A stretch of DNA of 64,000 bases from an uncultured Chloroflexia bacterium. Its GTDB lineage: Bacteria; Chloroflexota; Limnocylindria; QHBO01. Shown here one piece after another: positions 1 through 64,000 of the stretch; positions within the stretch are counted from its first letter, which is position 1; each line of letters begins with the position of its first letter. The position numbers and the translations under genes are program-made. Under the pieces are notes generated by a model. It saw nothing but the letters and a program-made list of their open reading frames with translations. It made no database searches and was not told the origin of the DNA. Where the stretch lies: the NCBI GenBank assembly GCA_963827475.1, contig CAWHAZ010000005.1:1-64000 (forward strand), given 5' to 3'.

Positions 1-543
1 GTGTATTCGATCGTCAGGATCGGGGGAAAATCGTCCCGAATCGACGACGTCGGCTAACTGTTCCGGATTCGACAGCCGGAACCCGGCCCAGTCATCCGTC
101 GCCGCGTAGAGACCGGCGACAAAGGCGGTTACATCGAGGTTGGTGTAGGCGAACGGGGCCGGCGGCGTAAGCGTGTGCAGCACCGAGCCGGCGAGCAGGT
201 CGGTCAACTCGCCGATCCCATTACCAGCGTACCCGGCGATATCGGTCTCACAGCCAAATGAAGCACACGCAAACGTCGGAAACGGCTCCAGAGACAGCGT
301 GGCGGAGGTGATCGTGGCTCCGCTTGGAATCCCGGAGATGTCGAATTCGATCGCGCAGCGAGCCTCATTGTTTGAGAACCTGCGTGTGGTGCAGTCTCCG
401 TTGGGGCCCGTGAAGGGCCCACCATGCGGATCACCACCGATGAGTGCGCCCACGCTCAGCGTGGCGGTGGCTGCGGCCACCGGGCCGGCGGTGATGGCAA
501 GGGCAAGCATGGTGGTGCTCAGCAGCGTGATCAGTCGACGCAA
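1..543 (-). CDS. Secreted DNRLRE/CBM96-like beta-sandwich protein, partial (runs off the window; paralog of 7311..8048)
   Basis: Not in the ORF track. TTG at 543 with GAGGAG RBS gives MRRLITLLSTTMLALAITAGPVAA (signal peptide), then AIEFDISGIPSGATITSATL, GYAGNG, DVTAFV, AGFRL, the same motifs as in 7311..8048. Confidence 0.65.
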   Translation of the reverse strand, partial: MRRLITLLSTTMLALAITAGPVAAATATLSVGALIGGDPHGGPFTGPNGDCTTRRFSNNEARCAIEFDISGIPSGATITSATLSLEPFPTFACASFGCETDIAGYAGNGIGELTDLLAGSVLHTLTPPAPFAYTNLDVTAFVAGLYAATDDWAGFRLSNPEQLADVVDSGRFSPDPDDRIH

Positions 544-642
544 GGCGCGGCTCCTCAGGGGCGATCCAGGGGGGCTGCGATCCTCGCAGCCGGGCCGACG
601 GATCATAGTCGCGCTCGGCACGTGCGGATATAGCAAGTTTCG

Positions 643-1339
643 CTAGTGGAGGCGGCGCTCCTCGTAGCCGTGGGCGCCGATCAGGGGGACGAACACGACC
701 GGCTCCAGGGGACGCTGGGTCCACTCGTCGTCGTGGCGCTCGACGAGGGTCAGCCACTGCCCTTCCCGGTCGCCGATGGGGATCACCAGCCGCCCGCCGT
801 CAGCTGAGAGCTGCTCGCGGAGCGGGTCGGGGACCGATGGCCCGGCGGCGGTGACCAGGATGGCGTCGTACGGCGCGCCCGGCGGCCAGCCCTGGGTGCC
901 GTCCCCGATCTCGGTCAGCACGCCCTCGTAGCCCGCCGCCTCGAGGTTGCGGGCCGCCTGGGCGCTGAGCTGCGGGTCCCGCTCGACGGAGACCACCGAC
1001 GCCCCGAGCTCGGCCAGGACGGCCGCCTGGTAGCCGCTCCCCGTCCCCACCTCCAGCACTCGCGCCTTGCGCCCAGCCGCGGGACGGGCGGGCCAGCTGG
1101 GTCATCAACGCCACGACGAACGGCTGCGAGATCGTCTGGCCGCCGGCGATCGGGAGCGCGCGGTCGTCGTAGGCCATGGCCGAGTCCACGAACAGGTGGC
1201 GCGGCACGCGGCGCATAGCGGCGAGCACCTCCGGATCACGAATCCCGCGGTTCTCGAGCTGGGCCTGGACCATCCACTCCCGGGCCTCGTCCGGCGTGGC
1301 GTAGCGTCGCGGACTGGGCCGCCTCCGAAACCACGACAT
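643..1339 (-). CDS. pcm: Protein-L-isoaspartate(D-aspartate) O-methyltransferase (frameshift about 1075-1100)
   Basis: [23 protein letters not shown] in one frame; [37 protein letters not shown] in the next. Confidence 0.92.
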
Positions 1340-1375
1340 GACCGCATTCTGTGCCTCCGCGCTATCGTGCACGTG

Positions 1376-1711
1376 ATGAGCACGACGGAGACAGAGCTGC
1401 CGATCTTCCGCGATCAGCTGATCGGCGCCGCCTGCACCCTCGATGCCCCGCAGCTTCGCGCCCGGCTGGGCGCGTGGCTGGCCCTGCGCGATCGTGCCCG
1501 GGCGGTCGAATCGGTCTCCGACGGCGTTCGACTCGTCCTCGCCGCCGATGAGCCGATGGCCGGCGTGATGGATCTCGTGGTCAGCGAGTCGGAGTGCTGC
1601 GCGTTCTACACCTTCACCGTCTCGGTCGAGGGACCGGAGCGAAGGCTGGAGATCAATGCCGGGCCGGGCGGGGGACCGGCGGTGCAGGCGCTCCTCGGTC
1701 TGGAGGGCTGA
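1376..1711 (+). CDS. Small Cys-motif protein (ACTL...ECCxF), possible metal/metalloid-binding domain
   Basis: [26 protein letters not shown]; motif resembles the C-terminal domain of some actinobacterial MerR-type regulators. Confidence 0.55.
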
Positions 1712-1815
1712 AGGCACCGACATCGGTGTCGCAGGGCACCGCTTCTTCCTCTTCCGACCTTCCCCTCTGCCGACGCCCGCGGTACGCTCCCGCCGTCGCC
1801 CCGGGAGGGTTCCCC

Positions 1816-2051
1816 GTGCACGAGATCCGTCTCCGCTGCTCGCTGTTCGACGTCGAGGTCCGCCTGCGCGAGTTCAACGGCCGCTGGATCGCTTCCGCTG
1901 ACACGCCCGACGGGCGGCCGACGCTCGGCTGGGGCATGAGCGCTCATCGGCGCCCTGTGGATCGCCCTCGAGCCATTCGGCAGGGGTCATCGAGGAGCTC
2001 CTGGCCAGCCTGCCCGACGAGGTGGCGGTGACGCTCGAGCCGCGCGGCTAG
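1816..2051 (+). CDS. Small hypothetical protein (frameshifted)
   Basis: GGAGGG RBS, GTG start, [33 protein letters not shown]; continues in other frames to [20 protein letters not shown]. Confidence 0.45.
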
Positions 2052-2082
2052 GCGTGAACGGTCCGGAGGAGGTCGTCCCGAG

Positions 2083-2822
2083 TCAGGCTGAGGCGGATCG
2101 GTCAGGGCGGTTTGGCGGGTCCGCTCGGGCCCGACTCGCTCCCAGCCCGGAGGCGGAGGCGGTTCGGCCGGCGTGGGGCTCCTGGAGGCCCTGACGGGTC
2201 GCGCGGTAGGTGATCGGGACGCCCGCCAGTTGCCGAGCCAGAGGTAGGCGACTGACAGGACGAGGAAGCCGATGATGATGCCTATCACCACCACCGCGAC
2301 CATCCCGTATCCGCCGTTGGCGGGATCGAGGAACGGATACGGATACCAGCCGTCAACCGCCCCGCGGACGAGCGTGAAGCCCAGCCAGACGAGCGGGTAG
2401 ATCGAGCCAGCGCAGGGCGTCGCTGTAGCGGAGCTGCGTGCCGGGTGGGAACGAGGATCCAGTCGAGGACGACGATGACCGGGAAGATCTTGTGCAGGAC
2501 GACGTCCACCCACACGCAGCTGCAGGCCGACGTCCACGTCCGAACAGGAACAGGATGACGACGAAGAACGTGACGGTGAGGTAGGCCGCGGCGGCTCCGC
2601 GGAACAGGTCGTGGCCCCGGCTCGGCGGGGCGATTTCGTCGCGCGGAAGGCCCAGACGAGGGCGACGACCCCGATCAGGTTGCTCTGGATCGTGAAGAAC
2701 GCGTAGAAGCGGGTCGGGTCGAAGACGCCCTCGCCGGCCAGCGCGCTGGACTGGACGACGATCGCGAGCAGGACGACGGCCGCCGAGAGGAGCCGGACGG
2801 CGTTCCAGAGCAGCTTGCCCAC
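2083..2822 (-). CDS. Pr6Pr (FAR-17a/AIG1-like) membrane protein (frameshifts; 3' end approximate)
   Basis: FYAFFTIQSN, LHKIFP, WYPYPFLDP motifs and several TM helices. Confidence 0.75.
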
Positions 2823-2871
2823 GGGGGAATCCTAGGCCCGCCGGTCAACCGCATTCCCGCCGCGCGGGAGG

Positions 2872-3130
2872 TCAGGACTGGGCGGAGGCGGTCGCGCGCT
2901 TGCGGGTCGCGGGCTGGCGGTCGGGCGAGTCGCCCTCGTCCTGCATCGACCGGCACCGGCTCGGTCTCGTACGCGCCCAGGGTGGCGGCGTCGAGCAGCT
3001 CGTTGAACAGGCGGTCGGCGCGGACCCGGAGCAGGCGACGCGTGGCGCGGCCGCTGCGCGGGGCGAGCAGGACGCCCACGACCAGGCCGACGAAGAAGAA
3101 TCGAATGGCGATCTTGACGCGGCTGAACAT
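2872..3130 (-). CDS. YtxH-like small protein
   Basis: FFFVGLVVGVLLAPRSGRATRRLL matches the YtxH pattern G..LLAPxSGxxTR; tail frameshifted. Confidence 0.65.
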
Positions 3131-3310
3131 CAGAGCGGGAGGATACCACCGGCCCGCCGGGGAGTCGGCGCGGGGCCTAGCCGGTCCAGCACGGCCCGTG
3201 GCCCGTCAGGACACGGTCGGCGATTGCGGCCATAATGCGCGGCCCGGGCGTGTCCCAAGGCCGATTCGCGAAAGAACGACGGCCGCCGCCCGCACCACGA
3301 GAGGAACCGC

Positions 3311-3772
3311 ATGAAGAGTCGTTGGGTACTTATCGCTGTCCTGGCGCTGGCCGCGTGCCAGCCATCAGCCTCGGAATCCCCGAGCCCGTCGGAAGGAGCG
3401 CCCAGCGCGGCGCCGAGCGCGAGCGAGGCCGCGGCCGCCACCGGGACCATCACCCTCCCCGACGAGGGCGCTGCCGTTGACGGGCCCGGGCTGAGCATCG
3501 CCGAAGCTCTCGAAACCGCCGGCGCGGAGCCGCAGCTGGTGAACGGCATCCTGCTCCAGGACACCGATGGAGCGATCTGGCTCTGCGAGTCGATCTCGGA
3601 CTCGTCTCCGCGCGCGTGCGCCGACGCGTACCTGCGGGTCGAGAACTACCCCGAGGACGCCGCCGCCGAAACCTTCGACCCCGAGAACGCGGACGTGACC
3701 GGCTCCCAGGAGGAGGACGGCGTCGTCTGGCTCGAGGATCAGCAGCTGTACGGGACGGTCGTAGCCGACTGA
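3311..3772 (+). CDS. Lipoprotein, hypothetical
   Basis: GAGGA RBS; MKSRWVLIAVLALAA-C lipobox, S/P/A-rich linker, acidic globular domain with two Cys. Confidence 0.75.
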   Translation: MKSRWVLIAVLALAACQPSASESPSPSEGAPSAAPSASEAAAATGTITLPDEGAAVDGPGLSIAEALETAGAEPQLVNGILLQDTDGAIWLCESISDSSPRACADAYLRVENYPEDAAAETFDPENADVTGSQEEDGVVWLEDQQLYGTVVAD

Positions 3773-3773
3773 C

Positions 3774-4054
3774 CTAGGGGCTGGGGCTGGCCGCCGGGCT
3801 GACGCTTTCGCTCGGCTCGGCGCTCGGCTCTCCGCTGCCGCTCGGCTCCGCGCTCCCACTCGAGGCGGGGCTGACGACCGGTGTCGGAACCGGGGTCGGC
3901 TCCGGCAGGAAGCGGGTCGGGACGTTGAGGATGTCGAGCACGAACAGGCTGAGGAAGATCGCGATCACGATCAGGACCCAGCCGCGGGCCAGCCAGTCGT
4001 TGCGCGGCGGCAGCGCGCCCCGGTAGCCGGGGTCGGACGGTTCACGGCACTCAC
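3774..4054 (-). CDS. Small single-pass membrane protein with P/S/E-rich tail (start approximate)
   Basis: LPPRNDWLARGWVLIVIAIFLSLFVLDILNVPTRFLPEPTPVPTP...SAEPS. Confidence 0.5.
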
Positions 4055-4099
4055 AAGCGCGGAAGCCTAGCCGATTCGCTGCCCCGCTCCGCGCGTGCC

Positions 4100-5261
4100 T
4101 CACGACCGGCGGCGGACGACTCCCAGGTTCGCCACGGCGAGGGCTCCGAGCGACGCGATCAGCAGCGCGGCGAAGCCAAGCGTGACCCACATGCCGCCGG
4201 TGGTGGACGGCGCGGTCGCGGCGTTCGGGAGGCTTGCCTGCGGCGTCCCGGTTCCGCCGCGACGGACTGCTCGACGGACTGCTCGACGGACTGCTCCACG
4301 GACTCCCCGATTGACTCCTCGATCGACGGGGGCGGCGGGCAATCCGAGATCGGGGTGGCGTCGTCCGGAAGGATGACGTCCTGCTGGTTCGACGTGATCG
4401 AAACGGAGCTCCGGCTGTGGAGCCACACATAGCTGAACGTGAAGCACGAATCCCCGTCGCCGAAGAGTTCCATGGCGTCGGTGAGGTTGATCGACGCTTC
4501 GGCAAAGGTCTTCGAATCAAGCTGCTGGCCCCCGAGGAAGTTCTGCGCGGCGGGGATGGGGGCGGCGTTCATCGCTCCCTGCACCAGGTTTGGCGGCGGG
4601 GACGGGCAGTTCGAGCCGGAGGCCCTGGTCCCGGCGAAGTCGAGCCACGCGCCCGCGTGCTCGTCGCCACTCCATCGGCATACTCCGAGGACCGGCGGGT
4701 CGACGCTGTACGTGATCAGCAGGTCACCGGCCGTCCGGGTCGGGACCTCGATCAGCCTGCCCGAATGGGTCTCGACCGTGGTCCGGTAGCCCGGCTCGCG
4801 CTGGTTGAGCTCGAACGCCAGGTGCGTGGTTCCGTTGTTCGACGCCCGGATGAAACCGAGGGCGAGGAAGCACATCACCCGTGCCGGGCTCCTGGGCCAC
4901 GTAGCCGCTGAGGATGTCGTACTTGTCCGAGCCGAAGGAACCAAAGTCGAACGTCCACGCGTCAGGATCCTCCTCGCTGCTGCCGGGGCCGAACTGCGAG
5001 TCGCTATTTCCGCTCGGGTTGTCCGGGAGGCTGTTGGTGATCCCGATGATGGACTGCCAGTCGAGCCGGTCGTTGCCCGCTCCGCTGCCATCCGAGTCGA
5101 CCTGGTTGCCGTCATAGCCCTCGAAGCAGCTGCCCGGCAGCGGCGTGCCCGGGGACGCGGGGCCATCGGGCGTGCAGAACAGCCGCAAACACCATGCCGG
5201 GCGAGAGGACGACGAGGGAGAACAGGGCGGCGCTTGCCACCAGCGCGAGCCGACGACGCAT
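4100..5261 (-). CDS. Secreted surface protein with LPNAA-TM-RRR C-terminal sorting-like tail (frameshifts)
   Basis: Signal MRRRLALVASAALFSLVVLSPG; globular domain (RLDWQS..ELNQ..RTAGDLLITY..FAEASINLT); tail SLPNAATAP..LGFAALLIASLGALAVANLGVVRRRS. Confidence 0.7.
4261..4327. repeat. 12-bp coding tandem repeat (GACGGACTGCTC x3 plus degenerate copies) encoding a SVEQ stalk
   Basis: gacggactgctc gacggactgctc gacggactgctc cacggactcccc; minus strand reads SIEESIGESVEQSVEQSVEQSV. Confidence 0.85.
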
Positions 5262-5286
5262 GACACTTCCTCGAGGGCGGGCGGTC

Positions 5287-5328
5287 CGATGGGCGCCTCG
5301 GGCCGGGGGCCGGGGCAGTGTACGGCCC
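5287..5328 (-). promoter_or_regulatory. Repeated upstream element copy 1 (TACACT -10-like box plus conserved 5' leader)
   Basis: Plus strand cgatgggcgcctcgggccgggggccggggcagtgtacggccc, near-identical to 7229-7266 and 8075-8115. Confidence 0.7.
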
Positions 5329-5372
5329 ACGGAGTCGCGACGGAAGCCCCTCCGTCGGAAGCACACGGTGGG

Positions 5373-7202
5373 TTACCGGCGGCGAACGACCCCCAGGTTC
5401 GCCACAGCCAGGGCGCCGAGCGACCCGATGAGCAGGACGGCGAAGCCGAGCGCGATCCAGGAGCTCTCCGGTCCTGGCTGGGCCATCGCCGCGTCGGGCA
5501 GCGAGGGCGCCGGGGCTGGAGCGAAGGCGCCGACGATGACCGAGAACGTGCCGGTGGCGGTGTGGCCGACCGCATCGGTGGCGGTGCAGGTCACCGTCGT
5601 GGTGCCGACCGGGAAGGTCGAGCCCGAGGCCGGCAGGCAGGCCACGGTGGCCGCGCCACCCTGCTCGTCGGTACCGGTGGGCGGGGTGTAGGTCACCACC
5701 GCGCCGCGGCCGAGTTGGCCGGCACCGAGACGTTGGCATGGGCCGCCACGGTCGGCGGCTGGGCCTCGTAGGCGCCGATGTCGCAGGCGGCCGGACGGGG
5801 CATCCCGCGCTGGTCGAGGCCGCTGACCGGCGCTGCCGCACAGGTCGCACTCGTGCCCGTATCGATGGCCGGATTGCCGGCCACGAGCGCCAGGGCGATG
5901 GTCTGGGTCGGGCCGCCGTTGTTGGCCAGCCCGGCCGGGTCGAGCACGCCGGCGGGACCGGCGGCGAAGACGTTGTTCGTGCTGGTCACGGTCCCCCCCG
6001 GCTCGTTCGTGATCGCGGTTGGCAATTCGCCGACGAAGAGACTGTTCCTGACGGTCGCCGTGCCACCGTTGTCGATGCCGCCGCCAGTAGTGCTGGCCGA
6101 GTTCCCGCTGAACGTCGAGTTCGTAAGGGTCAGGCTGCCCAGGAAATGGTTCGCGATTCCGCCTCCGGACGTGGCTGAGTTCCCCTGGAGCGTGGTATTC
6201 ACCACGGTCAGGATGCCGCCTGGGTAGTTGGCGATCCCTCCGCCGGTGGCGCTGGAGGAGTTCCCGTTGATCGTGGAGCCGACGACGGTCAGCGTACCGC
6301 CGACCTCGTTGTTGATACCGCCTCCGTCCCAGTTGCTGGTCGAGTTCCCGCTGATGGTCGAGTTAGTGACGGTCACGTTCCCGCCGAAGGAGTTGGCGAT
6401 CCCGCCAGATCCACCGCTGGCCACGTTGTCGGCGATGACCGAATTCGTGACCGCAATCGTGCCCCCGACGTTGGTCATGCCGCCGCCGCCGCCGCTGGTG
6501 GCCGTGTTCTGGCTGACCGCGGAGCCGATGATGTCCAGCGTCCCGTGGTCGTTGAGGATGCCGGCGCCAAAGGTCGCCGTGTTCCCGAGGATCGTCGAGT
6601 TGGTGACGGTCAGCGTGCCGTGATTGTTGATGCCGCCACCGGCGTTGCCGGCCGTGTTGCCGCTGATCGGTCGAGTCGGTGACGGTCAGGGTCCCGTTGT
6701 TGAGGATACCGCCGCCGGGGCCGCCGGCAGTGTTGCCGCTGATGGTCGAGTCGGTGACGGTCAGGGTCCCGTCGTTGGCGATGCCACCGCCAGGGCCACC
6801 GGTCGAACCATTGGTCATCGTCAGCCCCGACAGAGTGACCGTGACCGACCCGACGTTGAATACCTGGAAGGCGCCGCCCCCGTTGACCGTGACCGCTCCA
6901 GCTCCCAAGATCGTGAGGTCGCTCGAGATGGCTGGGAGCGCCGACCCCACGGTGATCGTGCCGGCGACGCTGAACGTGATGACATCGGCGCCCGAGCCGG
7001 CAATGCACTCACCCGGAGCTGCCCCGGACGGGGCATCGGCGTTGGCCGCGGTGATCGCCTCGCGCAAAGTGCAGAACCCATCGTCGCCAGGTGCCGTGTC
7101 GGCCGTCGAGTTCACGGTGAGCGCCGCGGCGGCAACCGGAGTCGCGGTGAGGCCCATCAGCAGGCCAAGGATGATCAGGATCGTGGCGACTCGGGCGCGC
7201 AT
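5373..7202 (-). CDS. CSLREA-domain / right-handed beta-helix / choice-of-anchor Q / HYR surface protein with LPDAA-TM-RRR tail (frameshifts)
   Basis: VNSTAD..CTLREAITAAN; repeated NxGTLTVTxSTISGN..GGGI; LANNGGPTQT..DQRG..CDIGAYE; HYR SGSTFPVGTTTVTCTATD; tail LPDAA..LGALAVANLGVVRRR. Confidence 0.85.
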
Positions 7203-7228
7203 TGGCGGTTCCTCAAGGGGGAGCTGGC

Positions 7229-7266
7229 CGATGGAGCCTCGGGCCAAGGCCGGGGCAGTGTACGGC
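7229..7266 (-). promoter_or_regulatory. Repeated upstream element copy 2
   Basis: Plus strand cgatggagcctcgggccaaggccggggcagtgtacggc, upstream of the ATG at 7202. Confidence 0.7.
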
Positions 7267-7310
7267 GGGCAGCGTCTGCGCGGAAGGCCCGCCTCGGAAC
7301 CGAGCGGCTG

Positions 7311-8048
7311 CTACCGGCGGCGCACGACTCCCAGGTTAGCCACGGCTACCGACCCGAGGGTCCCGATCAGGAGGAGTCCGAAGCCGATCGCCGCGAGCGG
7401 GCTGCCGGTGGGCGGCGGCGCGGTTGCTGCGTTCGGCAGGCTCGAGGTTCCCGGAGTCGGCGGGTTGGGTAGGTCGTAGGTGATGGTCAGGACCGGTCCT
7501 AGCTCCTCAATAAACCCATCACCACAAACAAATGAGTCAAACGTCGTGACCGACTCGGGATCGGGTCGGATCGAGAATCCCGCCGAACCTGCGCTGATCG
7601 TGGCGGCTGTTACCAGGCTCGTCACGTCGTAGTCCGCAAGTGCACCGTTTGTAATCGGTGTGAAGAGGATTGGCGTGCCTGTGACCTGGATGTCCGGCTC
7701 CGTGATCGAGCCATCGCCCGCGTAGCCGTACATCGCGTGCTGAATGAAGGTGAACTGTGTGGACGCGTGGAGAGTGAGGGTCGCGCTGAGGACCGTGGCC
7801 TCCGGTGGGAGGTCGGTCAAGGGAAATTCGAGCGCGGAGCGGTATCGGTCAGTGTCGAAGTACGCACCGCTCGGGCAGCCAGATACTCCTTCGGTCCAGG
7901 GTCCCCCAAATAGCGAGTCAAATCCCTTGCCGATCCCGCCGTCGGCGTTCGCGATCGCGAGGCTGCCGCCCCCCGCCGACACCGGCGCCGCGGTGACGGC
8001 CATCAGCAGGCCGAGGATGATCAGGATCAGGGCGACGCGGGCGCGCAT
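7311..8048 (-). CDS. Secreted DNRLRE/CBM96-like protein with LPNAA-TM-RRR tail
   Basis: Signal MRARVALILIILGLLMAVTAAPVSA; RSALEFPLTDLPPEATVLSATLTL; PVLTITY; tail SLPNAATAP..AVANLGVVRRR. Confidence 0.75.
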   Translation of the reverse strand: MRARVALILIILGLLMAVTAAPVSAGGGSLAIANADGGIGKGFDSLFGGPWTEGVSGCPSGAYFDTDRYRSALEFPLTDLPPEATVLSATLTLHASTQFTFIQHAMYGYAGDGSITEPDIQVTGTPILFTPITNGALADYDVTSLVTAATISAGSAGFSIRPDPESVTTFDSFVCGDGFIEELGPVLTITYDLPNPPTPGTSSLPNAATAPPPTGSPLAAIGFGLLLIGTLGSVAVANLGVVRRR

Positions 8049-8074
8049 GGCGGTTCCTCGAGGGGGCAGTCCGA

Positions 8075-8115
8075 CCGATGGAGCCTCGGGCCGGGGCCGG
8101 GGCAGTGTACGGCCC
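8075..8115 (-). promoter_or_regulatory. Repeated upstream element copy 3
   Basis: Plus strand ccgatggagcctcgggccggggccggggcagtgtacggccc, upstream of the ATG at 8048. Confidence 0.7.
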
Positions 8116-8147
8116 GCGTGGCGGCGAACGAAGCCCGGGGCGATGGG

Positions 8148-10088
8148 TCAGGCGGCGTTGCGCATGGACGGGATGAGCCAGCCGATCAGCCCGGCGGCGA
8201 CCGCCACCGCCCCACCCAGCATCAGGGTCCGGTCCGCCCCGATGATCCCGGCCAGGATGCCGGACACGGCCATGGCGGTGGCCATCACCCCGAACACCAG
8301 GGCCTGGCGCGACGTCACCACCCGCGCGAACAGGGCCTGCGGCGTCCGCTCCTGGAACAGGGTGATGTTCGGGATGACGAACGCCATGTTCGTCGCGCCG
8401 ATGAGGAAGAACAGGGCGATCGCGAGCACCGGATCGGTCACCAGGCCGACGACGATGAAGGTCACGCCCATGCCGATGAAGCCCGCGATCGCCATCGGTC
8501 CCTTCTTGGCGTCTCCGGCGAACCCACCGATGACGAGGCCGCCGACGATGCTGCCCAGCCCGATCGACGCCATAAGCAGCGAGTAATTCTCCGGAAAGCC
8601 GATGACCGACTGTGTCGAGCACCGACTGCGCGTAGAGGAGCGAGCAGGTGACCTCGGTCCCGACCGCGACCTGGGCCATGGTTGACACGAGCGTGTTCGC
8701 CCGCAGCTCCGCCTGGTGGACGAGGAACGAGATGCCCTCCCGCACGTCGCGCCACAGCTGACCGATGCCGAACGCGCCGGCGGCGCGTTCGTGGCGGGGC
8801 ACCTGCATGAGGACCAGGAACAGGGCGGAGATGAGGTACGTCCCGGAGTCGATCACGAACGCCGTGCCGATGATCCCGGCCAGGGCGGCGACCATCAGCC
8901 CGGCCAGGGGGTAGCCGATGAGGTCGGCCAGGGTCTCGGTCACGCTGGTCGCGCTGTTGGCGGGGAGGAGGTCCTCGCGGTCCACGATCTGGGGCACGAG
9001 CGCGTCCTTCGAGGGGCGGAACAGGAGCGACACGGTCGCCACCGCGAAGGCGACGAGGTAGACGAGCAGGATGTTCACGTTGAACGCGAGCGGGATGGTC
9101 AGCACCAGCGCGGCGCGGATGAGGTCCGCGGCGATCATCGTCCGGCGCCGGTCCCAGCGGTCCGCCAGGGCGCCGGCCCACGGGCCGAAGATCACGTTCG
9201 GGACGGCGATGGCGGCCATCGTGAAGCCCACGTCCAGCGGCGTGCCGCGGGTCGCGACCAGGAAGCCGAGGGCCACCTGGTGGATCCGGTCGCCCATCAG
9301 GCTGACCAGCTGGCCGCACCACAGCAGGGCGTAGTTGCGGTTGCCGGCGAGGCGGAGGTACGGCGACTGCGGCTCTCCTCCTCCTCGACCGCGACCCCGA
9401 TCCCCGGACCGGGCAGGACCGGCACCGGCTCGGCGGCGAGCGGCATGGCGGTGGCATAGGCGACGCCCAGCTGGAACTCGCCGGCGGGCATCGGTCGTGG
9501 CGGATTGGCGCCCAGCGCCACCGACATCCGGGTCGGCACCGACGGGCGGGTCATGGCCGCCGCGATGGCCCACACGATCCCGACCCACAGCAGGACGTCG
9601 CCGATGCTGATGACGTCGCGCAGGACCGGGATGGGGATGGGCACCACGTCGCCGAACATCCCGCCCTGCCGGACGAACTCCGCGGTCGAGTCCGCGGTCA
9701 GGACGATGTGGAACGGGTCGCCGGCGATGTCGGCCAGGGACAGCCCGGCGGCGAACAGGGCGCCCTCGAAGACCGGCATCTTGCCCTGGTGGAGGATGAC
9801 CGCGATCGTGTTCAGGGTGACCCCGATGGCCGCCACCTGGAGCCCGGGCACCTTCCAGTTGCGGTACAGCCAGATCACGATCAGGACGTAGGTCACCGGC
9901 AGGCCCCAGGCCGCCGCCACGTCCGCCCCACCGGAATCGGTGGTGATCGCCAGCCCGGCCGCCAGGCGCACGGCGAGGGCGATGCCCAGCAGCCAGATCC
10001 ATTTCAGGCGGAGGTCCGCCAGGCGGGGGAGCTGCCCTCCGGCCAGGGCCCCGAGGACGAGGCCGACCAGGATGGCGCTAAGGAGCAT
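8148..10088 (-). CDS. DUF5317-family membrane domain fused to an MFS exporter (DHA3/EntS-like); frameshifts about 9375 and 8610
   Basis: N-term GGQLPRLADLRLKW..LN..GKMPV..H..GDVVPIP..VISIGDVLL (DUF5317); then NRNYALLWCGQLVSLMGD, GALADRWDRRRTMIAAD (MFS motif A), FQERTP..ARV; no separate start codon before MFS TM1. Confidence 0.75.
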
Positions 10089-10089
10089 C

Positions 10090-11499
10090 TTCCGAGGCGA
10101 GTGCTGGCCTCGAGGTCGGGCTCCCTTCGTCGGTGCCGGTGGCGACGGTCACGCTCGGACCGGTCGGCGGCGGCCACCAGGTCGTCCTGGTGGAGCATGG
10201 TCGGCAGCTCGTCGGGCCGCTCCGGCGGGCGATCCAGGATGTCGCGGCTCAGCCCGACCAGGACCGGCACGATCTCCGGGTCGAACTGGAGGCCGGAGTA
10301 CTTCTCGAGCTCGGCAATGGCCTGCTCGTGGGTCAGCGCGGTGAGCCGATACGGGCGGGAGCTGGTCATCGCCTCGTAGGCGTCGGCCACGGTCAGGATC
10401 CGGGCGCCGAGCGGGATGTCGTGCGTACTCCAGCGCCGTCCGGGTAGCCGCTGCCGTTGATCCACTCGTGGTGGGCCCGGATGAGCGGCGCCTCCGGCGC
10501 GAGCTGGTTGGCGGGCGCCACGATCTCCGCCCCGATGGTCGGGTGCTGGTTCATGAGGATCCGCTCCTCGCGGTTCAGCGGCCCCGGCTTGAGCAGGATG
10601 TTGTCGCGGATCCCGATCTTGCCCACGTCATGCAGTAACCCCGCCCACTTGATCTTCTCGACCTCCGACTCGGGCAGGCTCATGACCCGGCACATCGCCT
10701 CCGAGATGTGGCTCACCCGGTTCGAATGACCGCGGGTGTACCGATCCCGGGCGTCCACCGCGTTGGCCAGGGCCCCGATCGTCTGCTCGAACAGCTCGCG
10801 GGTCTCGACGTAGCGGTGATAAGCCATGCGAGTCGTGAACAGCGGGATCGCGAACAGCGCGGTCGCCCACCAGCCGACTCCGTTCGGCAGCAGGAATACC
10901 TGCGCCATCAGCCACCCCACAGGCGCCAGGCCGAGGAGGTTCGGAGCAATCGCGCCGATATCTCGCGCAAAGACTGTTCGAACCGAAGCTCCGGTCCTGA
11001 GCGACACAGCAACAACCGCGAGCGACGCACTGATGAGGGAGTAGACGAGCCCAGCGATGAGTGAGTCCCGCGAACTGGACGAGCGACGACTGCAACGGTG
11101 GCAAGCCGGACGCCAAGTCGGCGATCAGCTCGAAGGGGATGCCGGCCACGACGGCGGCTATGACCAGGGCGCGTGGTTGAAGAGCGTCCCGTACCACGGG
11201 ACTTCCCCGCTCAATTCCCTGGAGTCCGTGGTCCCAATCGCCGCCACTATCCCGCCAGCGGTCGGACCACCAAGCACGATGGAAGCCAAAAGCGGCGCGA
11301 AACTGACCGAGGCCACGGTCCCGGTTGGCAGGCGCACAGGCAGGGCGCTGGCGACCAGCGTCAGGATGGTCCAGTAGGCGATCCCCGCGGGACCGCCGAT
11401 CTCTTCCCGGATGGGGAAGAAAACCGAAACCGCCGCGAGCGCAATCGCTGCGGCGGCTACTGTAAGGCCAACAAGGAGCTGGACTCTCGCGGTCACCAA
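10090..11499 (-). CDS. Membrane-sensor HD-GYP c-di-GMP phosphodiesterase (frameshifts; 3' end approximate)
   Basis: Multi-TM N-terminus (LPVRLP..SVSFAP..LFNHA); AVDARDRYTRGHSNRV, LLHDVGKIG, HPTIGAEI, HHEWINGSGYP, IPLGARILTVADAYEAMTSSRPYR, QFDPEIV. Confidence 0.9.
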
Positions 11500-11548
11500 G
11501 CTCCAACCCTAGCCTTGCGAGTCAGATTGCGTCAACCGCGACGCCAGG

Positions 11549-11647
11549 CTACCAACCTTTGACGGAAGCTCCTCCGGCGAGCGCCAAAAGAACTAAGGCC
11601 ACGACTGGCAGCAGGCGGACGAAGATGCGATGTCTCACTGTGTCCAT
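11549..11647 (-). CDS. 32-aa signal-peptide-like precursor MDTVRHRIFVRLLPVVALVLLALAGGASVKGW (putative peptide pheromone)
   Basis: Hand translation, ATG 11647 to TAG 11549; basic N-region, hydrophobic core, polar C-terminal ASVKGW; directly upstream of the HD-GYP gene on the same strand. Confidence 0.8.
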   Translation of the reverse strand: MDTVRHRIFVRLLPVVALVLLALAGGASVKGW

Positions 11648-11662
11648 CGCGGTCTCTTCGTC

Positions 11663-11689
11663 TTACCAGCCCTTAATTGAGGCTTTCAC
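11663..11689 (-). CDS. 8-aa mini-ORF MKASIKGW
   Basis: GTG AAA GCC TCA ATT AAG GGC TGG TAA with GAGGG 8 nt upstream; C-terminus matches the neighbouring precursor (ASVKGW) but uses different codons. Confidence 0.5.
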   Translation of the reverse strand: MKASIKGW

Positions 11690-11734
11690 AGAAGGTGCCC
11701 TCTTCTGACGAGGAACCGACCTATCCGGTCTGGA

Positions 11735-11808
11735 TGGTCGGTTGCACTACTTGCTCCCCACGCGCCTAAGTGCCCAACGTTCAGCGCGTGGATCTTTGCT
11801 TCCGGATC
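11735..11808 (-). ncRNA. Cyclic di-GMP-II riboswitch aptamer
   Basis: Minus strand GGAAGCAAAGATCCACGCGCTGAACGTTGGGCACTTAGGCGCGTGGGGAGCAAGTAGTGCAACCGACC: 5' GGAA, stem CCACGCGC/GCGCGTGG, loop TTGGGCACTT, pseudoknot GCAC/GTGC, 3' AGTAGTGCAACCGACC, as in the known class II aptamer; lies upstream of an HD-GYP gene. Confidence 0.88.
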
Positions 11809-11809
11809 G

Positions 11810-14800
11810 TTATCGACCAGTACGAAAGTACTGGCGTTGTGGTGGGACCCTAGCGCCCAGTGGCGGGCAAGTCAAGTCTTTTCGCCAAGAAGTCAACAAC
11901 GAATGGACCGACGCATGGGCATTTCCGCCGAGCTCGGAGAGAGCACTATGGACCTCCTGTGACGCGGGCACCTGCAATTCCTCTTCGACTGCCGTCGCGA
12001 ACTCGCTGATGAGTCGTCGTGCCGCAGCCCGACGACCCATCTCGTGCAGTTTTCTAGCCATCGCCACATGAGCGGATTCGTCGAACGGGTCGAACTCGGT
12101 CAGCACCTCCGCGGCCCGGAGCGAGACATGCGCCGGGATGTCCGGAGTGCTTGCGACTGCGATTTCTAGGAGGGGCTCCCGGACCTCAGCGGCCACCGAC
12201 ATCTGTATCCCTGCTGCCCAGTCCTCATACCGAAGGTCAGCGAGAAACTCGCCGCGTATGAGGGAAAGCATGGCGATAGCTGCCCGGCGTCGCTCCTGGG
12301 CACTTGTGGCACCTTGGAGCAGAGCTGAGAGGCGTCGGACTTCGTCGAGATCGCTGACGACCAACTCCGGGTCGAACGCGAGAGATTCGCCGCTGCTCAC
12401 AACGTACTGTGGTCTGTCCGGATCCTTTGAGCCGGAATTGAGATGCCGGCGAAGCTGAAAGACGGCCTGATTCAGGTTGTTTACGCCACCCGCTGGATCG
12501 TGGTCTGGCCAGAGAATCTCCATAGCCATCTCTCGAGTGAGCGTCCGATGTCGATTCGCGACTAGCAGGCCCAACAGCAGTCGGAGCCGCTTCTTGTCGA
12601 TGGTGATCTCAGGTCCGTCCCAGTCGCCACGATGGACGCTGAGCGGCCCGAAGGCTCTCACGTAGAGCCGAGCAGCGGTGCTCCTCAGGATCTCCCTGCG
12701 GACTTGCGCGACGTCTTCGCCGGCGCACTCACGAAGTAGTCCGGCCGTCTCGGCGTTCCCACGTGACCGCACCAATGCGAGAGCTTCCGCCCGCTCGGAT
12801 CCGTCAAGAGTGGGAAGAATCTCGACTAGTACCGGCATCCAAAAGGTCAGGTCCCCAGCCGCGATTCGGAGGAGTTGGGCTACATGGCCGCTCGTAGCCA
12901 AATGCTCTGCAAAGGGCGCGAAGCGTCGAAGCCACCAACGGAGATACGGTATAGCCCCGAATCGCTCCGCGCCCGCCAGAGCTCGCGAAGCGTGCACGCC
13001 GGCGTTCGCGGAATCGTGCTCTATCAGAAGCGGAGTGAGTTGTACGAGGCCGCAAGCCGCCATAAAGCGCGCACCACGCTCCTCCCAAGATTTCAGTTGC
13101 TCAAGCGCTGTCGCACACTCGCCGGTGCATGAGTTTCGCGCGTGAGCTGCGAGGGCCAGGGCAGCGGATGTGCTCGCGGACAATCGCGGGTCTGGGTCGA
13201 GCCGGCGCAATTTGACGCTCGCCAAATCTAGGTCATCCTGGCTCGCTCCTCCGAGGTAGTAGGCGCAGATGAGCAGCGCGAGAGAAGGCTCCTCAAGGCC
13301 GCCGAGGATTTCCCGCTTGGAGAGGATCCGTCGCAGCAGGCGAGTCGCCTCGCTGAATTCCCCTCGCTGGAGCAGTACGCAAGCAAGGCCAAACTCCGCC
13401 TCGGCATGTGGTCGCGGCCACCTCCTTGTCCTGACGATTCCCTGTTGAGCGACTACTTCGGCTCGCCCCACATCCGCCACCGCAAGGAGGGTCTCCACGA
13501 AATCAGCGTTGTCTCCGAAAGGACTGCTTGGGATGGCACGCCAAAACCTGTCTGCCTCCTCGAAGTTCGCAAGGCTCTCAGTCAGCCGGCCGAGCCACCG
13601 CTGAACCAAGCCGAGGTTGTGATGACCGATTGCGGCGTAGTGCATGAGACCGCGCGACCTTGCTTCGTGCACAAGCTCTTCGCAGTCCCGCTCGGTCCGC
13701 TCCATTGACTCGAGCCAGGTCTCAGTGATCGCGAGGTTTCCTCGGAGTCGCAGCCTGGTCTCAAAGTCGTCAGGCCCGGCGAGGGTCAAGCCTCGCCGGG
13801 CAGCCTGGACGCTCTCGACGGCCTGGCCGCGGTAATTGAAGTGCGTACTCAACTTTAGTTCCGCCAGCGCGGCCATCCTGCGATCACCCTTTCTCTCGAA
13901 GAAGATCCGTCCCTTCTCGAGAGCTTCACGGGCAGAGTCCCACTCTCCACGTATGGTGCCGAGTGACTCACCGTGCAGCAGCGATAGGCGCGCGTTGTCT
14001 TTGATCGTCTTTGTTGGCAGCTGGCTAAGCCATTCGTCTATAAGACCAAGTCGGCCCTCGCCCACGACGGATTCCCCGTATTTGGCTATGAGCCGCGCTG
14101 CTTGGCGCTGAAGGCCCGCACGGAGGTAATGGTGGATGGCCTCCGGCCATTGGAGCGTCGTCTCGTAGTAGGAGGCTGCGTGAATATGGAGGCCGATAAC
14201 CTCGGGGTCCGACCGTTCCGCTGCGAGGCGCCGCTCCAAGAAATCCCGGAACAACCCGTGGTAGCGATACATTTTCTCGTCCACGTCCAGACGGTTCGTG
14301 AAGAGGCCTCGCTGCTCGAGATCAGCCAATAGGAGCGAACCGTCCCGCACTCCACTTAGTCGTTCGGCAAGTTCCGCCGTGATCTGCTGGAGGATTGATG
14401 TACACAGCAAGAAATTCCTTGTTTCATCGCTCTGCTGGTCGAGGACTTCTTCTGCCAAGAAGGCAAACAGGTCGTTGTCGGTCGCCGCGGTAATCGACTC
14501 GATGAATGAGCTGCGTTCCGCTGGGCGGCTCTTGTCTCGCAACGAGACCTCGACGAGCTGAAGGCTGGCAGCCCACCCTTCTGTTCGGCGGTCGAGCTCA
14601 ATCAGCTCGCCCGGATCAAGAGGGTCGGAATAGACATCGCGGAAGAGAGCGTCAATTTCAGGTTCCCTAAAGCGCAGGGCATCAGTCCGCAGCTCGCCGT
14701 AGCCACCGTGTGTGCGAAAGCGAGCGAACTGGAGTCGGGGCCTTGCACGTGACAGGAAGACGAACCGGCAGGTTGGAGGCGCGTCGCGCAAGATCTGATT

Positions 14801-15265
14801 CCAGAGCCCGCGGACTTCGGTCTGGCTCGTTACGAAATGCCAGTCATCGATGATGAATGTGCACGGCTCAGTGAGCCGCTCGTGCATCTCAGCTAGTAGA
14901 AATGCGGCCACTCCAGGGCGGCTCGATCCCGGGCCGCCAAGTTGGCGGAGCATGCTGTGCGCCTGATGTCCGAATCCAGGGTGGCGTTGGGCAATCGCTT
15001 CGATGAGGTAACTGATGTGGAGTGACCAGTCACGGTCATTGCGGTCGAGCTTGTACCAGTAGCACGGGAATTCCACCTCGCGCTCCCACTGCCAAAGCAG
15101 CGTGGTCTTTCCATAACCGGCATCTGCCGCGACGACTATGGCCCGGCAGTCGGCGTGGTCATTCAGCCAGTCGATAAGGCGCGCACGACGAAGCGTGGGG
15201 GTCACATAGTGGGGCGACGTGACCTTGTTGTGGATGAGGGGATAGGCGGTATTGATCTCGCCCAA
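11810..15265 (-). CDS. MalT-like STAND NTPase - TPR - winged HTH/BTAD (SARP-type) transcriptional regulator, about 1150 aa
   Basis: GGAGGG RBS and TTG at 15265; RRARLIDWL, Walker A ADAGYGKTTLL, Walker B FIIDDWH, TEGWAASL, YRYHGLFRDFL, helical repeats, AFGPL..LWPD..LRRHL, GEFLAD..DPFDESAH. Confidence 0.88.
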   Translation of the reverse strand: MGEINTAYPLIHNKVTSPHYVTPTLRRARLIDWLNDHADCRAIVVAADAGYGKTTLLWQWEREVEFPCYWYKLDRNDRDWSLHISYLIEAIAQRHPGFGHQAHSMLRQLGGPGSSRPGVAAFLLAEMHERLTEPCTFIIDDWHFVTSQTEVRGLWNQILRDAPPTCRFVFLSRARPRLQFARFRTHGGYGELRTDALRFREPEIDALFRDVYSDPLDPGELIELDRRTEGWAASLQLVEVSLRDKSRPAERSSFIESITAATDNDLFAFLAEEVLDQQSDETRNFLLCTSILQQITAELAERLSGVRDGSLLLADLEQRGLFTNRLDVDEKMYRYHGLFRDFLERRLAAERSDPEVIGLHIHAASYYETTLQWPEAIHHYLRAGLQRQAARLIAKYGESVVGEGRLGLIDEWLSQLPTKTIKDNARLSLLHGESLGTIRGEWDSAREALEKGRIFFERKGDRRMAALAELKLSTHFNYRGQAVESVQAARRGLTLAGPDDFETRLRLRGNLAITETWLESMERTERDCEELVHEARSRGLMHYAAIGHHNLGLVQRWLGRLTESLANFEEADRFWRAIPSSPFGDNADFVETLLAVADVGRAEVVAQQGIVRTRRWPRPHAEAEFGLACVLLQRGEFSEATRLLRRILSKREILGGLEEPSLALLICAYYLGGASQDDLDLASVKLRRLDPDPRLSASTSAALALAAHARNSCTGECATALEQLKSWEERGARFMAACGLVQLTPLLIEHDSANAGVHASRALAGAERFGAIPYLRWWLRRFAPFAEHLATSGHVAQLLRIAAGDLTFWMPVLVEILPTLDGSERAEALALVRSRGNAETAGLLRECAGEDVAQVRREILRSTAARLYVRAFGPLSVHRGDWDGPEITIDKKRLRLLLGLLVANRHRTLTREMAMEILWPDHDPAGGVNNLNQAVFQLRRHLNSGSKDPDRPQYVVSSGESLAFDPELVVSDLDEVRRLSALLQGATSAQERRRAAIAMLSLIRGEFLADLRYEDWAAGIQMSVAAEVREPLLEIAVASTPDIPAHVSLRAAEVLTEFDPFDESAHVAMARKLHEMGRRAAARRLISEFATAVEEELQVPASQEVHSALSELGGNAHASVHSLLTSWRKDLTCPPLGARVPPQRQYFRTGR
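11847..11875 (-). promoter_or_regulatory. Sigma70-type promoter for the riboswitch/peptide/HD-GYP operon
   Basis: TTGACT (11875-11870), 17-nt spacer, TAGGGT (11852-11847), about 40 nt upstream of the aptamer. Confidence 0.65.
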
Positions 15266-15365
15266 CGAATGACCCTCCGATGGCGGGCACTTTACGGGCG
15301 TGCGCTCCGCCAGATGGCAGCATACGGCCGTTCGACTTACCAGCCAATTAGTTGAGGCGGAACTC

Positions 15366-15897
15366 GTGAGGGCGTGGATCGGGCTGGGCGGCAATCTCGA
15401 AGGGTCGCGAGCGGCGCTCGTATCGGCCCTGGACTCGCTCGCCGATTTCGGCACGATCGGACCGATCTCGAGCTTGTACCGATCCGCCCCGCGAGAGCGG
15501 ACCGATCAGCCTGATTTCCTCAACGCCGCGGTGGTCGCTGGAGACCGAGCTCGAGCCGCGACCGCTGCTGGTCGAGCTGAAGGCGATCGAGCGGCGACTC
15601 GGCCGCGACCCGTTTGGCCATCGGTATGGGCCGCGCCTGGTGGACCTGGACCTGCTGGCGATCGAGGGGCGCTGCGTGGACGACGAGCCGGACCTGGTGG
15701 TGCCGCACCCGAAGCTGGCCGAGCGGCGGTTCGCGCTGGAGCCGCTGGCCGAGCTGGATCCGAACCTGAAGCCGTGGGCGGAGTGCCCCGGTGACCGGCG
15801 CGAGCTGACCGTGGCGGAGGCGCTGGCGGCGGTGATGGATCAGGAGGTCGAGGTGATCGAGGGACCGGGCTGGGCGGGGATCACCGAGCCCCAGTAG
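15366..15897 (+). CDS. folK: 2-amino-4-hydroxy-6-hydroxymethyldihydropteridine diphosphokinase (frameshift about 15540)
   Basis: AWIGLGGNL, SSLYRSAP..QPDFLNAA, GPRLVDLDLL, LVVPHPKLAERRFALEPL. Confidence 0.9.
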
Positions 15898-16523
15898 AAC
15901 GGGCCGCTCGCCTCGAGGCTGGCGGTCCATCCCAGCGTTGCCAGCCGATCCGCCAGGTCGGCCGGGTTCCAGAGCACCTTCACCGCGTGGTGCGGGGTGC
16001 CGTCCAGCAGCGGGCGGCGGACGATGCCGCGCTCGCGGTCGACCCAGTCCTCCTGCCACAGGCCGTGGTCCGCCTCGTCGGCGACGAAGACCCGTCCGCC
16101 GGGGCGGAGGAGGCCGGCGCACAGCTGCCAGAACGCCTCGAACCGCGAGTACGGGACGTGGGACAGCCAGAAGCCGAAGACCACGACGTCCCACTCCGGG
16201 GCCGGCTCCAGGGCGAAGACATCGGCCACCGCGTAGCGGACGTGGGGACCGCCGTGGCGGGCGGCGTTGATGGCCAGCATCTCGTCGGAGGCATCGGTCA
16301 CGGTCAGCTCGTCCGCGAACTCGGCCAGGATTCCGGTCCACTGGCCGGTGCCGGCGGCCAGCTCGAGGACGCGGCCGCGGGGCTCGAAGGCGCGGAGGGC
16401 GGTGCGGATGCGCTCGAGGTCCGCCTCGAACGGGTTGTCGGGTGAGGTCGAGGTGACGTCGTACTCGGCCGCCCGGTCGCGGTAGTAGCGGATCTGGCCC
16501 TCGATCAGCGCCTGGTCGTCCAT
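15840..16523 (-). CDS. Class I SAM-dependent methyltransferase
   Basis: YYRDRAAEYD, VLELAAGTGQWT, FWLSHVP, LRPGGRV. Confidence 0.85.
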   Translation of the reverse strand: MDDQALIEGQIRYYRDRAAEYDVTSTSPDNPFEADLERIRTALRAFEPRGRVLELAAGTGQWTGILAEFADELTVTDASDEMLAINAARHGGPHVRYAVADVFALEPAPEWDVVVFGFWLSHVPYSRFEAFWQLCAGLLRPGGRVFVADEADHGLWQEDWVDRERGIVRRPLLDGTPHHAVKVLWNPADLADRLATLGWTASLEASGPFYWGSVIPAQPGPSITSTS

Positions 16524-16707
16524 CGGTCAGCCGGTCACGACCGTCCCAACCGAACCGGATGTCGGCTGCTGCCACACGACCTCGAAGGTGGCTTTGAGGC
16601 CCGAAAACTCGTGGCGATCCATGAAGAACGGCACGTGGCCAAGGATGCGATACGGCTCGCGGGCTGGCAACGGATCGTAAACAAGTTGGCGGCTTCCCTA
16701 TGCTGCC

Positions 16708-17106
16708 GTGCTGATGGCAGCCGATGACTCGCGAATCAAGATCTGGGCGCGTCGGGCCGGCTACGCCGTTCTGCTCGCGGCGCTCGTGCTCCCGTGGGTG
16801 CTCATCGCCCAAGGGCGCGCCCAGCGATCAGCATCAGCACCTGCGGTGCTCGAACAGGTGTGGGAGCAGTCGAATGGCCGATTCACGATCGGGGCGTTCT
16901 CGTTCACGGTCGATGGTCAGGTCTACCGGGGGCAGGACGAGGACCCGGGCACACCAACACGCGGGAGCCGGACGTGGAGCTCAGACGAGCTGGTGGGAAT
17001 GCACGTCTGCTACGACCCGGAACTGCCAGGCGAGGAATTCGCCCTGGCCCCGGCCCGCTACCGCTGCGGCGACCCGGACATCATCACGACCGACGGGGGG
17101 TGGTAG
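16708..17106 (+). CDS. Hypothetical membrane-anchored protein (DUF3592-like)
   Basis: Single N-terminal TM, FSFTVDGQVYRG, VCYDP. Confidence 0.45.
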   Translation: MLMAADDSRIKIWARRAGYAVLLAALVLPWVLIAQGRAQRSASAPAVLEQVWEQSNGRFTIGAFSFTVDGQVYRGQDEDPGTPTRGSRTWSSDELVGMHVCYDPELPGEEFALAPARYRCGDPDIITTDGGW

Positions 17107-17118
17107 CGGCTACTCCCC

Positions 17119-20100
17119 TCAGTCGAGGAGGTAGTCCACGATCCGGTCCATCACCTGGTTGCGCGATGACCGCATCGGTGATCCCCTCGAATCCGAACCC
17201 GAGGTAGACCGAATCCGGCGTCGTGATGGCGGCACCTTCCTTGATGCCCAGGCCGCCGCGGCGCGTCCAGTCGTTGATGTTGGGACCCTCGATGTTGGCC
17301 TCGTCCTGCGGCGCCCCGGGGACCGTCCAGCCGTCCATGGGATCCGCGTCGTCCTCGAATGAGGTCGACCCCTCTCCGGTGGACACCACGATGTCGTCGA
17401 TGAAGACGCCAGGGAACTGCTGGAGGCCCCAGTCGCTCAGGACGGTGATCGAGACCTCGACCTGCTGGCCGGCAAATGGCGAGAGGTCGATCTCGAATTG
17501 CTGCCAGCCGCCCGAGGATCCGTTCGCGGCATGCCAGATCCCGGTCGAGCCGGTGCTGCTGCACGTCCCGTCGGCCTCGTTGAACGTCTGGTAGTGGGTG
17601 AGGAACGGATGGAGGACGTTGGCCGGGTCATCCGGATTGCTCCAGCCGCCCGGGCACGCCTGGTCGAAGCTCAGGTCATCGGACGTGTGCCCGTTCGCGT
17701 CGGGGAGCGTGGTCCAGTCGTCCGTGCCGACCGGGTGGGCTTCGACAATCATGTAGTCGAAATCCAGCTCGAGGTTGTAGCTCGTCCAGAAGGACAGCGT
17801 TGCGCCGTCCGCGGCGGTGACGGCGGTGAGGTCGATCGTCCGCGCCAGCCGCTTGTAGGCCTGGTCCGCGCGCTGGGACCACATGAACGAGTCGCCGGTG
17901 TGGGGGTCGAACGGACCGCTGATCCCGGTCTCGTAGATCGCCGAGGGCCAGCTCGCGAACTGCGGGAAGCTCCCGCTCGGATCGGTCACGCTCAGGTAGT
18001 CCTCGAGCGCGATGAACGACGAGTCGATTGCCTGGTTCTGCGCGCTGTCGGCCCCGTTGCGCTCCAGCGCCAGACCGTCGAGGGGATCGTCTGATGCCGG
18101 TGATCGCGAACGGGTCGCCCGTGTCGGGATCAAGTCCCCCGCCGGGCGTGGTGATGACCGCGCCCAGCCAGTACTCGATGGGGTCACCCTGGTTGTCGCC
18201 GGAGCCGGTCAGCGGCAGGCAGCGGGCCACGACCTCCGGGCTCGACGCAGCATTGGGCGTTCTCGAACGGGTCGTACAGCTGCAGCCCGAGGCCGCGTCG
18301 TGTACTGCTGGCCGGCGCGCTGGCCGGTGTACAGACGCGGCCGCCCTCGTTCATGAAGTCGCGCAGCTCGAAGATCTCCTGCATGGCCAGGCGCGAGGCG
18401 TTGCCCGGACCCCAGCCCGGTTCGCGGGTCACGATGTCGTTGCCGGTGTACCAGAGGACCGCGTCGTAGTGGCTGAGGATGCCGAGGTTGTCCGGCGCCG
18501 TCCGCCCGTTGGCGTCGACGTCGTACACGTCGAACGGGACGCCGTTGGCGGTGAGGGCATCGGTGTAGAAGCTCAGATAGTTCGGCCCGCTCTGGTCGGC
18601 ATACACCGGTGAGGCACCGGTGTAGTCCTCGGCAGCCACCACGAGCAGGCGGTCTGCCGCTGTCCGAGACGACGTCGTAGGTGAACGAGTCGCTCTTCGC
18701 GCCGCCGCCCTCGAACCAGACCTCGACCTCGTCGCCCACGGCCGTGCCCGGCACGTTGCCGGCGATGACGTGGTAGTGGGTCCCGGCACCGGGGCCGTAT
18801 CGCTCACCGCCGTTCCACTCCTGGGTGGCGACCTTGATCATGTCGCCGCCGTTGATGCGGTAGACGAGCTTCACGTTGGTCAGGCTCCGCTTGGCGAGGA
18901 CGCGCACTTCCTGCGTGTCGCCATACGACTGGTCGAACGTGAAGTCGAAGAGCGAGTGCGCGCCGTTCTGCGGATCGATCTCGTCCTGGTCGAGATAGAA
19001 CGGCTGAGTGTCGATGCCGCTCGGTGAGACCGGGTCGTCCGGGTCCGGCGCCGACCGGGCGAGGGCCAGGTGGAACGGGAGGATCCGCTCGAACTCGGCC
19101 TGGACCAGGGCTTCGTCGTCGGGGAACACGAAGCCGGCGCCCGGGATGCCCGAGCCGAGCTCCGGGGTGATCGCCACGGTGCCGCGGGCATCGGCGTAGT
19201 CGGTCGTCTCGCCGTTGGTGACGTACAGGGTGTCGGCCGATTGGCCCGGGTTGAATCCGGGCACGGCCGGGTTTGCATCGGTCCCGGCCACGGCCACGTA
19301 GACCGGGTTGTCGGCGTCGAGGGTGCCGGTCTGCCAACCCTGGGGATACAGCAGCCACTCGCCCGTGGAGTGCATGTTCGACATGAACTTGGGCTTGATC
19401 CGGTTGATCAGGGACTGCATCGCCTGCGTCTCGGGCTCCGATGCCGCGCTCGGGCCACGGTAGGTCTCGTCCGCCGGGTCGGGCGACGAGCCCTCGTTGT
19501 CGTAGCCCCAGTGATCGGCGAAGTTGCGGTTCGGATCCACGCCGTCGCCAATCGTGATCTGGCCGTCTTGGTTGTTGTCGCGCAGGTTCTTGCGCCAGAG
19601 CCGCTCGACGTCGAAGGTGTACTGGTAGCCGTCCGGGTTGGCGACGATGACGAACCACAGCTCGGTGCGGCGCAACAGGTCCCGGATCTCCGGGTCGCCG
19701 GCGTTGTACTGGTCAATGAAGTAGTGGAGCGTCCGCCGGTTCACCTCGACGCTGATCCATTCGCGCGCATGCTGCAGCGAGGTGTACAGGACCGCGGGCT
19801 TGTTCGGCCGGCCCGCCGCCGGTTACCCGCACCGCGAGGATGTCGCGACCCTGCGCCGTGGTCCCGATCGTCTCCAGCCGAACGAGATTCGGGTTGGCCG
19901 CCGCGAGCGCTTCCAGCTCGTCCTGGATGCCGCCCGCCTCGTCCCACGACCGCCAGACCGTGAAGCCGTTGGCCGCCTGCAGCGCGGCCTGCTCGCTGAC
20001 CGTCTGTCCCTGCGCGTTGCGCACGAAGTCGACTTCGATCCCCTGCGCCCGGATCCGCGCTGCCTCGCGCCGGGTCAGGACGACCTCGGCCCGGGTCCCG

Positions 20101-20282
20101 TCGGTGGTGTGCTGGACGTTGAGGAGCTCCAGACCTGCGGTCGCCTCGGCGACGGCGTCGGCCGGACCCTGGAGAACGTACATCTCCAGTTTTTCGTTCT
20201 GTGGGCCTCCCGCGACCGCCGTCAGAGGCGGCATGGCCAGGATGAGCACGAGCGAAACAACGGTCCAGACCTTGGCGCGCAT
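17119..20282 (-). CDS. Secreted M14 zinc carboxypeptidase with C-terminal immune-inhibitor-A-like domain (several frameshifts)
   Basis: Signal peptide; QHAREWI, ANPDGY, WRKN, GVDPNRNF, YRGPSAASEPET, NMHS; later SYNLELDFDY, NGSSGGW, FIDDI. Confidence 0.85.
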
Positions 20283-20388
20283 GGATTCTCCTCTGGCGAT
20301 GGAGGGCGGCGGGGTGACCCTAGAAGAGGCGATGGACGAAGTCAAACCGGGGTGGCCTCCCGGCGGTGCAGCCGGGCAACGCCCGCCG

Positions 20389-21117
20389 TCAGGCCGGGGT
20401 GGGGTGGCCGAGATCGGTCTCGTCGCGATCCCAGACCAGCATGTCGTGGGCGAAGAAGGCGCGGGTCACGCCCCACTCGCGGAGGCGCGGCATCCAGTCG
20501 GGGAAGGTGCCGATCGGCTCATGGCCGGCGGCCGCGATCCGCTCCGCGAACGCCTGCGAGCTGAACTCCCAGGTGCTGTTGGAGGCCTGCCCGGCCAGGA
20601 GCCAGCGGCCGGCATCGGTATCCACCAGCAGGGACTGGTGGCCGGGGGTGTGGCCGGGGGTCGGCACCAGGCGGAGGCCGGGGGCGACATCGGTCTCGCC
20701 GTCGATGACCTCCAGCGCGGCGCCGGGGTAGTCGAAGGTGAAGTGGGGGAACGTGAAGTCCGGCTCTTTGGCGGCGGTCAGCTCCGCGTCCTGGACGAGG
20801 ACCGGGGTGTCCGGGAAGAGGTAGTTGTTGCCGGCGTGGTCGACGTGGAGGTGGCAGTTCGCGATGCGGTCGATGTCCTTCGGGCCGGCGCCGATGGTGG
20901 CCAGCGCCTCGAGGGCGGTCTGGAGCCGCGGGTGGTATCGCTCGCGGACCTCGTCATCCGCCGGGGACATGCCGGTGTCGAACAGGAGCGTGCCCGGTGG
21001 AGTGGGGGACGAGGAAGCCGCTGACCGGGATCGGCTGGCCCTCGAGCGTGTGGTCGGGCGGCCCGATGAAGTAGCCGTAGTGGATGCGCTTGATCTGGCT
21101 GGCGGCGATGACGTCAT
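20389..21117 (-). CDS. MBL-fold hydrolase, N-acyl homoserine lactonase family (N-terminal frameshift)
   Basis: LFDTG, CHLHVDHAGNN, TPGHTPGHQS, FAHD. Confidence 0.8.
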   Translation of the reverse strand: MTSSPPARSSASTTATSSGRPTTRSRASRSRSAASSSPTPPGTLLFDTGMSPADDEVRERYHPRLQTALEALATIGAGPKDIDRIANCHLHVDHAGNNYLFPDTPVLVQDAELTAAKEPDFTFPHFTFDYPGAALEVIDGETDVAPGLRLVPTPGHTPGHQSLLVDTDAGRWLLAGQASNSTWEFSSQAFAERIAAAGHEPIGTFPDWMPRLREWGVTRAFFAHDMLVWDRDETDLGHPTPA

Positions 21118-21143
21118 GGCGCCGAGCTGCTGACGCGATCAGG

Positions 21144-21776
21144 TCAGGGGCGGACCCGCCGGACCGCGAGGACGGCCGAGGCACCCAGCACGCCCACCAG
21201 CAGGACCGCGAAGCCGAGGATGGCCAGCGGACTGCCGCCGCTCGGGCTGCAGGCATGGCGGCATCGGCCAGGCTGGCCGCGGGGGTCGGCGGCTGGCGCC
21301 GCGGCGACGGTGGTCGTCGCCGTGGCGCTGTTGTTGCTGCAGGTTCGGCTCGCTCGTCGTTGTCTGAGATGTCGCCGTGTTGGTGATGACCGTCCCGCCC
21401 GGTGTGGCGGGGCTGACCTGCACGACGAGGCGTGAAGACTGCGCCGGCAGCCGCGGTTAATGACGGGTGTCGACGACGACCACGGTACCGGTCCCGCCCG
21501 CAGCCGGGGTTGTGGCCGTCCAGCCGGCCGGAGCGTGTGAGGGATACGAACGTGAGGCCCGCCGGGATGGTGTCGACCAGGCGACATTGCGTCGCGGTCT
21601 GACGGGCCGGCGTTCTGGACGGTGATGGTGTAGGTGAGGTTCGAGCCCGGCGAAGACAGGATCGGGGGTGTCGAGCTTCCCGATTTGGAGGTCGGCAACC
21701 GTCCCGGCCAGGGACGGTCCGGCGAGCGCCGCCGACAAGATCGACGGCCGCGCAACACGGCTCGGGCAAGACGCAT
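21144..21776 (-). CDS. DUF11-domain surface protein with LADAA-TM-RR tail (frameshifts)
   Basis: ADLQIGKLDTPDPV, GSNLTYTITVQNAGPS, DTIPAGLTFVS, ITNTAT, NNSATATTTV; [34 protein letters not shown]. Confidence 0.7.
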   Translation of the reverse strand: MRLARAVLRGRRSCRRRSPDRPWPGRLPTSKSGSSTPPILSSPGSNLTYTITVQNAGPSDRDAMSPGRHHPGGPHVRIPHTLRPAGRPQPRLRAGPVPWSSSTPVINRGCRRSLHASSCRSAPPHRAGRSSPTRRHLRQRRASRTCSNNSATATTTVAAAPAADPRGQPGRCRHACSPSGGSPLAILGFAVLLVGVLGASAVLAVRRVRP

Positions 21777-21819
21777 TGAAGGACTCCCCTGGCGGTTCGA
21801 TTGGTGACCCGAGCCTACC

Positions 21820-22446
21820 TCAGGGACGGACTCGCCGGACTGCCAGGACCGCCGATGCACTCAGCGCGAGCGACGAGCAGCATCGGCGAAAGCCGAGGAT
21901 GGCCAGTGGATTGCTGCTGACGGGCTGCGGCGTGGCGGCATCGGCCAGGCTGGCCGCCGGGGTCGGTGGCGGCACGCCGACGGTGGTGGTCGCCGTCGCG
22001 GCGTTGTTCGTCTGGTCGTCATCAAACGTCTCGCTCGTCACGGTCGCGGTGTTGGTGATGACCGTGCCGTTGGGCGTGGCGGGAGCGATCTGGACGACAA
22101 GGGTGAAGACCTGGGCGCCCGCCGCGACAGTGAGCGTCGGGATGGACACATCACCTTCCCGGTGCCCCCGACGGGCGGCGTGGTGACGGTCCAGCCAGCC
22201 GGAGCCGTGACAGGACACGAACGTGGTGCCCGCTGGAATGGCGTCGATGAACGCCGACGAAGTCCGCATCCTGCGGACCGGCGTTCAGGGCGGTGATGGT
22301 GTAGGTGATGTTGCTCCCGGCGGCGACAGGATCGGGCGAGTCCACCTTGGTAACGAGAGATCCGCGATGTCCACGCCGGCGAATGCGGGTGCGGCGAGAG
22401 CCGCCGTGAGAATCAGGGCGGTGCCGGTGACCCGGATGAGACGCAT
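21820..22446 (-). CDS. DUF11-domain surface protein with LADAA-TM-RR tail (tandem paralog; frameshifts)
   Basis: [81 protein letters not shown]. Confidence 0.7.
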
Positions 22447-22554
22447 CGTTCGCAATCCTCCCCTGGCGGTCGTTGGGTTGGCGAACGCAGCCTACCACTG
22501 CGGCGCCACGGATCCGAGTCGGGGGCGCAAGCCTTCCCGGCGGCCTCTGGCGCA

Positions 22555-22995
22555 GTGGTGAATCCGCTACTAGCATGCCGCCCGTGGCCTCCCGTGTTGT
22601 TGCTGCCGCTCGTCATCGGTCTGGTGGTCGCCGGCTGCGCGTTGCCGGCCAACGAGGAGGGCTTCAACGAGGCGTTCTGCGAGGCGGACGTCGCGCTGGA
22701 GGTGGCAGTGACCGAGATCCTCGAGATCCAGGACCGCGAGGAGTGGGTGTCGGCCACCCGGGAGGCGATGCTCGTCTTCCGCGACGACCTCGCCCGCCTA
22801 CCGGCGTGGGAGCCCGCCCGCGACGCGAAGGTGACGCTCGCCAACGCGGTGGAGGCCGTCCTCGACCTGGTCGAGAGCGGGGCGGCCGGGACGCTGATCG
22901 AGACCGCCCGCTGGGAGGACACGATCGCGACCATGCTCGACGGCCCGCGAGGCGCTCCGCCGGGTGGCGGGTCCGTGCCTCTCGCTCTAGGCTAA
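22555..22995 (+). CDS. Lipoprotein, hypothetical
   Basis: [14 protein letters not shown] lipobox followed by a helical acidic domain. Confidence 0.55.
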
Positions 22996-23000
22996 GGTCC

Positions 23001-23399
23001 ATGACGACCAAGGTCACGAAGTCCGACGCCGAATGGCGGGCGGAGCTGACGCCGCAGCAGTACCACGTCCTGCGCGAGAAGGGCACCGAGCGGCCGTTCA
23101 GCGGGGAGCTGTGAACGACCACCGGGCGGGGGTGTACCGATGCGCCGGCTGCGGCTCGGAGCTGTTCGCGTCCGACACGAAGTTCGAGTCCGGGCACCGG
23201 CTGGCCGTCGCTTCTACCAGCCGGCGGCCGACGAGGCGGTGGAGAGGAGACCGATCGGTCGTTCTTCATGACCCGGACCGAGGTCAACTGCGCGACCTGC
23301 GGCGGCCACCTGGGCCACGTCTTCGACGACGGCCCGCGGCCGACCGGCCTGCGCTACTGCATCAACTCCGCCTCGCTGACCCTCGATCCGCCGCGCTGA
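23001..23399 (+). CDS. msrB: Peptide-methionine (R)-S-oxide reductase (frameshifts)
   Basis: [51 protein letters not shown]. Confidence 0.92.
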
Positions 23400-23412
23400 G
23401 GCGCCCGGGAAG

Positions 23413-24345
23413 ATGGTCGAGGTTTAGACGCCAGACGGCCGGTCGGTGGACTGGCCGGGCCTGGGCGCGGCGCTGATCACGATCGGGTTGTGGTCGTCGG
23501 CGTTCGTCGGGATCCGGGCCGCAGGGAGAGGACATCTCGCCCGGCCCCCTGGCCTTCGGTCGGTTGGTGATCGGGGCTGTCCTGTTGGGAATGCTGGCGC
23601 TGGTGCGGCGTGGGCCGATGCCGCGGGGCCGTGACCTCGTCCTGGTGATCGGCACTGGCGTCATCTGGTTCGCCGGCTACAACCTGTCGCTCAATGCGGC
23701 CGAGCAGGTGGTGGACGCGGGGACGGCTGCGATGCTCGTGTTCATCGGTCCCTTGCTGGTCATCCTCCTCGCCGGCGTGTTCCTGGGCGAGGGATTCCCC
23801 GGCGGGTGGTGCTGGGAGCGGCCGTCGGCCTTCTCCGGAATCCTCATCATCGGGCTGGCGGTGGCCGCCGTGCAGATGGCGGTCCGGACCCGCTGTGGGG
23901 GATCTTGCTGTGCCTGATCGCGGCGTTGAGCGCGGCCATCGGGGTGACCCTCGAGAAGCCGGTCCTCGGGCGGATCTCAGCGCTGAACGTGACGGCCGTC
24001 GCCATGGGGGTGGGGGCTCTCGTGACCGCGCCGTTCGCGCCATCCCTGGTGTCGGAGCTGACCACCGCCACGCCCAGCTCAGTCGGGTGGCTCGTCTACC
24101 TGGGGATCTTTCCCACCTCGGTCGCCTTCACGACCTGGGCCTTCGCGCTGAACCGGACGACAGCCGGCCGGCTTGCCACGACGATGTACCTCATTCCACC
24201 GACCACCATCTTCCTGGCGTGGGCGATCCTGGGTGAGGTGCCACCGCTGGTGGCCATCGTCGGCGGAGCGCTCTCCATTGCCGGGGTGGTCATCGCCCAA
24301 CGGCGGGCGGCGCCCGCGCTGGCGGTCGCGCCGGAGGCTGCGTAA
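23413..24345 (+). CDS. DMT/EamA family transporter (frameshifts)
   Basis: LWSSAFVGIR, YNLSLNAAEQ, YLGIFPTSVAFTTWAFAL, AILGE. Confidence 0.85.
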
Positions 24346-24373
24346 CCCGGGTCTCGGAGACGATGGAGGAGGT

Positions 24374-24867
24374 CTAGGCCGGTCCTTCCGCGCCCCAGAT
24401 CATCGTTCGCACCCGTCGCTCCGCGTCGTTGCGGGTGACGGAACAGACCGTCACCGAGCCGCCGAACGAGTAGCGCAGGTCCGGGTCGAAGGCGATCCGC
24501 GGCAGGTCGATGACCTCCCAGCGCACGTCGCGCACGTGGGGCATGTCCGGGTCGCCATCGGCGGAGCCATCGGTATGGCCCACGAATCTCGCCGACCGCG
24601 ATCTCCGAGCGCCCCAGGAACGGCACGACCACCGGATCACCGACCTGCATCCGATTGGCGAAGGCCCACATCTGGGCGACCTGGGTGTTCACGTGGGATG
24701 TCGAGCGCCCCGGGAAGCGCCCCGCGGTACGCGGCTCGCATCGCGTCGCGGTCGGGGTAGCGGGACAGGTCTCCCAGCTCTCCCCAGCCGATACCGATGA
24801 CCGAGCGGGCCAGGAACCGCTCCTCGCGGATTCCGCCGCGACCGCCCTTCACGACCCAGAGGGTCAT
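24374..24867 (-). CDS. Stand-alone N-terminal domain of Mrr-type (COG4127-like) restriction proteins (frameshifts)
   Basis: MTLWVVKGGRGG..IGIGW..QMWAFANRMQVGDPVVVP..HVRDVRW..DLRYSFG..TVCSV; no nuclease domain follows. Confidence 0.6.
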
Positions 24868-24874
24868 GGCCGAC

Positions 24875-26263
24875 TCAGGCTTCCGCCGTCTCGCTCGTGG
24901 CCGTCCCGGTCGCGGCCGCATCGGGCTGATCGCCGGCGGCTCGACGCTGATCCAGGGTCATGATCGTGATGTAGGCCGCCACGGTGGCGAACACGACGGC
25001 CGGGATGGTGTTGGTCCCGGCTGACCCCACCAGGAGTGCCGCGAACAGCATCGAGGTCAGGACGAGGCGGCTGGCGGAGGTCATGCCCGCGGCGGCGCCG
25101 ATGGCGACAGCCAGGGTCGGCGAGGTGTCGAGCCACAGGACCGGGAAGGTGGCCAGGCCGATGCCCAGGAACATGGCCGGGAAGATTCCTCCGCCGCGGA
25201 AGCCGGAGGCCATGGTCACCACGTACCCGAGCAGCTTGGCCACCACCAGGACCAGGAGCACCGCGGTCGTGGGCGCGGCGACCACCGTTGGGATCGCCGC
25301 CTGGCCCGAGAACAGGACGCTCTGCGAGCTCACCCCCAGCATCGACGCCACCTGGGCAATGAGCCCGACCACCAGGCCGCCGGTGACCAGCACCAGCACC
25401 AGGCCGCCCCGGCTGGCGCCGAACTGGCGGCCGCGGAACCCTTTGTAGGCGATTGCCCCACGGTGGACGGCCGCGATCAGGAGCGCCGTTCCGAAGCCCA
25501 CGGCGACCGCCACGGCCATGTCCGTGAGGCTGACCCCGGGGTACGGCTGCAGGTCCGGAACCGTGAGGGGCGGGGGCAGACCGACGAGCGGGGTGAGGCC
25601 GACGAAGATGAGGTACCCGACCGCCGCCGCCACGAATCCAGGCAGCAGGACGATGGTCAGCAGCGCGCCGAGGCCGACGCTGGCTTCGGTCAGCATCACG
25701 CCGGCGATGAGCGGTCCCCCGAAGAGGGTCGAGATGGCCGCGAACGAGCCCGCGCCAGACATGATCCCCTTGTGCTGCGACTGGACGCGGACGACGTTGG
25801 TGACCGCCACCCCCACGGCCGACCCCAGGGCGATGACCGGTGCCTCCGGACCCAGAACCAGGCCAAAGCTCAGCGTCCCGATGGCGGCCAGCGCGACGCC
25901 GGGCACGTAGCGAACCGCCGTCGGGGCATGGCTGAGGCCCGCCAGCGGGGGTGTGCCGCCGTCGCCCGGCAGCAGGAGCCGAGCCACCGCCACGATGAGC
26001 CCGCCGATGACGGGCAGCCCGATGACCAGGTACCACGGCGGGGTCGCTTCACCGAGTGCGGCCGGGAGCTCGGTCCACAGCGCGTGCTCCAGGACGTGCA
26101 CCAGGCTGAAGAAGGCGAACGCGACCAGGGCGGCCGGGATACCGATGACCGCCCCCAGGAATGCCAGCCGAATGAGGTTGCCGGCGGTATAGAGGGCGGC
26201 AGGTGTTTCGACGGGCCCGTCCGGGGCGGGCGAGGGTGGTTCCGGCGCGCCCCGAACGTTCAC
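24875..26263 (-). CDS. CLC family chloride channel/transporter
   Basis: LGPEAP, FGGPL, LFSGQ, GFRGGGIFP signature motifs. Confidence 0.85.
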   Translation of the reverse strand: MNVRGAPEPPSPAPDGPVETPAALYTAGNLIRLAFLGAVIGIPAALVAFAFFSLVHVLEHALWTELPAALGEATPPWYLVIGLPVIGGLIVAVARLLLPGDGGTPPLAGLSHAPTAVRYVPGVALAAIGTLSFGLVLGPEAPVIALGSAVGVAVTNVVRVQSQHKGIMSGAGSFAAISTLFGGPLIAGVMLTEASVGLGALLTIVLLPGFVAAAVGYLIFVGLTPLVGLPPPLTVPDLQPYPGVSLTDMAVAVAVGFGTALLIAAVHRGAIAYKGFRGRQFGASRGGLVLVLVTGGLVVGLIAQVASMLGVSSQSVLFSGQAAIPTVVAAPTTAVLLVLVVAKLLGYVVTMASGFRGGGIFPAMFLGIGLATFPVLWLDTSPTLAVAIGAAAGMTSASRLVLTSMLFAALLVGSAGTNTIPAVVFATVAAYITIMTLDQRRAAGDQPDAAATGTATSETAEA

Positions 26264-26272
26264 CCGATAAGA

Positions 26273-26692
26273 CTAGACCGCGGGCGTCGCCCCGCGGAGG
26301 GAACCGGTCACGGTCCGGAGCAGGCCCATGGGGCTGCCATAGAGGTGAAGGATGTCGGCCACCAGGAGACCGATGAGCGCGAGCTCGATGCCCTTGGTGA
26401 GGTAGCCCAGGTCGTACCGGCCGCCGATCACCAGCCACGCGACGATGGAAGCCGCGACGTAGCCGACGAGGGCCACGCGAGGCGCCCACGCGAAACGCTG
26501 GGCCAGCGGGTGGTCCACGAAGGTCACCGCCAGCAGCATCGCGGTCAGCACGAAATAGCCGATGGCGTTGAGGATGAAAATGGGGGCGCCCAGGCTGAGG
26601 TGGATGGCCCCGCTGACCATCGCCAGGGCGGCGATGATGAGGACCAGCCAGGCGTTGTCGGTCCGTCGTCGGGCACTCGCGGAGGCAGACAC
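26273..26692 (-). CDS. Four-TM hypothetical membrane protein
   Basis: SGAIHLSL..FILNAIGY..TKGIEL; four hydrophobic segments. Confidence 0.6.
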   Translation of the reverse strand: MSASASARRRTDNAWLVLIIAALAMVSGAIHLSLGAPIFILNAIGYFVLTAMLLAVTFVDHPLAQRFAWAPRVALVGYVAASIVAWLVIGGRYDLGYLTKGIELALIGLLVADILHLYGSPMGLLRTVTGSLRGATPAV

Positions 26693-26767
26693 GAGGAGGT
26701 CTCCTTACCTGTTAGTCTTTGGTAACGAGTATATCCCATAGTTGGATACTGTCAAGGAACAAGTTTC

Positions 26768-27535
26768 ATGGATGCAGCTGAGCAGATCCGTCGCGACTTC
26801 GCCATGGCATGGGGCCGCTTCGGCCTGGCGTGGGGCGTGACGCCGTCCACCGCCACCGTCCAGGGCTACATGCTCGTCCACGGCGGACCGCTGACCGAGG
26901 CGCAGCTCCGAGAGGCCTTGGGGTTCTCGCATCGGGCCACTCTGCTGGCGCTCCGAGAGTGCGAGAGCTGGGGCCTGGTCGAGCGCTCCGCGCCCATCCG
27001 CTCCGGGCGCCGAGGCCCGGCATCCACCGCCTGGGTCCCGGTCGGAGACCACTGGCAGTGGTTCGGGCGGGTGGTGCGCGCGCGGAAGGACCGAGAGACC
27101 GACCCGATCCTGCCCGTCCTCGCCGAAGGCCGCCAGCGCGCCCACGCGCTGCCCGACCACGGGGGCGAGCTGGGGGAGCGGCTGGATCGCCTGGTCCAGT
27201 TCATGGACGAGTTCGACCGCGGCATCGGTATCGTCGTTCGGGCTGCGCCATCCGAGCTGGCCCACCTGTTCGGGGTTCTGGGCCGCCTGGATGCGGAGAC
27301 CGCTGATCGGCTCTTCGCGGCCCTCGCCACCGTCCCGCAGGCCGAGCTGGCCAAGGCCGGGGCGACCGTGTCCCGGATGCGCCCCGATCTCCTGCGCGCC
27401 TTCGTGGCCCTGGCCAGCCAACGGGGGATCGCGCGACTGCTGCGGGTTGGGGGTAGCCCGCCCGTCAGGAACCGGCCAGCCGCCCTCCGCCGCGCAGGTT
27501 CAGCGCCGTTCCCCAGCGCAGCCAGCGCACGGTGA
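26768..27535 (+). CDS. GbsR/MarR-type winged-helix regulator (3' end uncertain)
   Basis: WGRFGLAWGVTPSTATVQGYML..PLT..LRECESWGLV; divergent from the membrane gene across an AT-rich spacer. Confidence 0.7.
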   Translation: MDAAEQIRRDFAMAWGRFGLAWGVTPSTATVQGYMLVHGGPLTEAQLREALGFSHRATLLALRECESWGLVERSAPIRSGRRGPASTAWVPVGDHWQWFGRVVRARKDRETDPILPVLAEGRQRAHALPDHGGELGERLDRLVQFMDEFDRGIGIVVRAAPSELAHLFGVLGRLDAETADRLFAALATVPQAELAKAGATVSRMRPDLLRAFVALASQRGIARLLRVGGSPPVRNRPAALRRAGSAPFPSAASAR

Positions 27536-28293
27536 GCAGGACGCCGAAGGCGGCCACGATCAGGATGGCGGCGGCCGCGATCGAGGCCTCCAGGTCGCCA
27601 GACTGGAACTCGGAGTAGACGACCAGGGGCAGGGTCTGGGTCACCCCGGGCAGGTTGCCGGCGAACATGATCGTGGCCCCGAACTCGCCGAGCGCCCGGG
27701 ACCAGCACAGGACCATGCCGGCCGCCAGCGCCGGCCCCGCCAGCGGCAGCGTCACCCGGCGAATGACCGATGTCTCCTCCGCCCCCAGGTCGCGGGCCGC
27801 GTCCTCCAGCTGGGTGTCCACTCCGGCAATCCCCGCCCGCGCGGTGCGCACGAAGAACGGGGCGGCGACGAAGGTCTGGGCCAGGACCACGGCCAGGGTC
27901 GTGAACGGGATCTGGATGCCGGCGACCTCCAGCGCCCCGCCCAGCAGGCCGCTCCGCCCGAACACGAGCAGCAGGGCGAGGCCGGCCACCGAAGGCGGCA
28001 GGACGATGGGCAGGTCCACGATCGTCTCGAGCAGGCTCGATCCGCGGAATCGGCGCCGGGCGAGGAGCAGGGCGAGCGGCGTGCCTAGCGTCACGGCCAG
28101 GACCAGGCTGACGCGTGGTCGTCACCAGGCTCAGGACCAGCGCGTCGCGCACGGCCGGGGTCGCGAACGCATCCAGCAGCGCCCCGCCGGCCACCGCCCG
28201 GACGACCAGCCCGATGACCGGAATGGCGAGGAACACGATCGCCAGCGCGGACAGCCCGACCAGGCCCGCGCCGGCCGGGCTCCGGAGACTCAT
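27465..28293 (-). CDS. modB: Molybdate ABC transporter permease (frameshift)
   Basis: DLPIVLPPSVAG, LEDAARDLGA (EAA loop), RALGEFGATIMFAGN. Confidence 0.9.
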
Positions 28294-29066
28294 GGCGCCA
28301 CGAATCCGTACTCGGCCAGGATCGCCTGCCCGTCGGGACCGGCCAGCCAGTCGAGGAACGCCGCCGCCTCGGTCAGGTGGTCCGAATCGGCGATCACGCA
28401 GCCGGCGTAGACCGCATGGACGTTCGCCTCCTCGGGGATGGGGATGTCCAGGACCTCGGACGACGCCTGCGCATCGGTCTGGTACACGAACCCGGCGTCG
28501 CCTTCGCCGAGCTCGATCTTGGTCATGACCCCGCGGACGTTGTCCTCCTCGGAGACCACGTTGGCGGCGTAGGCGTCCGCGAATCCGGCCGGGTAGTCCG
28601 GCAGGGCGGCCAGGTTGGCCACGACGTCGGCGACATAGCCGGTGATCGGTACCTCGGGGCCGGCGGCGATGATCTGCACGCCCGCGGTGGCGAGGTCGGC
28701 CGGGGTCTGGATTCCCGCCGGGTTCTGCGAGCGGAACGACCAGGGCGATGGCATTTCCTGCGAACTCGACCGCTTCCTGCGCCAGCCCCGCTTGCACCAG
28801 GGCCGCGGGGTTCGCGGTGTCCGCCGAGAGGAACACGTCGGCCGGGGCGCCCTCCTCGATCTGGGTCCGCAGGGCGGTGGACGAGTCGGTGGCGATGACG
28901 AGGTCGATGCCCGGCACGGCGGCCTCGTACTCCTCCTCGATGGTCGCCAGCACGTCCGACAGGGAGGCGGCACCGAACACCGTCAGCTCCACGGTTTCGG
29001 CGGCCGACGGCTGGCATGCCGCGAGCAGCAGCGCGACGACCAGGATGCGCGCGACCGGGCGCTCAT
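28290..29066 (-). CDS. modA: Molybdate ABC transporter substrate-binding lipoprotein (frameshift)
   Basis: LLLAAC lipobox, VFGAASL, QIEEGAPADVFLSAD, GEGDAGFVYQTD. Confidence 0.9.
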
Positions 29067-29461
29067 CCCTCCGCGGGGATCTCCACGATGACGTTGGTGG
29101 CCTTCACCACGCCGATGGCCTCGTCGCCCACGGCGAGCCCCATGTCGTCGATGGCCTCGGCGGTCATCAGGCTCACGAGCCGATGGGGGCCGGCCTGGAT
29201 CTCGACCACCGCCGCCACGTTGTCGCGCTGGATCCGGGTCACGACTCCCGCGAAACGGTTGCGGGCTGACTGGGCCACGATCGGGCGGTCGGGAGCGGTC
29301 CGCCGCCGCTCGGCGAGGAGGCGCGTGACCTCGGCGAGGGGAATGCTCCGCTGCCCGCCCGCCGTGCGGACCGTTCGCAGCTGGTTCTCCCGCTCCCAGC
29401 GGCGCAGCGTGTCGACCGACACGCCCAACATCTCGGCTGCTTCGCCGATGCGAACTTCCAT
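29063..29461 (-). CDS. MerR/excisionase-type HTH plus TOBE molybdate-responsive regulator
   Basis: IGEAAEMLGVSVDTLRRW; SARNRFAG..VKATNV TOBE motif. Confidence 0.85.
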   Translation of the reverse strand: MEVRIGEAAEMLGVSVDTLRRWERENQLRTVRTAGGQRSIPLAEVTRLLAERRRTAPDRPIVAQSARNRFAGVVTRIQRDNVAAVVEIQAGPHRLVSLMTAEAIDDMGLAVGDEAIGVVKATNVIVEIPAEG

Positions 29462-29641
29462 ACCGATGAATGTAGCCGGTGACGGTCAGTGATGTCTAGG
29501 TATGTCGAAGTGTCCCGTTGGGCCCGATTCGCCGTTTCGGCAGCCTCATCGAGGGCCAAAAAGCCCGGCGGCTCGCCGATTGAGCCTCCGCCCGAACGGT
29601 CGTCTACCCTTCGACCATCACTCGCAGGGAAGGAAGCCACC

Positions 29642-30247
29642 ATGAAGCTGACCGCAATGATGTTCCTGACCGTGGACGGCGTGTACCAGGGCCCCGGAGG
29701 CCCCGACGAGGACCGGCGCGGCGGGTTCGACCGCGGCGGATGGCTGGCGCCGTACGCCAACGAGGAGACCTGGCGGTTCATCACCTCGGTGTACGAGCGC
29801 GCTGACGCGCTGCTCCTCGGGCGCAAGACCTGGGAGATCTGGGAGGCGTACTGGCCGCATCACGACGCGGGCGATCCGGTCTCCCACGGCATCAACGTGC
29901 TGCCCAAGTACGTGCCCTCGACCACGCTCACGGACCCGACGTGGCAGAACACCCACGTCATCGACGGCGACGTCGAGGCGGCGGTGCGCGAGCTCAAGGC
30001 GAAGCCCGGGCGCGAGCTCCAGGTCCATGGCAGCGGCGCCCTGCTGCGGTGGTTGCTCGAGCGCGACCTCGTCGACGAGCTCAACCTGCTGCTCTACCCC
30101 GTCGTGGTGGGCGACGGGCTGCGGCTCTTCCCGGAGCAGGGCCAGACGCACGACCTGACACTGGTCGAGTCGCGATCGACGCCGTCAGGCGTGACGATCC
30201 AGACCTATCGACCGGCCGGCCGCGCGACCTTCGGGACCGCCGGCTGA
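29642..30247 (+). CDS. Dihydrofolate reductase family (RibD C-terminal) protein
   Basis: TVDGVYQGPGGPDED, LLGRKTW, GSGAL, LVDEL..PVVVGDG. Confidence 0.85.
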   Translation: MKLTAMMFLTVDGVYQGPGGPDEDRRGGFDRGGWLAPYANEETWRFITSVYERADALLLGRKTWEIWEAYWPHHDAGDPVSHGINVLPKYVPSTTLTDPTWQNTHVIDGDVEAAVRELKAKPGRELQVHGSGALLRWLLERDLVDELNLLLYPVVVGDGLRLFPEQGQTHDLTLVESRSTPSGVTIQTYRPAGRATFGTAG

Positions 30248-30292
30248 GGCACGCGTTGACTCTATGAACAGCCGTTCCTATCGTTAGAGGCA

Positions 30293-30955
30293 ATGCACGA
30301 CGTTGATCGGGTCAGCCTGCTCGGCGAGCCCGTCCGCCGCCAGCTGTACGAGTTCGCCGCAGCCGCTGGTGGGGCGGTGGACCGCGACCAGGCTGCCGCG
30401 GCCATCGGCATCGGTCGTCCATTGGCGGCCTTTCATCTCGACCGCCTGGTCGAAGGGGGCCTGCTGGAGGTCGAGTACCGCCGTCGCTCCGGCCGGAGCG
30501 GGCCGGGGGCGGGGCGGCCCGCGAAGTTCTATCGGCGCCCGGGTGGCTCCCAGGTCGACATCTCGCTGCCGGCGCGCCGGTACGCGCTCGCGGCGGAGAT
30601 CCTGGCCGAGGGTCTGGACCGCGCCGCCGAGCCGAAGACCGTGGCCAGCGTCCAGGAAGCGGCCCGCACGGCCGGTCGCCGCCTGGCGGAGGATGCCGGC
30701 CCGGCGGGGAGCGATCGCGACCGCCTCCTCGAGGTCCTGACGGCCAACGGCTTCGAGCCCTTCGAGGAGGACGGGGTCATCCGCCTCCGGAACTGCCCGT
30801 TCGACGCCCTGGTCTCCGAGCACCGCGAGCTGACCTGCGGGTTGAACCTGGCGTTCCTCGAGTCGGTGGCTTCCACCCTGGCGGGCGCGCACCTCGCCGC
30901 GCGACGGCAGTCGCATCCGGGACTGTGCTGCGTGGAGTTTGCCCCCGAGGGCTGA
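30293..30955 (+). CDS. ArsR-like HTH regulator with C-terminal Cys motifs
   Basis: AAFHLDRLVEGGLL, GAGRPAKFY, LRNCPF, CGLN, CCV. Confidence 0.8.
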   Translation: MHDVDRVSLLGEPVRRQLYEFAAAAGGAVDRDQAAAAIGIGRPLAAFHLDRLVEGGLLEVEYRRRSGRSGPGAGRPAKFYRRPGGSQVDISLPARRYALAAEILAEGLDRAAEPKTVASVQEAARTAGRRLAEDAGPAGSDRDRLLEVLTANGFEPFEEDGVIRLRNCPFDALVSEHRELTCGLNLAFLESVASTLAGAHLAARRQSHPGLCCVEFAPEG

Positions 30956-30964
30956 CGCGGAGCG

Positions 30965-31808
30965 CTAGCGCGTTCGCAGGGGGCGAAACCGCGTCCGCAG
31001 TCCGGTGCGCGGTGACCTGGTAGAGGAGATCCGGACGGGGGAAGCCCCGCAGCCGGTGGCGACCGAGCGCCCGGAAGCCGACGCCCTCGGGCAGCCCCTC
31101 GGTCATGGCTTCTCGCGCGGAGCGCGACACCACGATCTGGCCGCCGTTGGCCGACTGGCACAGGCGCGCCGTGGCGTGGACCGACAGACCGATGTAGTGG
31201 CCGTCGGCCAGGGTCGGATGGCCGCGATGGACGCCGATCCGCACCTTCACCGGCCGCTTGCTCGGCCACTCCTTGTCCGCCATCCGTTGCTGGATCATCA
31301 CCGCCGCATCGCACGCGGCGGGGGCGGTGGCGAAGACCCCGAGGAACTCGTCGGCGTGGACCTCCACCTCGTGCCCTCCGGCCTTGCGCACCTTCTCGCG
31401 GATGAGCCGCCGAACGTCGGACAGCATCGGCCCGTAGGCATCGCCCAGCTCGGCCAGGAGCCCGGTGGAGCCCTCGACATCGGTCATGAGGAAGGTGACC
31501 GTCCCGGACGGCAGGCTCGCGTGTCGGCGATCCTGGGCCTCGTTCCGACCACGGGTCCGTTCCTTGCGCAGCTGGGACTGGATGAAGCCCACCGGGACCA
31601 CGCCGTACTTGCGCGCCGCCTTCAGCAGGCGGGTCCGGGCCTCGTCCCGCGCCGCCTCGGACTCGAACTGGACCTGGTTGAAGCGCGAGAGGGCGGAGCG
31701 GACGTGCGCCTCGTCGAAGATCGGCAGCCGGCGCTTCCCGCGCGAGTCGATGTAGGCGAACGCGCTCTTCGGCATCTTCGCCCGCTGGGCTTCGGTGAGC
31801 TTGGTCAC
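30965..31808 (-). CDS. Class III adenylate/guanylate cyclase with N-terminal DUF6582-like domain (3' end frameshifted)
   Basis: MPKSAFAY..RRLPIFDEAHVRSALSRFNQ; LPSGTVTFLMTDVEGST, ADEF, VRIGVH, ARLCQSANGGQI. Confidence 0.8.
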
Positions 31809-31814
31809 GGGTCC

Positions 31815-32511
31815 CTACTCCGCCGCCAGCGCGGCGAGGGTGGCGAGGTCGGGGACCTCGAGACTGGGGGTGGCGTCGGCGGGCGGCGTGGCGCCGGATC
31901 CGGGCCGATCGTGGCGGCGGTTGACCCAGACCGTGGCCAGCCCCAGCGCCTGGGCCGGCACGTGGTCGTGGTACAGGCTCTGGGCGACATGGAGGACCCG
32001 CTCGGGCGGGACGTCGATCGCCTTCAGGGCGACGAGGAACGGCGCGTGGCTCGGCTTGTAGTCCTGTGCCTGCTCGGCCGTGATGGCCCACTCGAACGGC
32101 ACCCCGAGGCGGGCGGCGGAGGCGGCGAACAGGTCGTCGTCGCAGTTCGTGATCACGCCCAGCCGGAAGCGACTCGGCGAGCTGCGGCAGGGCGTCGGCC
32201 GAGTCGGGGAACGGCGGCCAGTCGGGAACCGACTCGGCGAAGGTGGCCAGCTCCTCCGCGGTCACCTCCACCCCCAGCTCGTCCGCCACGCCGCCGAGCG
32301 ACCCGGACAGGACCGCGCGGTATGGCTGCCACGGACCGCTCTCCAGCACGGCCTCGTGCCGCGCGTAGCGCTCGAGGACCTCGTCATCGGTCAGGGTCAC
32401 GTCATGCGCGGCGAGGATCGGCTGCGCGGCGCCGAGGATGCCGGCCTCCCAATCGATGAGGGTCCCGTAGCAGTCGAAGGTCAGGACCTCGAACTGGCCG
32501 AGGTCGAGCAC
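31815..32511 (-). CDS. Haloacid dehalogenase type II (frameshift)
   Basis: LTFDCYGTLIDWE, ITNCD, YKP, HVAQSLYHD. Confidence 0.85.
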
Positions 32512-33516
32512 TAGAGGCGGACGCGGGCCGGCTGGTTCGTGTCGAACATGTGGACGGTGTCCACGAAGCGGACCTTGCCCTCGGCCCGGCTCATGACCAG
32601 GGAGTGGGTCCGGGCGCCGCCGCCGAAGAATCGGACGCCGCGCAGCAGCTCCCCGTCGGTCACGCCCGTGGCGCAGAAGACGACGTTCTCGCCGCTCGCC
32701 AGGTCGTTCGGTGCGGTACACGCGGTCGGCGTCGTCCACGTCCACGCCCATCTCGCGGGCACGTTCGCGCTCCTCGTCCGACCGCCACCGGAACTGGGCC
32801 TGGATCTCCCCGCCAAGGCATTTCAGGGCCGCCGCAGTGAGCACCCCCTCCGGCGCTCCGCCAGTCCCCATCACCGCGTGGACGCCGGTCCCCGAGACGG
32901 CGGCGCTGATGCCGGCGGTGAGGTCGCCGTCCGGGATGAGCTTGATCCGCGCCCCGCTCTCGCGCAGCTCGTCGATCAGCTCCTCGTGGCGGGGCCGGTC
33001 GAGGACCACGACCGTGATGTCCGACACCGCCCGTCCGAGGCTGGTGGCAATGATCCGGATGGTGGCGTCCACCGGGTCGGTGATGTTGACGTTGCCGGCC
33101 GCGCCGGGCCCCACGACCAGCTTGCGCAGGTACGTGTCAGGCGCGTGCATGAGTCCGCCCGGCTCCGACGCGGCGAGCACGGTGATGCTGTTCGGCGCCC
33201 CGTTGGCGACGAGGTTGGTGCCCTCCAGCGGGTCCACCGCGATGTCGATCATGACCGCCGCCTCGGGGTTCCCCACCTGCTCGCCGATGAACAGCATCGG
33301 CGCCTCGTCCCGCTCGCCCTCGCCGATGACGATGGTGCCGCTGAGGTCCGCGTCCTCCATCGCGTGGCGCATGGCCTCGACCGCCGCCCGGTCGGCGCCG
33401 TGGCGGTCACCGCGGCCCATCTGGCGGGCGGCGGCCAGCGCCGCCGCCTCGGTCGCGGCCATGGCCTCATCGGTGATCAGTTTGTGCCGCTCGGGTGCCT
33501 TCGGCTCGTCCGTCAT
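32511..33516 (-). CDS. glpX: Fructose-1,6-bisphosphatase class II (frameshift)
   Basis: [43 protein letters not shown]. Confidence 0.93.
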
Positions 33517-33533
33517 CGGTCAGTCGGTATCGG

Positions 33534-35001
33534 TCAGTGCCGGAAGTGCCGGCGGCCGGTGAAGACCATGGCCATATGGTGACGGTCGGCGACCTCGATG
33601 GCCATCTCGTCCCGCGCGCTGCCGCCGGGCTGGATGATGGCGGTGACCCCCGCCTGGGCCGCCAGCTGGATGCCGTCGGGGAACGGGAAGTAGGCGTCGG
33701 AGGCCATCACGCTGAGCGGGGCCCGCTCGCCGGCCTTGCGCAGCGCGATTTCCACGCTGACCACCCGTGACGGCTGGCCGGCGCCCATCCCGATCATCAC
33801 GTGGCGCTTGGTGAGGACCACCGCGTTGGAATGGACGTGGCTGACCACCCGCCACGCGAACAGGAGGTCGGTCAGCTCCTCGAGGGTCGGGTGGCGCTGG
33901 GTGACGACCTGGAGCTCGTCGCGGTCCTCCTCGATCGAGTCACCGGTCTGGACCAGCAGCCCGCCACCGATCCGCTTGAGGTCCATCTCGCCGGGGTTCG
34001 ACCCCGCGCCGTCCTCCGGCGGCACCTCCACGATCTCGAAGCCCTCCTTGGCGCCGAGGATGGCGAGGGCCGGGGCCGAGTAGCCGGGGGCGACGATGGC
34101 CTCGAAGAAGCCGGGCTCGATGGCTCGCGCGGTGGGCTCGTCCACGACCCGGTTGGCACCGATGATCCCGCCGTACGAGGCGACGCTGTCGCCCTCCAGC
34201 GCGAGACGGAACGCATCGGCCAGGTCCACGACCGATGCCAGGCCGGTCGGGTTGCCGTGCTTGACGATCGTCACCGTCGGGGTCTTGAAGTCCGATGCGA
34301 TGCGCCACGCCGCGTCGAGGTCGAGCAGGTTGTTGAACGACAGGTCCTTGCCCGCGATCTGGCGGGCCTGGCTGATCACCGCCCCGTTGTGGTCGTAGTC
34401 GGCGTAGAACGCGCCCTGCTGCTGCGGGATTCTCGCCGTACCGCAGGTCCGCCTTCTTCTCGAACACCAGCGTCAGGCGGGCGGGGAATATGGTCCCGGC
34501 CTGGCGATTGAGGTCGGTGGCGATCTGCGCGTCCCGTGCGGCAAGCAGCCCGTAGGCCTCGGCCGCGAGCTTCTGCCGCGTCTCGGCGGTGACCTCCTGG
34601 TCCCGCTTCACGTCGCGCAGGACGGTGGCGTACTGGGTCGGGCTGCTGACCGCGGCCACCGACGCGTGGTTCGCGGCGGCCGCGCGCAGGAGCGCGGCCT
34701 CGGACAGGTCCGCGGGCGGTGGCCCGCCGGCGGGGGGTTCGAGGTTGAGGACCACGATGTCCGCCGGCTCGACGCCCTTCTGGGCAAGGGCCGCCATCTC
34801 GTCCCCGCGGTCGCGTCGCGCGCTCACCGCACGCAGGAGGTCCGCGTCGGCCAGATCGGGGAGCAGGTCGACCTCGATCCCGGCCTCGGCGAGGTGGGCG
34901 CGGGTCTCCTCGGTCGCGACGCACTGGATTCCTGCTTCCTGGAGACCGCGCGTCAGCTCGGTGATCCCTTCGCGGTCCGAGACGGAGAGGAGGGCGCGCA
35001 A
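33534..35001 (-). CDS. purH: Bifunctional AICAR transformylase/IMP cyclohydrolase (frameshift about 34430)
   Basis: RALLSVSD, LRYGENP, LSFNNLLD, KHGNP, SNA, GAGQPSR, ASDAYFPFPD, IQPGGS, FTGRRHFRH. Confidence 0.92.
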
Positions 35002-35196
35002 GCAGGGGACCTCGTGTCATGTCCTGCCCGCGGGGCGTGCTGCGGCCGCCCCCGCGTCAGTGTCGCGAGTATATCCGCGCTTCCGGCCGTCGAGATTGTG
35101 AATCTCCAGAACCGCAGGGATCGTCGTCAGCGCTCTGGCTCGGAGAGGTCGTGCACTTCGACTGAGCCGGGGCACGCTGCTAGACTCGCGCGCCTG

Positions 35197-35616
35197 ATGG
35201 AACTGCTCTTCGACCCCCTGAGCCCGACGACATTCGCGAACCTCTTCACCCTGCTCTGGGTGGCGGCGCTCGTGATCTGCATCGGTGCCTCGGTCGTGTA
35301 CTGGATCGCGCAGCGCCGATATCGCCGCTACCCGGTCCACATGGCGATGCACGAGTGGGTGTACTGGAGCATCTTCGTGGCCTGGATCATGGTCCCGCTG
35401 CTGGCGGTGATCCACGTGCCCCTGTTCGTGGTCCTGGCGATCGTGATCCCGGGCATGGCGATGGCGGCCTTCGGTGCGTTCCTGCGCTATCCACCGCGGA
35501 TCGCGGCCGCCAACAACGACCTGCGGCGCCATCGGTACGTGCCGCCGCCGCGCCGCGAGGTGAAGGCCCGCGCAAAGCCGACCCCCGCCGGCAGCCGCAA
35601 GACCCACCGCCGGTAG
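35197..35616 (+). CDS. Hypothetical membrane protein
   Basis: MELLFDPLSP; three TM segments and a basic tail. Confidence 0.6.
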   Translation: MELLFDPLSPTTFANLFTLLWVAALVICIGASVVYWIAQRRYRRYPVHMAMHEWVYWSIFVAWIMVPLLAVIHVPLFVVLAIVIPGMAMAAFGAFLRYPPRIAAANNDLRRHRYVPPPRREVKARAKPTPAGSRKTHRR

Positions 35617-35746
35617 CTCCGTAGTGGCGGCTTCCGCCCGACCGTTGTGACGGAAATGCAACGGAAAGGGCGCGCCCGCTAGCCACTCCCGTGGCACGCC
35701 ACCCGGAGACTGGCTTCCGGTTCCCAAAAGAGGAACGTGGAGGAAA

Positions 35747-36022
35747 GTGATGAGCATTCTTGCGTGGATCGTGCTTGGCGCGATCGCCGGCTACCTGGCC
35801 GGATTCCTCGTCCGTGGCGACGAGGGGATGGGTGTGATCGGGCACATCCTGCTCGGCATCGTCGGCGCCCTGGTCGGTGGATTCCTGGCAGGCGCTCTGT
35901 TCGGGGCCGACCCGATCAATGGCGCGCTGGACATCTCCTCGATCGTGGTCGCCACGATCGGAGCGGTCCTGACCGTGTGGGTCGTGAACATGTTCCGCAG
36001 CCGCGGCAGCGCGTCGGTCTAG
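35747..36022 (+). CDS. GlsB/YeaQ/YmgE family stress-response membrane protein
   Basis: ILAWIVLGAIAGYLA..ILLGIVGALVGG..VATIGAV. Confidence 0.9.
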   Translation: MMSILAWIVLGAIAGYLAGFLVRGDEGMGVIGHILLGIVGALVGGFLAGALFGADPINGALDISSIVVATIGAVLTVWVVNMFRSRGSASV

Positions 36023-36044
36023 CACCGCCAGACCCCAATTTCAT

Positions 36045-36075
36045 ACGCCGGCAGGGGACCCTCCCTGCCGGCGTT
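36045..36075 (+). terminator. GC-rich hairpin, probable terminator
   Basis: acgccggcaggg..ccctgccggcgt inverted repeat after the GlsB-family gene. Confidence 0.55.
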
Positions 36076-36104
36076 CCGTATCCGGTGACCTCGGACGTAC
36101 CGGC

Positions 36105-37652
36105 ATGCCCGTAACGGGAAATGCAATTGCGTTGCCCAATCGTGCGGCGCAGACTCCGCCCGTGGGTCGCTATCGGGTTGCCCGGATTCCGGCTCTCGCG
36201 CTCGCCCTCGCCATTCCGGCCGGTGCGGCCGCGTTGATTCTGGTGGGGGATTTCTCCATCCGACGCGACGTCGGCCTGATGGTGGCGGTCGCCGTCGTGC
36301 TCCTTGTCGCCTGGCTGGGCGGGATCTGGCCGGCCCTCTTCGCCATGGCGCTGTCTGGCGCCCTCCTGGCGGGCCCCCTGTCATCCGTTTTCGATCCGCC
36401 GATCGATGGGTGGAGCCTCTTCCTGTTCGCTGTCGCCGGCTTGACCGCGACCGTCGTCGTGGAGTCGCTGTACCGGTCCCGTTGGAGGGTCGAGGCCGCG
36501 CGCGACCGGGCGCGCGATTCGCGTCGCGCCGAGCACGCCCTCCGTGCCGAGCTGGAGTCGATCGTGGGTGGCATCGGAGACGGCATCCTCGTCGCCGACG
36601 CCAACGGCTCCGTGACGCTCATGAACGGGGCCGCCCGAGAGATCCTGGGAGGCAGGACGAAGAAGGCTTCGGAGTTCGTCGACCTGATCGCTCGCGGCGA
36701 GAACGGGGTGAGCAGCGCGGCCGAGATGTTCGAGGCGGAGGGTCCCGTCAGCGGAGAGTTCCAGCTGGCTGCGGTCGACCGGCGGATCGAAGTCTCCGCG
36801 TTTCCGCTCCTGACCGAGGGCGCACCGACCCGACGGGTGTTCGTCATTCGCGACGTGACCGAGGCCCGACGTCGTGACCTCCTCCGCGACGCATTCCTCA
36901 GCCTCCTGTCTCACGAGCTGCGGACGCCGATGACGGCCGTGTACGGTGGCGCGACGCTCCTCCAGCGGGTGGGTGACAGCCTCGATCCAGCGACGCGGAA
37001 TGAGATCCGGGCGGACATCGTTGCCGAGGCCGAACGCCTGTCGCGGCTGATCGATGACCTGCTCGTCCTCACCAGAGTCGAGGGCGGGGTGGAGGACGTC
37101 CAGAACGAGCCAGCCCTGCTTCAGCACATCGTTGGCGAGGTCATCGAGCGAGGCCGGCGGGGGTTCGGACCGACAAAGATCGAGCTCACGATCAAAGCCA
37201 ACCTCGCGCCGGTGAAAGGCGACGAGACCAGCATCCGGCAGGTCACCCACAACCTCATCTCGAACGCCATCAAGTACAGCCCACCGGGGTCGGTGGTCGA
37301 GGTCCACATCGAGGCCCAGCCAGACGAGGTGCAGGTCCGGGTCCTCGACCGTGGGCGCGGCCTGTCCACCGAGGAGGCGAACCACGTGTTCGAGCCCTTC
37401 TACCGCGCAAAGGGCACCGAGCGGCTGGCGACGGGGATCGGCATCGGTCTGTTCGTCTCGCAGCGCCTGGTGGAAGCCATGGGTGGTCGGATCTGGACCC
37501 GACCGCGGGATGGGGGAGGCACCGAGTTCGGATTCGCGCTGCAGACCTGGCCGATGGACGATCCCGATGAGGAGCCGATGGGTGACGAGGGGCAGCCCGA
37601 ATTGGAGCTGACCCGTACCGCTGCCCGCGGCGCCGACCGAACGCCGGAGTGA
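36105..37652 (+). CDS. Sensor histidine kinase (DUF4118-like TM, PAS, HisKA, HATPase)
   Basis: SHELRTPMT, NLISNAIKYS, DRGRG, FEPFYR, GIGIGL. Confidence 0.9.
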   Translation: MPVTGNAIALPNRAAQTPPVGRYRVARIPALALALAIPAGAAALILVGDFSIRRDVGLMVAVAVVLLVAWLGGIWPALFAMALSGALLAGPLSSVFDPPIDGWSLFLFAVAGLTATVVVESLYRSRWRVEAARDRARDSRRAEHALRAELESIVGGIGDGILVADANGSVTLMNGAAREILGGRTKKASEFVDLIARGENGVSSAAEMFEAEGPVSGEFQLAAVDRRIEVSAFPLLTEGAPTRRVFVIRDVTEARRRDLLRDAFLSLLSHELRTPMTAVYGGATLLQRVGDSLDPATRNEIRADIVAEAERLSRLIDDLLVLTRVEGGVEDVQNEPALLQHIVGEVIERGRRGFGPTKIELTIKANLAPVKGDETSIRQVTHNLISNAIKYSPPGSVVEVHIEAQPDEVQVRVLDRGRGLSTEEANHVFEPFYRAKGTERLATGIGIGLFVSQRLVEAMGGRIWTRPRDGGGTEFGFALQTWPMDDPDEEPMGDEGQPELELTRTAARGADRTPE

Positions 37653-37963
37653 GCACGGCCGCGGTCACCCTGTACATCGACGCCTCGCTCGTGACCGATG
37701 GCCGTTCGGAGGCTCTCGCGCTGGCATCCGATCTGGGTTTCGAGACGGTGGTCGTAGCCGAGGTCGACGACGTGCCCGAAACCCTCGGCTACGCCTGGCA
37801 CCTCACCGGCGTCCAGCCCAGGGCGGGCTCACCGCGCTGGGGCCGCACCGTGCTGATCGGACCGCGCCAGGAACCGGGCCGGGTGGCCGTGAGCGGACTG
37901 CGGACGGCTCGCGACCTCCGCCTCGCCCTCCTCGAGCTGGCCTCGGAGCACGCGTCGGACTGA
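37649..37963 (+). CDS. Hypothetical protein
   Basis: 104-aa ORF whose start overlaps the kinase stop codon (GTGA). Confidence 0.5.
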   Translation: MSTAAVTLYIDASLVTDGRSEALALASDLGFETVVVAEVDDVPETLGYAWHLTGVQPRAGSPRWGRTVLIGPRQEPGRVAVSGLRTARDLRLALLELASEHASD

Positions 37964-38071
37964 CACGCGGCTGCAATGTCCGCGTTCGGGCGCTCAAGCG
38001 CGCCTGCGACATCGAAGAGGCGACGATCTCCCGGTTCCGAAATTTTGCGATTCGCACCTTGGGAGATCGAC

Positions 38072-38346
38072 ATGACCGATTCGCAGCCCTCGGGCCAGCA
38101 GCCCTCGGGCCAGCAGCCGCCCTCCGGCCAGCCGCCGGTCGTGGTGCAGAACAACCAGGACGGTGGCGGTGGCGGCAGCACCCGGCGTAGTGGCCGCTGT
38201 CGTGATCGTGGCGCTTGATCCTGGTCGGGATCTGGTGGTTCGGGTTCGGCCCGGGCACCGGTGGCGGGACGACGACGCCGACCGATGGCGGAGAGGCTCC
38301 GCCGGCCTCGACCGCACCAATCGAGTCCGCCCCGGCGTCCCAGTAG
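38072..38346 (+). CDS. Small Q/P-rich membrane protein (frameshifts)
   Basis: GGAG RBS; MTDSQPSGQQPSGQQPPSGQPPVVVQNNQDGGGG, then hydrophobic GVVAAVVIVAL. Confidence 0.45.
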
Positions 38347-38445
38347 GACGCGTCATCGGGAGGGGGGCATTTGATACCGCTGCGACCCAGGACGGGGGGT
38401 CGCAGCGGTCTTTTCGTTAAGGTTGGCGGAGTTGGAGGTGTCTAG

Positions 38446-39201
38446 GTGGGCGCACAACCACTGGTCCTCGTCGCGGATGACGAGCCGCGGATCACCAAGC
38501 TGGTCGCTGTCGCCCTGAGCGAGGAGGGCTTCCGGGTCGTGACCGCTGGCAGCGGTCAGGAGGCGATCGCTGCCGCGGAGGAATACCGGCCGGACATCGT
38601 GCTGCTGGACATCGTCATGCCCGATCTGGACGGGATCGAGGTCATGCGCGAGCTGCAGCAGCGCCAGCCGGTGCCGGTGATCCTGCTCACCGCACGCGGC
38701 TCCACGTCGGACAAGGCCAAGGGCCTGGACCTGGGCGCGGACGACTACATCGCCAAGCCCTTCCACCCCGACGAGCTGGCGGCCCGCGTCCGCGCCGTGC
38801 TGCGCCGCTCCGCCGGCGTGGCGCCCCAGGCCGGCATCCTGAAGTTTGACGACATCGAGATCGACCTCGAGCGCCGGATGGTCCACAAGGACGGCCAGCT
38901 GGTCCATCTCTCCCGGACCGAGTGGCTCCTCCTCCAGCACCTTGCCGCCAACGCGGGGAAGGTCGTCGTCCACAGCGAGCTGCTGACCAAGGTCTGGGGC
39001 CCCGAGTACCGCGACGACGTCCAGTACCTGCGCGTCTGGATCAGCCGCGTGCGCCGCAAGCTCGGCTCCGCGCCGGGCGACATGGGCCGGATCAAGACCT
39101 TCCAGGGGATCGGCTACCTGCTCGACGTCGAGCCGCCGACCGAGCCGATAGAGGCACCACCCGCCGAGGCCGTCGAGGCGATCACCGCGCCCGACGCCTA
39201 G
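38446..39201 (+). CDS. OmpR-family (KdpE-like) response regulator
   Basis: VADDE, LLDIVMPD, GADDYIAKPF, VWGPEY..YLRVWISRVRRKL, GIGY. Confidence 0.9.
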   Translation: MGAQPLVLVADDEPRITKLVAVALSEEGFRVVTAGSGQEAIAAAEEYRPDIVLLDIVMPDLDGIEVMRELQQRQPVPVILLTARGSTSDKAKGLDLGADDYIAKPFHPDELAARVRAVLRRSAGVAPQAGILKFDDIEIDLERRMVHKDGQLVHLSRTEWLLLQHLAANAGKVVVHSELLTKVWGPEYRDDVQYLRVWISRVRRKLGSAPGDMGRIKTFQGIGYLLDVEPPTEPIEAPPAEAVEAITAPDA

Positions 39202-40355
39202 GAGCTTCGCCGCCGGTCCTGGATGAGGAGGGCGACGTCAACCGCCAGCAGCGCGAGCGATGCGGCTGCCATGCCCCAGCCGAGGAAGTCTCGTGATGGT
39301 GTCTCGGCTTCCCCGGCATCCATCCGGCCGCCGCCGGTCCCCGACGAGACCGGCATGACCGCTCCCGGCTTCTTCCCCGCCAGCAGATCACGCTCGACCT
39401 GAAGCCGCTCGCGGTACAGGACCTCCCACTCGTCGTACGGCAGGTCGTCGGTCGCGAGGTGCCGGTCGATCCACTCCAGCTCCGCGACGCGTTCAGCGGG
39501 CTTCGGGCCCCGTTCGGCGAGGTCCGACAGGCGGTCCTCGATGCGCTGGCCCTCGGCAGAGGCGGTCAGCCACGCCTCGGCCGTCGTCAGTCGACTGGCC
39601 AGCGCGGCCTGGACCCGGGCCACCATCAGCTTGCGGCCGGCGATTGCCACGTCGGATGGGTAGATCAGGACCTCGAGGTCGCGGCCCACGAGCCGGACGA
39701 GCTGGTCGGGCAGCAGGCCCTTCACATGTGAGCCGGCGATCGCCGCCAGCCAGCGGCCGGGGAGTACGAGGACCGACGGCGCCGGTCGGGCGGTGACCTC
39801 GATGCCGGCGTCGCCGATCGCCTGATCGAGATCCGTGGCCAGCTCGTCGTAACGCCCCGGCTTGACGACGATGGGGATGTGCGCATCGGTCCAGCGTCGC
39901 AGCAGCGAGCTCGCCTTCCGCGCGATACCGATGGCGGCCAGGAACACGATCATGGCGGCGAGGGCCGCCGCGAGAGGATAGCCACGGACGAGGTGGCCGA
40001 CGAGGGCGCCCGCGCTCTTCGGACGATCCTCGGGCTGGAGCAGCGTCAGCGTCGCCGCGCTCATCGCCAGGGGGATCGCGACCGCGGCCGCCAGCATCGC
40101 CAGGCGGATCCAGCCCTCGTTCACCCACTCGGGGATGGGCACGAAGGTCAGGATGAAAACGCCCGCCTCCGGCCACACCACCGCGACCAGGACCACCACC
40201 CAGATCAGCGCCCCGAAGGTGATGCCCGCGAGCAGGACCTGGCGATCCTGGGGCACGCGTCCAAACAACAGCGTGCTGGCCCAACCCAGGCTCATGGTCA
40301 GCAGCTTCCCGGCGAACCGACCGAGGACCCCGAACAGGGTGGCGAGGATTGCCAT
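39198..40355 (-). CDS. Hypothetical integral membrane protein
   Basis: MAILATLFGVLGRFAGK..LGWASTLLFGRVP; several TM segments and a soluble domain. Confidence 0.65.
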   Translation of the reverse strand: MAILATLFGVLGRFAGKLLTMSLGWASTLLFGRVPQDRQVLLAGITFGALIWVVVLVAVVWPEAGVFILTFVPIPEWVNEGWIRLAMLAAAVAIPLAMSAATLTLLQPEDRPKSAGALVGHLVRGYPLAAALAAMIVFLAAIGIARKASSLLRRWTDAHIPIVVKPGRYDELATDLDQAIGDAGIEVTARPAPSVLVLPGRWLAAIAGSHVKGLLPDQLVRLVGRDLEVLIYPSDVAIAGRKLMVARVQAALASRLTTAEAWLTASAEGQRIEDRLSDLAERGPKPAERVAELEWIDRHLATDDLPYDEWEVLYRERLQVERDLLAGKKPGAVMPVSSGTGGGRMDAGEAETPSRDFLGWGMAAASLALLAVDVALLIQDRRRSS

Positions 40356-40493
40356 TGGAACGATGGTCGCGTCGGGCAGGATGCGCCCGCGTCGCGCTCG
40401 ACCCTTCCCGCGTTGCAGCCTCGTTGCGGCATGGATGTAACGCCGACCGCCTTCGCGGGGCCTGGGCTGAAATCTCTGCCTCGACATCCTGCT

Positions 40494-41609
40494 GTGGTGA
40501 CGACCCACACGCCGACCGGCGAGTCGTGGCTGTTCCGTGGTGCGGCGTTCGCAGCCGGCGTCTTCCTGGTGGCCGGCCTGCTGGCCCTCGCCTGGGCAGC
40601 GGTATCGGTCCTCATCCTGATCTTCGTGGCGCTGCTGATCGCCACCGCTATCGAGCCCTTCACCGACCGGCTCCGGGGGCGCCTGCCGACCGGTCGGGCG
40701 GGCACGATTGCCATCACCTACGCGGTGTTCTTCGCACTCGCCCTGCTCCTGGTGGTGCTCATCGTTCCCGTCGCCGCGGAGGAAGCCGGGCGCGTCGTGG
40801 CCCGGCTGCCCGAGACCCTGTCGGCGACCGAGGCGTGGGCGGCTGAGCTCGAGCCGCCAGTCGTGTCCACGATCGCCACCACGCTGCTCCAGGCAGCCCA
40901 GCAGGCGCTGGCGTCGGACCTGTCGCTCGACGCGGACACGGTGGTCGAGGCGGGCATCGTCGGCGCGGAAATCGTCATCGGCCTCGCGACCGCGATGGGA
41001 CTCGCGTTCTTCTGGCTCATCGAGCGCGCCCGGCTGCAGCGGTACGTCCTGGCCTTTGTGCCCGAGGAACGCCGGGCCGGAACCCGCGACGCGTGGAACG
41101 CCGTCACCGAGCGCCTCGGCCTCTGGGTCCGAGGCCAGCTCACGCTGATGGCGGCGATGGGCGTGGCGACCGGGATCGCCTACACGCTGCTTGGCGTGCC
41201 CGCCGCTCTGCTGCTCGCGGTCATTGCCGCGATCACCGAGGTCATCCCGATCGTGGGTCCGTTGCTGGGTGCCATCCCCGCCATCGCGGTTGCGGCGACG
41301 GTCTCGCCGGAGCTCGCGGTCGTCGTCGCCGTGGTGTTCATCGTGCTGCAGGCCATCGAAGGCCTGATCCTGGTGCCCATCGTCATGCGAAACGCGGTGG
41401 GCCTCTCGCCATTTCTGATCCTGGCCAGCGTCCTGATCGGGGCCGCGGCGGGCGGCGTCGTGGGAGCCCTCCTGGCCGTGCCGATCGCCGCCGCCCTCGA
41501 GATCATCGTCGAGCGATTCCAGGAGCGCGAAGAGCCGATCGCGATCGATCCGCAGGTCTCGACCGAGGAGGTCGGGTCGGAGGAGGCGGCCTCACCCGGG
41601 ACGGCCTAG
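40494..41609 (+). CDS. AI-2E family transporter
   Basis: WVRGQL, IPIVGP, QAIEGLILVP..VGLSP, GALLAVP. Confidence 0.9.
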   Translation: MVTTHTPTGESWLFRGAAFAAGVFLVAGLLALAWAAVSVLILIFVALLIATAIEPFTDRLRGRLPTGRAGTIAITYAVFFALALLLVVLIVPVAAEEAGRVVARLPETLSATEAWAAELEPPVVSTIATTLLQAAQQALASDLSLDADTVVEAGIVGAEIVIGLATAMGLAFFWLIERARLQRYVLAFVPEERRAGTRDAWNAVTERLGLWVRGQLTLMAAMGVATGIAYTLLGVPAALLLAVIAAITEVIPIVGPLLGAIPAIAVAATVSPELAVVVAVVFIVLQAIEGLILVPIVMRNAVGLSPFLILASVLIGAAAGGVVGALLAVPIAAALEIIVERFQEREEPIAIDPQVSTEEVGSEEAASPGTA

Positions 41610-41728
41610 CCATTGTGAGGCGACTGCAACGGAAGTGCAGCCGAGAGCGGACGAGCCGATATCCAGCCGCCCGTACGGTGCTTATGCAGGCGCGTACTTC
41701 GCGCGCCAGAAGCTGAGGAGACAGACCG

Positions 41729-42025
41729 ATGGACGACGCGAAGCGACTGGAGCGCGAGGCCGAAGAGACGGCCAAGGAAACCGCCCGGAAGATGGATGGC
41801 ACCACCGATCTCGACGATCACATCGCCAACCTCGGCGATGACGTCAACAAGCACCTCGGAAACGCGGGTGACGCTGTCAGAGAAGGCGTCGACGACCTTG
41901 GCGACAAGGTAGAGGACGTTGCTCGCGATGTGCGTCGCGACGTCGAGGATCTCGGGGACGACGTCGAGGACGAGGTGGACGATGCCGGCCGCAAGGTCGA
42001 GCACGAGGTGAACCAACCGTCCTAG
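41729..42025 (+). CDS. Small acidic helical-repeat (LEA-like) protein
   Basis: GAGGAG RBS; repeated V(D/E)DLGD(K/D)VED units. Confidence 0.6.
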   Translation: MDDAKRLEREAEETAKETARKMDGTTDLDDHIANLGDDVNKHLGNAGDAVREGVDDLGDKVEDVARDVRRDVEDLGDDVEDEVDDAGRKVEHEVNQPS

Positions 42026-42076
42026 TCATCGCCAAGAAGCCGTTCGATCACGGTCGGCCCCTCGAAGGGATGCTGG

Positions 42077-44744
42077 CTACGAGCCGACCTCGGCGGCCAA
42101 GGCATCAACATCGGGCTCCGCGGCCGGGGCCGCGGAGCCCTTCGGGGACGAAGTGCCGAATGTGAGCGCGCCGTCCTTGACATCGACAGCCACGGTGTCG
42201 CCGCGGGTGAACTCTCCGGACAGGACGGCCTTGGCCAACGGGTTCTCGATCGCACGCTGGATGGCGCGGCGCAGGGGCCGCGCGCCGAAGCTCGGGTCGT
42301 AGCCTTCCCGCGCGACGAACCGGCGCGCGGCATCGGTCACCTCCAGCCCGATGCCGGACTCCGCCAGGCGGCCCTGGACGCCGGCCAGCAGCAGGCCCAC
42401 GATCTCCATCAGCTGCGCTTCGTCGAGCGGGCGGAAGACGATGGTCTCGTCGACGCGGTTGAGGAACTCGGGGCGGAAGTGCTCGCGGAGCTGGAGCCGG
42501 ACGGCCTCGGCTGCAGCGTCGAAGGTCTCGGCCCCGCCCTCGGCGGCCTCCACCAATCCGGCGGAGCCGACGTTGCTGGTCATGATCACGACCGTGTTCT
42601 TGAAGTCCACCGTCCGGCCCTGGGAATCGGTCAGGCGCCCGTCATCCAGCAGCTGGAGGAGGACGTTGAACACGTCCGGATGGGCCTTCTCGATCTCGTC
42701 GAAGAGGACGACCTGGTACGGGCGGCGACGGACGGCCTCGGTGAGCTGACCGCCCTCCTCGTAGCCGACGTAGCCCGGTGGCGCGCCGACCAGCCGGGAC
42801 ACCGCGAACTTCTCCATGTACTCGCTCATGTCGATCCGGACCAGCGCGCTCTCGTCGTCGAACAGGAACTCGGCCAGCGCGCGGGCCAGCTCCGTCTTTC
42901 CGACCCCGGTCGGACCGAGGAAGATGAACGAGCCGATCGGCCGCTTGGGATCCTTCAGCCCGGCCCGCGCCCGACGGATGGCGTCGCTGACCGCGGTCAC
43001 CGCCTCGTCCTGGCCGATGAGCCGTTCGTGCAGCCGATCCTCCATCTTCAGCAGCTTCTCGGTCTCGCCCTCCATCAGGCGGGCGACCGGGATGCCGGTC
43101 CAGCGGGCGACGACGGCGGCCACGTCGTCCGCGTCCACCTCCTCCTTGACCAGGACCGATCCGGACGCCTTCAGCTCGCGGAGGGCCTCTTCGCGCTCCG
43201 CCAGCTGCTTCTGGAGCTCCGCCTCGCGGCCGTACTTCAGCTCCGCGGCCTTGGCGTAGTCCGCGGCCCGCTCGGCGGCCTCGATCTCCGGCGCCAGCCG
43301 CTCGAGCGCTTCCCGCGTCCCGCGGATCCCGGCCACGACCTCTTTCTCGCGCTCCCACTGGGACTTCATGACGTCGCCACGCTCGCGCAGGTCGGCGAGC
43401 TCCTTCTCGAGCGCCTCGAGTCGCTTCGTCGAGGCCGCGTCCTTCTCCTTGCGCAGCGCCTCGCGCTCGATCTCGAGCTGCATCCGGCGCCGCTCCAGCT
43501 CGTCCAGCTCGGCGGGCATGGAGTCCATTTCCATCCGCAGTCGCGAGGCCGCCTCGTCGACCAGGTCGATGGCCTTGTCCGGCAGGAACCGCTCGGTGAT
43601 GTACCGATTGGAGAGCACGGCAGCGGCCACCAGCGCCGAATCGGTGATCCGGACTCCGTGGTGGACCTCGTATCGCTCGCGGAGCCCGCGGAGGATCGAG
43701 ATCGTGTCCTCGACGTTGGGCTGGTCGATGATGATCGGCTGGAAGCGGCGCTCGAGGGCGGCGTCCTTCTCGATGTTCTTGCGGTACTCGTCCAGGGTCG
43801 TGGCGCCGATGGCGTGCAGCTCGCCCCGGGCGAGCATCGGCTTGAGCAGGTTGGCCGCGTCCATGGCCCCTTCCGCCGCCCCGGCGCCGACGACGGTATG
43901 CAGCTCGTCGATGAACAGGATGATCTGCCCCTCGGCGGTGGTGACCTCCTTGAGAACCGCCTTCAGCCGCTCTTCGAACTCCCCGCGGTACTTGGCGCCG
44001 GCCACCATCGCCCCCAGGTCGAGGGCCACCACCCGCTTGTCCTTCAGCCCTTCCGGCACGTCGCCGCGCACGATCCGCTGGGCGAGCCCCTCCGCGATGG
44101 CCGTCTTGCCCACCCCCGGCTCTCCGATGAGCACCGGGTTGTTCTTCGTCCGGCGGCTCAGGACCTGGATGACGCGCCGGATCTCCTCGTCACGACCGAT
44201 GACCGGGTCGAGCCGACCCTTCCGCGCCTCCTCGGTCAGGTCGCGCCCGTACTTCTCCAGGGCCTCGTAGGTCGCTTCGGGGTTGTCCGACGTCACGCGC
44301 TGGCTCCCTCGGATCTGGGTCAGGGCCTCCAGGACCGATTTCTCACCGATGCCGGCCGCCGCCAGCAGCCGGGTGGCGGAGCTCGGCGGTTGCGAGGTGA
44401 GGATAGTCAGCAGCAGATGCTCGGTCGAGACGTACTCGTCCCGCAACCGCTCCGCCAGCGGATGGGCATCCGACAGGACGCGACGCGCGTCCTCGGACAG
44501 GGTCAGCTGGGCCGCGCCGCTGACCTTGGGCAGCTTCGCCGAGCTCGTCACGGATCCGACCGGCGATCTGCGCCGGATCATGTCCGGCCCGCTCCAGAAC
44601 GGCCGGGACCACCCCGTCGGGCTGTTCGACCAGGGCGTAGAGCAGATGCAGCGCCTCGAGCTGGGCGTGGCCCTCCCCCTCGGCCAGCTGCTGGGCAGCG
44701 TTGATCGCCTCGGTCGCCTTCTGGGTGAATCGCTCCGTTCTCAC
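42077..44744 (-). CDS. clpB: ATP-dependent chaperone ClpB (frameshift about 44560)
   Basis: ERFTQK N-domain, GEPGVGKT, middle coiled coil, [24 protein letters not shown]. Confidence 0.96.
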
Positions 44745-44750
44745 GGCTGC

Positions 44751-45572
44751 CTACGGGTTGTCGTCGCCCTCGATGGGGACCAACGGGTTGTCGCCCAGGA
44801 GGCCGAGGCTGATGTATCCGAACATCGGGGGGCTGGTGAATACCCAGCCACCAAGCCATTGGTCCGTGCCCAGGATCAGGTTGCCGGCCACCTGCCACTG
44901 CGGCGTGAAGGCCGTGTTCGGGGGCATCGCATGGAGCTGGTGGAACGGCATGGCCGTGGGGTCCGCGACCAGGAACCCGCCCTTTGCCAAGGTGGTCGTC
45001 CGATTGTGGATCGGCCGGGGGTTGGTGCCTTTCAGGTTCATGTCGTCCCCTCCTGTGAACTCGTCCTTGCCGATTTCGCGCACCTGGCGGGCTCCCACCC
45101 CTTTCATCCAGGCCGCCAGATCGGGCACGCTCTTGTCCGTCGGCTGTGACCCGGGAGCCCGAAGAGGGTCATAGACCCGGATACTGCCGGAGGGCAGGGC
45201 GACCGCGAACACCTCGTGCGTGAATGACCCCGCCTGGGCGCCGACGGGGCTGCCCACCCCGGTCAGGCAGAAGCCCAGGCCAGGGCGGGCAAGGAACGCT
45301 GCCTTGCTGTTGGTGACCGACGGCCCTCGCAGCCGGTGGCCGTAGACCTCCAGGGCCTTCACATCACAGGCGGGCAGGTCCTGGTCCACGTTGGCGACGA
45401 CCTCCAACCGCTCCCGTTCGGCCTGGGTGTAGGGGGCGGGCATGAGGACGCCGCCGTACAGCAGGCCCATCGCGTAGGACGTGGCCACGCACGCCTCGAG
45501 ATCAAGCTCGCTCACCGGGGTGCCAGGGCCCTCTCGCTGGGTCCACACCTCCATGTCTTTGAATTGGCTCAC
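44751..45572 (-). CDS. Hypothetical protein, possible papain-like (C39-type) cysteine peptidase
   Basis: GGAGGT RBS and GTG at 45572; Q..ACVATSYAM, THEVFAV, VYDP. Confidence 0.5.
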   Translation of the reverse strand: MSQFKDMEVWTQREGPGTPVSELDLEACVATSYAMGLLYGGVLMPAPYTQAERERLEVVANVDQDLPACDVKALEVYGHRLRGPSVTNSKAAFLARPGLGFCLTGVGSPVGAQAGSFTHEVFAVALPSGSIRVYDPLRAPGSQPTDKSVPDLAAWMKGVGARQVREIGKDEFTGGDDMNLKGTNPRPIHNRTTTLAKGGFLVADPTAMPFHQLHAMPPNTAFTPQWQVAGNLILGTDQWLGGWVFTSPPMFGYISLGLLGDNPLVPIEGDDNP

Positions 45573-45591
45573 GTCTGCACCTCCGACAGGT

Positions 45592-46566
45592 TCAACGTTG
45601 GCTCCGCGGATCGGGCTGTGGGTGCGTCTCGGCGAACTGCGCGAATGCTTCGCGCGCCTCTTCGTCGAGGTGAGGCAGGACGGGGCGGACGATGACGTGG
45701 AGGTCGCCCTTCTGGTCCGGCTTGCCGCGCTTTGGCAGCCCGCGGCCACGAAGGGTGATGACCTGTCCGTTCTGGGTGTTCGGTCGGATGCGGAGCTTGA
45801 CCTTCCCGTTCAGGGACGGGACCGGGACCTCCGCGCCGAGGAGGGCCTCGGCCAGGGTGACCGGGAGCTCCGTCGACAGGTCAGCCCCGTCCCGGGCGAA
45901 ACGCGGATGGGGCTTGACCTTGACTGTCAGGGTCACGCCCTGGTCGCGCAGGCGGATCCGCGCCCCGTCCGACACGCCGGCCGGGATCTTCACCTGGAGC
46001 CGGCGGCCGTCGACGGCCACCGTCCGTTCCGTGCCCTTCGCCACCTCGGCGAGCGTCACGTCGACCGTCCCGTGGGCCTCCGCCCGGGGGGTCGCCTGGG
46101 CTGTGGCCTGGAACGCGCCCAGGTCGGATCCGAAGATCGAGCTGAAGCGGGTGCCGCCGCCTGCGCCCGCCGCGCCGCCCGCGCCCATCGGTCCGTCACC
46201 GAAGAACTCGCGGAAGAAATCGGAGAAGCCGCCCACGTCGTCCGGGGTCGAGGTGCGGACGGTCCAGCGCATGCCACCCGGCGCGCCGCCGAAGGCCGAC
46301 CAGTCACCGGCCTGGTTCGGGTCGAACCCGGTCTGCTGGTAGGCCTGCCAGTTCGCGCCCAGCTCGTCATAGCGCTGCCGCTTCTCGGGATCCGAGAGGA
46401 CGGCGTGCGCCTCGTTCACGTCCTTGAACCGCTTCTCGGCATCCGCGTCACCGGGGTTGCGATCCGGATGGTGCTCGCGGGCCAGGCGGCGAAACGCCTT
46501 CTTGATCTCCGCCTGCGAGGCGGACTTGGGGACGCCCAGGACCTCGTAGTAGTCGCGGTACTCCAT
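45592..46566 (-). CDS. DnaJ-class co-chaperone without Zn finger (CbpA/DnaJ2-like)
   Basis: DYYEVLGV, HPD motif, G/F-rich region, C-terminal DnaJ domain, no CxxCxGxG. Confidence 0.92.
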   Translation of the reverse strand: MEYRDYYEVLGVPKSASQAEIKKAFRRLAREHHPDRNPGDADAEKRFKDVNEAHAVLSDPEKRQRYDELGANWQAYQQTGFDPNQAGDWSAFGGAPGGMRWTVRTSTPDDVGGFSDFFREFFGDGPMGAGGAAGAGGGTRFSSIFGSDLGAFQATAQATPRAEAHGTVDVTLAEVAKGTERTVAVDGRRLQVKIPAGVSDGARIRLRDQGVTLTVKVKPHPRFARDGADLSTELPVTLAEALLGAEVPVPSLNGKVKLRIRPNTQNGQVITLRGRGLPKRGKPDQKGDLHVIVRPVLPHLDEEAREAFAQFAETHPQPDPRSQR

Positions 46567-46584
46567 GGGCGTCCCCGCCCCGCC

Positions 46585-49119
46585 TTACGCGCCCCCAGTC
46601 GGGGGCGTGACGGGCGGTTGCTTGACCGGCTTGACCGCCGGGGCGGGAACGGCGGCGATCGGCGCCTTCGTGCCCTTCCGCGCCCGACGCGGCTTGCGCA
46701 CCCGGCTCGGGGTCAGCGCCCGCAGGGCAGGCTGCGCCGCGGGTCGGGCCTGGTCCAGGAGGGCGGCGGCCAGCACCTGGTCCATGTGGTCGACACCCAC
46801 GATCTTCAGTTGCTTGCGGACTTCCTCCGGCACATCCACCAGGTCCTTCACATTGCGACCCGGGATGAGCACCGTTTCCACGCCAGCCAGGTGGGCCGCC
46901 AGCAGCTTGGCCTTCAGGCCGCCGATGGGCAGCACCCGCCCGCGAAGCGTGATCTCGCCGGTCATGGCGATGTCGCGCCGCACGGGCCGCCCGGTCAGCA
47001 GGCTGGCCATGGCGGTGGCCATGGTCACGCCCGCCGAGGGGCCGTCCTTGGGCGTCGCCCCGGCCGGGACGTGGACATGGATCGTCTGCTTCTCGAAGAT
47101 GACTGGGTCCAGACCCAACTCCCGACAGCGGGCGCGGAGGTAGGACAGCCCGGCTCGCGCCGACTCCTGCATGACACTCCCGAGCTGACCGGTGAGGATG
47201 AAGTCGTCCTTGCCGTCCATCTTCGTGGCTTCGACCTGGACGATGTCGCCACCGGCATCGGACACGACAAGCCCGGTCACGATCCCGACCTGGTCCTCCT
47301 CCTCCAGCTGGCCGTAGTCGAAGCGGGCCGGTCCGAGGTAGTCCTCGAGCTCGCCCGACTTGACGGTGACTCTGCTCCGCGGCTTGGTGGCCACCTTGCG
47401 CGCGACCTTGCGCGAAATCGAGGCGATCTCCCGCTCGACGTTCCGCACGCCGGCCTCGCGGGTGAAAGCCTGGATCAGGCGGACCAGGGCCTCCTCCTCG
47501 AAGGTCAGCTGCTTGGCCGTCAGGCCGTGGTTCTCCAGCTGCTTGGGGACCAGGAACTGCTGCGAGATCCTCAGCTTCTCGAGCTGGGTGTAGCCCGGGA
47601 GCTGGATGACCTCCATCCGGTCGCGGAGGGCCGGCGGGATGCTGTCGACCATGTTGGCGGTGGCGATGAACAGCACCTTGGACAGGTCGAAGGGCACCTC
47701 CAGGTAGTTGTCCTGGAAGCTGTTGTTCTGCTCGGGGTCGAGGACCTCGAGGAGGGCGGACGACGGGTCGCCCCGGAAGTCCATCCCCACCTTGTCGATC
47801 TCGTCGAGCATGAACACCGGGTTGTTGGTCCCCGCCGTCTTGATAGATTGGATGACCCGACCAGGCAACGCACCGATGTAGGTGCGCCGGTGGCCACGGA
47901 TCTCCGCCTCGTCGTGGATCCCGCCCAGGCTCATGCGGACGAACTTCCGCCCCATGGCCCGCGCGATGGACTTGCCCAGGCTCGTCTTGCCCACGCCCGG
48001 CGGTCCCACGAACAGCAGGATCGGGCTGCGGATCTTCTCGGCCAGCTTGCGCACGGCCATGTACTCGAGAATCCGCTCCTTGGGCTTCTCCAGGCCGTAG
48101 TGGTCCTCGTTGAGCACCTTCTCGGCGTCGTTCAGGTCCAGGTTGTCATCGGTCGTGGTGCCCCACGGCAGCGAGACGAGCGTGTCGACGTAGTTGCGGA
48201 CGACGCCCTGCTCCGGCGAGGCGCTCGGGATCCGGCTCAGGCGATCAACCTCTTTGAGCGCCTTCTCCTTGACCTCGTCGGGCATGGCCGACTCTTCGAC
48301 CTTCTGGCGCAGCTCGTTGACCTCGCCGACCGCCGGGTCGTCCTCGCCGAGTTCCTTCTGGATGGCCTTCATCTGCTCGCGGAGGATGTACTCGCGCTGG
48401 TTGCGGTCCATCTCCGACTTGACCTCGCTCTGGATCCGACCTTTCAGCTCGAGGATCTCGATCTGCTTGGCGAGGAAGACGCTGACCAGGCGGAGCCGAT
48501 CCGCCACCGGGATGGTCTCCAGCAGCTCCTGCCGCAGCTCCGGCGTCATCTCCGGCGAGTAGGCGGCCATGTCGGCCAGCAGCCCGCCATCGGTGATGTT
48601 GCGGGCGGCGACCGCCACCTCGGGTGGGACCGGCGCGCCGGCGGTGACGTACTGCTCGATCTGGGCCTGGATCGACGCCATCAGGGCCTCGATCTCGACG
48701 CCCGACTCCTTCGTCTCGGGAATGAGCTGGACGCGCGCCTCGAGGTGCGGGTCGAGCTGGACCAGGTCCAGCAGCCGGATCCGGCGCTGGCCCTGGACGA
48801 TGGCCCGGATCGTGCCGTTCTGCAGGCGGATGAGCTGCGCGATCTTGGCCAGCGTGCCCACGCTGTGCAGCTCGTCCACGCTGTTGATCTCCTCCGCGTC
48901 GCCGTCGCGCTGGGCGATGAGGGCGACCGGGGAGTTCGCGCGGACGGCGCGCTCGAGGGCCTTGACGCTGCGGTCACGGCCGACCTCGAGCGGAACGATC
49001 ATCTCGGGGAAGATGACGGTGCCGCGCAGGGCGACGAGGGGGAGGACCTGGATCTCGTCCACGGCTTCGTCAGCCGGGGGAGGGGACTCGGGGGTCGGGT
49101 TGTCGGACACGGGGTTCAC
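46585..49119 (-). CDS. lon: ATP-dependent protease La
   Basis: [34 protein letters not shown]. Confidence 0.96.
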
Positions 49120-49493
49120 CTGCTGCTCGGCTCGGCGACCGGCTGGGCCTCTGGCTCACTGGGGGCCTCGGGCTCCGGCTCGGGTTCGCCCTGGACGTAA
49201 CGTTCGACATCAGCTTCATCGAACAGGTCGTAGACGCGGATCTTGCCGATCGACTCGAGCTGCAGGATGACCTTGACGCCCGCCAGGTTCACCCCCTGGC
49301 GTCGGGTCAGGAAACGGATGATACGCACCCGTTCAATATCGGCCTCCGAGTAGAGTCGGAGGTTGTTGCGCCGATGCGGGCAGACGAGACCCTCCTCGTC
49401 GTAGATCCGCAGCGTGCGGGGATGCACCGCCGCCAGCTCGGCGGCGATGCTGATGAAGTAGCGCGGCCGCTTGCGGTCGCGGTTCCAGGTCAC
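49116..49493 (-). CDS. hspR: MerR-family heat-shock repressor
   Basis: [34 protein letters not shown], in chaperone operon context. Confidence 0.8.
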
Positions 49494-49912
49494 GCGGTCG
49501 GGACCTTGATCTCGATCTGGCGCGGCTTGGACTCCTCCGCCTTCGGCAGGGACAGTCGCAGCAGCCCGTTCTCGAACGTGGCCTGCGCCTTGTCGCCTTC
49601 GACCCGAACCGGGAGGCGGATCTCACGGTTGAAGGTGCCGATTCGGCGCTCGCGGTAGACGTACTGCTCGCGCTCGACCTGCTCTTCCGCCTTCAGCTCG
49701 CCGCTGATGGTCAGGGTCCGGCCGGTGAGGGTGATGTTCACGTCCTCGGGCTTGATGCCGGGCAGGGAGACGGTGACGACGACGTCGTCATCGGTCTGGT
49801 GGACGTCGACCAACGGGGTCAGCGCCTCGCCGTGGAAGAACCGCCAGGCAAGCGGGCTGAACATGGTGTCGTCGAAATACCGATATGGCTGGATTCGGGT
49901 CAGATGGCCCAT
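49490..49912 (-). CDS. Hsp20/alpha-crystallin small heat-shock protein
   Basis: PLVDV, LPGIKPEDV, LTISGE, ERRIGTFNR, ATFENGLLRLSLPK. Confidence 0.92.
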   Translation of the reverse strand: MGHLTRIQPYRYFDDTMFSPLAWRFFHGEALTPLVDVHQTDDDVVVTVSLPGIKPEDVNITLTGRTLTISGELKAEEQVEREQYVYRERRIGTFNREIRLPVRVEGDKAQATFENGLLRLSLPKAEESKPRQIEIKVPTA

Positions 49913-49988
49913 GTCGTGGAACCTCCGGATTCGTTGACGGGAGTGGGTTTGTTGGATGGGAAGGCGGCCGGTGGACGGCCGCACGCGC

Positions 49989-50017
49989 ACCCTAAACCCT
50001 GACAATAGCGTTGTCAA
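49989..50017 (-). promoter_or_regulatory. Sigma70 promoter of the heat-shock operon with an overlapping palindromic operator
   Basis: TTGACA-17nt-TAGGGT; TGACAA-N5-TTGTCA palindrome at 50000-50016. Confidence 0.75.
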
Positions 50018-50025
50018 CACTCATA

Positions 50026-51462
50026 TCAACGCGAACGGCGGAGAGCCTGCTCCACACGGGTCAGACGTGCGGCCGAGCGCCGGCGCTCGGCATCGGTCAG
50101 GGAACGCCCGCCGTACCGGACCAGCTGGTACGCGGCGGCCAGGCGGGCCATGGCGTCGCCGACCGGTGAATGGCCTCCGGGGCCCGCATCAGCGCCGCCG
50201 GACAGCCGGGCGAGGTGCTGGCGTGGCGACTCGGCCGGGTGACGCGGCCAGCGCCCGTCGGCGGCCAGCGCGTCGAGCGCCAGCAGGTAGGCTCCGACCG
50301 GGTCGTGGCGGTCCTGACGGGGAGCGGCCGCCGGTCGTGCCGGCCGCGGGGGGCGCGGGGCGCGGTCGAACACCACGGTCCGCTCTTCGTGGACCTCCGA
50401 CAGGAGTGCCTCGATCTCGCGCCGCTCCCTCCAGCGCCACCATAGGTACAGGGCCACGGCCGCCAGCTCGAGGGCGATGATCGCCCCGACCACGAGGTAG
50501 AACAGGATGCCGGGCAGCGGGCTGCTGGGCTGCGTCACGCCGGGGTCGATTTGGGGCAGCTCGAGGCCGCCGACCCCAAAACCGGGCGGCAGCACGCCGC
50601 GGACGAGATCGGCCAGCAGGGCGGCGACCAGCACGACCGGCGACAGGACCAGGACCAGGAAGGCCCCGATGACCCGGATCGGGGCCAGCGCGGCGACCAC
50701 CAGCATCTCGAGCGGGACGCCGAGCACGAGGGCGGCCGGGATCCCGATCACGGTCATGCCGAGCGCGACCACCAGCGCGAAGCCGAACCACGAGCCGCCG
50801 CCGGGCCCATCGCCGCGGACGGCCTCCAGCCGGGCCAGGCCGAGAGCGAGGACGCCGGACCCGATGAACACCAGCGAGCCGATGAAGGCGACCGCGGTGA
50901 ACGCGTCGTCGAGCAGCGGTCCGCCGTTGCGGGCCGCGAGATCACCGATGAGCCACGCCCCTGCCAGCAGGGGCAGGCCCCAGCGCATGAGGGCGTCCTG
51001 GATCTCCTCGTCTTCCTCGCGGGAGTGATGGACGTGGCCCCGGTACACCGCCGCCGCACCGATCCAGCCGCCGGCGTGGGCGGCAACGGCCGCCTGCAGG
51101 TCACCCTCGATCAGGGCGATGCGCACCTCCGGCGCGAGGAGCCAGCACACGGTCCCGGCCGCGACCGCGATGGCGGGCAGGCCGAACGCCTCCCAAGCCG
51201 CGGTCCGCCGGCTCGTGCGGCGGGCCCACGCCATGCCGATGCCGGCCAGGATCGCGAACTCCAGCGGACCGATGATCGGCGGCTCCCCGAACAGGGCCTG
51301 GATGGCGGCCGCCACGACCGCCAGCAGACCGCCCTCGGCGAGGCACTGGACGACCGGCAGCATCCGCGACGGGTGGGCTGGCGCCTCCGCGTTCTCGGCC
51401 GTGGGCGGCCGCTGCGGCTCGTCCCCGAGCGCGACCGGGTCAGGCGGTGAGTGCGACCACAT
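50026..51462 (-). CDS. DUF4129-type membrane protein
   Basis: Many TM segments; C-terminal AESPRQH..LAAAYQLVRYG. Confidence 0.7.
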   Translation of the reverse strand: MWSHSPPDPVALGDEPQRPPTAENAEAPAHPSRMLPVVQCLAEGGLLAVVAAAIQALFGEPPIIGPLEFAILAGIGMAWARRTSRRTAAWEAFGLPAIAVAAGTVCWLLAPEVRIALIEGDLQAAVAAHAGGWIGAAAVYRGHVHHSREEDEEIQDALMRWGLPLLAGAWLIGDLAARNGGPLLDDAFTAVAFIGSLVFIGSGVLALGLARLEAVRGDGPGGGSWFGFALVVALGMTVIGIPAALVLGVPLEMLVVAALAPIRVIGAFLVLVLSPVVLVAALLADLVRGVLPPGFGVGGLELPQIDPGVTQPSSPLPGILFYLVVGAIIALELAAVALYLWWRWRERREIEALLSEVHEERTVVFDRAPRPPRPARPAAAPRQDRHDPVGAYLLALDALAADGRWPRHPAESPRQHLARLSGGADAGPGGHSPVGDAMARLAAAYQLVRYGGRSLTDAERRRSAARLTRVEQALRRSR

Positions 51463-52690
51463 CCGCCGTCTCCCAGGCCGGGTCGAGGCGCATGGCTCGC
51501 GCCGTGATCCCGACCGCGCGGGCCTCGGTCACCGCAGTGTCCGTCGCGACCTGGTCCGCGCCCTGGAGGACGAGGACCTCCGTCCCGTACCCGGCGGACG
51601 ACAGCCGGCGGAGGAACCGACCGAGCGGACGCGGCGGTCGAGCGGTGAGGATGACGAGGCTGGTGCCCGCCGGCACCCGCCGGGTGAGCCACGTGAGCAG
51701 GTCGCCCAGCGACCCGGAGCTGATCGGGCCCAGTCGCGCGAGCAGGTCCGTGACCCGCCCCAGCTGGGCCGGGCCGGACCGACCGGGCAGGTACGCCACG
51801 CGCTGGGACGTGCCGGAGAACCCGGCCGCGGCCAGCCCGACCGCTGCCCCGCCGTCGAGCGCGGCCCGGGCCAGCGAAGCGGCGGCCACGCACAGGCCCT
51901 CGAAGGCGTCCGGGTCCCAGGCCATCTCCCAGGCCGGTCCGGGCAGGGTCTGGACGTCCAGGACGAGCACCACCTGGCGCGAGCGTGCCGGTTCCCAGCG
52001 CCGGCTCACCGGGTGGCCGACCCGGGCCGTCGCACGCCAGTGAATCCGCCGCAACGGGTCCCCCGGCTGGAAGGGGCGGACGCCGCCGAACAGGGCCGGG
52101 TCGTGGAACAGGCCCTGGCGGGCTCGCCGCTCGCCGATCGGGGCGCGCGCGGCCCCGGCGTCCATCACCGGCAGCGTGCGCGGGGCGACCACCAGCCGCC
52201 CGGGAAGGGGCCGCTCCTCGGTCACCGCGTGACGGCCGACGAGGTCACGCACGTGGAGCCGGATCGGGCCGAACTCGAAGACCCCGCGCCGCGTGGCCTC
52301 GAGGTGGTAGTGCCGGATGACGCGTTCGTACCAGCCGAGGGCCCAGGTGTTGCGCAGGGAGTTCCGTGCGACGGTCACGTCATCGAGCTCGAGCGACCTG
52401 CGCTCGCGAACCTCGATCCCATCGGTCACCAGGTCGTCGGCCGCCACCCATGGCAGCGGCAGCGCCTTGCGGTTCCAGACCGCCACGTCGAGGGTGACCG
52501 TGTCCCCGGTCACGGCCCGCTCGGTCCCCAGCCGGCGGTCGTAGCTCAGGTTCGCCAGTCCGTAGCGGGTCCACAGCCGCGTCGCGGCCCCGTAGCCGAA
52601 GGTCGCCACGGCCAGCAGGAGGAGCCCCTGGACGTCGGCCACCACGCCGACCAGCGCGGTGGCCAGCGCGAGGGCCGTCCAGCCGGTCAT
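51440..52690 (-). CDS. DUF58 domain protein
   Basis: RRGVF, GVRPFQPGDPLRRIHWRATAR. Confidence 0.88.
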   Translation of the reverse strand: MTGWTALALATALVGVVADVQGLLLLAVATFGYGAATRLWTRYGLANLSYDRRLGTERAVTGDTVTLDVAVWNRKALPLPWVAADDLVTDGIEVRERRSLELDDVTVARNSLRNTWALGWYERVIRHYHLEATRRGVFEFGPIRLHVRDLVGRHAVTEERPLPGRLVVAPRTLPVMDAGAARAPIGERRARQGLFHDPALFGGVRPFQPGDPLRRIHWRATARVGHPVSRRWEPARSRQVVLVLDVQTLPGPAWEMAWDPDAFEGLCVAAASLARAALDGGAAVGLAAAGFSGTSQRVAYLPGRSGPAQLGRVTDLLARLGPISSGSLGDLLTWLTRRVPAGTSLVILTARPPRPLGRFLRRLSSAGYGTEVLVLQGADQVATDTAVTEARAVGITARAMRLDPAWETADVVALTA

Positions 52691-53652
52691 TCGGCGAGCG
52701 GGACGGGCACCTCGTCGAGCACCGCGTCCACGACCCCCTTCGCCGTCGCGCCCCGCAGCTCCCGATCGAGGTCGAGCAGGATCCGATGGTCGAGCACCGC
52801 ATGCGCCACCGCGCGAACGTCGTCCGGCAGCACGTAGTCGCGTCCCTCCAGCGCGGCCCAGGCCTGGGCCGCCCGATACAGGGCCACGCTGCTGCGGGGA
52901 GACGCCCCCAACCGGACGTCGGGATGCTCGCGGGTGGCCCGCACCAGGCCGACGAGGTAGGCCTCCACGTCCTCGGCGACGCGCGCGGTGCGGACCGTGT
53001 CGCGCAGGGCCAGGACCGTTTGCGCGTCCGCGACCGATGGGACCCGTTCCAGCGGCTCGGCCTCTGCCTGGTGGCGGCGGGCGATGGCATGCTCCGAGTC
53101 CCGACTCGGATAGCCCATCGCGATCCGGAGCAGGAATCGGTCGAGCTGGGCCTCCGGCAGGGCGAACGTGCCCTCCAGCTCGATCGGGTTCTGGGTGGCC
53201 AGCACGATGAACGGTTCGGGCAGCGGCCGCGTCTCGCCGTCGACCGATGCCTGGTGCTCCTGCATCGCCTCGAGCAGGGCGGCCTGGGTGCGTGGCGTGG
53301 CGCGGTTGATCTCGTCGACGAGGACGACCTGGCTGAAGATCGGTCCGGGGACGAAGCGGAAATCCGCGCCGTCGAGGATGCTGCTCCCGGTCACGTCGCC
53401 GGGCAGGAGATCGGGTGTGCCCTGGACCCGGGCAAAGGACAGGCCGATGGCGCGCGCGACCGCCCGCGCGAGCAGCGTCTTGCCGACCCCCGGCACGTCC
53501 TCGATCAGGGCGTGGCCGTCGGCCAGGAGGGCCACGGCCAGCAGGCGCAGCGGCGCGTCGGCGCCGACGACCGCGGTCGCCACCGCGTCGCGGAGCTCGA
53601 CTCCGAAGCGGGCTGCTCGCCCGCCGGCCTCGGCCGGCGCCTCGGCCGTCAT
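52687..53652 (-). CDS. MoxR family AAA+ ATPase
   Basis: EDVPGVGKT, DEINRATPRTQAALLEAM, ATQNPIE, LPEAQLDRF. Confidence 0.93.
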   Translation of the reverse strand: MTAEAPAEAGGRAARFGVELRDAVATAVVGADAPLRLLAVALLADGHALIEDVPGVGKTLLARAVARAIGLSFARVQGTPDLLPGDVTGSSILDGADFRFVPGPIFSQVVLVDEINRATPRTQAALLEAMQEHQASVDGETRPLPEPFIVLATQNPIELEGTFALPEAQLDRFLLRIAMGYPSRDSEHAIARRHQAEAEPLERVPSVADAQTVLALRDTVRTARVAEDVEAYLVGLVRATREHPDVRLGASPRSSVALYRAAQAWAALEGRDYVLPDDVRAVAHAVLDHRILLDLDRELRGATAKGVVDAVLDEVPVPLAE

Positions 53653-53656
53653 CGGT

Positions 53657-54316
53657 TCAGTCGCCGATCAGGAGCCGCCGCAGCTCCGGCTCGCGCTCGG
53701 CCGAGGTGATGGCCAGCATCCGGTCCCCGTCCACCAGCCGCGTCTCCGGTCGAGCCGGAACCGCCCGCGAGCCGCGCAGGATGACCGCGATCGACGTGCC
53801 CTCCGGCATCGGCAGCTCGCGCAGCTCGCGGCCGACGGCCGGCGATTCGGCGGTGAGCTGGGCCTCCACGATCTCCAGCCCACCCCCCTCCAGCTCCGCC
53901 AGGTGGAGCAGGTCGTGGATCGGGATCTCGTGCTCGATCACGCCCAGGATGGTCCGGGTCGGGCTGACCGTGTCGTCGATCGCCAGCTGCCGGAACAGCG
54001 TCTCGTTCTTCGGGTTGTTGACCCGGGCTATGGCCCGCGGGACGTTGAAGTGCATCTTCGCCACCTGGCAGGCGACCAGGTTGTCCTCGTCGTCGCCGGT
54101 CACGGCCGCGATGACGTCGGCGCGACCCATGCCCGCCATCTCCTGGTACCGGCCCTCACACCCGTCATTCGGGACGACGATGCTCCCCAGCTCATCCGCG
54201 ATCTGGCGGGCGCGGCTGACGTTCTTCTCGATCATCACCACCTCGTGCCCGGCCTGCAGCAGCTCCTTGGTGAGGTAGTAGCCGACGTTGCCGCCGCCGA
54301 TCACGACCACGTACAT
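53657..54316 (-). CDS. TrkA family RCK_N+RCK_C potassium uptake regulatory protein
   Basis: GGGNVG, AVTGDDEDN, ARVNNP. Confidence 0.88.
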   Translation of the reverse strand: MYVVVIGGGNVGYYLTKELLQAGHEVVMIEKNVSRARQIADELGSIVVPNDGCEGRYQEMAGMGRADVIAAVTGDDEDNLVACQVAKMHFNVPRAIARVNNPKNETLFRQLAIDDTVSPTRTILGVIEHEIPIHDLLHLAELEGGGLEIVEAQLTAESPAVGRELRELPMPEGTSIAVILRGSRAVPARPETRLVDGDRMLAITSAEREPELRRLLIGD

Positions 54317-54852
54317 CGGATCAGGCCTCCGCCTCTTCGACCACGGCCTCTCGCCTTCGCCTCGGCCTTCGCCTCGGCCCGGCTGCCGGCCGGCGGGGCG
54401 CCGCGCATCGGTTCCGCGGTCGGCTCCTCGACCTGGCCGTTAGTTGCGGCCGCTCCGTCGGCTGCCGCCACGGCGAGCGCCTGGGACAGGATGGTGGTGC
54501 GGCAGATGGTCTCCAGGCCGAGGGTGCGGTAGGCGCCGGCCCGGAGCGGGTCGTTGATCTTGGCGATGACCCGCGGCACCCCGAAGACGTGCTTCGCCAG
54601 CTGGGCCGCCATCACGTTGCGGTTGTCGCCCTCGGTCAGGGCCATGACGATGTCGGCCATCTCGGCCTCGGCGGAACGGAGGACGTCCTCGTCGGTGCCG
54701 TTGCCCCGGATGGTCACGCCGCTGTAGTCGGTTGGCAGGCGCTCGAAGGCGCGGGCCTCGAGGTCGATGACCGTGACGTGGTCGCCGCGCTTGTCGAGTG
54801 CGACCGCGGTCGCCGCGCCGACGCGGCCGCAGCCGATGATGATGATCCTCAT
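54301..54852 (-). CDS. TrkA family RCK_N protein (3' end uncertain)
   Basis: IIGCGRVG, GNGTD, TEGDNRN, AKINDP. Confidence 0.85.
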   Translation of the reverse strand: MRIIIIGCGRVGAATAVALDKRGDHVTVIDLEARAFERLPTDYSGVTIRGNGTDEDVLRSAEAEMADIVMALTEGDNRNVMAAQLAKHVFGVPRVIAKINDPLRAGAYRTLGLETICRTTILSQALAVAAADGAAATNGQVEEPTAEPMRGAPPAGSRAEAKAEAKARGRGRRGGGLIRCTWS

Positions 54853-55346
54853 GGCGAGAGTGCCAGCTCCTCCGTGCGCGCCCGGAGGCACCACACCGGC
54901 GCCTTCGAGTTCCGCATGACGTAGGGGACCGTCCGGCCCGCATCCCAGCTGCCGCCGAACCGACGCTTATAGCGTAGTCCCATCACGATCAGGTCGGCGC
55001 TCGAGGCTACCGCCTCGTCCACGATCGCCGGGCCGGCGGCCCGGGCCTGGATCATCCCGACCCGGTTCGGGACCTTCCGGGCCTCGAGGAAAGCCGCGCC
55101 GCGGTCGAGGACCTCGTCGGCGAATGCCGTCGCCCGTTCGTCCTCGGTGTCCAGCGTCCGCTCGAAGCCGACCTCGATGACGTGGACCAGGACGACCTCC
55201 ACGCCGTCGGCGTGCTCGCCCTCGCCGAGGAGGAGCGCGGTGAGTCGGAGCGCGTCATCGTCGGCGTCGCCGCCCGCCAGCGGGACGAGGATGCGGCGGT
55301 AGGGCAGGAGCGCCTGGTCAGAGTCCGATGGGCGGCGACGGAACAT
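54849..55346 (-). CDS. Universal stress protein
   Basis: RILVPL, LVHVIEV, ADLIVMG, VPYVMRNSKAPV. Confidence 0.88.
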   Translation of the reverse strand: MFRRRPSDSDQALLPYRRILVPLAGGDADDDALRLTALLLGEGEHADGVEVVLVHVIEVGFERTLDTEDERATAFADEVLDRGAAFLEARKVPNRVGMIQARAAGPAIVDEAVASSADLIVMGLRYKRRFGGSWDAGRTVPYVMRNSKAPVWCLRARTEELALSP

Positions 55347-55369
55347 CCGGCCGCTATCCTAGCCGCCGC

Positions 55370-56101
55370 TCAGCGGCCGACACCGAGCCGCTCCACCAGC
55401 CAGGCCGGAAGCCGCGCCTCGCGCATGAGGGCCTGGGTCTGTTCGATGTCGTACGGGACGCGCCGGAACTCCACGGTCTCGGCGTCCACGTCGAGGATGA
55501 GGTAGGAGCTGCGCGGGATCCCGTCCCGTGGCTGCCCCACGCTGCCGGGGTTGAGCATCAACCGGCCGGCGGGGAGTGGCAGCGGGCCGACGACCACCCC
55601 GGTCGTCTCGTGCACACCGTCGTCGGTCTGGGCGTAGATGGTGGGGAAGTGGGTATGGCCGAACAGGCAGATGCGGGTCTCGAAGGCCGCCATGCAGACC
55701 GCCGCCAGCCCGGGCGAGGAGACGTACTCCCAGATCGGGTCGCGCGGGGAGCCGTGCACGGCGGTCAGGTCGTTCTCCACCCGTCGCTCGGGGAGTGCGG
55801 CCAGGTACTCGCGTGAGGCCGGGCTGACGACCTCGGTCGTCCATCGAATGGCCGCGGCCGCCGCGTCGTTGAACCAGGCGGTGTCGACCAGCCCGACCGC
55901 TGCCCCGTCGTGGTTGCCCATCACCGCCCGGGCGCTGCGTTCGCGCAGCCGCGAGATGACCTCGTTGGGCTGCGGGCCGTAGCCGACGATGTCGCCGCAC
56001 ACCCAGACCTGGTCCACCGGCCCGAGGCCGTCGAGGTCCGAGAGCACCGCGTCGAGGGCCACGAGGTTGGCATGGATGTCCGACAGGACGGCAAGGCGCA
56101 T
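55370..56101 (-). CDS. Metallophosphoesterase
   Basis: SDIHAN, GDIVGYG, GNHD, HGSP, GHTH, NPGSVGQPRDG. Confidence 0.9.
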   Translation of the reverse strand: MRLAVLSDIHANLVALDAVLSDLDGLGPVDQVWVCGDIVGYGPQPNEVISRLRERSARAVMGNHDGAAVGLVDTAWFNDAAAAAIRWTTEVVSPASREYLAALPERRVENDLTAVHGSPRDPIWEYVSSPGLAAVCMAAFETRICLFGHTHFPTIYAQTDDGVHETTGVVVGPLPLPAGRLMLNPGSVGQPRDGIPRSSYLILDVDAETVEFRRVPYDIEQTQALMREARLPAWLVERLGVGR

Positions 56102-56381
56102 CGGCCGGCGAGTGTAACGAGAAATGCTCCCCCGGCGCCTTTCGGTCTTCCCGGAGTCGGGCGGTTTCGCGGCCGGCTCTCGCATCGGCCCCGCGCCGTC
56201 CCCGGTTACCCATACTCGGCACCGTGGAAGCAGGAGCGCCAGTGTCCTGCGACTCCGGACGAGGGGCAAGTGGAGTTATCCACGAATCGTGCGCCGAGAT
56301 GCCGGTCTGTGGAAAAGTCGCCGGGATATACTGGCCGCCGATGACGCCTCACCCCTTCGGGGCGAGTACGATCCGGTATCG

Positions 56382-56795
56382 GTGGCGGTCCTGCTGAGCG
56401 AGAGTTCGCCACCGCGCTTCGCTCACGACAGCGAAGCCGAATTGGCCCGGGTCCTCGACTTCTACCAGGTGGCGTGGCGGTATGAACCGGACGTGTTCCC
56501 CATCTCCTGGAGCCCATCGGGCGCCGTTGTCGAGTCTTTCGCGCCCGATTTCTTCCTCCCCGAGCTGGACCTCTACGTGGAGCTGACCACCCTGCGCCAG
56601 TCCCTGGTGCGCAAGAAGAACCGGAAGCTGCGGCTCCTGCGCCAGCTCTACCCCGAGGTGCGCATCAAGCTCCTCTACATGCGCGACTTCCAGGCGCTCA
56701 TGGTCAAATACGGGCGGATCGACTTCCTGGTCGAGATGAACGGCACGAACGGCCACCACGCGGCCCCGGCCCCGAGCGGCGGCGTGGCGCGATGA
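56382..56795 (+). CDS. Small PD-(D/E)XK-like protein upstream of hpt
   Basis: SEAELARVLD..WRYEP..FAPDFFLP..YVELTT..KKNRK. Confidence 0.6.
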   Translation: MAVLLSESSPPRFAHDSEAELARVLDFYQVAWRYEPDVFPISWSPSGAVVESFAPDFFLPELDLYVELTTLRQSLVRKKNRKLRLLRQLYPEVRIKLLYMRDFQALMVKYGRIDFLVEMNGTNGHHAAPAPSGGVAR

Positions 56796-57370
56796 ACGAG
56801 ACGCCGGTGGCGACCATCCACGCCGACGTGGAGGAGATCCTCCTCACCGAGGAGCAGATCCAGGCCCGGGTGGCGGAGCTCGGCGCCCAGCTGACCACCG
56901 ACTACGAGGGGCGCGATCCGGTCCTCGTCAGCGTCCTGAAGGGCTCGATCGTCTTCCTCGCCGACCTCGTGCGGGGCATGGACATCCCGCTCTCGATCGA
57001 CATCATGGAGGCCAGCTCCTACGGCGCGGCGACCGAGAGCAGCGGCCAGGTCCGGATCCTGAAGGACCTGTCGAACCCGATCGAGGGGCGCCACGTGATC
57101 GTGGTCGAGGACATCATCGACACCGGCCTCACGCTGAACTACCTGCTCCGTCACCTTCGCGAGAAGGGACTGGCCTCGCTCACGATCTGCTGCCTGCTCG
57201 ACAAGCCGGCGCGCCGGCTGACCGAGATCCCGATCGACTACGTCGGGTTCACGATCCCAGATCGATTCGTGGTCGGCTACGGGCTCGACTACGGCGAGCG
57301 CTACCGGAACCTGCCCTACGTCGGGGTCCTGCGTCCATCGGTCTACGGGCTCGCCAACCCGGAGGCCTGA
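56792..57370 (+). CDS. hpt: Hypoxanthine phosphoribosyltransferase
   Basis: VLKGS, VEDIIDTGLTL, FVVGYGLDY..YRNLP. Confidence 0.95.
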   Translation: MNETPVATIHADVEEILLTEEQIQARVAELGAQLTTDYEGRDPVLVSVLKGSIVFLADLVRGMDIPLSIDIMEASSYGAATESSGQVRILKDLSNPIEGRHVIVVEDIIDTGLTLNYLLRHLREKGLASLTICCLLDKPARRLTEIPIDYVGFTIPDRFVVGYGLDYGERYRNLPYVGVLRPSVYGLANPEA

Positions 57371-57373
57371 CCG

Positions 57374-57808
57374 GTGGACGACACCGGTCGGCCGCGGCGC
57401 TTCCGGGTCCCGATCCTCCTCGGCGCCCTGCTGATGGTGGCCGCCGCCTTCCTGCCGTGGTGGCGCGCCGGTGGTGATCGGGTGAGCGGAGTCGAGCTGC
57501 CGGCCACCAGCGGGATCGGGCTGGAGGGGCCGGGACTGGTGATCTTCGCCGCGGCGATCCTCGCCCTCGCCCTGCTCGACATCGGGTTCGCCCGTGGCCG
57601 ATGGGGCTTCGCCCTGGACGCGCCCGCCATCTACCTGATCCTCGGCCTGGCCGCCGCCGCAGCCCTCGTCTGGCGCGGCTGGGAGCTGTGGTCGGTGTCC
57701 TACCTGCCGCTCCCCCAGAGCTCCCCGGGGCTGATCGTGGCCATCGTCGGGGTCGGGCTGTTCCTGTACGGGGCGGGAACCGGGATGGGCAGCCGCCGCA
57801 CGTTCTAG
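57374..57808 (+). CDS. Hypothetical four-TM membrane protein
   Basis: AAFLPWW and four hydrophobic segments. Confidence 0.6.
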   Translation: MDDTGRPRRFRVPILLGALLMVAAAFLPWWRAGGDRVSGVELPATSGIGLEGPGLVIFAAAILALALLDIGFARGRWGFALDAPAIYLILGLAAAAALVWRGWELWSVSYLPLPQSSPGLIVAIVGVGLFLYGAGTGMGSRRTF

Positions 57809-57823
57809 AGCCCGACCAGGCGA

Positions 57824-57940
57824 CTAGGTCGGTGGCAGGATCAGCGGGCTGAGGATGATCCAGCCCAGCAGGATGATCACCAGCATCCCGACCAGCACGA
57901 CCATGGGGCGCAGGTCCGGCCGGTAGGGCTGCTTCGACAT
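57824..57940 (-). CDS. 38-aa small membrane protein
   Basis: Hand translation MSKQPYRPDLRPMVVLVGMLVIILLGWIILSPLILPPT*; GGGGA RBS; GC-rich third positions. Confidence 0.55.
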   Translation of the reverse strand: MSKQPYRPDLRPMVVLVGMLVIILLGWIILSPLILPPT

Positions 57941-57964
57941 CGGTCGTCCCCCGCGCCGCCGCGC

Positions 57965-58674
<710 letters not shown>

Positions 58675-58678
<4 letters not shown>

Positions 58679-59523
58679 GCCGGCGTCGATCCTTTGGTCT
58701 CCTCGCCTGCGTCGTCCTCCGGCGCGGTCGATGGACGCGGGGCGCCGCCGGGCGAACCGCTGGCACCCTTGCCGAGGTAGGCCTCGATGACCCGCGGGTT
58801 GTTCTGGATCTCGCGCGGCGTGCCTTCGGCGATCTTCTCCCCATAGTCCAGCACGGTGATCCGCTCCGAGATGCCCATCACGACCCGCATCTCGTGCTCG
58901 ATCAGGAGGATCGTGAGCCCCAGCTCGTCCCGGAGCCGACGGAAGAACGTCGTCATCTGCGCGGTCTCGGCCGGGTTCATGCCCGCCGTCGGCTCGTCGA
59001 GGAGGAGGAGCTTCGGCTCGGTGGCCAGGGCGCGTGCGATCTCCAACCGCCGCTGATCGCCGTATGGCAGCTTGCTGGCCTGGGTCCCGCCAACGCCCTT
59101 GAGGCCGACGAATTCGAGGATCCGGTTCGCTTCCGCTCTCCCCTTCACCTCCTCCTCGATCATGCCCGGCGTCCGAATCACCGAACGCAGCCAGCCCGAG
59201 CGCAGGAAGTGATGGCGCCCGACCATCACGTTGTCAGAGACGGACATCTCGGCGAACAGCCGGATGTTCTGGTAGGTCCGGGCGATGCCGAGGCGAGCGA
59301 TCTGGTCGCGCCTGAGCTTGTTGATTCGCTGACCCTCGAACGTGATGTCCCCCTCGTCGATCGGATACCAGCCGGCGATGCAGTTGAAGAACGTCGTCTT
59401 CCCGGCACCGTTCGGACCGATGACGCTGACGATCGAGCGCTCCTCGATCTCGAGGTCGAGCTTGTGGACAGCGAGCAGGCCCCCGAACCGCTTGGTGACG
59501 CCCTGCGCGACGAGCTGCGGCAT
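58675..59523 (-). CDS. livG: Branched-chain amino acid ABC ATPase
   Basis: GPNGAGKTT, LPYGDQRRLEIARAL, LDEPTAGMN, VIEAYLG. Confidence 0.9.
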
Positions 59524-59530
59524 CAGGTGG

Positions 59531-61237
59531 TCACTCCGGTTCGGCGGCGAGGGCCGCCGCCTCGACACCACCTTCCGTCGCGTGCAGCTCGCGCGCGGCG
59601 AAGCGGGTGGGCAAGAGCCCTTCGGGCCGGTACAGCATCATGATGACCAGGGCAGCGCCATAGAACAGGAACCGATAGTCCGCGAACTCGCGGAACAGCT
59701 CCGGCACGCCGATCAGGAACGCAGCTCCGAGTACTGCTCCGGGGACGCTTCCCATTCCACCAATGACCACGATGGCCACCACGTTGATCGACACGGTGGT
59801 GCTGACGCTGCTGTCGAAGATCGAGCCCACCAGGCCGGCAAAGATGCCGCCACCCAACCCGGCGAACGCCGCCCCGAGCATGTACGCCAGCAGCTTGGTC
59901 TGGACCAGGTTGACGCCGACCGCCTCGGCCACGTCCTCGTCCTCTCGCAGGCTGAGCCAGGCGCGCCCGATCCGGGCCTTCCGCAGCCGGAGAGCGATGA
60001 ACGCAACCACCGCGGCGAACGCAAGGGCGATGTAGTAGATCTGGTTGGGACCGGCCAGCCACGAGTCCGGCGGGACGTCGATGGGCTTGGGGATCTGGGT
60101 GATGCCCTGCGGACCGCCGAGCCACGGGAGGAGGAGGTCCGATCCAGCCAGGATCCTGATGATCTCCCCGAATCCCAGCGTCGCGATCGCGAGATAGTCA
60201 CCGCGGACGTTGAGAATCGGCAGGCCGAAGAACGCCCCGAACAGCATGGCTACGATCACGGCAAACGGGAGGGCGGCCCAGAACGACATTTGCGCGATCC
60301 CGAAATCTCCGGTCGAGGTCAAGAGACCAACGGTGTACGCGCCCACGGCCAGGAAGGCGACGAAACCGAGGTCGAGCAGGCCGGCCAGCCCGAGGGTGAT
60401 GTTCAGGCCCAGGCCCAGCAGGATGTAGATGGCGACGATCGCGACGACCTGCGCCACGAACGGACCGAGCGCCTGCGGCAGGAGAATCACGAAGATCGCC
60501 AGCAGGACGAATGCCGGCACCGAGAGAGCCCGACGCCGTGCGGGTGGCAAGGCCTTGACGCGGCCCCGCACGCCGCTGTAGTGCACCGCTTCGCGAATGC
60601 CAACGGCGAGGACAAAGGTCACGACGGCGCCGATCAGTGTCAGCCCCTGCGACGCGAACAGCAGCCGGGCGAGGTCGTCCAGCGGCGTGCCCAGCATCGC
60701 GTTGCGCAGGATCCCTGAGAACAGGCCCATGAACAGGATGGCCGCCAGCCCGGTGAGCACCGGCCGCCTGACGTTGACCGGGGCAATGCGCACAGCGCCG
60801 GCCACCGCGCCAAGGACGAGACCAACGACGGCCGGGATCCAGGCCCCGGACACGCCCATCCCGAAGGTGATGATCTCGTACATCTCCGGCGATGCCGGCA
60901 AGAAGACCGCCCGCAGGTCCACCACCGAGCCGACCAGGACGAGGGCGGTCAGCCCGGCGCCAGCGATGAGACCGGCCACCGCGGCCTGCACCACCGCCGA
61001 CACTCCTCGTCGACCCGAACGGGCCGCCGCCATCCAGCCGGTGCCGAGCCAGGTCAGGACGAGCGATGTCTGGCCGAGGGAGATGACGTCCTCGATCAGT
61101 GAGCGCTCGTGGAACTCCCCGACGATCCCGACCAGGCACAGGAACACGCCGACCGTCGCCCCGAGAAGTCCGAAGCGGATCGTGGCCCGCCAGTCAACGC
61201 GCATCCGCCCTTCGGTCGAGCCCGTGGTCACGGTCAT
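59531..61237 (-). CDS. livM: Branched-chain amino acid ABC permease with extended N-terminal TM region
   Basis: GLAGLLDLGF, RGDYLAIATLGFGEI, GGMGS, RPEGL. Confidence 0.88.
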   Translation of the reverse strand: MTVTTGSTEGRMRVDWRATIRFGLLGATVGVFLCLVGIVGEFHERSLIEDVISLGQTSLVLTWLGTGWMAAARSGRRGVSAVVQAAVAGLIAGAGLTALVLVGSVVDLRAVFLPASPEMYEIITFGMGVSGAWIPAVVGLVLGAVAGAVRIAPVNVRRPVLTGLAAILFMGLFSGILRNAMLGTPLDDLARLLFASQGLTLIGAVVTFVLAVGIREAVHYSGVRGRVKALPPARRRALSVPAFVLLAIFVILLPQALGPFVAQVVAIVAIYILLGLGLNITLGLAGLLDLGFVAFLAVGAYTVGLLTSTGDFGIAQMSFWAALPFAVIVAMLFGAFFGLPILNVRGDYLAIATLGFGEIIRILAGSDLLLPWLGGPQGITQIPKPIDVPPDSWLAGPNQIYYIALAFAAVVAFIALRLRKARIGRAWLSLREDEDVAEAVGVNLVQTKLLAYMLGAAFAGLGGGIFAGLVGSIFDSSVSTTVSINVVAIVVIGGMGSVPGAVLGAAFLIGVPELFREFADYRFLFYGAALVIMMLYRPEGLLPTRFAARELHATEGGVEAAALAAEPE

Positions 61238-62307
61238 GCCCTCCGGCTCACGCGCTCACCGAGGATGCCCTCGGGCCGGAAGATCAGCACCAGTACCAGC
61301 AGGGTGAACGCGATGACGTCCTTCAGCTGGGTCGGTGACGGCACCTGCAGCCCGTCGAAGAAGAGCGTGGGTCCCACCGATTCGATGGTCCCGAGGAACA
61401 TGCCGCCGAGCACGGCTCCGGGGATGTTGCCGATTCCCCCGAGCACAGCGGCGGTGAAGGCCTTCAGGCCGGGGAAGATGCCCGACGTGTAGTAGATCTG
61501 GCGGAACAGGAGGCCGTACATGACGCCAGCCGCCCCAGCCATGGCGGCACCGATGGCGAAGGTGGTGACGATCACGCGGTTGACGTCGATGCCCATCAGG
61601 GCGGCGGTCGCCGGGTCCTCGGACACGGCGCGAATGGCGGTCCCCATCTTCGTCCGCTGCACGTAGAGCATGAGGCCGGCCATCATGCCCAAGGCCCCGA
61701 CGACGACCACGACGTCCACCCACCGAATGCTGATGAAGTCGATCGGCACCTGCTCGGCCAGGATGTCCACGGTCGGGTAGGCGTAAAGGCCAGGCCCGAA
61801 GAAACCGCGCATCGTGTACTGCAGGAAGAGCGACGCGCCGATCGCGCTGATGAGCGGGACAAGGCGGGGGGCGTTTCGCAGGGGCCGGTAGGCAATCCGC
61901 TCGACCGCGAGGGCGACCAGCGTTGAAACGAGCGCGGCGACGGCGATCATGATCGCCACCGAGGCCAGCGACGCGAGTGGGCTCGCATTCAGCATGCCTA
62001 TCGACACCAGCGCCGAGGCCACGAAGTAGCCACCGAAGGCGCCCGCCGTGAACACCTCACCGTGGGCGAAGTTGATCAACCGCAGGATGCCGTAGACCAT
62101 CGTGTAGCCCAGGGCGATGAGCGAGTACAGCGACCCGAGGATGATCCCCTGGACGAGGAGGTCGACCCAGACCTCGATCGAATACTTGCCTGAAGCGAGG
62201 GTCAGGGCGGAGCCCACGACGACGATCGCCACGACGGCGATGCGGAAGGTCCACAGAAAGGCCTTGATCGCGAGATCGGTCAGCCGCTCGACCAGCCCGG
62301 TCTGCAT
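61234..62307 (-). CDS. livH: Branched-chain amino acid ABC permease
   Basis: LGYTMVYG..INFAHGE, AAVLGGIG, RPEGILG. Confidence 0.9.
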   Translation of the reverse strand: MQTGLVERLTDLAIKAFLWTFRIAVVAIVVVGSALTLASGKYSIEVWVDLLVQGIILGSLYSLIALGYTMVYGILRLINFAHGEVFTAGAFGGYFVASALVSIGMLNASPLASLASVAIMIAVAALVSTLVALAVERIAYRPLRNAPRLVPLISAIGASLFLQYTMRGFFGPGLYAYPTVDILAEQVPIDFISIRWVDVVVVVGALGMMAGLMLYVQRTKMGTAIRAVSEDPATAALMGIDVNRVIVTTFAIGAAMAGAAGVMYGLLFRQIYYTSGIFPGLKAFTAAVLGGIGNIPGAVLGGMFLGTIESVGPTLFFDGLQVPSPTQLKDVIAFTLLVLVLIFRPEGILGERVSRRA

Positions 62308-62372
62308 CGGGGCGTTCCTCTGTCTGACGGGAGGGGACTCTCGTTGGTGTAGAGGGCTTTGAGGCGGGATAT

Positions 62373-62404
62373 GGATCAGCCCGGCCATGAGGCCGGGCTG
62401 ATCC
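62373..62404. terminator. Perfect 14-bp hairpin between the binding-protein gene and livH (mRNA stabiliser or partial terminator)
   Basis: ggatcagcccggcc-atga-ggccgggctgatcc. Confidence 0.6.
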
Positions 62405-62462
62405 GGGGTCTATCGGTCAGCCAGCGCCGGAGCGATCAGCTGACATGTGGTCACGTCGTGGC

Positions 62463-63758
62463 TTACGGCCAGACTGGCACGGTCGGCATGGTCACCGGGG
62501 GTCCGAAGACATCCGCCGTGATCTGGTACATCCCGATAACCGGCGCGCCGCAGTCTCCGCTCGGGGAGCATGACAGCGTTCCAGTCAGTCCGGCGAAGTC
62601 CGCGGTGGCGAAGAGCCGCTCACGGAGGCCGCCCTTGGGGATCCAGGTCGTCCCGCTGGCATCCTCCATCGCCACGTCCTCGATGGCCTGGAACAGCATG
62701 TTCGCAGCGTCGAAAGCGTGGGCGTGGAAGGGAGCGAGCGGGGCCTCACCGTACGTCTCTTCGTGCAGTGCTAGGAAGTCCGCATACGCGTCCGCGAAGG
62801 CGGTGAAGTCCGGGCTCGACAGGAACATACCCTCCGCGTTCGGGCCGGCCGCCGCGATGAAGTCAGGGCTGTACAAGCCGTCCGAGCCGGCGAGAACCAC
62901 GTCCTCGAGGCCTGGGACGTCACGCACCTGCGAGGTGAGGTAACCGCCCTCGGCGATGAAGACCGGGTAGTACAGGAGATCAGGCGCCTCGGCCGCGACG
63001 CGGGTCAGGACCGGCACCATGTCGGTCTGGCCGCGCTCGATGGCGTCCTGCAGGACGATCTCGCCACCGAGCTCGGTGAAGTTGTCGGCGAACACCTGCT
63101 GCAGGGCCTGGGCGTAGGCGCTTCCATCATGGATGGTCGCCGCCGTCGTAAAGCCCTCCTCGATGGCCCAGTTGGCGACTGCCAACCCCTGGAACGCGTC
63201 GCTGTGCGCCGTTCGCAGGTAACCGGCATAGGTCTCGTCGCGGTCTTCCGCGGTGAGCGCCGGTCGAGTGTTCGAGCTCGAGATGGTGGTCAATCCGGCC
63301 TCGGTGATCGTCTGGATGCCGCCGACGGTCTCGTCCGAGCAGATGGAGCCGACGAGGCCCACGATGGTGGGATCGGCCGCAATCCGCTGGGCTGCCGTCG
63401 CGCCGCCCTCTGGCGTGCACAGGCCGTCCTCGGAAGTCAGCAGAATCTCGTGGCCAACCAAGGTGCCGCCAATCTCCGAGATCGCGATCTCGACACCTCG
63501 CTGGCTGTCGGTGCCGAGCGTGGCGTCTGCGCCCGACAGGACGCCCCAGAAGCCAATGTGGAGCGGCTCGCCCTCCGGGATCTCCACGCAGCCGTACTCA
63601 TCGGCGTCGCAGACGGCTGACGGGTCTACCGGCGCCTCGCTGGCCGGTGCGCTCTCGGGTGCGCTGCCGCTTGGCTCTCCGCTTGCGGAGGGCTGACACG
63701 CAGCCAGAACGAGCGCCAGCACCATGAGGCCGGCACTCCACTTCAGGAACTTCTCCAT
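62463..63758 (-). CDS. Branched-chain amino acid ABC substrate-binding lipoprotein (LivK/LivJ-like)
   Basis: GGAGGA RBS, LVLAA-C lipobox, EDGLCTPEGG, RTAHSD..QG, HDGSAY. Confidence 0.88.
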   Translation of the reverse strand: MEKFLKWSAGLMVLALVLAACQPSASGEPSGSAPESAPASEAPVDPSAVCDADEYGCVEIPEGEPLHIGFWGVLSGADATLGTDSQRGVEIAISEIGGTLVGHEILLTSEDGLCTPEGGATAAQRIAADPTIVGLVGSICSDETVGGIQTITEAGLTTISSSNTRPALTAEDRDETYAGYLRTAHSDAFQGLAVANWAIEEGFTTAATIHDGSAYAQALQQVFADNFTELGGEIVLQDAIERGQTDMVPVLTRVAAEAPDLLYYPVFIAEGGYLTSQVRDVPGLEDVVLAGSDGLYSPDFIAAAGPNAEGMFLSSPDFTAFADAYADFLALHEETYGEAPLAPFHAHAFDAANMLFQAIEDVAMEDASGTTWIPKGGLRERLFATADFAGLTGTLSCSPSGDCGAPVIGMYQITADVFGPPVTMPTVPVWP

Positions 63759-64000
63759 CCAATCCTCCTCCAATACTTCCGAGCGGCGCGCAGCGCCACT
63801 TCCCGGAAGAAGTGTGCCGGGCATCATAGGGGCGACTCCGTGGGGTTGGCAAGGACCGTGCCCGGTACCAAGCCCTAGGGGCCGACCCCGAGGGCGAGTT
63901 CAATCTGCCGTTCTTTTCGACCCTTCGCCGGGTCACCCGGGCGGGCGTGGTACCATTGCAGCCGGCTCCCCTGTGGATGTCCCGATCCTCCGCCGCCGCG

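Follow-up and report, generated by a model that had tools for sequence, protein, structure and literature searches.

What does a c-di-GMP riboswitch control when the first genes behind it are two tiny ORFs, followed by a membrane phosphodiesterase and a DUF5317 transporter fusion? This arrangement occurs in a 64,000-nt window, the whole stretch of DNA analyzed here, and the initial annotation read it as an agr-like peptide cassette with c-di-GMP hydrolysis as its output. All six elements that it listed are confirmed on the minus strand, at the coordinates given in Table 1. Our analysis reveals that the cassette is a genuine c-di-GMP signaling operon of Ca. Limnocylindria, real and new, with a mechanism that is resolved in part. 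This conserved operon of uncultured soil Chloroflexota points to an undescribed peptide-tuned second-messenger circuit. We tentatively favor c-di-GMP-induced, peptide-tuned degradation of c-di-GMP, in which sORF2 would work together with DUF5317 and the MASE9 sensor.

Table 1. Positions of the cassette features in the window
Feature	Position	Strand	Basis	Details
STAND regulator	11810..15454	-	Pfam	MalT-type NTPase with TPR sensor; putative OmpR/SARP-type winged helix at the C-terminus; maximal ORF, both ends uncertain
Second TTGACT	11891-11896	-		21 nt further upstream of the P1 -35
Promoter P1	11847..11896	-	Read from sequence	-35 TTGACT 11870-11875, 17-nt spacer, -10 TAGGGT 11847-11852
5' stem-loop or palindrome	11817..11834	-	Leader alignment	CCAGTACTTTCGTACTGG, between P1 and aptamer
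c-di-GMP-II riboswitch aptamer	11729..11812	-	Covariance model	RF01786
Terminator-like hairpin	11708..11741	-	MFE fold and alifold	CCGACCAUCC..GGAU-A-GGUCGG, U-containing tail
Near-invariant hairpin	11689..11707	-		CAGAAGAGGGCACCUUCUG, with sORF1 Shine-Dalgarno and GGGCAC copy of the aptamer loop
sORF1	11663..11689	-	Sequence	8 codons, GTG..TAA, (M)KASIKGW
sORF2	11549..11647	-	Sequence	32 codons, MDTVRHRIFVRLLPVVALVLLALAGGASVKGW
Candidate internal promoter P2	11506..11535	-	Sequence reading (putative)	TTGACG, 18 nt, TAGGGT
Membrane HD-GYP phosphodiesterase (predicted)	10078..11499	-		MASE9 ~10837-11373, HD_5/HD-GYP ~10273-10770
DUF5317-MFS_3 fusion	8148..10088	-		DUF5317 9564-10013; DHA3/EntS-like MFS ~8148-9340
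Hypervariable recombined block	10915..11900	-	Window vs L034	Leader, sORF1, sORF2, ~195 MASE9 residues

The cassette is conserved across the class Ca. Limnocylindria (Chloroflexota). A c-di-GMP-II aptamer lies ~1.7 kb upstream of DUF5317 in 59/59 related loci with enough flank (58 found by a core regex and L057 by the covariance model), and HD-GYP follows downstream in all 58 regex loci. The MFS is present in 54 of 54 related loci, and 47 of 52 have a co-directional homolog of the STAND regulator upstream. Counted by genome, 19 of the 41 related genomes have RF01786 1.7-2.3 kb upstream of DUF5317, at a total of 20 places, one of them in G021. The anticipated co-occurrence of c-di-GMP enzymes and riboswitches with DUF5317 is borne out by gene neighborhoods.

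As assembled, the window carries frameshifted copies of the two large membrane-protein genes. HD-GYP is spread over at least three frames, with frameshifts near 11172, 10433/10424 and 10165, and DUF5317-MFS contains two frameshifts. These are probably assembly errors. Such breaks could also mark a decaying pseudogene locus in this one genome, which we consider very unlikely, as amino-acid identity to relatives holds at 80-95% over the breaks, and further genes of the window, for example HPPK, are frameshifted too. The extra bases of the window at 10165, 10424 and 10433 are absent from Illumina-based contigs of four other runs, which carry an extra T at 11172, and the close relatives are apparently long-read MAGs. 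The HD-GYP gene is intact in 15 relatives (462-531 aa). HD_5 was matched on separate pieces of the window gene at 9e-19 and 2e-12, compared with 2e-35 in an intact relative, and the HD and GYP motifs LLHDVGK and GSGYPDG are both present in the window translation.

Substitution patterns indicate that sORF1 and sORF2 are coding. The pN/pS ratio is 0.43 for sORF1, and for sORF2 it is 0.56 in frame versus 1.04 and 1.71 out of frame, with sORF2 diversity of 0.41/0.27/0.58 at codon positions 1/2/3. A 247-nt contig from an RNA library, spanning 11497-11742, differs from the window by four changes in sORF2, all synonymous, and by I>V in sORF1. A core Shine-Dalgarno accompanies 54/54 sORF1 and 28/46 sORF2 (background 0.13). 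The sORF1 motif, sought as M-x(3-9)-[KR][GSPA][WFY]-stop, occurs in 54 of 58 related loci and the sORF2 motif in 48 of 58; the reverse complement gave 0/58 for each motif, and shuffles gave 2/580 and 0/580, respectively. The motif sits exactly at the C-terminus of both peptides. sORF2 is built from a basic N-terminus, a single hydrophobic helix, A-x-A-G-G-A-S and a C-terminal VKGW. Its invariant residues in the alignment are A3, A22, A24 and G26; A22 and A24 before GG are invariant in 32 Limnocylindria sORF2 sequences, and other families read G-A-P there. The sORF2 family has no match in Pfam or NCBIfam, and the sORF alignments of related loci contain no conserved Cys.

Expression of these ORFs appears to be gated by the leader. 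Its aptamer scores 57.3 bits (gathering score 53.5; E 4.4e-10; model positions 1-84 matched); it is the sole Rfam match in the window and the sole RF01786 match in the 1.92-Mb genome, and its central stem covaries among 32 aligned sequences. In the 5' stem-loop, GTAC is invariant in 32/32 aligned leaders and the flanking stem pairs are variable; this element presumably serves as a stabilizing 5' hairpin or as an operator. Both the MFE fold without ligand and the alifold consensus contain the terminator-like hairpin, whose inner stem is clade-specific in sequence with pairing retained. A T-rich tail (at least 5 T in the next 8 nt) follows the hairpin at 36 of 58 loci. The U-tail of the window, TTCCTCGT, is weak, and a scan for canonical terminators called none at the leader hairpin of the window. 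The adjoining CAGAAGAGGGCACCUUCUG hairpin is near-invariant among family f1 leaders. In the MFE fold, GUGC of the aptamer pairs with GCAC of this hairpin, and CCUC pairs with the Shine-Dalgarno GAGG; the GGGCAC copy would act as a decoy of the aptamer loop.

Because the conserved 3' strand of the aptamer is also the 5' arm of the terminator-like hairpin, and the loop copy GGGCAC lies in the ribosome-binding site of sORF1, we infer that the riboswitch has ON polarity, such that binding of c-di-GMP would switch on transcription and sORF1 translation. This geometry, in which the hairpin uses aptamer nucleotides in both the consensus and MFE folds, is consistent with the feedback loop suggested earlier for the riboswitch. 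A c-di-GMP-II ON switch lies before pilA1 in Clostridioides difficile. The cassette shares with c-di-GMP-II riboswitches such as this one the terminator-type platform, the probable ON polarity and the control of c-di-GMP-physiology genes. By comparison, the first genes controlled here are two mini-ORFs, and the leader adds a 5' hairpin and an aptamer-loop decoy in the ribosome-binding site. Furthermore, the operon encodes a c-di-GMP phosphodiesterase and would thus provide feedback.

The protein under this control pairs HD-GYP with an N-terminal domain that MASE9 (PF20972) matches in 13 of 14 relatives at E<=0.01; the score is 25.3 bits in L023, against a cut-off of 24.3, and 18.5 bits in L027, which is below the cut-off. 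The same domain architecture is found in T. maritima TM1467 and S. venezuelae HdgA, and those who described MASE9 proposed that its ligand is bound inside the membrane (10.1101/2021.11.05.467447). The accessible part of that description mentions no partner proteins, small ORFs or riboswitches (10.1101/2021.11.05.467447). In the cassette, by comparison, a small-ORF family and DUF5317 flank the gene, whose MASE9 part is hypervariable.

This hypervariability extends over the whole block from the leader to the MASE9 domain. Between the window and L034, the sORFs are 45-55% identical and the membrane domain 67-77%, whereas outside the block the regulator, catalytic domain and DUF5317-MFS are 93-100% identical. 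The block of the window is of the L035 type, with sORFs 85% identical. The sORFs and the MASE9 domain have been swapped together between backbones that are 95-100% identical. Two sORF types occur in one genus; in each of two close backbone pairs, one member has a type A block and the other a type B block, and genome G010 holds two cassettes, one per type. By analogy, the swapped blocks resemble a pherotype-like organization. Such co-exchange is the behavior expected of a peptide and its sensor, and it supports the suggestion that the membrane domain of the HD-GYP protein senses the peptide. However, variability of the membrane domain is not strictly tied to the peptides: the L081-L101 pair is 93% identical in the sORF block and 74% in the membrane domain, the L058-L095 pair 84% and 64%, and in a partial Mantel test the sORF-TM covariation (0.37) was not separable from sORF-DM (0.30).

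A further possibility, though on balance a doubtful one, is that the intramembrane MASE9 sensor recognizes the mini-peptides as its cognate ligands. In that case, they would represent a new class of peptide signaling, autocrine or intercellular, with c-di-GMP hydrolysis instead of phosphotransfer as the output. If so, block swaps of peptide plus sensor would create pherotype-like specificity types, peptide production would be gated by the c-di-GMP riboswitch and the STAND regulator, and DUF5317 would be the membrane component that handles the peptide. DUF5317 and MASE9 would thereby gain a first function, and an abundant, uncultured class of soil Chloroflexota would be shown to communicate by peptides.

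The agr analogy itself is not supported, as none of the defining features of agr was found: the cassette has no AgrB-type peptidase and no histidine kinase/response-regulator output, and its peptides have no conserved Cys from which a thiolactone could form. A Pfam scan of the cassette proteins reported neither an AgrB-type peptidase nor an AgrC histidine kinase family. The likeness to AgrD/AgrB/AgrC/AgrA consists of a small precursor-like ORF beside membrane proteins, autoregulation, and a hypervariable block over the peptide and the membrane domain of the sensor; here c-di-GMP hydrolysis is the output, and a riboswitch forms part of the input.

Comparison beyond these loci reveals which parts of the cassette form its wider core. 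Families f2 and f5 lack RF01786, yet retain the order small ORF, HD-GYP, DUF5317 and MFS, with genes separate or fused. At 18 loci from 16 other Chloroflexota families, the adjoining genes include HD_5 at 10, a STAND/TPR/BTAD regulator at 6 and a MASE9 kinase at 1. A small ORF of the same build was recognized by pattern in 12 of these 18 loci and by eye in two more, the pattern controls giving 1/18 antisense and 0/90 in shuffles; its hydrophobic segment of ~19-21 residues has the length of a membrane helix. Conservation of a small ORF upstream of homologous HD-GYP/DUF5317 loci, which the initial annotation had predicted, is thereby found in Limnocylindria and in 14/18 loci of the other 16 families. 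The core kept throughout the phylum combines a small ORF encoding one helix with DUF5317 and a MASE9 sensor, which in most cases is HD-GYP. Since the MFS and sORF1 are missing at many loci where the small ORF, DUF5317 and sensor persist, MFS export, which the initial annotation had suggested, is excluded as the core step.

The same comparison bears on whether the peptides leave the cell. In a secreted-signal arrangement, in essence that of the initial annotation, sORF2 would pass through Sec and be cleaved after A-x-A, sORF1 would leave through the MFS, and MASE9-HD-GYP would sense both from outside as autocrine or quorum signals. The exporter does belong to the DHA3/EntS family, the same motif ends both peptides exactly at the C-terminus, and sORF2 resembles a signal peptide in that A-x-A-G-G-A and the C-terminal tail are conserved and the hydrophobic core is variable; the variable peptide/sensor blocks would define pherotypes, both sORF types being present in G010. 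We nevertheless regard this arrangement as rather unlikely. Outside Limnocylindria the tail often starts G-A-P, and Pro at +1 is incompatible with cleavage by signal peptidase I. In addition to the helix-length segment and the persistence of the core at many loci without the MFS and sORF1, no processing enzyme was identified among the cassette proteins, and the outside loops of MASE9 are only short in the accessible account of its describers (10.1101/2021.11.05.467447).

DUF5317 (PF17248) is assigned with 81.3 bits against a cut-off of 25, and with 82.8 bits in a second scan, in a gene whose start overlaps the end of HD-GYP. The fused transporter matches MFS_3 (87 bits) and MFS_1 (88 bits) in Pfam, TIGR00900 at 175 bits, which is below the subfamily cut-off of 319.6, and an EntS-like NCBIfam model. 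Relatives of the fusion have open frames of 620-875 aa, and PF17248 and MFS occur together in all of the best 120 of 360 longer homologs. The AF2 model of DUF5317 (pLDDT 78.5) gave nothing in Foldseek at E<=0.001, its best VIA-align Z of 7.2 is at background level, and the best E in a PDB profile search was 0.13. The role of a peptide maturation enzyme once assigned to DUF5317 is therefore unsupported, with neither a fold match nor a peptidase signature.

Co-folding of sORF2 with DUF5317-MFS and the MASE9 domain gave a score of 0.50 and no reported interface, to be read against a calibration in which 58 of 80 solved complexes passed the mark, as did 2 of 110 mismatched pairs, scores of 0.60 or less coming from only 7 of those 80 complexes plus both passing mismatches. 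At least 91% of contacts are shared between runs, with a partner pLDDT of 71. In the controls, the best score was 0.25, when chain 1 (DUF5317-MFS) was replaced, and replacing the partner gave 0.00 and 0.00. The prediction lends weak support to an association of sORF2, DUF5317-MFS and the MASE9 domain.

The drop from 0.50 to 0.25 on replacing DUF5317-MFS also speaks faintly for another role, in which sORF2 would be a small subunit of DUF5317-MFS and sORF1, perhaps with sORF2, would serve RNA-level control (translational coupling, Rho protection or hairpin opening) and carry no signal. The sORF1 start lies within the near-invariant hairpin with the aptamer-loop decoy, its stop falls inside a hairpin at many loci, and the start of sORF2 follows after a median of 20 nt (range 8-33). 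The terminal codons of sORF1 are almost fixed in DNA (AAG 51/53, GGC 40/53), so that RNA constraints may add to the apparent conservation. By comparison, the C-terminus of sORF1 stays [KR][GSPA][WFY] in families f1 and f3 despite the differing RNA around it, the small ORF persists at loci without the MFS, and the sORF block is exchanged with the sensor domain and not with the transporter, which makes a purely regulatory leader improbable.

Upstream of the leader, the window regulator carries Pfam TPR_MalT, Trans_reg_C (26.4 bits, with the cut-off at 26.2) and, weakly, a NACHT-like P-loop (NPHP3_N), and the Walker A motif GYGKT is seen in its translation. BTAD is not reported there; it scores 44.5 bits in the L031 regulator and is clear in the regulators of six other families. 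The regulator of a close relative matches NCBIfam NF003420 MalT over residues 35-456 (1e-76) with 258.7 bits, below the equivalog cut-off of 537. The regulator ORF seems to overlap P1, perhaps as an artefact of calling the maximal ORF. Both the -35 and -10 of P1 are kept in leader alignments of relatives, and the second TTGACT may be a regulator site. P2 ends 9 nt before the GTG start of HD-GYP and is kept in part of family f1. A simple consensus scan of the sequence flagged neither P1 nor P2 and called no canonical promoter.

The RRNPP systems (PlcR-PapR, NprR-NprX, Rap-Phr) likewise have a TPR regulator followed by a co-directional small ORF that is hydrophobic at its N-terminus and ends in a conserved peptide. 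In PlcR-PapR and NprR-NprX, the TPR regulator is the peptide receptor, and the TPR domain of the cassette regulator could in the same way bind riboswitch-gated sORF1 as an intracellular ligand, which would connect c-di-GMP with transcription. The regulator adjoins the small ORFs at the 47 of 52 loci counted above, six other-family loci show regulator, small ORF and DUF5317 in this order with tandem direct repeats before the -10, and the conserved part of the peptide is a free C-terminus. However, f2 and f5 keep sORF2 without an adjoining STAND regulator. Furthermore, the regulator lies outside the variable block and remains 95-100% identical where the peptides are 45-55% identical. It is also a ~1150-residue MalT-type STAND ATPase with a putative SARP-type DNA-binding end, does not change with peptide type, and no oligopeptide importer is near. 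We hold an RRNPP-like role to be highly improbable.

In the peptide-tuned degradation that we favor, the sigma-70-type promoter would drive the leader with its 5' hairpin and class-II aptamer, probably activated by the MalT-type STAND/TPR/SARP regulator encoded directly upstream. The genes switched would be, in order, sORF1, sORF2, the MASE9-HD-GYP phosphodiesterase and DUF5317 fused to a DHA3-type MFS. The sORF2 product (~30 residues) would be a membrane-resident mini-protein, oriented N-in, whose single helix leads to a short outside tail A-G-G-A-S-x-[KR]-G-[WF]; it may set the phosphodiesterase activity together with DUF5317 and the intramembrane MASE9 sensor. The sORF1 product would be a soluble peptide of 8-10 residues, a free copy of the C-terminal epitope of sORF2. 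The net outcome would be negative feedback on c-di-GMP. We note separately that a membrane-only role leaves the shared C-terminus of helix-less sORF1 unexplained.

This proposed arrangement recalls MgrB-PhoQ and AcrZ-AcrB, in which, as here, a multi-pass sensor or transporter is encoded together with a single-helix protein of ~30 residues that probably binds it. As compared with these pairs, the sORF2 family is new, is accompanied by a helix-less mini-ORF with a shared C-terminus, and is linked to DUF5317 over the whole phylum.

All six elements named by the initial annotation, namely a STAND regulator, a riboswitch, two tiny ORFs, an HD-GYP gene and a DUF5317-MFS gene, lie on the minus strand of the window by Pfam, Rfam and sequence evidence, so that observation is correct. 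The Trans_reg_C domain of the regulator scores 26.4 bits against a cut-off of 26.2; the regulator of a close relative (locus L027) matches the NCBIfam MalT model over residues 35–456 (1e-76), and BTAD is detected in that of locus L031. c-di-GMP-II is the sole Rfam family in the 64-kb window, and RF01786 is single-copy in the 1.92-Mb, 7-contig genome. Downstream of the MFS, two secreted-looking proteins at 6363–8048 (−) carry near-identical signal peptides (MRARVA.ILIILGLLM) and have no Pfam match, one of them with glycine-rich beta-helix-like repeats; the pair is absent from this place in the relatives examined.

Features of the cassette in the window and of related loci (L-numbers)
Feature	Position	Strand	Remarks
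Regulator ORF (maximal)	11810–15454	−	MalT-like TPR, Trans_reg_C, weak NACHT-type P-loop
Promoter P1	11847–11896	−	
c-di-GMP-II riboswitch RF01786	11729–11812	−	57.3 bits; gathering score 53.5
sORF1	11663–11689	−	GTG AAA GCC TCA ATT AAG GGC TGG TAA
sORF2	11549–11647	−	MDTVRHRIFVRLLPVVALVLLALAGGASVKGW
P2 (candidate internal promoter)	11506–11535	−	
HD_5/HD-GYP gene	about 10078–11499	−	downstream of sORF2
DUF5317	9564–10013	−	after HD-GYP, continuous into MFS_3
MFS_3 transporter	end at 8148	−	continuous with DUF5317
Sigma-54 regulator beside cassette	L023:1–1113; L024:1–1107; L026:9268–10299; L028:2–856		also L118, L121, L123
Class-I riboswitches	L114:7387–7466 (RF03167); L117:6832–6917 (RF01051)		3′ of standalone DUF5317

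The cassette is conserved across Limnocylindria. Among 41 related genomes, DUF5317 occurs in 30, mostly in open frames of 620–875 aa that represent DUF5317-MFS fusions, and RF01786 in 22; the two share a strand, with 1.7–2.3 kb between them, at 20 places in 19 of the 41 genomes, one place being in an unpublished genome (G021). A scan with one genome per species yielded 80 loci; a regular expression finds the aptamer core in 58 of them, always at the same upstream distance. In L057, the sole other locus whose flank is long enough, a covariance model detects the aptamer (53.6 bits); in the other 21, the sequence upstream of the match runs out within 1.6 kb. All 58 aptamer loci continue with an HD-GYP homolog. 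Where the sequence reaches far enough, an MFS also follows in 54/54, and 47/52 have a co-oriented regulator homolog upstream. A few short cassette-bearing contigs are labelled Steroidobacteraceae, Actinomycetes, Dormiibacterota or Patescibacteria; these labels are probably binning errors, given 50–58% identity to the Limnocylindria copies. Several relatives encode, directly downstream of DUF5317-MFS, a sigma-54-dependent response regulator (REC, AAA+, HTH_8; one weak VpsR-domain match) that is not found beside DUF5317-MFS in the window; the class includes c-di-GMP-binding regulators. Locus L032 has a second RF01786 (G008:C8, oriented 5239–5323) that precedes a >1898-aa open frame and has no relation to the cassette.

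In the window, frame changes break the HD-GYP gene near 11172, 10433/10424 and 10165, and DUF5317-MFS at two points, with 80–95% amino-acid identity to relatives maintained across the breaks. Contigs of four public runs, aligned to the window at at least 90% likeness and sharing only 22–25% of its sampled 31-mer words, lack its extra bases at 10165, 10424 and 10433 and have an extra T at 11172. When checked for homopolymers, the indel contexts were not clearly homopolymeric. We take these frameshifts for assembly errors or private lesions and not for a property of the system. Besides the cassette genes, mid-gene frame changes are seen in several unrelated genes, at 6363–7247 (−) and at 15300–15794 (+), where the truncated HPPK matches only profile positions 2–54 of 116. 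The whole assembly looks indel-rich, which bears on any gene call in the window. Many MAGs of this Ca. Limnocylindria lineage come from one long-read survey.

Both mini-ORFs are real genes with a coding signature. The sORF1 motif (start, 3–9 residues, [KR][GSPA][WFY], stop) occurs in 54 of the 58 aptamer loci and the sORF2 motif ([AG]GG[AG][SGT]x[KRQ]x[WFLY], stop) in 48; neither motif occurs on the reverse complement (0/58 each), and shuffles give 2/580 and 0/580, respectively; the ten loci without the sORF2 motif have an ..AAGAGLRGL variant or indels. The 32 unique 99-nt sORF2 sequences show diversities of 0.41/0.27/0.58 at the three codon positions and a pN/pS of 0.56 in frame, versus 1.04 and 1.71 in the shifted frames; pN/pS of sORF1 is 0.43. 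A core Shine-Dalgarno sequence precedes sORF1 in 54/54 cases and sORF2 in 28/46 (background 0.13), and a median of 20 nt separates the two ORFs. Conservation of sORF2 (alignment A3) is centred on A22, A24, G26 and the tail. The last codons of sORF1 are near-fixed (AAG 51/53, GGC 40/53), whereas sORF2 uses many synonymous codons, and RNA constraints therefore probably add to sORF1 conservation. A 247-nt rhizosphere RNA-library contig, of a kind that is no proof of transcription, spans 11497–11742 and differs from the window at four sORF2 sites, all synonymous third positions, and at a single sORF1 site (I>V). Pfam and NCBIfam searches of the small ORFs gave no meaningful match.

The leader sequence points to control of these genes by c-di-GMP. 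The conserved promoter has TTGACT and TAGGGT elements spaced by 17 nt, and another TTGACT stands 21 nt before the first. Next comes a stem-loop or palindrome in which GTAC is invariant. In a further hairpin, the aptamer's conserved 3′ strand CCGACC and the 3′ strand of P1 together make up the 5′ arm, so that aptamer and hairpin use common nucleotides; the hairpin is formed in the ligand-free MFE fold, and its inner stem differs among clades with pairing kept. Because the two structures compete for the same nucleotides, we infer that the riboswitch is an ON switch. Of the 8 nt after the hairpin, at least 5 are T in 36/58 loci and 4 in 14 more. The tail in the window itself is weak, and a simple scan calls no terminator there. 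A simple consensus scan of 11400–12000 missed promoter P1, P2 and the riboswitch hairpin, and matched only a weak unrelated hairpin within sORF2. The sORF1 start lies within a near-invariant hairpin, CAGAAGAGGGCACCUUCUG, in which GGGCAC repeats the aptamer loop. This copy pairs with the aptamer GUGC in the MFE fold, where the sORF1 Shine-Dalgarno sequence is paired as well, which suggests that c-di-GMP controls sORF1 translation too. The mini-ORFs are an unusual riboswitch target, as the first regulated genes and with one RBS copying the aptamer loop. The STAND regulator would activate the cassette. Many loci of family f1 carry an inverted repeat, GTCAA-N7-9-TTGAC, about 40–60 nt upstream of the conserved −35 element of promoter P1 (TTGACTT), and other families have tandem 11–12-nt direct repeats ahead of the −10 element of the small-ORF promoter; both are candidate STAND/SARP regulator sites.

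The mini-ORFs and the membrane domain of the HD-GYP protein vary as a mosaic block. Identity between the window and locus L034 is 95–100% in regulator, HD catalytic part and DUF5317-MFS, and falls to 45–55% in the sORFs and 67–77% in the membrane domain. The divergent block spans roughly 11900–10915, and that of the window resembles L035 (85% over the sORFs). The same pattern separates L039 from L040 (catalytic part 94%, DUF5317-MFS 89%, sORFs 46%, membrane domain 65%). In all six close-backbone pairs, the membrane domain is 59–78% identical, versus 89–98% for the catalytic part and 89–96% for DUF5317-MFS; two of these pairs nevertheless keep 84% and 93% identity in the sORF block, which argues against strict coupling. 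Within the genus, sORF type A combines MKASVKGW with ..AGGASVKGW, and type B combines MxExTKGW with ..AAGAGLRGL. The types are independent of the backbone, and one genome (G010) holds one cassette of each. As natural peptide/sensor types on otherwise near-identical backbones, A and B are ready specificity variants and thus a built-in experiment on ligand-receptor matching. Global covariation between sORFs and membrane domain was set aside, the partial Mantel test being not discriminating (0.37 versus 0.30 for DUF5317-MFS).

The link between small ORF, DUF5317 and MASE9/HD-GYP is phylum-wide. RF01786 is missing from families f2 and f5 of the same class, which keep HD-GYP, DUF5317 and MFS in this order, separate in L118 and L119 and fused in L120–L123, with an upstream small ORF of sORF2 build (for example, MRRILMAVAALAALVLGGGAGVSGI) and no sORF1. 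In L118 (f5) and L121 (f2), the small ORF that precedes HD-GYP, DUF5317 and MFS lies shortly after the end of a c-di-AMP receptor gene (PF06153). DUF5317 is present in 48 of 151 sampled Chloroflexota genomes; a tblastn search of a plasmid collection gave no DUF5317 match. Among 18 DUF5317 loci from 16 other Chloroflexota families, 12 have a small ORF by pattern (basic N-terminus, ~19-residue hydrophobic stretch, tail like [AS]G[AG][DPNS]..W), with 1/18 antisense and 0/90 shuffled controls positive, and two further loci are positive by eye. HD_5 is a same-strand neighbour in 10/18, one an HD-GYP-MFS fusion. The co-occurrence of DUF5317 with small ORFs (14/18) and HD-GYP genes, which the initial annotation had anticipated, is thus borne out in other families. 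The STAND/TPR/BTAD regulator is directly upstream in 6/18, a MASE9 histidine kinase is a neighbour in one locus and kinase fragments in one more, and three loci have no HD_5, such regulator or kinase. The small proteins form a family conserved across Chloroflexota and skipped by gene callers. The N-terminal domain of HD-GYP is MASE9 in 13/14 relatives; its defining preprint proposes that MASE9 binds its ligand within the membrane (10.1101/2021.11.05.467447).

The DUF5317 AF2 model (pLDDT 78.5) comprises four helices, a small beta-rich insert and a fifth helix. Motif resemblance had raised the idea of a signal-peptidase-II-like or other peptidase, which found no support in structure and profile searches: Foldseek against the PDB returned nothing at E≤0.001, the best hit of a wide VIA-align search (Z 7.2) was at background level, and a PDB profile search gave only ExsF (E 0.13). 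The ESM Atlas holds only DUF5317 clusters, commonest in Actinomycetota. DUF5317 has no convincing structural or sequence relative. Literature searches found no paper mentioning DUF5317 or linking Limnocylindria with c-di-GMP, and nothing related on MASE9 apart from its defining preprint; judged from search listings, they gave no operon of a c-di-GMP-II riboswitch with HD-GYP and nothing relevant on c-di-GMP riboswitches with small open reading frames.

Enzymes of c-di-GMP turnover that carry a membrane sensor domain are abundant; to our knowledge, almost none of their signals has been identified, and we know of no ligand or function assigned to MASE9 or DUF5317. The locus is an entry point to both orphan domains. 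sORF2 would be membrane-resident and act on MASE9 and DUF5317, a testable three-part membrane module of small single-helix protein, DUF5317 and MASE9 sensor. When co-folded as partner to DUF5317-MFS plus the MASE9 domain, sORF2 scored 0.50; the best control, in which DUF5317-MFS was replaced, scored 0.25, and the two with a replaced partner both scored 0.00. In calibration, 58/80 solved complexes and 2/110 mismatched pairs reached the mark; only 7 of those 80 complexes, and both passing mismatches, scored 0.60 or less. The co-fold, with no interface reported, thus lends weak support to sORF2 pairing with DUF5317-MFS and MASE9. The locus had been read as an agr-analogous peptide-pheromone cassette with c-di-GMP hydrolysis as output. 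The agr analogy falls, as the locus lacks every membership feature that could be tested, and the looser pairing of a peptide with the HD-GYP membrane sensor is strengthened. That the mini-peptides are secreted signals seems rather doubtful; if they were signals, second-messenger and peptide signalling would be joined in uncultured soil bacteria.

Other arrangements of the same parts occur elsewhere in the phylum. In L126, two tandem identical small ORFs come with a c-di-GMP-II-GAG riboswitch: at 3800–4470 (−), the variant riboswitch, which has a strong terminator, precedes the 31-codon ORFs (MKWATLKM...AAGADSRWA), with HD-GYP and DUF5317 after them. The standalone DUF5317 genes of L114 and L117 have a class-I c-di-GMP riboswitch immediately downstream, and they come after an HD-GYP protein and a GAF-GGDEF-EAL protein. 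In L135:2169–4709 (−), HD-GYP is fused to MFS_3 in one protein with DUF5317 as the next gene, an alternative fusion of the same three parts.

Follow-up and report, generated by a model that had tools for sequence, protein, structure and literature searches.

Does the short reading frame that lies between a riboswitch and an HD-GYP phosphodiesterase gene in an uncultured Chloroflexota bacterium encode a protein, and what would such a protein do? In the window, by which we mean the whole 64,000-nucleotide stretch of DNA analysed, the frame lies on the minus strand and runs from an ATG at 11647 to a TAG at 11549 (translation MDTVRHRIFVRLLPVVALVLLALAGGASVKGW). A first-pass annotation, made from the letters alone, had placed an unannotated 32-residue precursor here, about 50 nt upstream of the HD-GYP start. 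We found the frame where it had been placed, the translation exact and the frame conserved in relatives, and measured 49 nt from its stop to the TTG (11499) and 52 nt to the GTG (11496) that open the HD-GYP frame. The features of the locus are collected in Table 1.

Table 1. Positions in the window of the micro-protein gene, its leader and its neighbours
Feature	Position	Strand	Basis
DUF5317 fused to MFS (MFS_3/MFS_1) transporter	7918..10088	minus	Pfam; frame-broken in the window
MASE9-like membrane domain + HD-GYP (HD_5) phosphodiesterase gene	10004..11499	minus	Pfam; at least three frames in the assembly
GCGGTTGACGCA, window version of conserved GTG[GC]TAGACTCC	11528..11539	minus	relatives' alignment
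32-codon micro-protein gene (ATG..TAG)	11549..11647	minus	sequence, codon-position entropy, dN/dS, alignment, family profile
Mini-ORF, 8 codons, VKASIKGW-stop (GTG here, ATG in relatives)	11663..11689	minus	sequence, conservation
19-nt hairpin CAGAAGAGGGCACCTTCTG	11689..11707	minus	alignment of 12 sequences
Anti-aptamer/terminator-like hairpin, AACCGACC (aptamer 3' strand) + GGTCGGTT	11714..11743	minus	MFE folds
c-di-GMP-II riboswitch aptamer (RF01786)	11729..11812	minus	covariance-model score
Palindrome CCAGTACTTTCGTACTGG	11817..11834	minus	conserved in 12 aligned leaders
Regulator: MalT-like STAND ATPase + TPR + OmpR/BTAD-type DNA-binding end	11810..15454	minus	Pfam, structure-profile match
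RNA-library contig X2	11420-11747		
RNA-library contig X3	11497-11742		
RNA-library contig X17	11549-11742		
RNA-library contig X18	11503-11809		

Conservation of the reading frame

Judged by the window alone, the micro-protein ORF does not exceed chance level: 67 ORFs of at least 25 aa occur within 5 kb of this G+C-rich DNA. Its significance comes from its conservation in relatives. Using the 19-nt hairpin of the leader as the search pattern and one genome per species, we retrieved 58 loci, nearly all from MAGs of the Chloroflexota or 'Candidatus Limnocylindria'. One of them (L046) was a chance match, which left 57 true loci. An ATG-started ORF of 31-32 codons was found in 44 of the 57 and a GTG-started ORF of 32 codons in three, while ten held a frame-broken copy with a tail that could still be read; all ten were long-read 'MFD' MAGs. 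Among eleven relatives' loci that were fetched, ten carried an ORF of 32-34 codons in the same place and the eleventh (L004) was frame-broken. The length is 32 codons in close relatives and 29-36 in wider ones.

Codon-level comparison of 39 distinct 32-codon sequences gave summed entropies of 34.7, 21.2 and 50.5 for codon positions 1, 2 and 3, and at codons 22, 26 and 31 the first two positions were invariant with 1.45-1.99 bits at the third. The first-pass annotation had proposed dN/dS as a check. Pairwise NG86 values in the same set were 0.34 for the whole ORF and 0.16 for codons 22-32, as expected of selection at the protein level; in frame controls on the same DNA the +2 frame gave 2.27 and the +1 frame contained stops in 36 of 39 sequences. 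Synonymous sites are saturated across the set (mean dS 1.5), and the ratios are for this reason, if anything, overestimates. Among environmental contigs 90-99% identical, 11 of the 12 listed differences within the ORF were synonymous by codon reading, the twelfth being V4M. Loss of the frame in relatives, which had been named as grounds for abandoning the gene, was not what we saw, since length, frame, start and stop are kept. These comparisons indicate that the ORF is a real protein-coding gene under purifying selection.

An SD-like motif stood within 22 nt of the micro-protein ATG in 42 of 45 distinct leaders; the window's copy, which has no SD-like tetramer of the counted set at this distance, is one of the other three. 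Contigs from RNA libraries of three studies span the complete ORF together with the mini-ORF and the 3' part of the aptamer, and one reaches 80 nt into the HD-GYP gene; such contigs may have DNA content, and strand, ends and level are not readable from them. The contigs of two studies stop at 11503 (X18) and 11497 (X3), where a DNA contig continues. These stops hint weakly at transcripts ending between the micro-protein and HD-GYP genes.

A family profile built from 37 sequences was searched against 1.84 billion representative proteins and returned 47 matches at E ≤0.001, nearly all of 29-36 aa and ending in AGGAS.[KR]G[WF]. Nine that we looked up were metagenomic and either unnamed or called 'hypothetical protein'. 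The exact window protein was absent from a collection of 15 billion proteins, in which relatives are present as 'hypothetical protein'; Pfam and NCBIfam held no model matching the family, and the ESM Atlas returned unnamed clusters only (32-34 aa, best score 0.91). The profile matched 23 of 401 sampled genomes of the phylum, always in single copy and always within the window's class ('Candidatus Limnocylindria'): 13 of 16 genomes of one family (f1), the window's own genome and 9 of 23 genomes of another (f3). It found nothing in the 358 other genomes of the phylum that were searched. In four of the six f3 loci a pattern search caught the ORF, encoding a peptide of 29-30 aa and preceded by a 10-codon mini-ORF that has a strong SD and ends in K-[GS]-[WF]; the search did not catch it in the other two (L087 and L089). 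A gene conserved across a class of abundant soil bacteria thus goes unnamed in standard annotation. In the literature searched we found no published description of a system of micro-protein, riboswitch, HD-GYP and DUF5317, no paper on DUF5317 and none on Limnocylindria and c-di-GMP.

One genome (G010) holds two copies of the whole locus (L021 and L037, on contigs C10 and C8), with tails of the GGASVKGW and AAGAGLRGL types. They reflect a genuine duplication or else a bin of mixed origin.

The riboswitch leader and the neighbouring genes

With 57.3 bits (E 5.5e-12, full-length match 1-84) the aptamer exceeds the RF01786 gathering score of 53.5. It lies ~80 nt upstream of the micro-protein ORF on the same strand and is the sole c-di-GMP-II aptamer in the 1.92-Mb, 7-contig genome. 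It recurs in all eleven of the relatives' loci (43.5-63.4 bits, six above the cut-off) and in all six f3 loci (51-68 bits). A hairpin that takes up the 3' strand of the aptamer was predicted in seven of seven folded leaders, followed in some relatives by a U-rich tail; it may serve as an anti-aptamer or terminator. The 19-nt hairpin, which abuts the start of the mini-ORF, was identical in 11 of 12 aligned sequences, one base off in L003, and absent from the f3 leaders. Because its loop AGGGCAC repeats the GGGCAC of the aptamer, it is a possible competitor for the GUGC pseudoknot strand of the latter.

A mini-ORF of 8-10 codons with a K-G-W-stop end was present in 56 of the 58 motif loci. Its codons show synonymous Arg AGA/CGA and wobble at Thr and Ala, and its K-G-W codons are near-invariant at synonymous sites (AAG in 54/56, GGC in 50/56). 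A hairpin whose 5' arm consists of the K-G-W codons and whose loop contains the stop codon has a mean of -8.7 kcal/mol as against -4.1 kcal/mol in shuffles, with one compensatory case, GAGCTGG/CCAGCTC. In the window the mini-ORF has a GTG start and the K-G-W hairpin is missing. A further measure, enclosure of the stop codon by a helix (44/46, for both ORFs), was dropped, as shuffles reached 79% and 89%. The ORFs found in other families (see below) suggest that the mini-ORF of the Limnocylindria arose as a tandem copy of the micro-protein gene and was then truncated. Such an origin, which we infer, would explain the K-G-W end that the two have in common.

The palindrome CCAGTACTTTCGTACTGG is perfect, lies 5 nt upstream of the aptamer, and is a possible promoter or operator site that the adjacent regulator might use. 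In relatives, the micro-protein stop is followed after 10-15 nt by GTG[GC]TAGACTCC, and the HD-GYP start is preceded at 9-10 nt by TAGGGT; both motifs resemble -35/-10, extended -10 or SD sequences, and a second promoter for the HD-GYP gene is a possibility. A promoter scan of 11400-12000 gave no sigma-70-like site, and its one terminator-like match, inside the micro-protein ORF, is at chance level. An Rfam sX7 match was rejected (22.4 bits against 55), and a tRNA/tmRNA search found none.

An HD-GYP gene lies downstream of the micro-protein in 67 of 68 loci. Its product is best seen in an intact orthologue of 484 aa (L012), with HD_5 at E 4e-37 and MASE9 at E 1.5e-4 over residues 51-222. We call the membrane domain only 'MASE9-like' because the MASE9 (PF20972) match of 22.2 bits falls below the Pfam cut-off of 24.3. 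Compared with a relative 84% identical, the window's HD-GYP gene carries indels at about 11173, 11063, 10436 and 10422. Since the DNA contigs of other relatives differ from the window at three of these four places or a few bases away, and since other genes of the window are split as well (the split genes being PCMT, HD-GYP, DUF5317-MFS and Peptidase_M14, at 646-1723, 7918-11499 and 18212-20345), the frame breaks are likelier to be assembly indels of a long-read MAG than gene decay.

On the other side of the leader, the regulator has 1214 aa. Its N-terminal 420 aa resemble MalT (8bob_C, E 1.8e-46; NF003420, E 3e-77, below the cut-off), TPR repeats are present, and its C-terminal end has a weak Trans_reg_C/EmbR match. 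The stretch 11400-15400, which comprises regulator and leader, has ~59-64% G+C against ~70% in the flanks. Despite this lower G+C we take the regulator to be an old part of the locus, because 53 of 68 loci have its C-terminal part conserved upstream, in the same orientation. Beyond the locus, we scanned 57 flanking ORFs (at 1-8583 and 15843-26722) against Pfam. They came from 98 ORFs selected in window positions 1-35,000 at a length of at least 130 aa and GC3 of at least 0.62, with ORFs of the locus itself, and any further out than 26.7 kb, excluded. No peptide exporter, C39 peptidase, radical-SAM enzyme or Opp importer was found among the 57.

Does the micro-protein belong with the RNA switch or with the enzyme? 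DUF5317 occurred in 91 of 301 sampled Chloroflexota genomes, and HD-GYP adjoined it in 12 of the best 14 loci from other families. We extended five loci, from four other Chloroflexota families, and every one had a hydrophobic ORF of 30-32 codons within 400 nt upstream of HD-GYP. These ORFs have their own SD-like motif and end in ..A[AGS]GA[DN].[KRQ]..W, with Trp not always the last residue. The family profile had missed them in the survey of 401 genomes; an hhalign comparison with the window's family gave a probability of 68% and E 4.7e-5 over 21 columns, which lends modest support to homology. A c-di-GMP-II aptamer was present at one of the five loci, and the other four had neither riboswitch nor mini-ORF. 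As the ORFs of other families mostly do without the riboswitch, we take the peptide to belong to the enzyme module and not to the RNA switch.

The one extended locus with an aptamer (L104, 2248-2496 on the minus strand; aptamer 52.7 bits) has two identical tandem 31-codon copies behind it, each with GGAGG, followed by HD-GYP and DUF5317.

Proposed role of the micro-protein and its alternatives

The first-pass annotation had described a basic N-region, a hydrophobic core and a short cargo, a layout that proved to be conserved and to include an invariant small-residue motif. Across 44 proteins, residues 1-9 carry a mean net charge of +2.4, the hydrophobic core spans residues 8-27 (~20 residues, mean Kyte-Doolittle 1.93), and no protein has an acidic residue from residue 8 on. 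The motif L-A-x-A-G-G-A is invariant or nearly so (A22 in 39/39, A24 in 38/39, G26 in 39/39, A27 in 38/39), and the tail reads [SG]-[FVLI]-[KR]-G-[WL]. One clade ends in L-R-G-L and keeps K-G-W in its mini-ORF.

Signal peptidase I cuts where positions -3 and -1 hold small uncharged residues. The micro-protein has such residues at possible -3/-1 positions, behind a charged n-region and an h-region like those of a Sec signal peptide. Conservation showed no signal of helical periodicity (AP 1.16-1.55, reached by 194-393 of 1000 shuffles). The A-x-A-G-G-A motif fits a signal-peptidase site and helix packing equally well, and by its sequence the peptide is equally compatible with an uncleaved single helix, N-terminus in and C-terminus out, and with a tail released by signal peptidase. 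A double-glycine leader for C39 exporters was rejected: G25-G26 is present, but no Peptidase_C39/ABC gene was found in the scanned flanks. The consensus of such leaders is amphipathic, unlike the basic and hydrophobic leader seen here. A type I toxin was set aside in view of the single-copy gene and its fixed synteny with HD-GYP.

We give an even chance to the proposal that the micro-protein is a membrane partner, within the same cell, of the HD-GYP and DUF5317 proteins, made at high c-di-GMP as part of a feedback that lowers c-di-GMP. Binding of c-di-GMP to the aptamer would prevent the anti-aptamer/terminator hairpin. High c-di-GMP would in this way turn on expression of the whole set (mini-ORF, micro-protein, phosphodiesterase and DUF5317-MFS), closing a negative feedback loop. 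The 32-residue product is predicted to insert into the membrane with its N-terminus in and its C-terminal tail out, and to act on the HD-GYP and/or DUF5317-MFS proteins of the adjacent genes, perhaps as a one-helix partner of the MASE9-type sensor domain or as a ligand that it binds within the membrane. The tail, GGASVKGW or SVKGW, would either stay anchored or be cut off by signal peptidase past the small-x-small motif. The describers of MASE9 propose intramembrane ligand binding (bioRxiv 10.1101/2021.11.05.467447).

The evidence for the partnership with HD-GYP and DUF5317 is gene order. The proposal leaves the K-G-W end common to mini-ORF and micro-protein unexplained, and the window's own copy speaks against it, having no counted SD tetramer, a GTG start for the mini-ORF and frame-broken HD-GYP and DUF5317-MFS genes. 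To our knowledge, the inputs of the membrane sensor (MASE) domains of c-di-GMP enzymes are largely unknown. A micro-protein tied genetically, in several families of the Chloroflexota, to a MASE9-like HD-GYP protein and to DUF5317 is a testable candidate for such an input or for a subunit.

Could the micro-protein instead be the precursor of a secreted signal? A Sec signal would then make up the N-terminal 24-27 residues. After cleavage behind A-x-A or G-G-A, GGASVKGW or SVKGW would diffuse to a receptor, either the MASE9 HD-GYP protein or, after re-import, the MalT-like STAND/TPR regulator. The basic N-region, the hydrophobic core, the invariant A22, A24 and A27 and the polar tail with a basic residue and Trp all suit this explanation, as do the ORFs of other families, which keep small-x-small followed by D/N-x-K/R-..W. 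So do the conserved TPR-bearing regulator upstream and the MFS_3 transporter of 'secretion effector' type in the operon. The closest models are the Phr/SHP precursors of Firmicutes, in which an export or hydrophobic part is followed by a conserved C-terminal tail of 5-8 residues and a TPR regulator is encoded next door. Unlike in those systems, the neighbouring regulator is of the MalT-like STAND type and not RRNPP, though it has TPR repeats, which places it outside the known families of peptide receptors; it is also absent upstream, despite enough flank, at five loci (L005, L011, L027, L057 and L059). The exporter, protease and importer genes of Phr/SHP systems were not found among the 57 flanking ORFs, nor was a modifying enzyme, and the would-be mature peptide is less strictly conserved than the small-residue motif. 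We regard a secreted precursor as unlikely.

A c-di-GMP-gated signal made of two K-G-W-ended peptides, an intracellular 9-mer and the exported tail of the 32-mer, read by the MASE9 sensor and the STAND/TPR regulator, is decidedly improbable in our judgement. If it were true, a MASE-type domain would have its first peptide ligand, and a second-messenger riboswitch would for the first time be coupled directly to peptide signalling between cells. We know of no quorum-sensing peptide in the Chloroflexota, and of no precedent for a c-di-GMP link in Phr/SHP-type systems.

The two ORFs may also be supposed to act mainly in cis as leader peptides, with ribosomes relaying the state of the riboswitch to HD-GYP translation by melting hairpins and the K-G-W-stop ends serving as a termination pause. 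The common K-G-W end of two tandem ORFs, the near-invariant K-G-W codons in a hairpin arm more stable than in shuffles and the constant spacing of 31-56 nt between micro-protein and HD-GYP all speak for this. Selection at the protein level, however, extends along the whole 32-codon ORF, the hydrophobic core included, and in the L-R-G-L clade only the mini-ORF has the K-G-W end. From the end of the micro-protein gene to the HD-GYP start, RNAalifold found no consensus pairs in 40 sequences, and the folding energy was nearly equal to that of shuffles (-13.5 against -11.8). Because ORFs like this one precede HD-GYP and DUF5317 at four of five loci without riboswitch or mini-ORF, and with Trp not always last, a purely cis-acting leader peptide is disfavoured, and we consider a mainly cis-acting role very improbable. 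An arrest-peptide monitor such as SecM, MifM or VemP was ruled out by length: in these the chain must let an N-terminal signal exit the ribosome while the C-terminal arrest motif is still in the tunnel, and 32 residues are too short for force sensing of this type.

That the frame is a chance ORF in a structured non-coding leader or, as the first-pass annotation had allowed, the frameshifted N-terminus of the HD-GYP gene has a negligible probability and is refuted as far as sequence comparison allows: ORFs are abundant in this DNA and frameshifts are many in the assembly, but the ORF has retained its length, frame, start and stop although synonymous divergence is saturated; where a relative's HD-GYP gene is intact (453-494 aa), the ORF stands apart and ends in a stop of its own 31-56 nt before that gene, whether in its frame or in a different one; and no profile match has the peptide as the N-end of a larger protein. 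The longer profile matches continue upstream across the aptamer, in which GTGCAACCGAC is read as V-Q-P-T.

Comparison with known systems

Single-helix regulators of about 30 residues, with a short conserved outer tail and a gene beside that of their target, are known from MgrB-PhoQ, KdpF and sarcolipin. The micro-protein resembles them in size, in its one predicted helix and in gene position, and we claim no sequence relation. The leader is like other RF01786 riboswitches in that its aptamer scores above the gathering score and an alternative hairpin uses the aptamer's 3' strand. It differs from them in its length of ~230 nt to the enzyme gene, in the two conserved mini-genes, which look translated, and in the 19-nt hairpin.

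The nearest published case is the CD1980.2 family of C. difficile (PMC13724677), which shares neither size, copy number, riboswitch class nor gene context with the present one. As described there, its members are membrane proteins of 58 aa, occur as five to seven paralogues 76-88% identical and are encoded by stand-alone genes behind class I riboswitches that are turned off by c-di-GMP; they promote sporulation, and no homologues are reported beyond C. difficile (PMC13724677). Common to both is a small hydrophobic protein, unannotated or 'hypothetical', whose gene lies directly behind a c-di-GMP riboswitch. By description the two are set apart: the micro-protein has 32 aa and is single-copy, the aptamer before it is of class II and probably acts as an ON switch, and its gene is the first real one in a chloroflexotal operon with HD-GYP and DUF5317-MFS. 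The locus would be a second, unrelated case of riboswitch-governed small membrane proteins beside that one published example (2026, C. difficile).

The downstream enzyme is like the MASE9-HD-GYP proteins in having an N-terminal polytopic membrane domain followed by HD-GYP, with a weak match to MASE9. The MASE9 passages of Galperin and Chou mention neither a micro-protein nor a DUF5317 partner, and the word 'riboswitch' is absent from their paper (bioRxiv 10.1101/2021.11.05.467447). For DUF5317 (3266-3865, plus strand, in L002; 9297-10088, minus strand, in the window), a structural model had a pLDDT of 91.1 and showed about five helices and a small sheet. A Foldseek search of the PDB with this model gave no match at E ≤0.001, and VIA-align reached a best Z of 7.0, on helical hairpins only. 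The invariant columns of DUF5317 include D147, S161, G163 and D164, and matches to the domain occur also in Thermotoga maritima and Thermus thermophilus.

Follow-up and report, generated by a model that had tools for sequence, protein, structure and literature searches.

A conserved mini-ORF behind a c-di-GMP-II riboswitch in Ca. Limnocylindria and its possible pairing with the tail of a predicted exported peptide

Introduction

Very short ORFs located just upstream of a main cistron can alter access to the next start, as in mok-hok coupling and in the erm and cat leader peptides. To our knowledge, none of these leaders resembles the C-terminus of the downstream product and none is located behind a riboswitch. 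In the RRNPP systems (Rap-Phr, PlcR-PapR, and Rgg-SHP), the gene for a TPR regulator is followed by a small gene whose product combines an export signal with a short C-terminal active part. The enterococcal peptides cCF10 and iCF10 are both exported and then re-imported. They are described as two short, similar peptides that compete for or share one binding domain of the cytoplasmic regulator PrgX (PMC5552905). Recognition of riboswitch-controlled micro-genes is recent, and a description from October 2026 concerns the CD1980.2 family of C. difficile, which comprises 58-aa small membrane-associated proteins encoded behind class I c-di-GMP riboswitches (PMC13724677). In that description, the family is repressed by c-di-GMP via premature termination, is linked to sporulation, and is given as having no homologs outside C. 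difficile (PMC13724677). A literature search returned no published account of a c-di-GMP-II riboswitch with a leader peptide, of a c-di-GMP-II riboswitch in Chloroflexi, or of c-di-GMP in Limnocylindria, and among the papers listed none describes a pair formed by a mini-ORF and an exported peptide of the kind considered here. The host lineage of the locus examined here, Ca. Limnocylindria, is an uncultured soil class of the Chloroflexota.

Results

Organization of the locus and support for the mini-ORF

The window, meaning the whole 64,000-nucleotide stretch of DNA that was analyzed, carries the following features:

11810..15454, minus strand: STAND-type regulator gene encoding a MalT-like NTPase, TPR repeats, and a Trans_reg_C winged helix (Pfam, NCBIfam)
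11812..11729, minus strand: c-di-GMP-II riboswitch aptamer (RF01786, 57.3 bits with a gathering score of 53.5, E 4.8e-11, model positions 1-84)
11714..11743, minus strand: hairpin AACCGACC-ATCC...GGAT-A-GGTCGGTT, the 5' arm of which is formed by the conserved 3' part of the aptamer
11689..11707, minus strand: hairpin CAGAAG-AGGGCAC-CTTCTG, which presents GAGGG and the last G of which is the first base of GTG
11689..11663, minus strand: mini-ORF VKASIKGW-stop (GTG AAA GCC TCA ATT AAG GGC TGG TAA), eight codons plus TAA
11618..11662, minus strand: predicted hairpin GACGAAGA...UCUUCGUC, directly after the mini-ORF stop and enclosing the precursor ATG (11647..11645)
11647..11549, minus strand: 32-codon "precursor" ORF MDTVRHRIFVRLLPVVALVLLALAGGASVKGW-stop, with a basic N-terminus, an uncharged core, A-x-A, and the tail GGASVKGW-stop
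10081..11496, minus strand: MASE9 plus HD-GYP c-di-GMP phosphodiesterase gene, interrupted by frame changes in the assembly
7918..10088, minus strand: DUF5317 membrane domain plus MFS_3 transporter (Pfam), a fused gene of ~650 aa in relatives that is split here

A Shine-Dalgarno-like GAGGG is found at 11702..11698 with the start codon (GTG/ATG) 9 nt downstream, and 15 nt (11662..11648) separate the TAA of the mini-ORF from the precursor ATG. The sequence features of a leader ORF, namely a Shine-Dalgarno-like element, a start, and an in-frame stop, are thus located between a regulatory RNA and a main cistron. When compared to the ASVKGW tail of the precursor, five of the six final residues of the mini-ORF are alike, the single change being I versus V, and the third base differs in every codon common to both tails with the exception of TGG. 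A first-pass annotation of this DNA had described the same layout (GTG frame, GAGGG ribosome-binding site, 15-nt gap, tail match, and third-base differences), and each of its elements was confirmed. When the 1,924,502-base genome is read in six frames, only two stop-preceding hexapeptides agree with ASVKGW at five or more of the six positions, and only two frames end in KGW-stop. In both counts these are the mini-ORF and the precursor ORF themselves, which disfavors a chance match.

The locus was also compared with Illumina-based contigs from four public runs. At 11688, the close contigs carry no inserted base (0 insertions at depths of 4.18, 4.49, and 7.26 in runs X1, X2, and X4, respectively), indicating that the GTG start is not an assembly slip; an extra base giving ATG occurs in a single, ~92% alike contig of run X6. 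A deletion artefact of a longer tandem precursor, which the first-pass annotation had allowed for, was looked for as well, and the contigs support the GTG form with no deletion. At 11677, all covering contigs carry an Ile to Val change, indicating that environmental relatives encode xKASVKGW, the same as the precursor tail. Both cistrons are covered by contigs from RNA libraries of two studies, and a 311-nt contig corresponding to 11503..11809 reaches a depth of 73, whereas depth falls to zero on either side of it in the same run.

Riboswitch, hairpins, and RNA folding

The genome of the window contains one copy of RF01786, and its score above the gathering threshold substantiates the riboswitch that had been proposed at this locus. 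Among 54 leaders, the P2 helix displays compensatory changes, and seven predicted pairs display double changes, all of them in the aptamer hairpin (columns 44-52 with 69-79). The stem CCGAC/GTCGG of the hairpin at 11714..11743 is kept in 53-54 of the 54 leaders. In relatives (e.g., L003 and L008), a T-run follows this hairpin, which also forms when the window RNA is folded (MFE); a terminator scan detected no terminator with a T-run after the aptamer of the window itself. From the T-runs of the relatives we infer that the hairpin is the terminator of an ON switch, a direction suggested by the overlap of the 3' part of the aptamer with the terminator-like stem.

The hairpin at 11689..11707 likewise forms in the MFE fold, which for the 313-nt RNA has an energy of -129.8 kcal/mol (z -3.33). 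Of the 16 regions found by BLAST in which the mini-ORF is intact, 14 carry this hairpin unchanged. Among its variants, L004 has the last base changed and L013 the first two, and L018 carries CGTGTG-GAGGGCA-CACACG in its place. An accessibility model gives the Shine-Dalgarno sequence and AUG of the window precursor an unpaired probability of 0.25 when the RNA is free of ribosomes and of 0.64 when a ribosome occupies the mini-ORF stop. Across 58 loci the corresponding medians are 0.31 (below 0.5 in 55 of 58) and 0.51, a gain that is partly trivial since the stretch forced open overlaps the stretch measured and that comes from a model run without a control set.

A simple promoter scan of 11400..11950 detected no sigma70-type promoter; two by-eye candidates, TTGACT-17-TAGGGT (11875..11847) and TTGACG-18-TAGGGT after the precursor, are below the threshold of that scan and are not claimed. 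A match to Rfam sX7 at 11526..11600 (22.4 bits versus 55) was attributed to chance.

Conservation of the mini-ORF

The persistence of the mini-ORF in orthologous loci was examined by BLAST in 41 related genomes, and 16 of the 17 regions that could be assessed retain it. A total of 80 loci carry the hairpin motif; both ORFs parse in 68 of these, representing 58 distinct pairs, and the other 12 are indel-ridden. Throughout the 58 distinct genome loci, the mini-ORF has 8-9 codons, is in frame, and ends in [KR]-[GS]-[WF]-stop. Distinct minis have eight codons (n = 13) or nine (n = 42), their length changing by whole codons only, and follow the consensus M-[AST]-R-E-x-[VIL]-K-G-W, or more broadly M-[AST]-[RK]-[EQ]-x-[VILT]-K-G-W. 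The mini-ORF stop is 2-42 nt, mostly 17-25 nt, upstream of the precursor start.

Metagenomes were scanned with a 17-mer query that did not include the start codon. Among the matches listed, an ATG with an ORF of 8-9 codons was present in 47 of 47 aptamer-linked Ca. Limnocylindria loci, and a mini-ORF was present in none of 30 aptamer-less chance matches to the 17-mer. The mini-ORF persists in family f3 (L090 and L100), in which the upstream hairpin is different. Behind the c-di-GMP-II riboswitches of other Chloroflexota families, twin ORFs were found in 0 of 19 loci, and further riboswitch copies in genomes of the class were accompanied by twin ORFs in only one of 12 cases, which marks the pair as specific to this cassette. 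The first-pass annotation had offered as one option that the mini-ORF is the remnant of a second precursor copy; as a decaying relic, this is contradicted by its intactness in the BLAST relatives and, among the matches listed, in every aptamer-linked metagenome locus. On these sequence comparisons, the mini-ORF is very probably a real and conserved ORF that is selected at the level of its peptide.

Selection on the peptide and constraint on the RNA

Codons for Arg3 of the minis are AGA (16), CGA (16), and CGC (3), and synonymous wobble is also found at Ala (GCA/GCT/GCC) and Glu (GAG/GAA). Mini-ORFs stop with TAG (32), TAA (22), or TGA (1) and precursors with TAG (44), TAA (9), or TGA (2). The probable genes of the genome (n = 957) use TGA in 646 cases, TAG in 278, and TAA in 33; with TGA being the commonest stop in those genes, its scarcity points to TGA avoidance in both ORFs. 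The synonymous Arg, Ala, and Glu codons, the avoidance of TGA, and the in-frame alternation between eight and nine codons indicate selection on the peptide. Protein-level selection, which had been suspected from the two tails of the window, thus holds over 58 distinct loci, where AGA and CGA encode Arg, Ala and Glu wobble, and lengths stay in frame. The terminal W of the mini-ORF is substituted only by F or Y and that of the precursor also by L, replacements on the basis of which a Trp-supply attenuator was rejected.

The RNA is constrained too, as AAG GGC TGG is near-invariant as DNA in the minis (Gly is GGC in 49 of 50), unlike in the precursors, where Gly is encoded by GGC (27), GGT (16), or GGG (5). 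A GGGCTGG-stop-CCAGCCC hairpin is found in many loci, with a compensatory pair in L022, and its CCAGCCC partner is absent from the window's own family. The mini-ORF opens with rare codons ending in A or U, and these could be explained by efficient initiation instead of a function of the peptide.

The precursor ORF and the relation between the two tails

An alignment of 42 relatives was used to characterize the precursor, which ranges from 32 to 37 residues in length and carries an uncharged run of 12-21 residues. Of 57 distinct sequences, 53 have Ala at both -3 and -1 ahead of the 8-residue tail, and the tail itself follows the pattern G-G-A-[SG]-[VFLI]-[KR]-G-W. These features fit a signal-peptide-like N-terminus with a predicted A-x-A cleavage before the tail. 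Precursor-like entries form 46 clusters among 1.84 billion representatives and are mostly 32 aa long. Database proteins of 57-79 aa that contain the precursor were regarded as artefacts of gene calling, with a start placed within the aptamer (GTGCAACC as V/M-Q-P-T) and the hairpin translated as QKRAPSD. A good Shine-Dalgarno sequence precedes most precursors, and a TGGTAG-like word is found again after the precursor stop. A read-through fusion of the mini-ORF and the precursor was rejected since the gap is a multiple of three (15, 9, 21, 12) in some loci and not in most.

The twin tails described in the first-pass annotation hold in the window, but their identity is not universal: the final five residues are the same in both ORFs in 11 of 58 genome loci and, among the matches listed, in 12 of 45 metagenome loci. 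None of these 23 identical-tail loci (the metagenome part being among the matches listed) has identical DNA over the 15 nt; the sequences differ at 1-4 bases, synonymously where Ser codons share one family. Several rare precursor states are matched by the mini-ORF next to them, namely N at -5 (both of two cases), A at -4, S at -2, and P at -2 (the one case of each), and I at -4 (two of three cases), and rare tails matched within one locus include NLKPW, SAKGW, and KSW. Other states occur in the precursor only and are unmatched in the mini-ORF (Q/S/N at -3 in 0 of 5, L/A at -2 in 0 of 5, and L at -1 in 0 of 5), and in a sister paralog the tails are xTKGW in the mini-ORF versus GLRGL in the precursor. 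With phylogenetically independent pairs, no tail-matching test reached p 0.05, the tests being underpowered; a shuffle test (0 of 5000) is inflated by relatedness (shared states) and was not used as a probability.

Conserved neighbors

The cassette has a conserved order, namely a STAND/TPR/SARP regulator, the riboswitch, the mini-ORF, the signal-peptide-like peptide, a MASE9-HD-GYP phosphodiesterase, DUF5317-MFS, and a sigma54 regulator. The STAND ORF has 1214 aa in the window versus about 1112-1156 aa in relatives. In three clean STAND relatives, Trans_reg_C was detected in all three, and BTAD and TPR families were each detected in two. At 15 loci, a complete same-strand ORF of at least 1000 aa ends 192-245 nt before the hairpin end. 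The adjacent STAND regulator with TPR repeats that had been noted earlier is therefore a real and conserved neighbor. Pfam reported no RRNPP family in this regulator and instead a combination of MalT-like STAND, TPR, Trans_reg_C, and BTAD; an RRNPP receptor fold was rejected, as Pfam and NCBIfam identify a STAND NTPase.

When the intact phosphodiesterase of L003 was aligned to the window by tblastn, residues 1-354 matched frame -3 with two in-frame stops, residues 359-443 matched frame -2, and residues 446-471 matched frame -3. HD_5 (Pfam) scored 116-122 bits (cut-off 27.2; E 2e-35 to 8.5e-34) in four of five relatives, and MASE9 (Pfam) was above its cut-off in three of five; because of the frame breaks, the HD_5 match in the window covers the last 56 profile positions only. 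Roughly 30-100 nt separate the precursor stop from the HD-GYP start, with a promoter-like TGnTAGACT motif in between. No peptide importer or oligopeptide permease was found in the cassette. A RiPP with Lys-Trp chemistry was rejected, as the conserved cassette has no maturation enzyme.

Discussion

A possible cytoplasmic counterpart of an exported peptide

The reading that we prefer, tentatively and with somewhat less than even confidence, is that the peptide of the mini-ORF acts in trans, as a twin of the exported peptide that stays in the cytoplasm. The mini-ORF would be the first of two tiny cistrons on an RNA of ~310 nt led by the c-di-GMP-II riboswitch. Binding of c-di-GMP would hold the 3' part of the aptamer and block the terminator-like hairpin, allowing transcription to enter both cistrons (ON). 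The first cistron would yield a cytoplasmic peptide of 8-9 residues and the second a peptide of 32-37 residues with a signal-peptide-like N-terminus, A-x-A, and the 8-residue tail, and both products would carry a hydrophobic-[KR]-G-W carboxy-terminus that appears to be kept at the amino-acid level. The mini-peptide could then serve as the inside-cell counterpart of the exported tail, with one C-terminus-recognizing partner from the same cassette reading both. The best candidate for this partner is the TPR sensor of the STAND/SARP regulator, MASE9-HD-GYP and DUF5317-MFS being alternatives. A rise in c-di-GMP would in this manner feed back on c-di-GMP breakdown. The ribosome that crosses the mini-ORF probably also helps to make the start of the second cistron accessible. 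Of the other two options in the first-pass annotation, a cytoplasmic version of the signal and a regulatory leader peptide, the former is favored by the partial co-variation of the mini-ORF and precursor tails; with both cistrons on the same RNA, what is gained from an inside copy is not obvious.

A more specific version of the same reading is speculative and, taken as a whole, doubtful. Here, c-di-GMP would directly gate a micro-mRNA that delivers one signal in two forms, a private leaderless octa-/nonapeptide and a public exported octapeptide with the same hydrophobic-K/R-G-W end. The TPR sensor of the STAND/SARP regulator would recognize the two forms alike, and the regulator would turn on the adjacent HD-GYP gene and thereby link the second-messenger level within a cell to the level in its neighbors. 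The tails would have diverged to a second specificity type after duplication in the genus of the window.

Alternative explanations

A serious rival to a trans-acting twin is a cis-acting coupling or arrest leader. In its coupling form, which we regard as possible if rather unlikely, a ribosome admitted by the riboswitch would melt structure that hides the second start, the peptide would be inert, and the likeness of the tails would stem from an old local duplication with occasional gene conversion. Such coupling agrees with the proximity of the mini-ORF stop to the precursor start, with the mostly paired Shine-Dalgarno and AUG of the precursor that are predicted to open when a ribosome occupies that stop, with the window hairpin that starts after the TAA and encloses the ATG, with the hairpin across the mini-ORF stop in many loci, and with A/U-rich rare codons at the beginning of the ORF that suit efficient initiation. 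However, simple coupling needs no conserved peptide, and Arg, the hydrophobic residue at -4, and K-G-W are all kept through synonymous changes. The good Shine-Dalgarno sequence in most precursors likewise weighs against it, as does the partly trivial gain in a model run without a control set, and gene conversion should sometimes give identical DNA, which (among the matches listed) was found in 0 of 23 loci.

The arrest form strikes us as improbable. It holds that xKGW followed by TAG or TAA in the nascent peptide pauses termination, perhaps in response to a small molecule, and sets downstream expression, the end of the second cistron acting likewise for the HD-GYP gene. Known short arrest leaders are comparable in length to 8-9 codons, the final three residues are the most conserved, a TGA stop is nearly absent in both ORFs, and selection acts at the peptide level. 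Yet the ribosome is invariant across these lineages, making lineage-specific matched tails such as NLKPW, SAKGW, and KSW unexpected, and the HD-GYP start lies well beyond the precursor stop (roughly 30-100 nt) with the promoter-like motif between them.

Very improbable is an untranslated function, in which the letters form an RNA or DNA element, e.g., the GGGCTGG/CCAGCCC hairpin or a repeated GCTGGTAG regulator site, and the frame is incidental. The near-invariant AAG GGC TGG TA of the mini-ORF, the single compensatory example in the hairpin, and the recurrence of a TGGTAG-like word after the precursor stop are compatible with such an element, but no assessable aptamer-linked locus (among the matches listed) has lost the start, the frame, or the stop, length shifts by whole codons only, the stop varies among TAA, TAG, and TGA, Arg is drawn from two codon families, W changes to F or Y only, and the hairpin partner is absent in the window's own family. 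Finally, several frame breaks in neighboring genes of the window assembly and the unusual GTG start might suggest a decaying tandem-precursor remnant or an assembly artefact, an explanation that class-wide conservation and independent Illumina contigs, which back the GTG form without a deletion relative to a longer copy, refute for practical purposes.

Comparison with known systems

If the mini-peptide is indeed a cytoplasmic twin of the exported tail, the locus would represent a new wiring of a second messenger to peptide signaling, and it would provide STAND/TPR/SARP regulators with a first peptide ligand and offer a first handle on the inputs of MASE9-type HD-GYP enzymes. Even if it acts in cis only, it is a clean class-wide ORF of 8-9 codons that appears to be under peptide-level selection and has been overlooked by gene callers.

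As in the mok-hok, erm, and cat leaders, a very short ORF immediately precedes the main cistron. As in RRNPP systems, a gene for a TPR regulator lies near a small gene, the product of which has a signal-peptide-like N-terminus and a short C-terminal part; unlike in those systems, the regulator combines a STAND NTPase with a DNA-binding end of the SARP type, a leaderless twin ORF is present in addition, and a riboswitch appears to gate expression. The locus resembles the cCF10/iCF10 system, as described, in having a pair of similar short peptides, one of them encoded beside a regulator, the binding of which is hypothetical here (PMC5552905). The enterococcal pair is not known to involve a leaderless cytoplasmic ORF or a riboswitch, unlike the present locus. 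Membership in the CD1980.2 family was considered and rejected, as products of 32-37 aa rather than 58 aa and a class II riboswitch set the locus apart from the published description (PMC13724677). With that family it shares unannotated tiny ORFs directly behind a c-di-GMP riboswitch, control by premature termination (here predicted), small hydrophobic or basic products, and multicopy genes (PMC13724677). As described, CD1980.2 has no leader mini-ORF (PMC13724677), whereas here a class II riboswitch, inferred to be ON, precedes two cistrons (8-9 and 32-37 codons) that share a C-terminus and are embedded in a STAND/HD-GYP cassette. Relative to the riboswitch-controlled micro-genes described so far, what is new is the pairing of a leaderless mini-peptide with a predicted exported peptide of the same ending.

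The mini-ORF and the downstream precursor

The features at the 5' end of the locus are as follows.

11812..11729, minus strand: c-di-GMP-II riboswitch aptamer (RF01786), scoring 57.3 bits (gathering score, 53.5)
11743..11714, minus strand: strong hairpin whose 5' arm is the aptamer's conserved 3' part, AACCGACC
11702..11698, minus strand: Shine-Dalgarno-like GAGGG upstream of the mini-ORF GTG
Abutting the mini-ORF start codon, minus strand: hairpin CAGAAG-AGGGCAC-CTTCTG
11689..11663, minus strand: mini-ORF, VKASIKGW then stop (GTG AAA GCC TCA ATT AAG GGC TGG TAA)
11662..11618, minus strand: hairpin from fold prediction, beginning right after the mini-ORF TAA and enclosing the precursor ATG
11647..11549, minus strand: precursor (second cistron), 32 codons, MDTVRHRIFVRLLPVVALVLLALAGGASVKGW then stop, starting 15 bases past the mini-ORF

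The first-pass annotation had read the mini-ORF, codon by codon, as a repeat of the C-terminal residues (the tail) of the precursor, and that comparison is correct on re-reading the sequence. Across six frames of the 1.92-Mb genome, KGW directly precedes a stop codon twice, and the only stop-preceding hexapeptides matching ASVKGW at at least five of six residues are likewise those of the mini-ORF and the precursor. As a check on the assembly, contigs of four public runs were aligned to the mini-ORF region. All close contigs lack an extra base at 11688, indicating that the GTG start is real for this lineage; the ATG-making extra base occurs in a single contig that is roughly 92% alike. At position 11677 all contigs covering the base encode Val, not Ile, and the mini-ORF tail of these environmental relatives is therefore identical to the precursor tail.

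Distribution among relatives

BLAST against 41 related genomes recovered the leader in 17, the window's own included. Of 19 regions extracted, 16 (among them L013, a locus from the unpublished genome G021) encoded the mini-ORF followed by a small hydrophobic ORF, two were cut by contig ends, and one (L005) was indel-ridden. An exact 21-base pattern identified 65 loci in species-representative genomes. When these and the earlier loci were parsed, 68 of 80 places carried both ORFs (58 distinct DNA pairs); two had an open mini-ORF frame (one sequence, clearly indel-bearing), and 10, mostly in long-read assemblies, had an interrupted precursor frame. Since the pattern included the ATG, metagenome contigs were rescanned with a 17-mer ending before the start codon, and 80 loci were taken from more than 120 matches. 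In these 80, an ATG and an ORF of 8-9 codons were present at 47 of 47 aptamer-linked loci and at none of 30 aptamer-less loci, which are chance matches; three more lay at contig ends. Among the matches listed, 44 of the 47 aptamer-linked ORFs ended in [KR][GSA][WF] and three in KPW, KPW, and KGY. Comparison of related loci, proposed earlier as a check on the mini-ORF, finds its frame kept in 16 of 17 assessable BLAST regions, in the distinct genome pairs, and in the sampled aptamer-linked metagenome loci.

A phylum-wide Rfam scan detected c-di-GMP-II riboswitches in 43 of 151 genomes. Twin ORFs were present in five of the 25 loci read, all from class families f1 and f3, and one f3 locus was cut off; none of the 19 c-di-GMP-II loci from other families, including L101 from the unpublished genome G177, encoded them. 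In f3 the invariant hairpin is missing and the mini-ORF and precursor are still present: the mini-peptide VQTESVNKGW is paired with a precursor ending ...GGASLRVF, and MAPEYGLKGF with one ending ...GGASLKGL. Elsewhere in genomes of the class, 12 weaker riboswitch copies precede ordinary genes, and only one is accompanied by twin ORFs. This absence at other riboswitch copies indicates that the mini-ORF belongs to the cassette (STAND regulator, riboswitch, mini-ORF, precursor, MASE9-HD-GYP, DUF5317-MFS, and sigma54 regulator) and not to the riboswitch as such.

Coding evidence and likeness of the two tails

Selection at the protein level, as suggested in the first reading, is supported by the 55 distinct mini-ORFs. 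These comprise 8 codons in 13 cases and 9 codons in 42, so that length changes by whole codons only. Codon use varies synonymously: in the 42 nine-codon forms, Arg at position 3 (36 forms) is encoded by AGA (16), CGA (16), or CGC (3), Ala at position 2 by GCA, GCT, or GCC, and Glu at position 4 by GAG (13) or GAA (10). Position -4, counted back from the stop codon, accepts V, I, L, or T, and its codons vary at the third base. At its start the mini-ORF draws on codons seldom used by this genome of 70% GC (AGA 1.6%, GCA 5%). The mini-ORFs stop at TAG (32), TAA (22), or TGA (1) and the precursors at TAG (44), TAA (9), or TGA (2), against TGA 646, TAG 278, and TAA 33 in the genome's 957 probable genes. 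TGA is the leakiest stop codon; both tiny ORFs thus avoid the stop that is preferred by the genome and leakiest, a bias that would fit a need for an exact C-terminus.

The class-wide feature common to mini-ORF and precursor is hydrophobic-[KR]-G-[W]. In the 58 genome loci, KGW ends the mini-ORF in 45 and the precursor in 23, with RGW in a further 16 precursors. The last five residues are the same in both ORFs in 11 of 58 genome loci and, of 45 metagenome loci among the matches listed, in 12. The 15 bases are identical in 0 of these 23 loci (the metagenome ones among the matches listed), which argues against recent gene conversion; the DNA differs at 1-4 bases, synonymously save where Ser is drawn from two codon families (TCA vs AGC in L015). 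Rare precursor states recur in the mini-ORF of the same locus (NLKPW, SAKGW, NLKGW, and SIKGW, each paired with itself), as does KSW with KSW, the Ser codons being AGC vs TCC or TCT. Rare-state matches number 7 across the 51 distinct tail pairs, vs about 1.2 expected by arithmetic from the mini-ORF's residue frequencies. Precursor-only states (Q/S/N at -3, L/A at -2, L at -1) were matched in the mini-ORF in 0 of 15 cases. In a 43-row tree of HD-GYP proteins, 12 rows show identical tails, a state that changes 4 times; independent-pair tests of tail matching, which were underpowered, gave no significant result. A second cassette type (xTKGW with GLRGL) is sister on this tree to the window's type (SVKGW with SVKGW), pointing to a recent duplication in the window's genus after which both tails diverged. 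This second type (L006-L011 and L019, in that genus) combines M[SKR]E[LF]TKGW with a precursor ending AGAGLRGL; genome G010 has three copies.

Leader control and expression

The riboswitch recognized in the first-pass annotation exceeds its gathering score, lies directly upstream of the mini-ORF, and is the single RF01786 copy in the genome. Of 54 aligned leaders, 53-54 retain the stem of the 11743..11714 hairpin. Because this hairpin shares the aptamer's 3' part, has a conserved stem, and is followed by T-runs in relatives, it is probably an ON-switch terminator; the T-run is missing after the window's own hairpin, where a simple scan called no terminator. Several other genomes of the class (G028, G133, G096, G049, and G026; loci L115-L126) hold up to six c-di-GMP-II copies, most of them directly before ordinary genes, with a ribosome-binding site right after the aptamer and mostly without a terminator-like hairpin, an arrangement that suggests translational control.

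Both cistrons are covered by RNA-library contigs of two studies, in which DNA carry-over is possible. In metatranscriptome run X6, a 311-nt contig (depth 73) spans 11503..11809 with both flanks at zero depth; a loose end at 11810 is presumably sequencing adapter. This hints weakly, as contig ends need not be transcript ends, at a separate RNA some 310 nt long that would start with the aptamer and stop shortly before the HD-GYP start. A 334-nt contig of the same run (depth 33) also runs from riboswitch to precursor (11503-11810, minus strand). These contigs may represent an abundant small RNA carrying both tiny ORFs. One contig of run X4 continues into the HD-GYP gene. Over the 3' end of the precursor ORF (11526-11600, minus strand), Rfam weakly matched the Xanthomonas sRNA sX7; at 22.4 bits, with a gathering score of 55, this was taken as chance.

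Cassette neighbors and the second cistron product

The remaining cassette members are as follows.

Upstream, minus strand (same strand): STAND regulator with MalT-like NTPase, TPR repeats, Trans_reg_C, and BTAD
10081-11496, minus strand, downstream: MASE9 and HD-GYP c-di-GMP phosphodiesterase gene
7918-10088, minus strand, downstream: DUF5317-MFS_3, fused in relatives and split in the window
Downstream: sigma54-type response regulator, the conserved last member

Domain searches confirm the TPR-bearing STAND regulator named in the first reading; its ORF exceeds that of relatives by about 90 codons. Compensating shifts near 11160 and 11060 put two in-frame stops into the HD-GYP gene, which has two further frame changes near 10430 and 10163. 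The broken HD-GYP and DUF5317-MFS genes and the long STAND ORF reflect either indel errors of long-read sequencing or decay of the cassette in this genome. Downstream of HD-GYP in L030, L046, L066, L054, and L077, the sigma54-dependent regulator contains REC, AAA+ activator, and HTH_8 domains, and in L066 it weakly matches a VpsR domain; this regulator, too, could respond to c-di-GMP. Most of L003-L085 share a conserved word, (G)TG-N-TAGACTCC, 8-14 nt past the precursor stop, often upstream of a small hairpin (TCACCC...GGGTGA) and the GTG start; the version in the window's genus is GGTTGAC or GGTAGAC plus TAGGGT (about 11503-11548 in the window, minus strand). The word resembles an extended -10 or a site where a regulator of the HD-GYP gene might bind, and a promoter scan did not call it.

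The precursor begins with basic residues and contains an uncharged stretch of 12-21 residues, and 53 of 57 distinct precursors have Ala at -3 and -1 before the 8-residue tail. This would fit a signal peptide whose cleavage releases GGASxKGW; just as possible is a micro-protein that crosses the membrane once. One preprint proposes that the ligand of MASE9 is bound inside the membrane (bioRxiv 10.1101/2021.11.05.467447), making the neighboring enzyme a candidate partner of an uncleaved peptide. Searching 1.84 billion representative proteins with a precursor profile yielded 46 clusters, most of exactly 32 aa. Longer proteins of 57-79 aa, in which the precursor is joined to an upstream frame (database entries P0002, P0004, P0016, P0033, and others) were rejected as gene calls starting inside the aptamer, their conserved 'QKRAPSD' being the hairpin in another reading frame; this artefact is worth flagging in public annotation.

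Possible roles and known systems

The ON switch would act upstream of both cistrons, the mini-ORF would then be translated, and the ribosome on it would open the precursor start. Tentatively preferred is a mini-peptide that stays in the cytoplasm, is the twin of the exported tail, and acts with it on a common cassette partner. Peptide-level conservation, TGA avoidance in both ORFs, and matched rare tails with unmatched DNA point in this direction and are otherwise hard to explain. A leader ORF that functions only in cis is possible but somewhat less probable; in a folding model, the median unpaired probability of the precursor start is 0.31 in free RNA vs 0.51 with a ribosome at the mini-ORF stop, a gain that is partly trivial and lacks a control set. 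An arrest-type sensor is improbable. An untranslated element is more doubtful still given the synonymous codon use; counted in its favor and against a purely coding view, AAG GGC TGG is nearly fixed in mini-ORF DNA, and precursor Gly codons vary (GGC 27, GGT 16, GGG 5). GGGCTGG pairs with CCAGCCC just past the mini-ORF stop at many loci, with a compensatory GAGCTGG/CCAGCTC in L022, and this stop-spanning pairing together with the near-fixed codons indicates an RNA constraint superimposed on the mini-ORF. A remnant or assembly artefact, as the first reading had also allowed, can be set aside, as independent contigs lack the extra base at 11688 and relatives keep the mini-ORF.

A literature search found, among the papers listed, no earlier description of such a mini-ORF/precursor pair. 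RRNPP systems, mok-hok, and erm leaders provide further comparisons. The nearest published concept comes from C. difficile, where class I c-di-GMP riboswitches precede genes for a family of membrane proteins of 58 aa (PMC13724677). That family differs from this locus in riboswitch class, control direction, and size; it lacks a leader ORF and reportedly has no homologues outside C. difficile. For two alike peptides acting on one regulator, the nearest analogue is cCF10/iCF10 with PrgX (PMC5552905).
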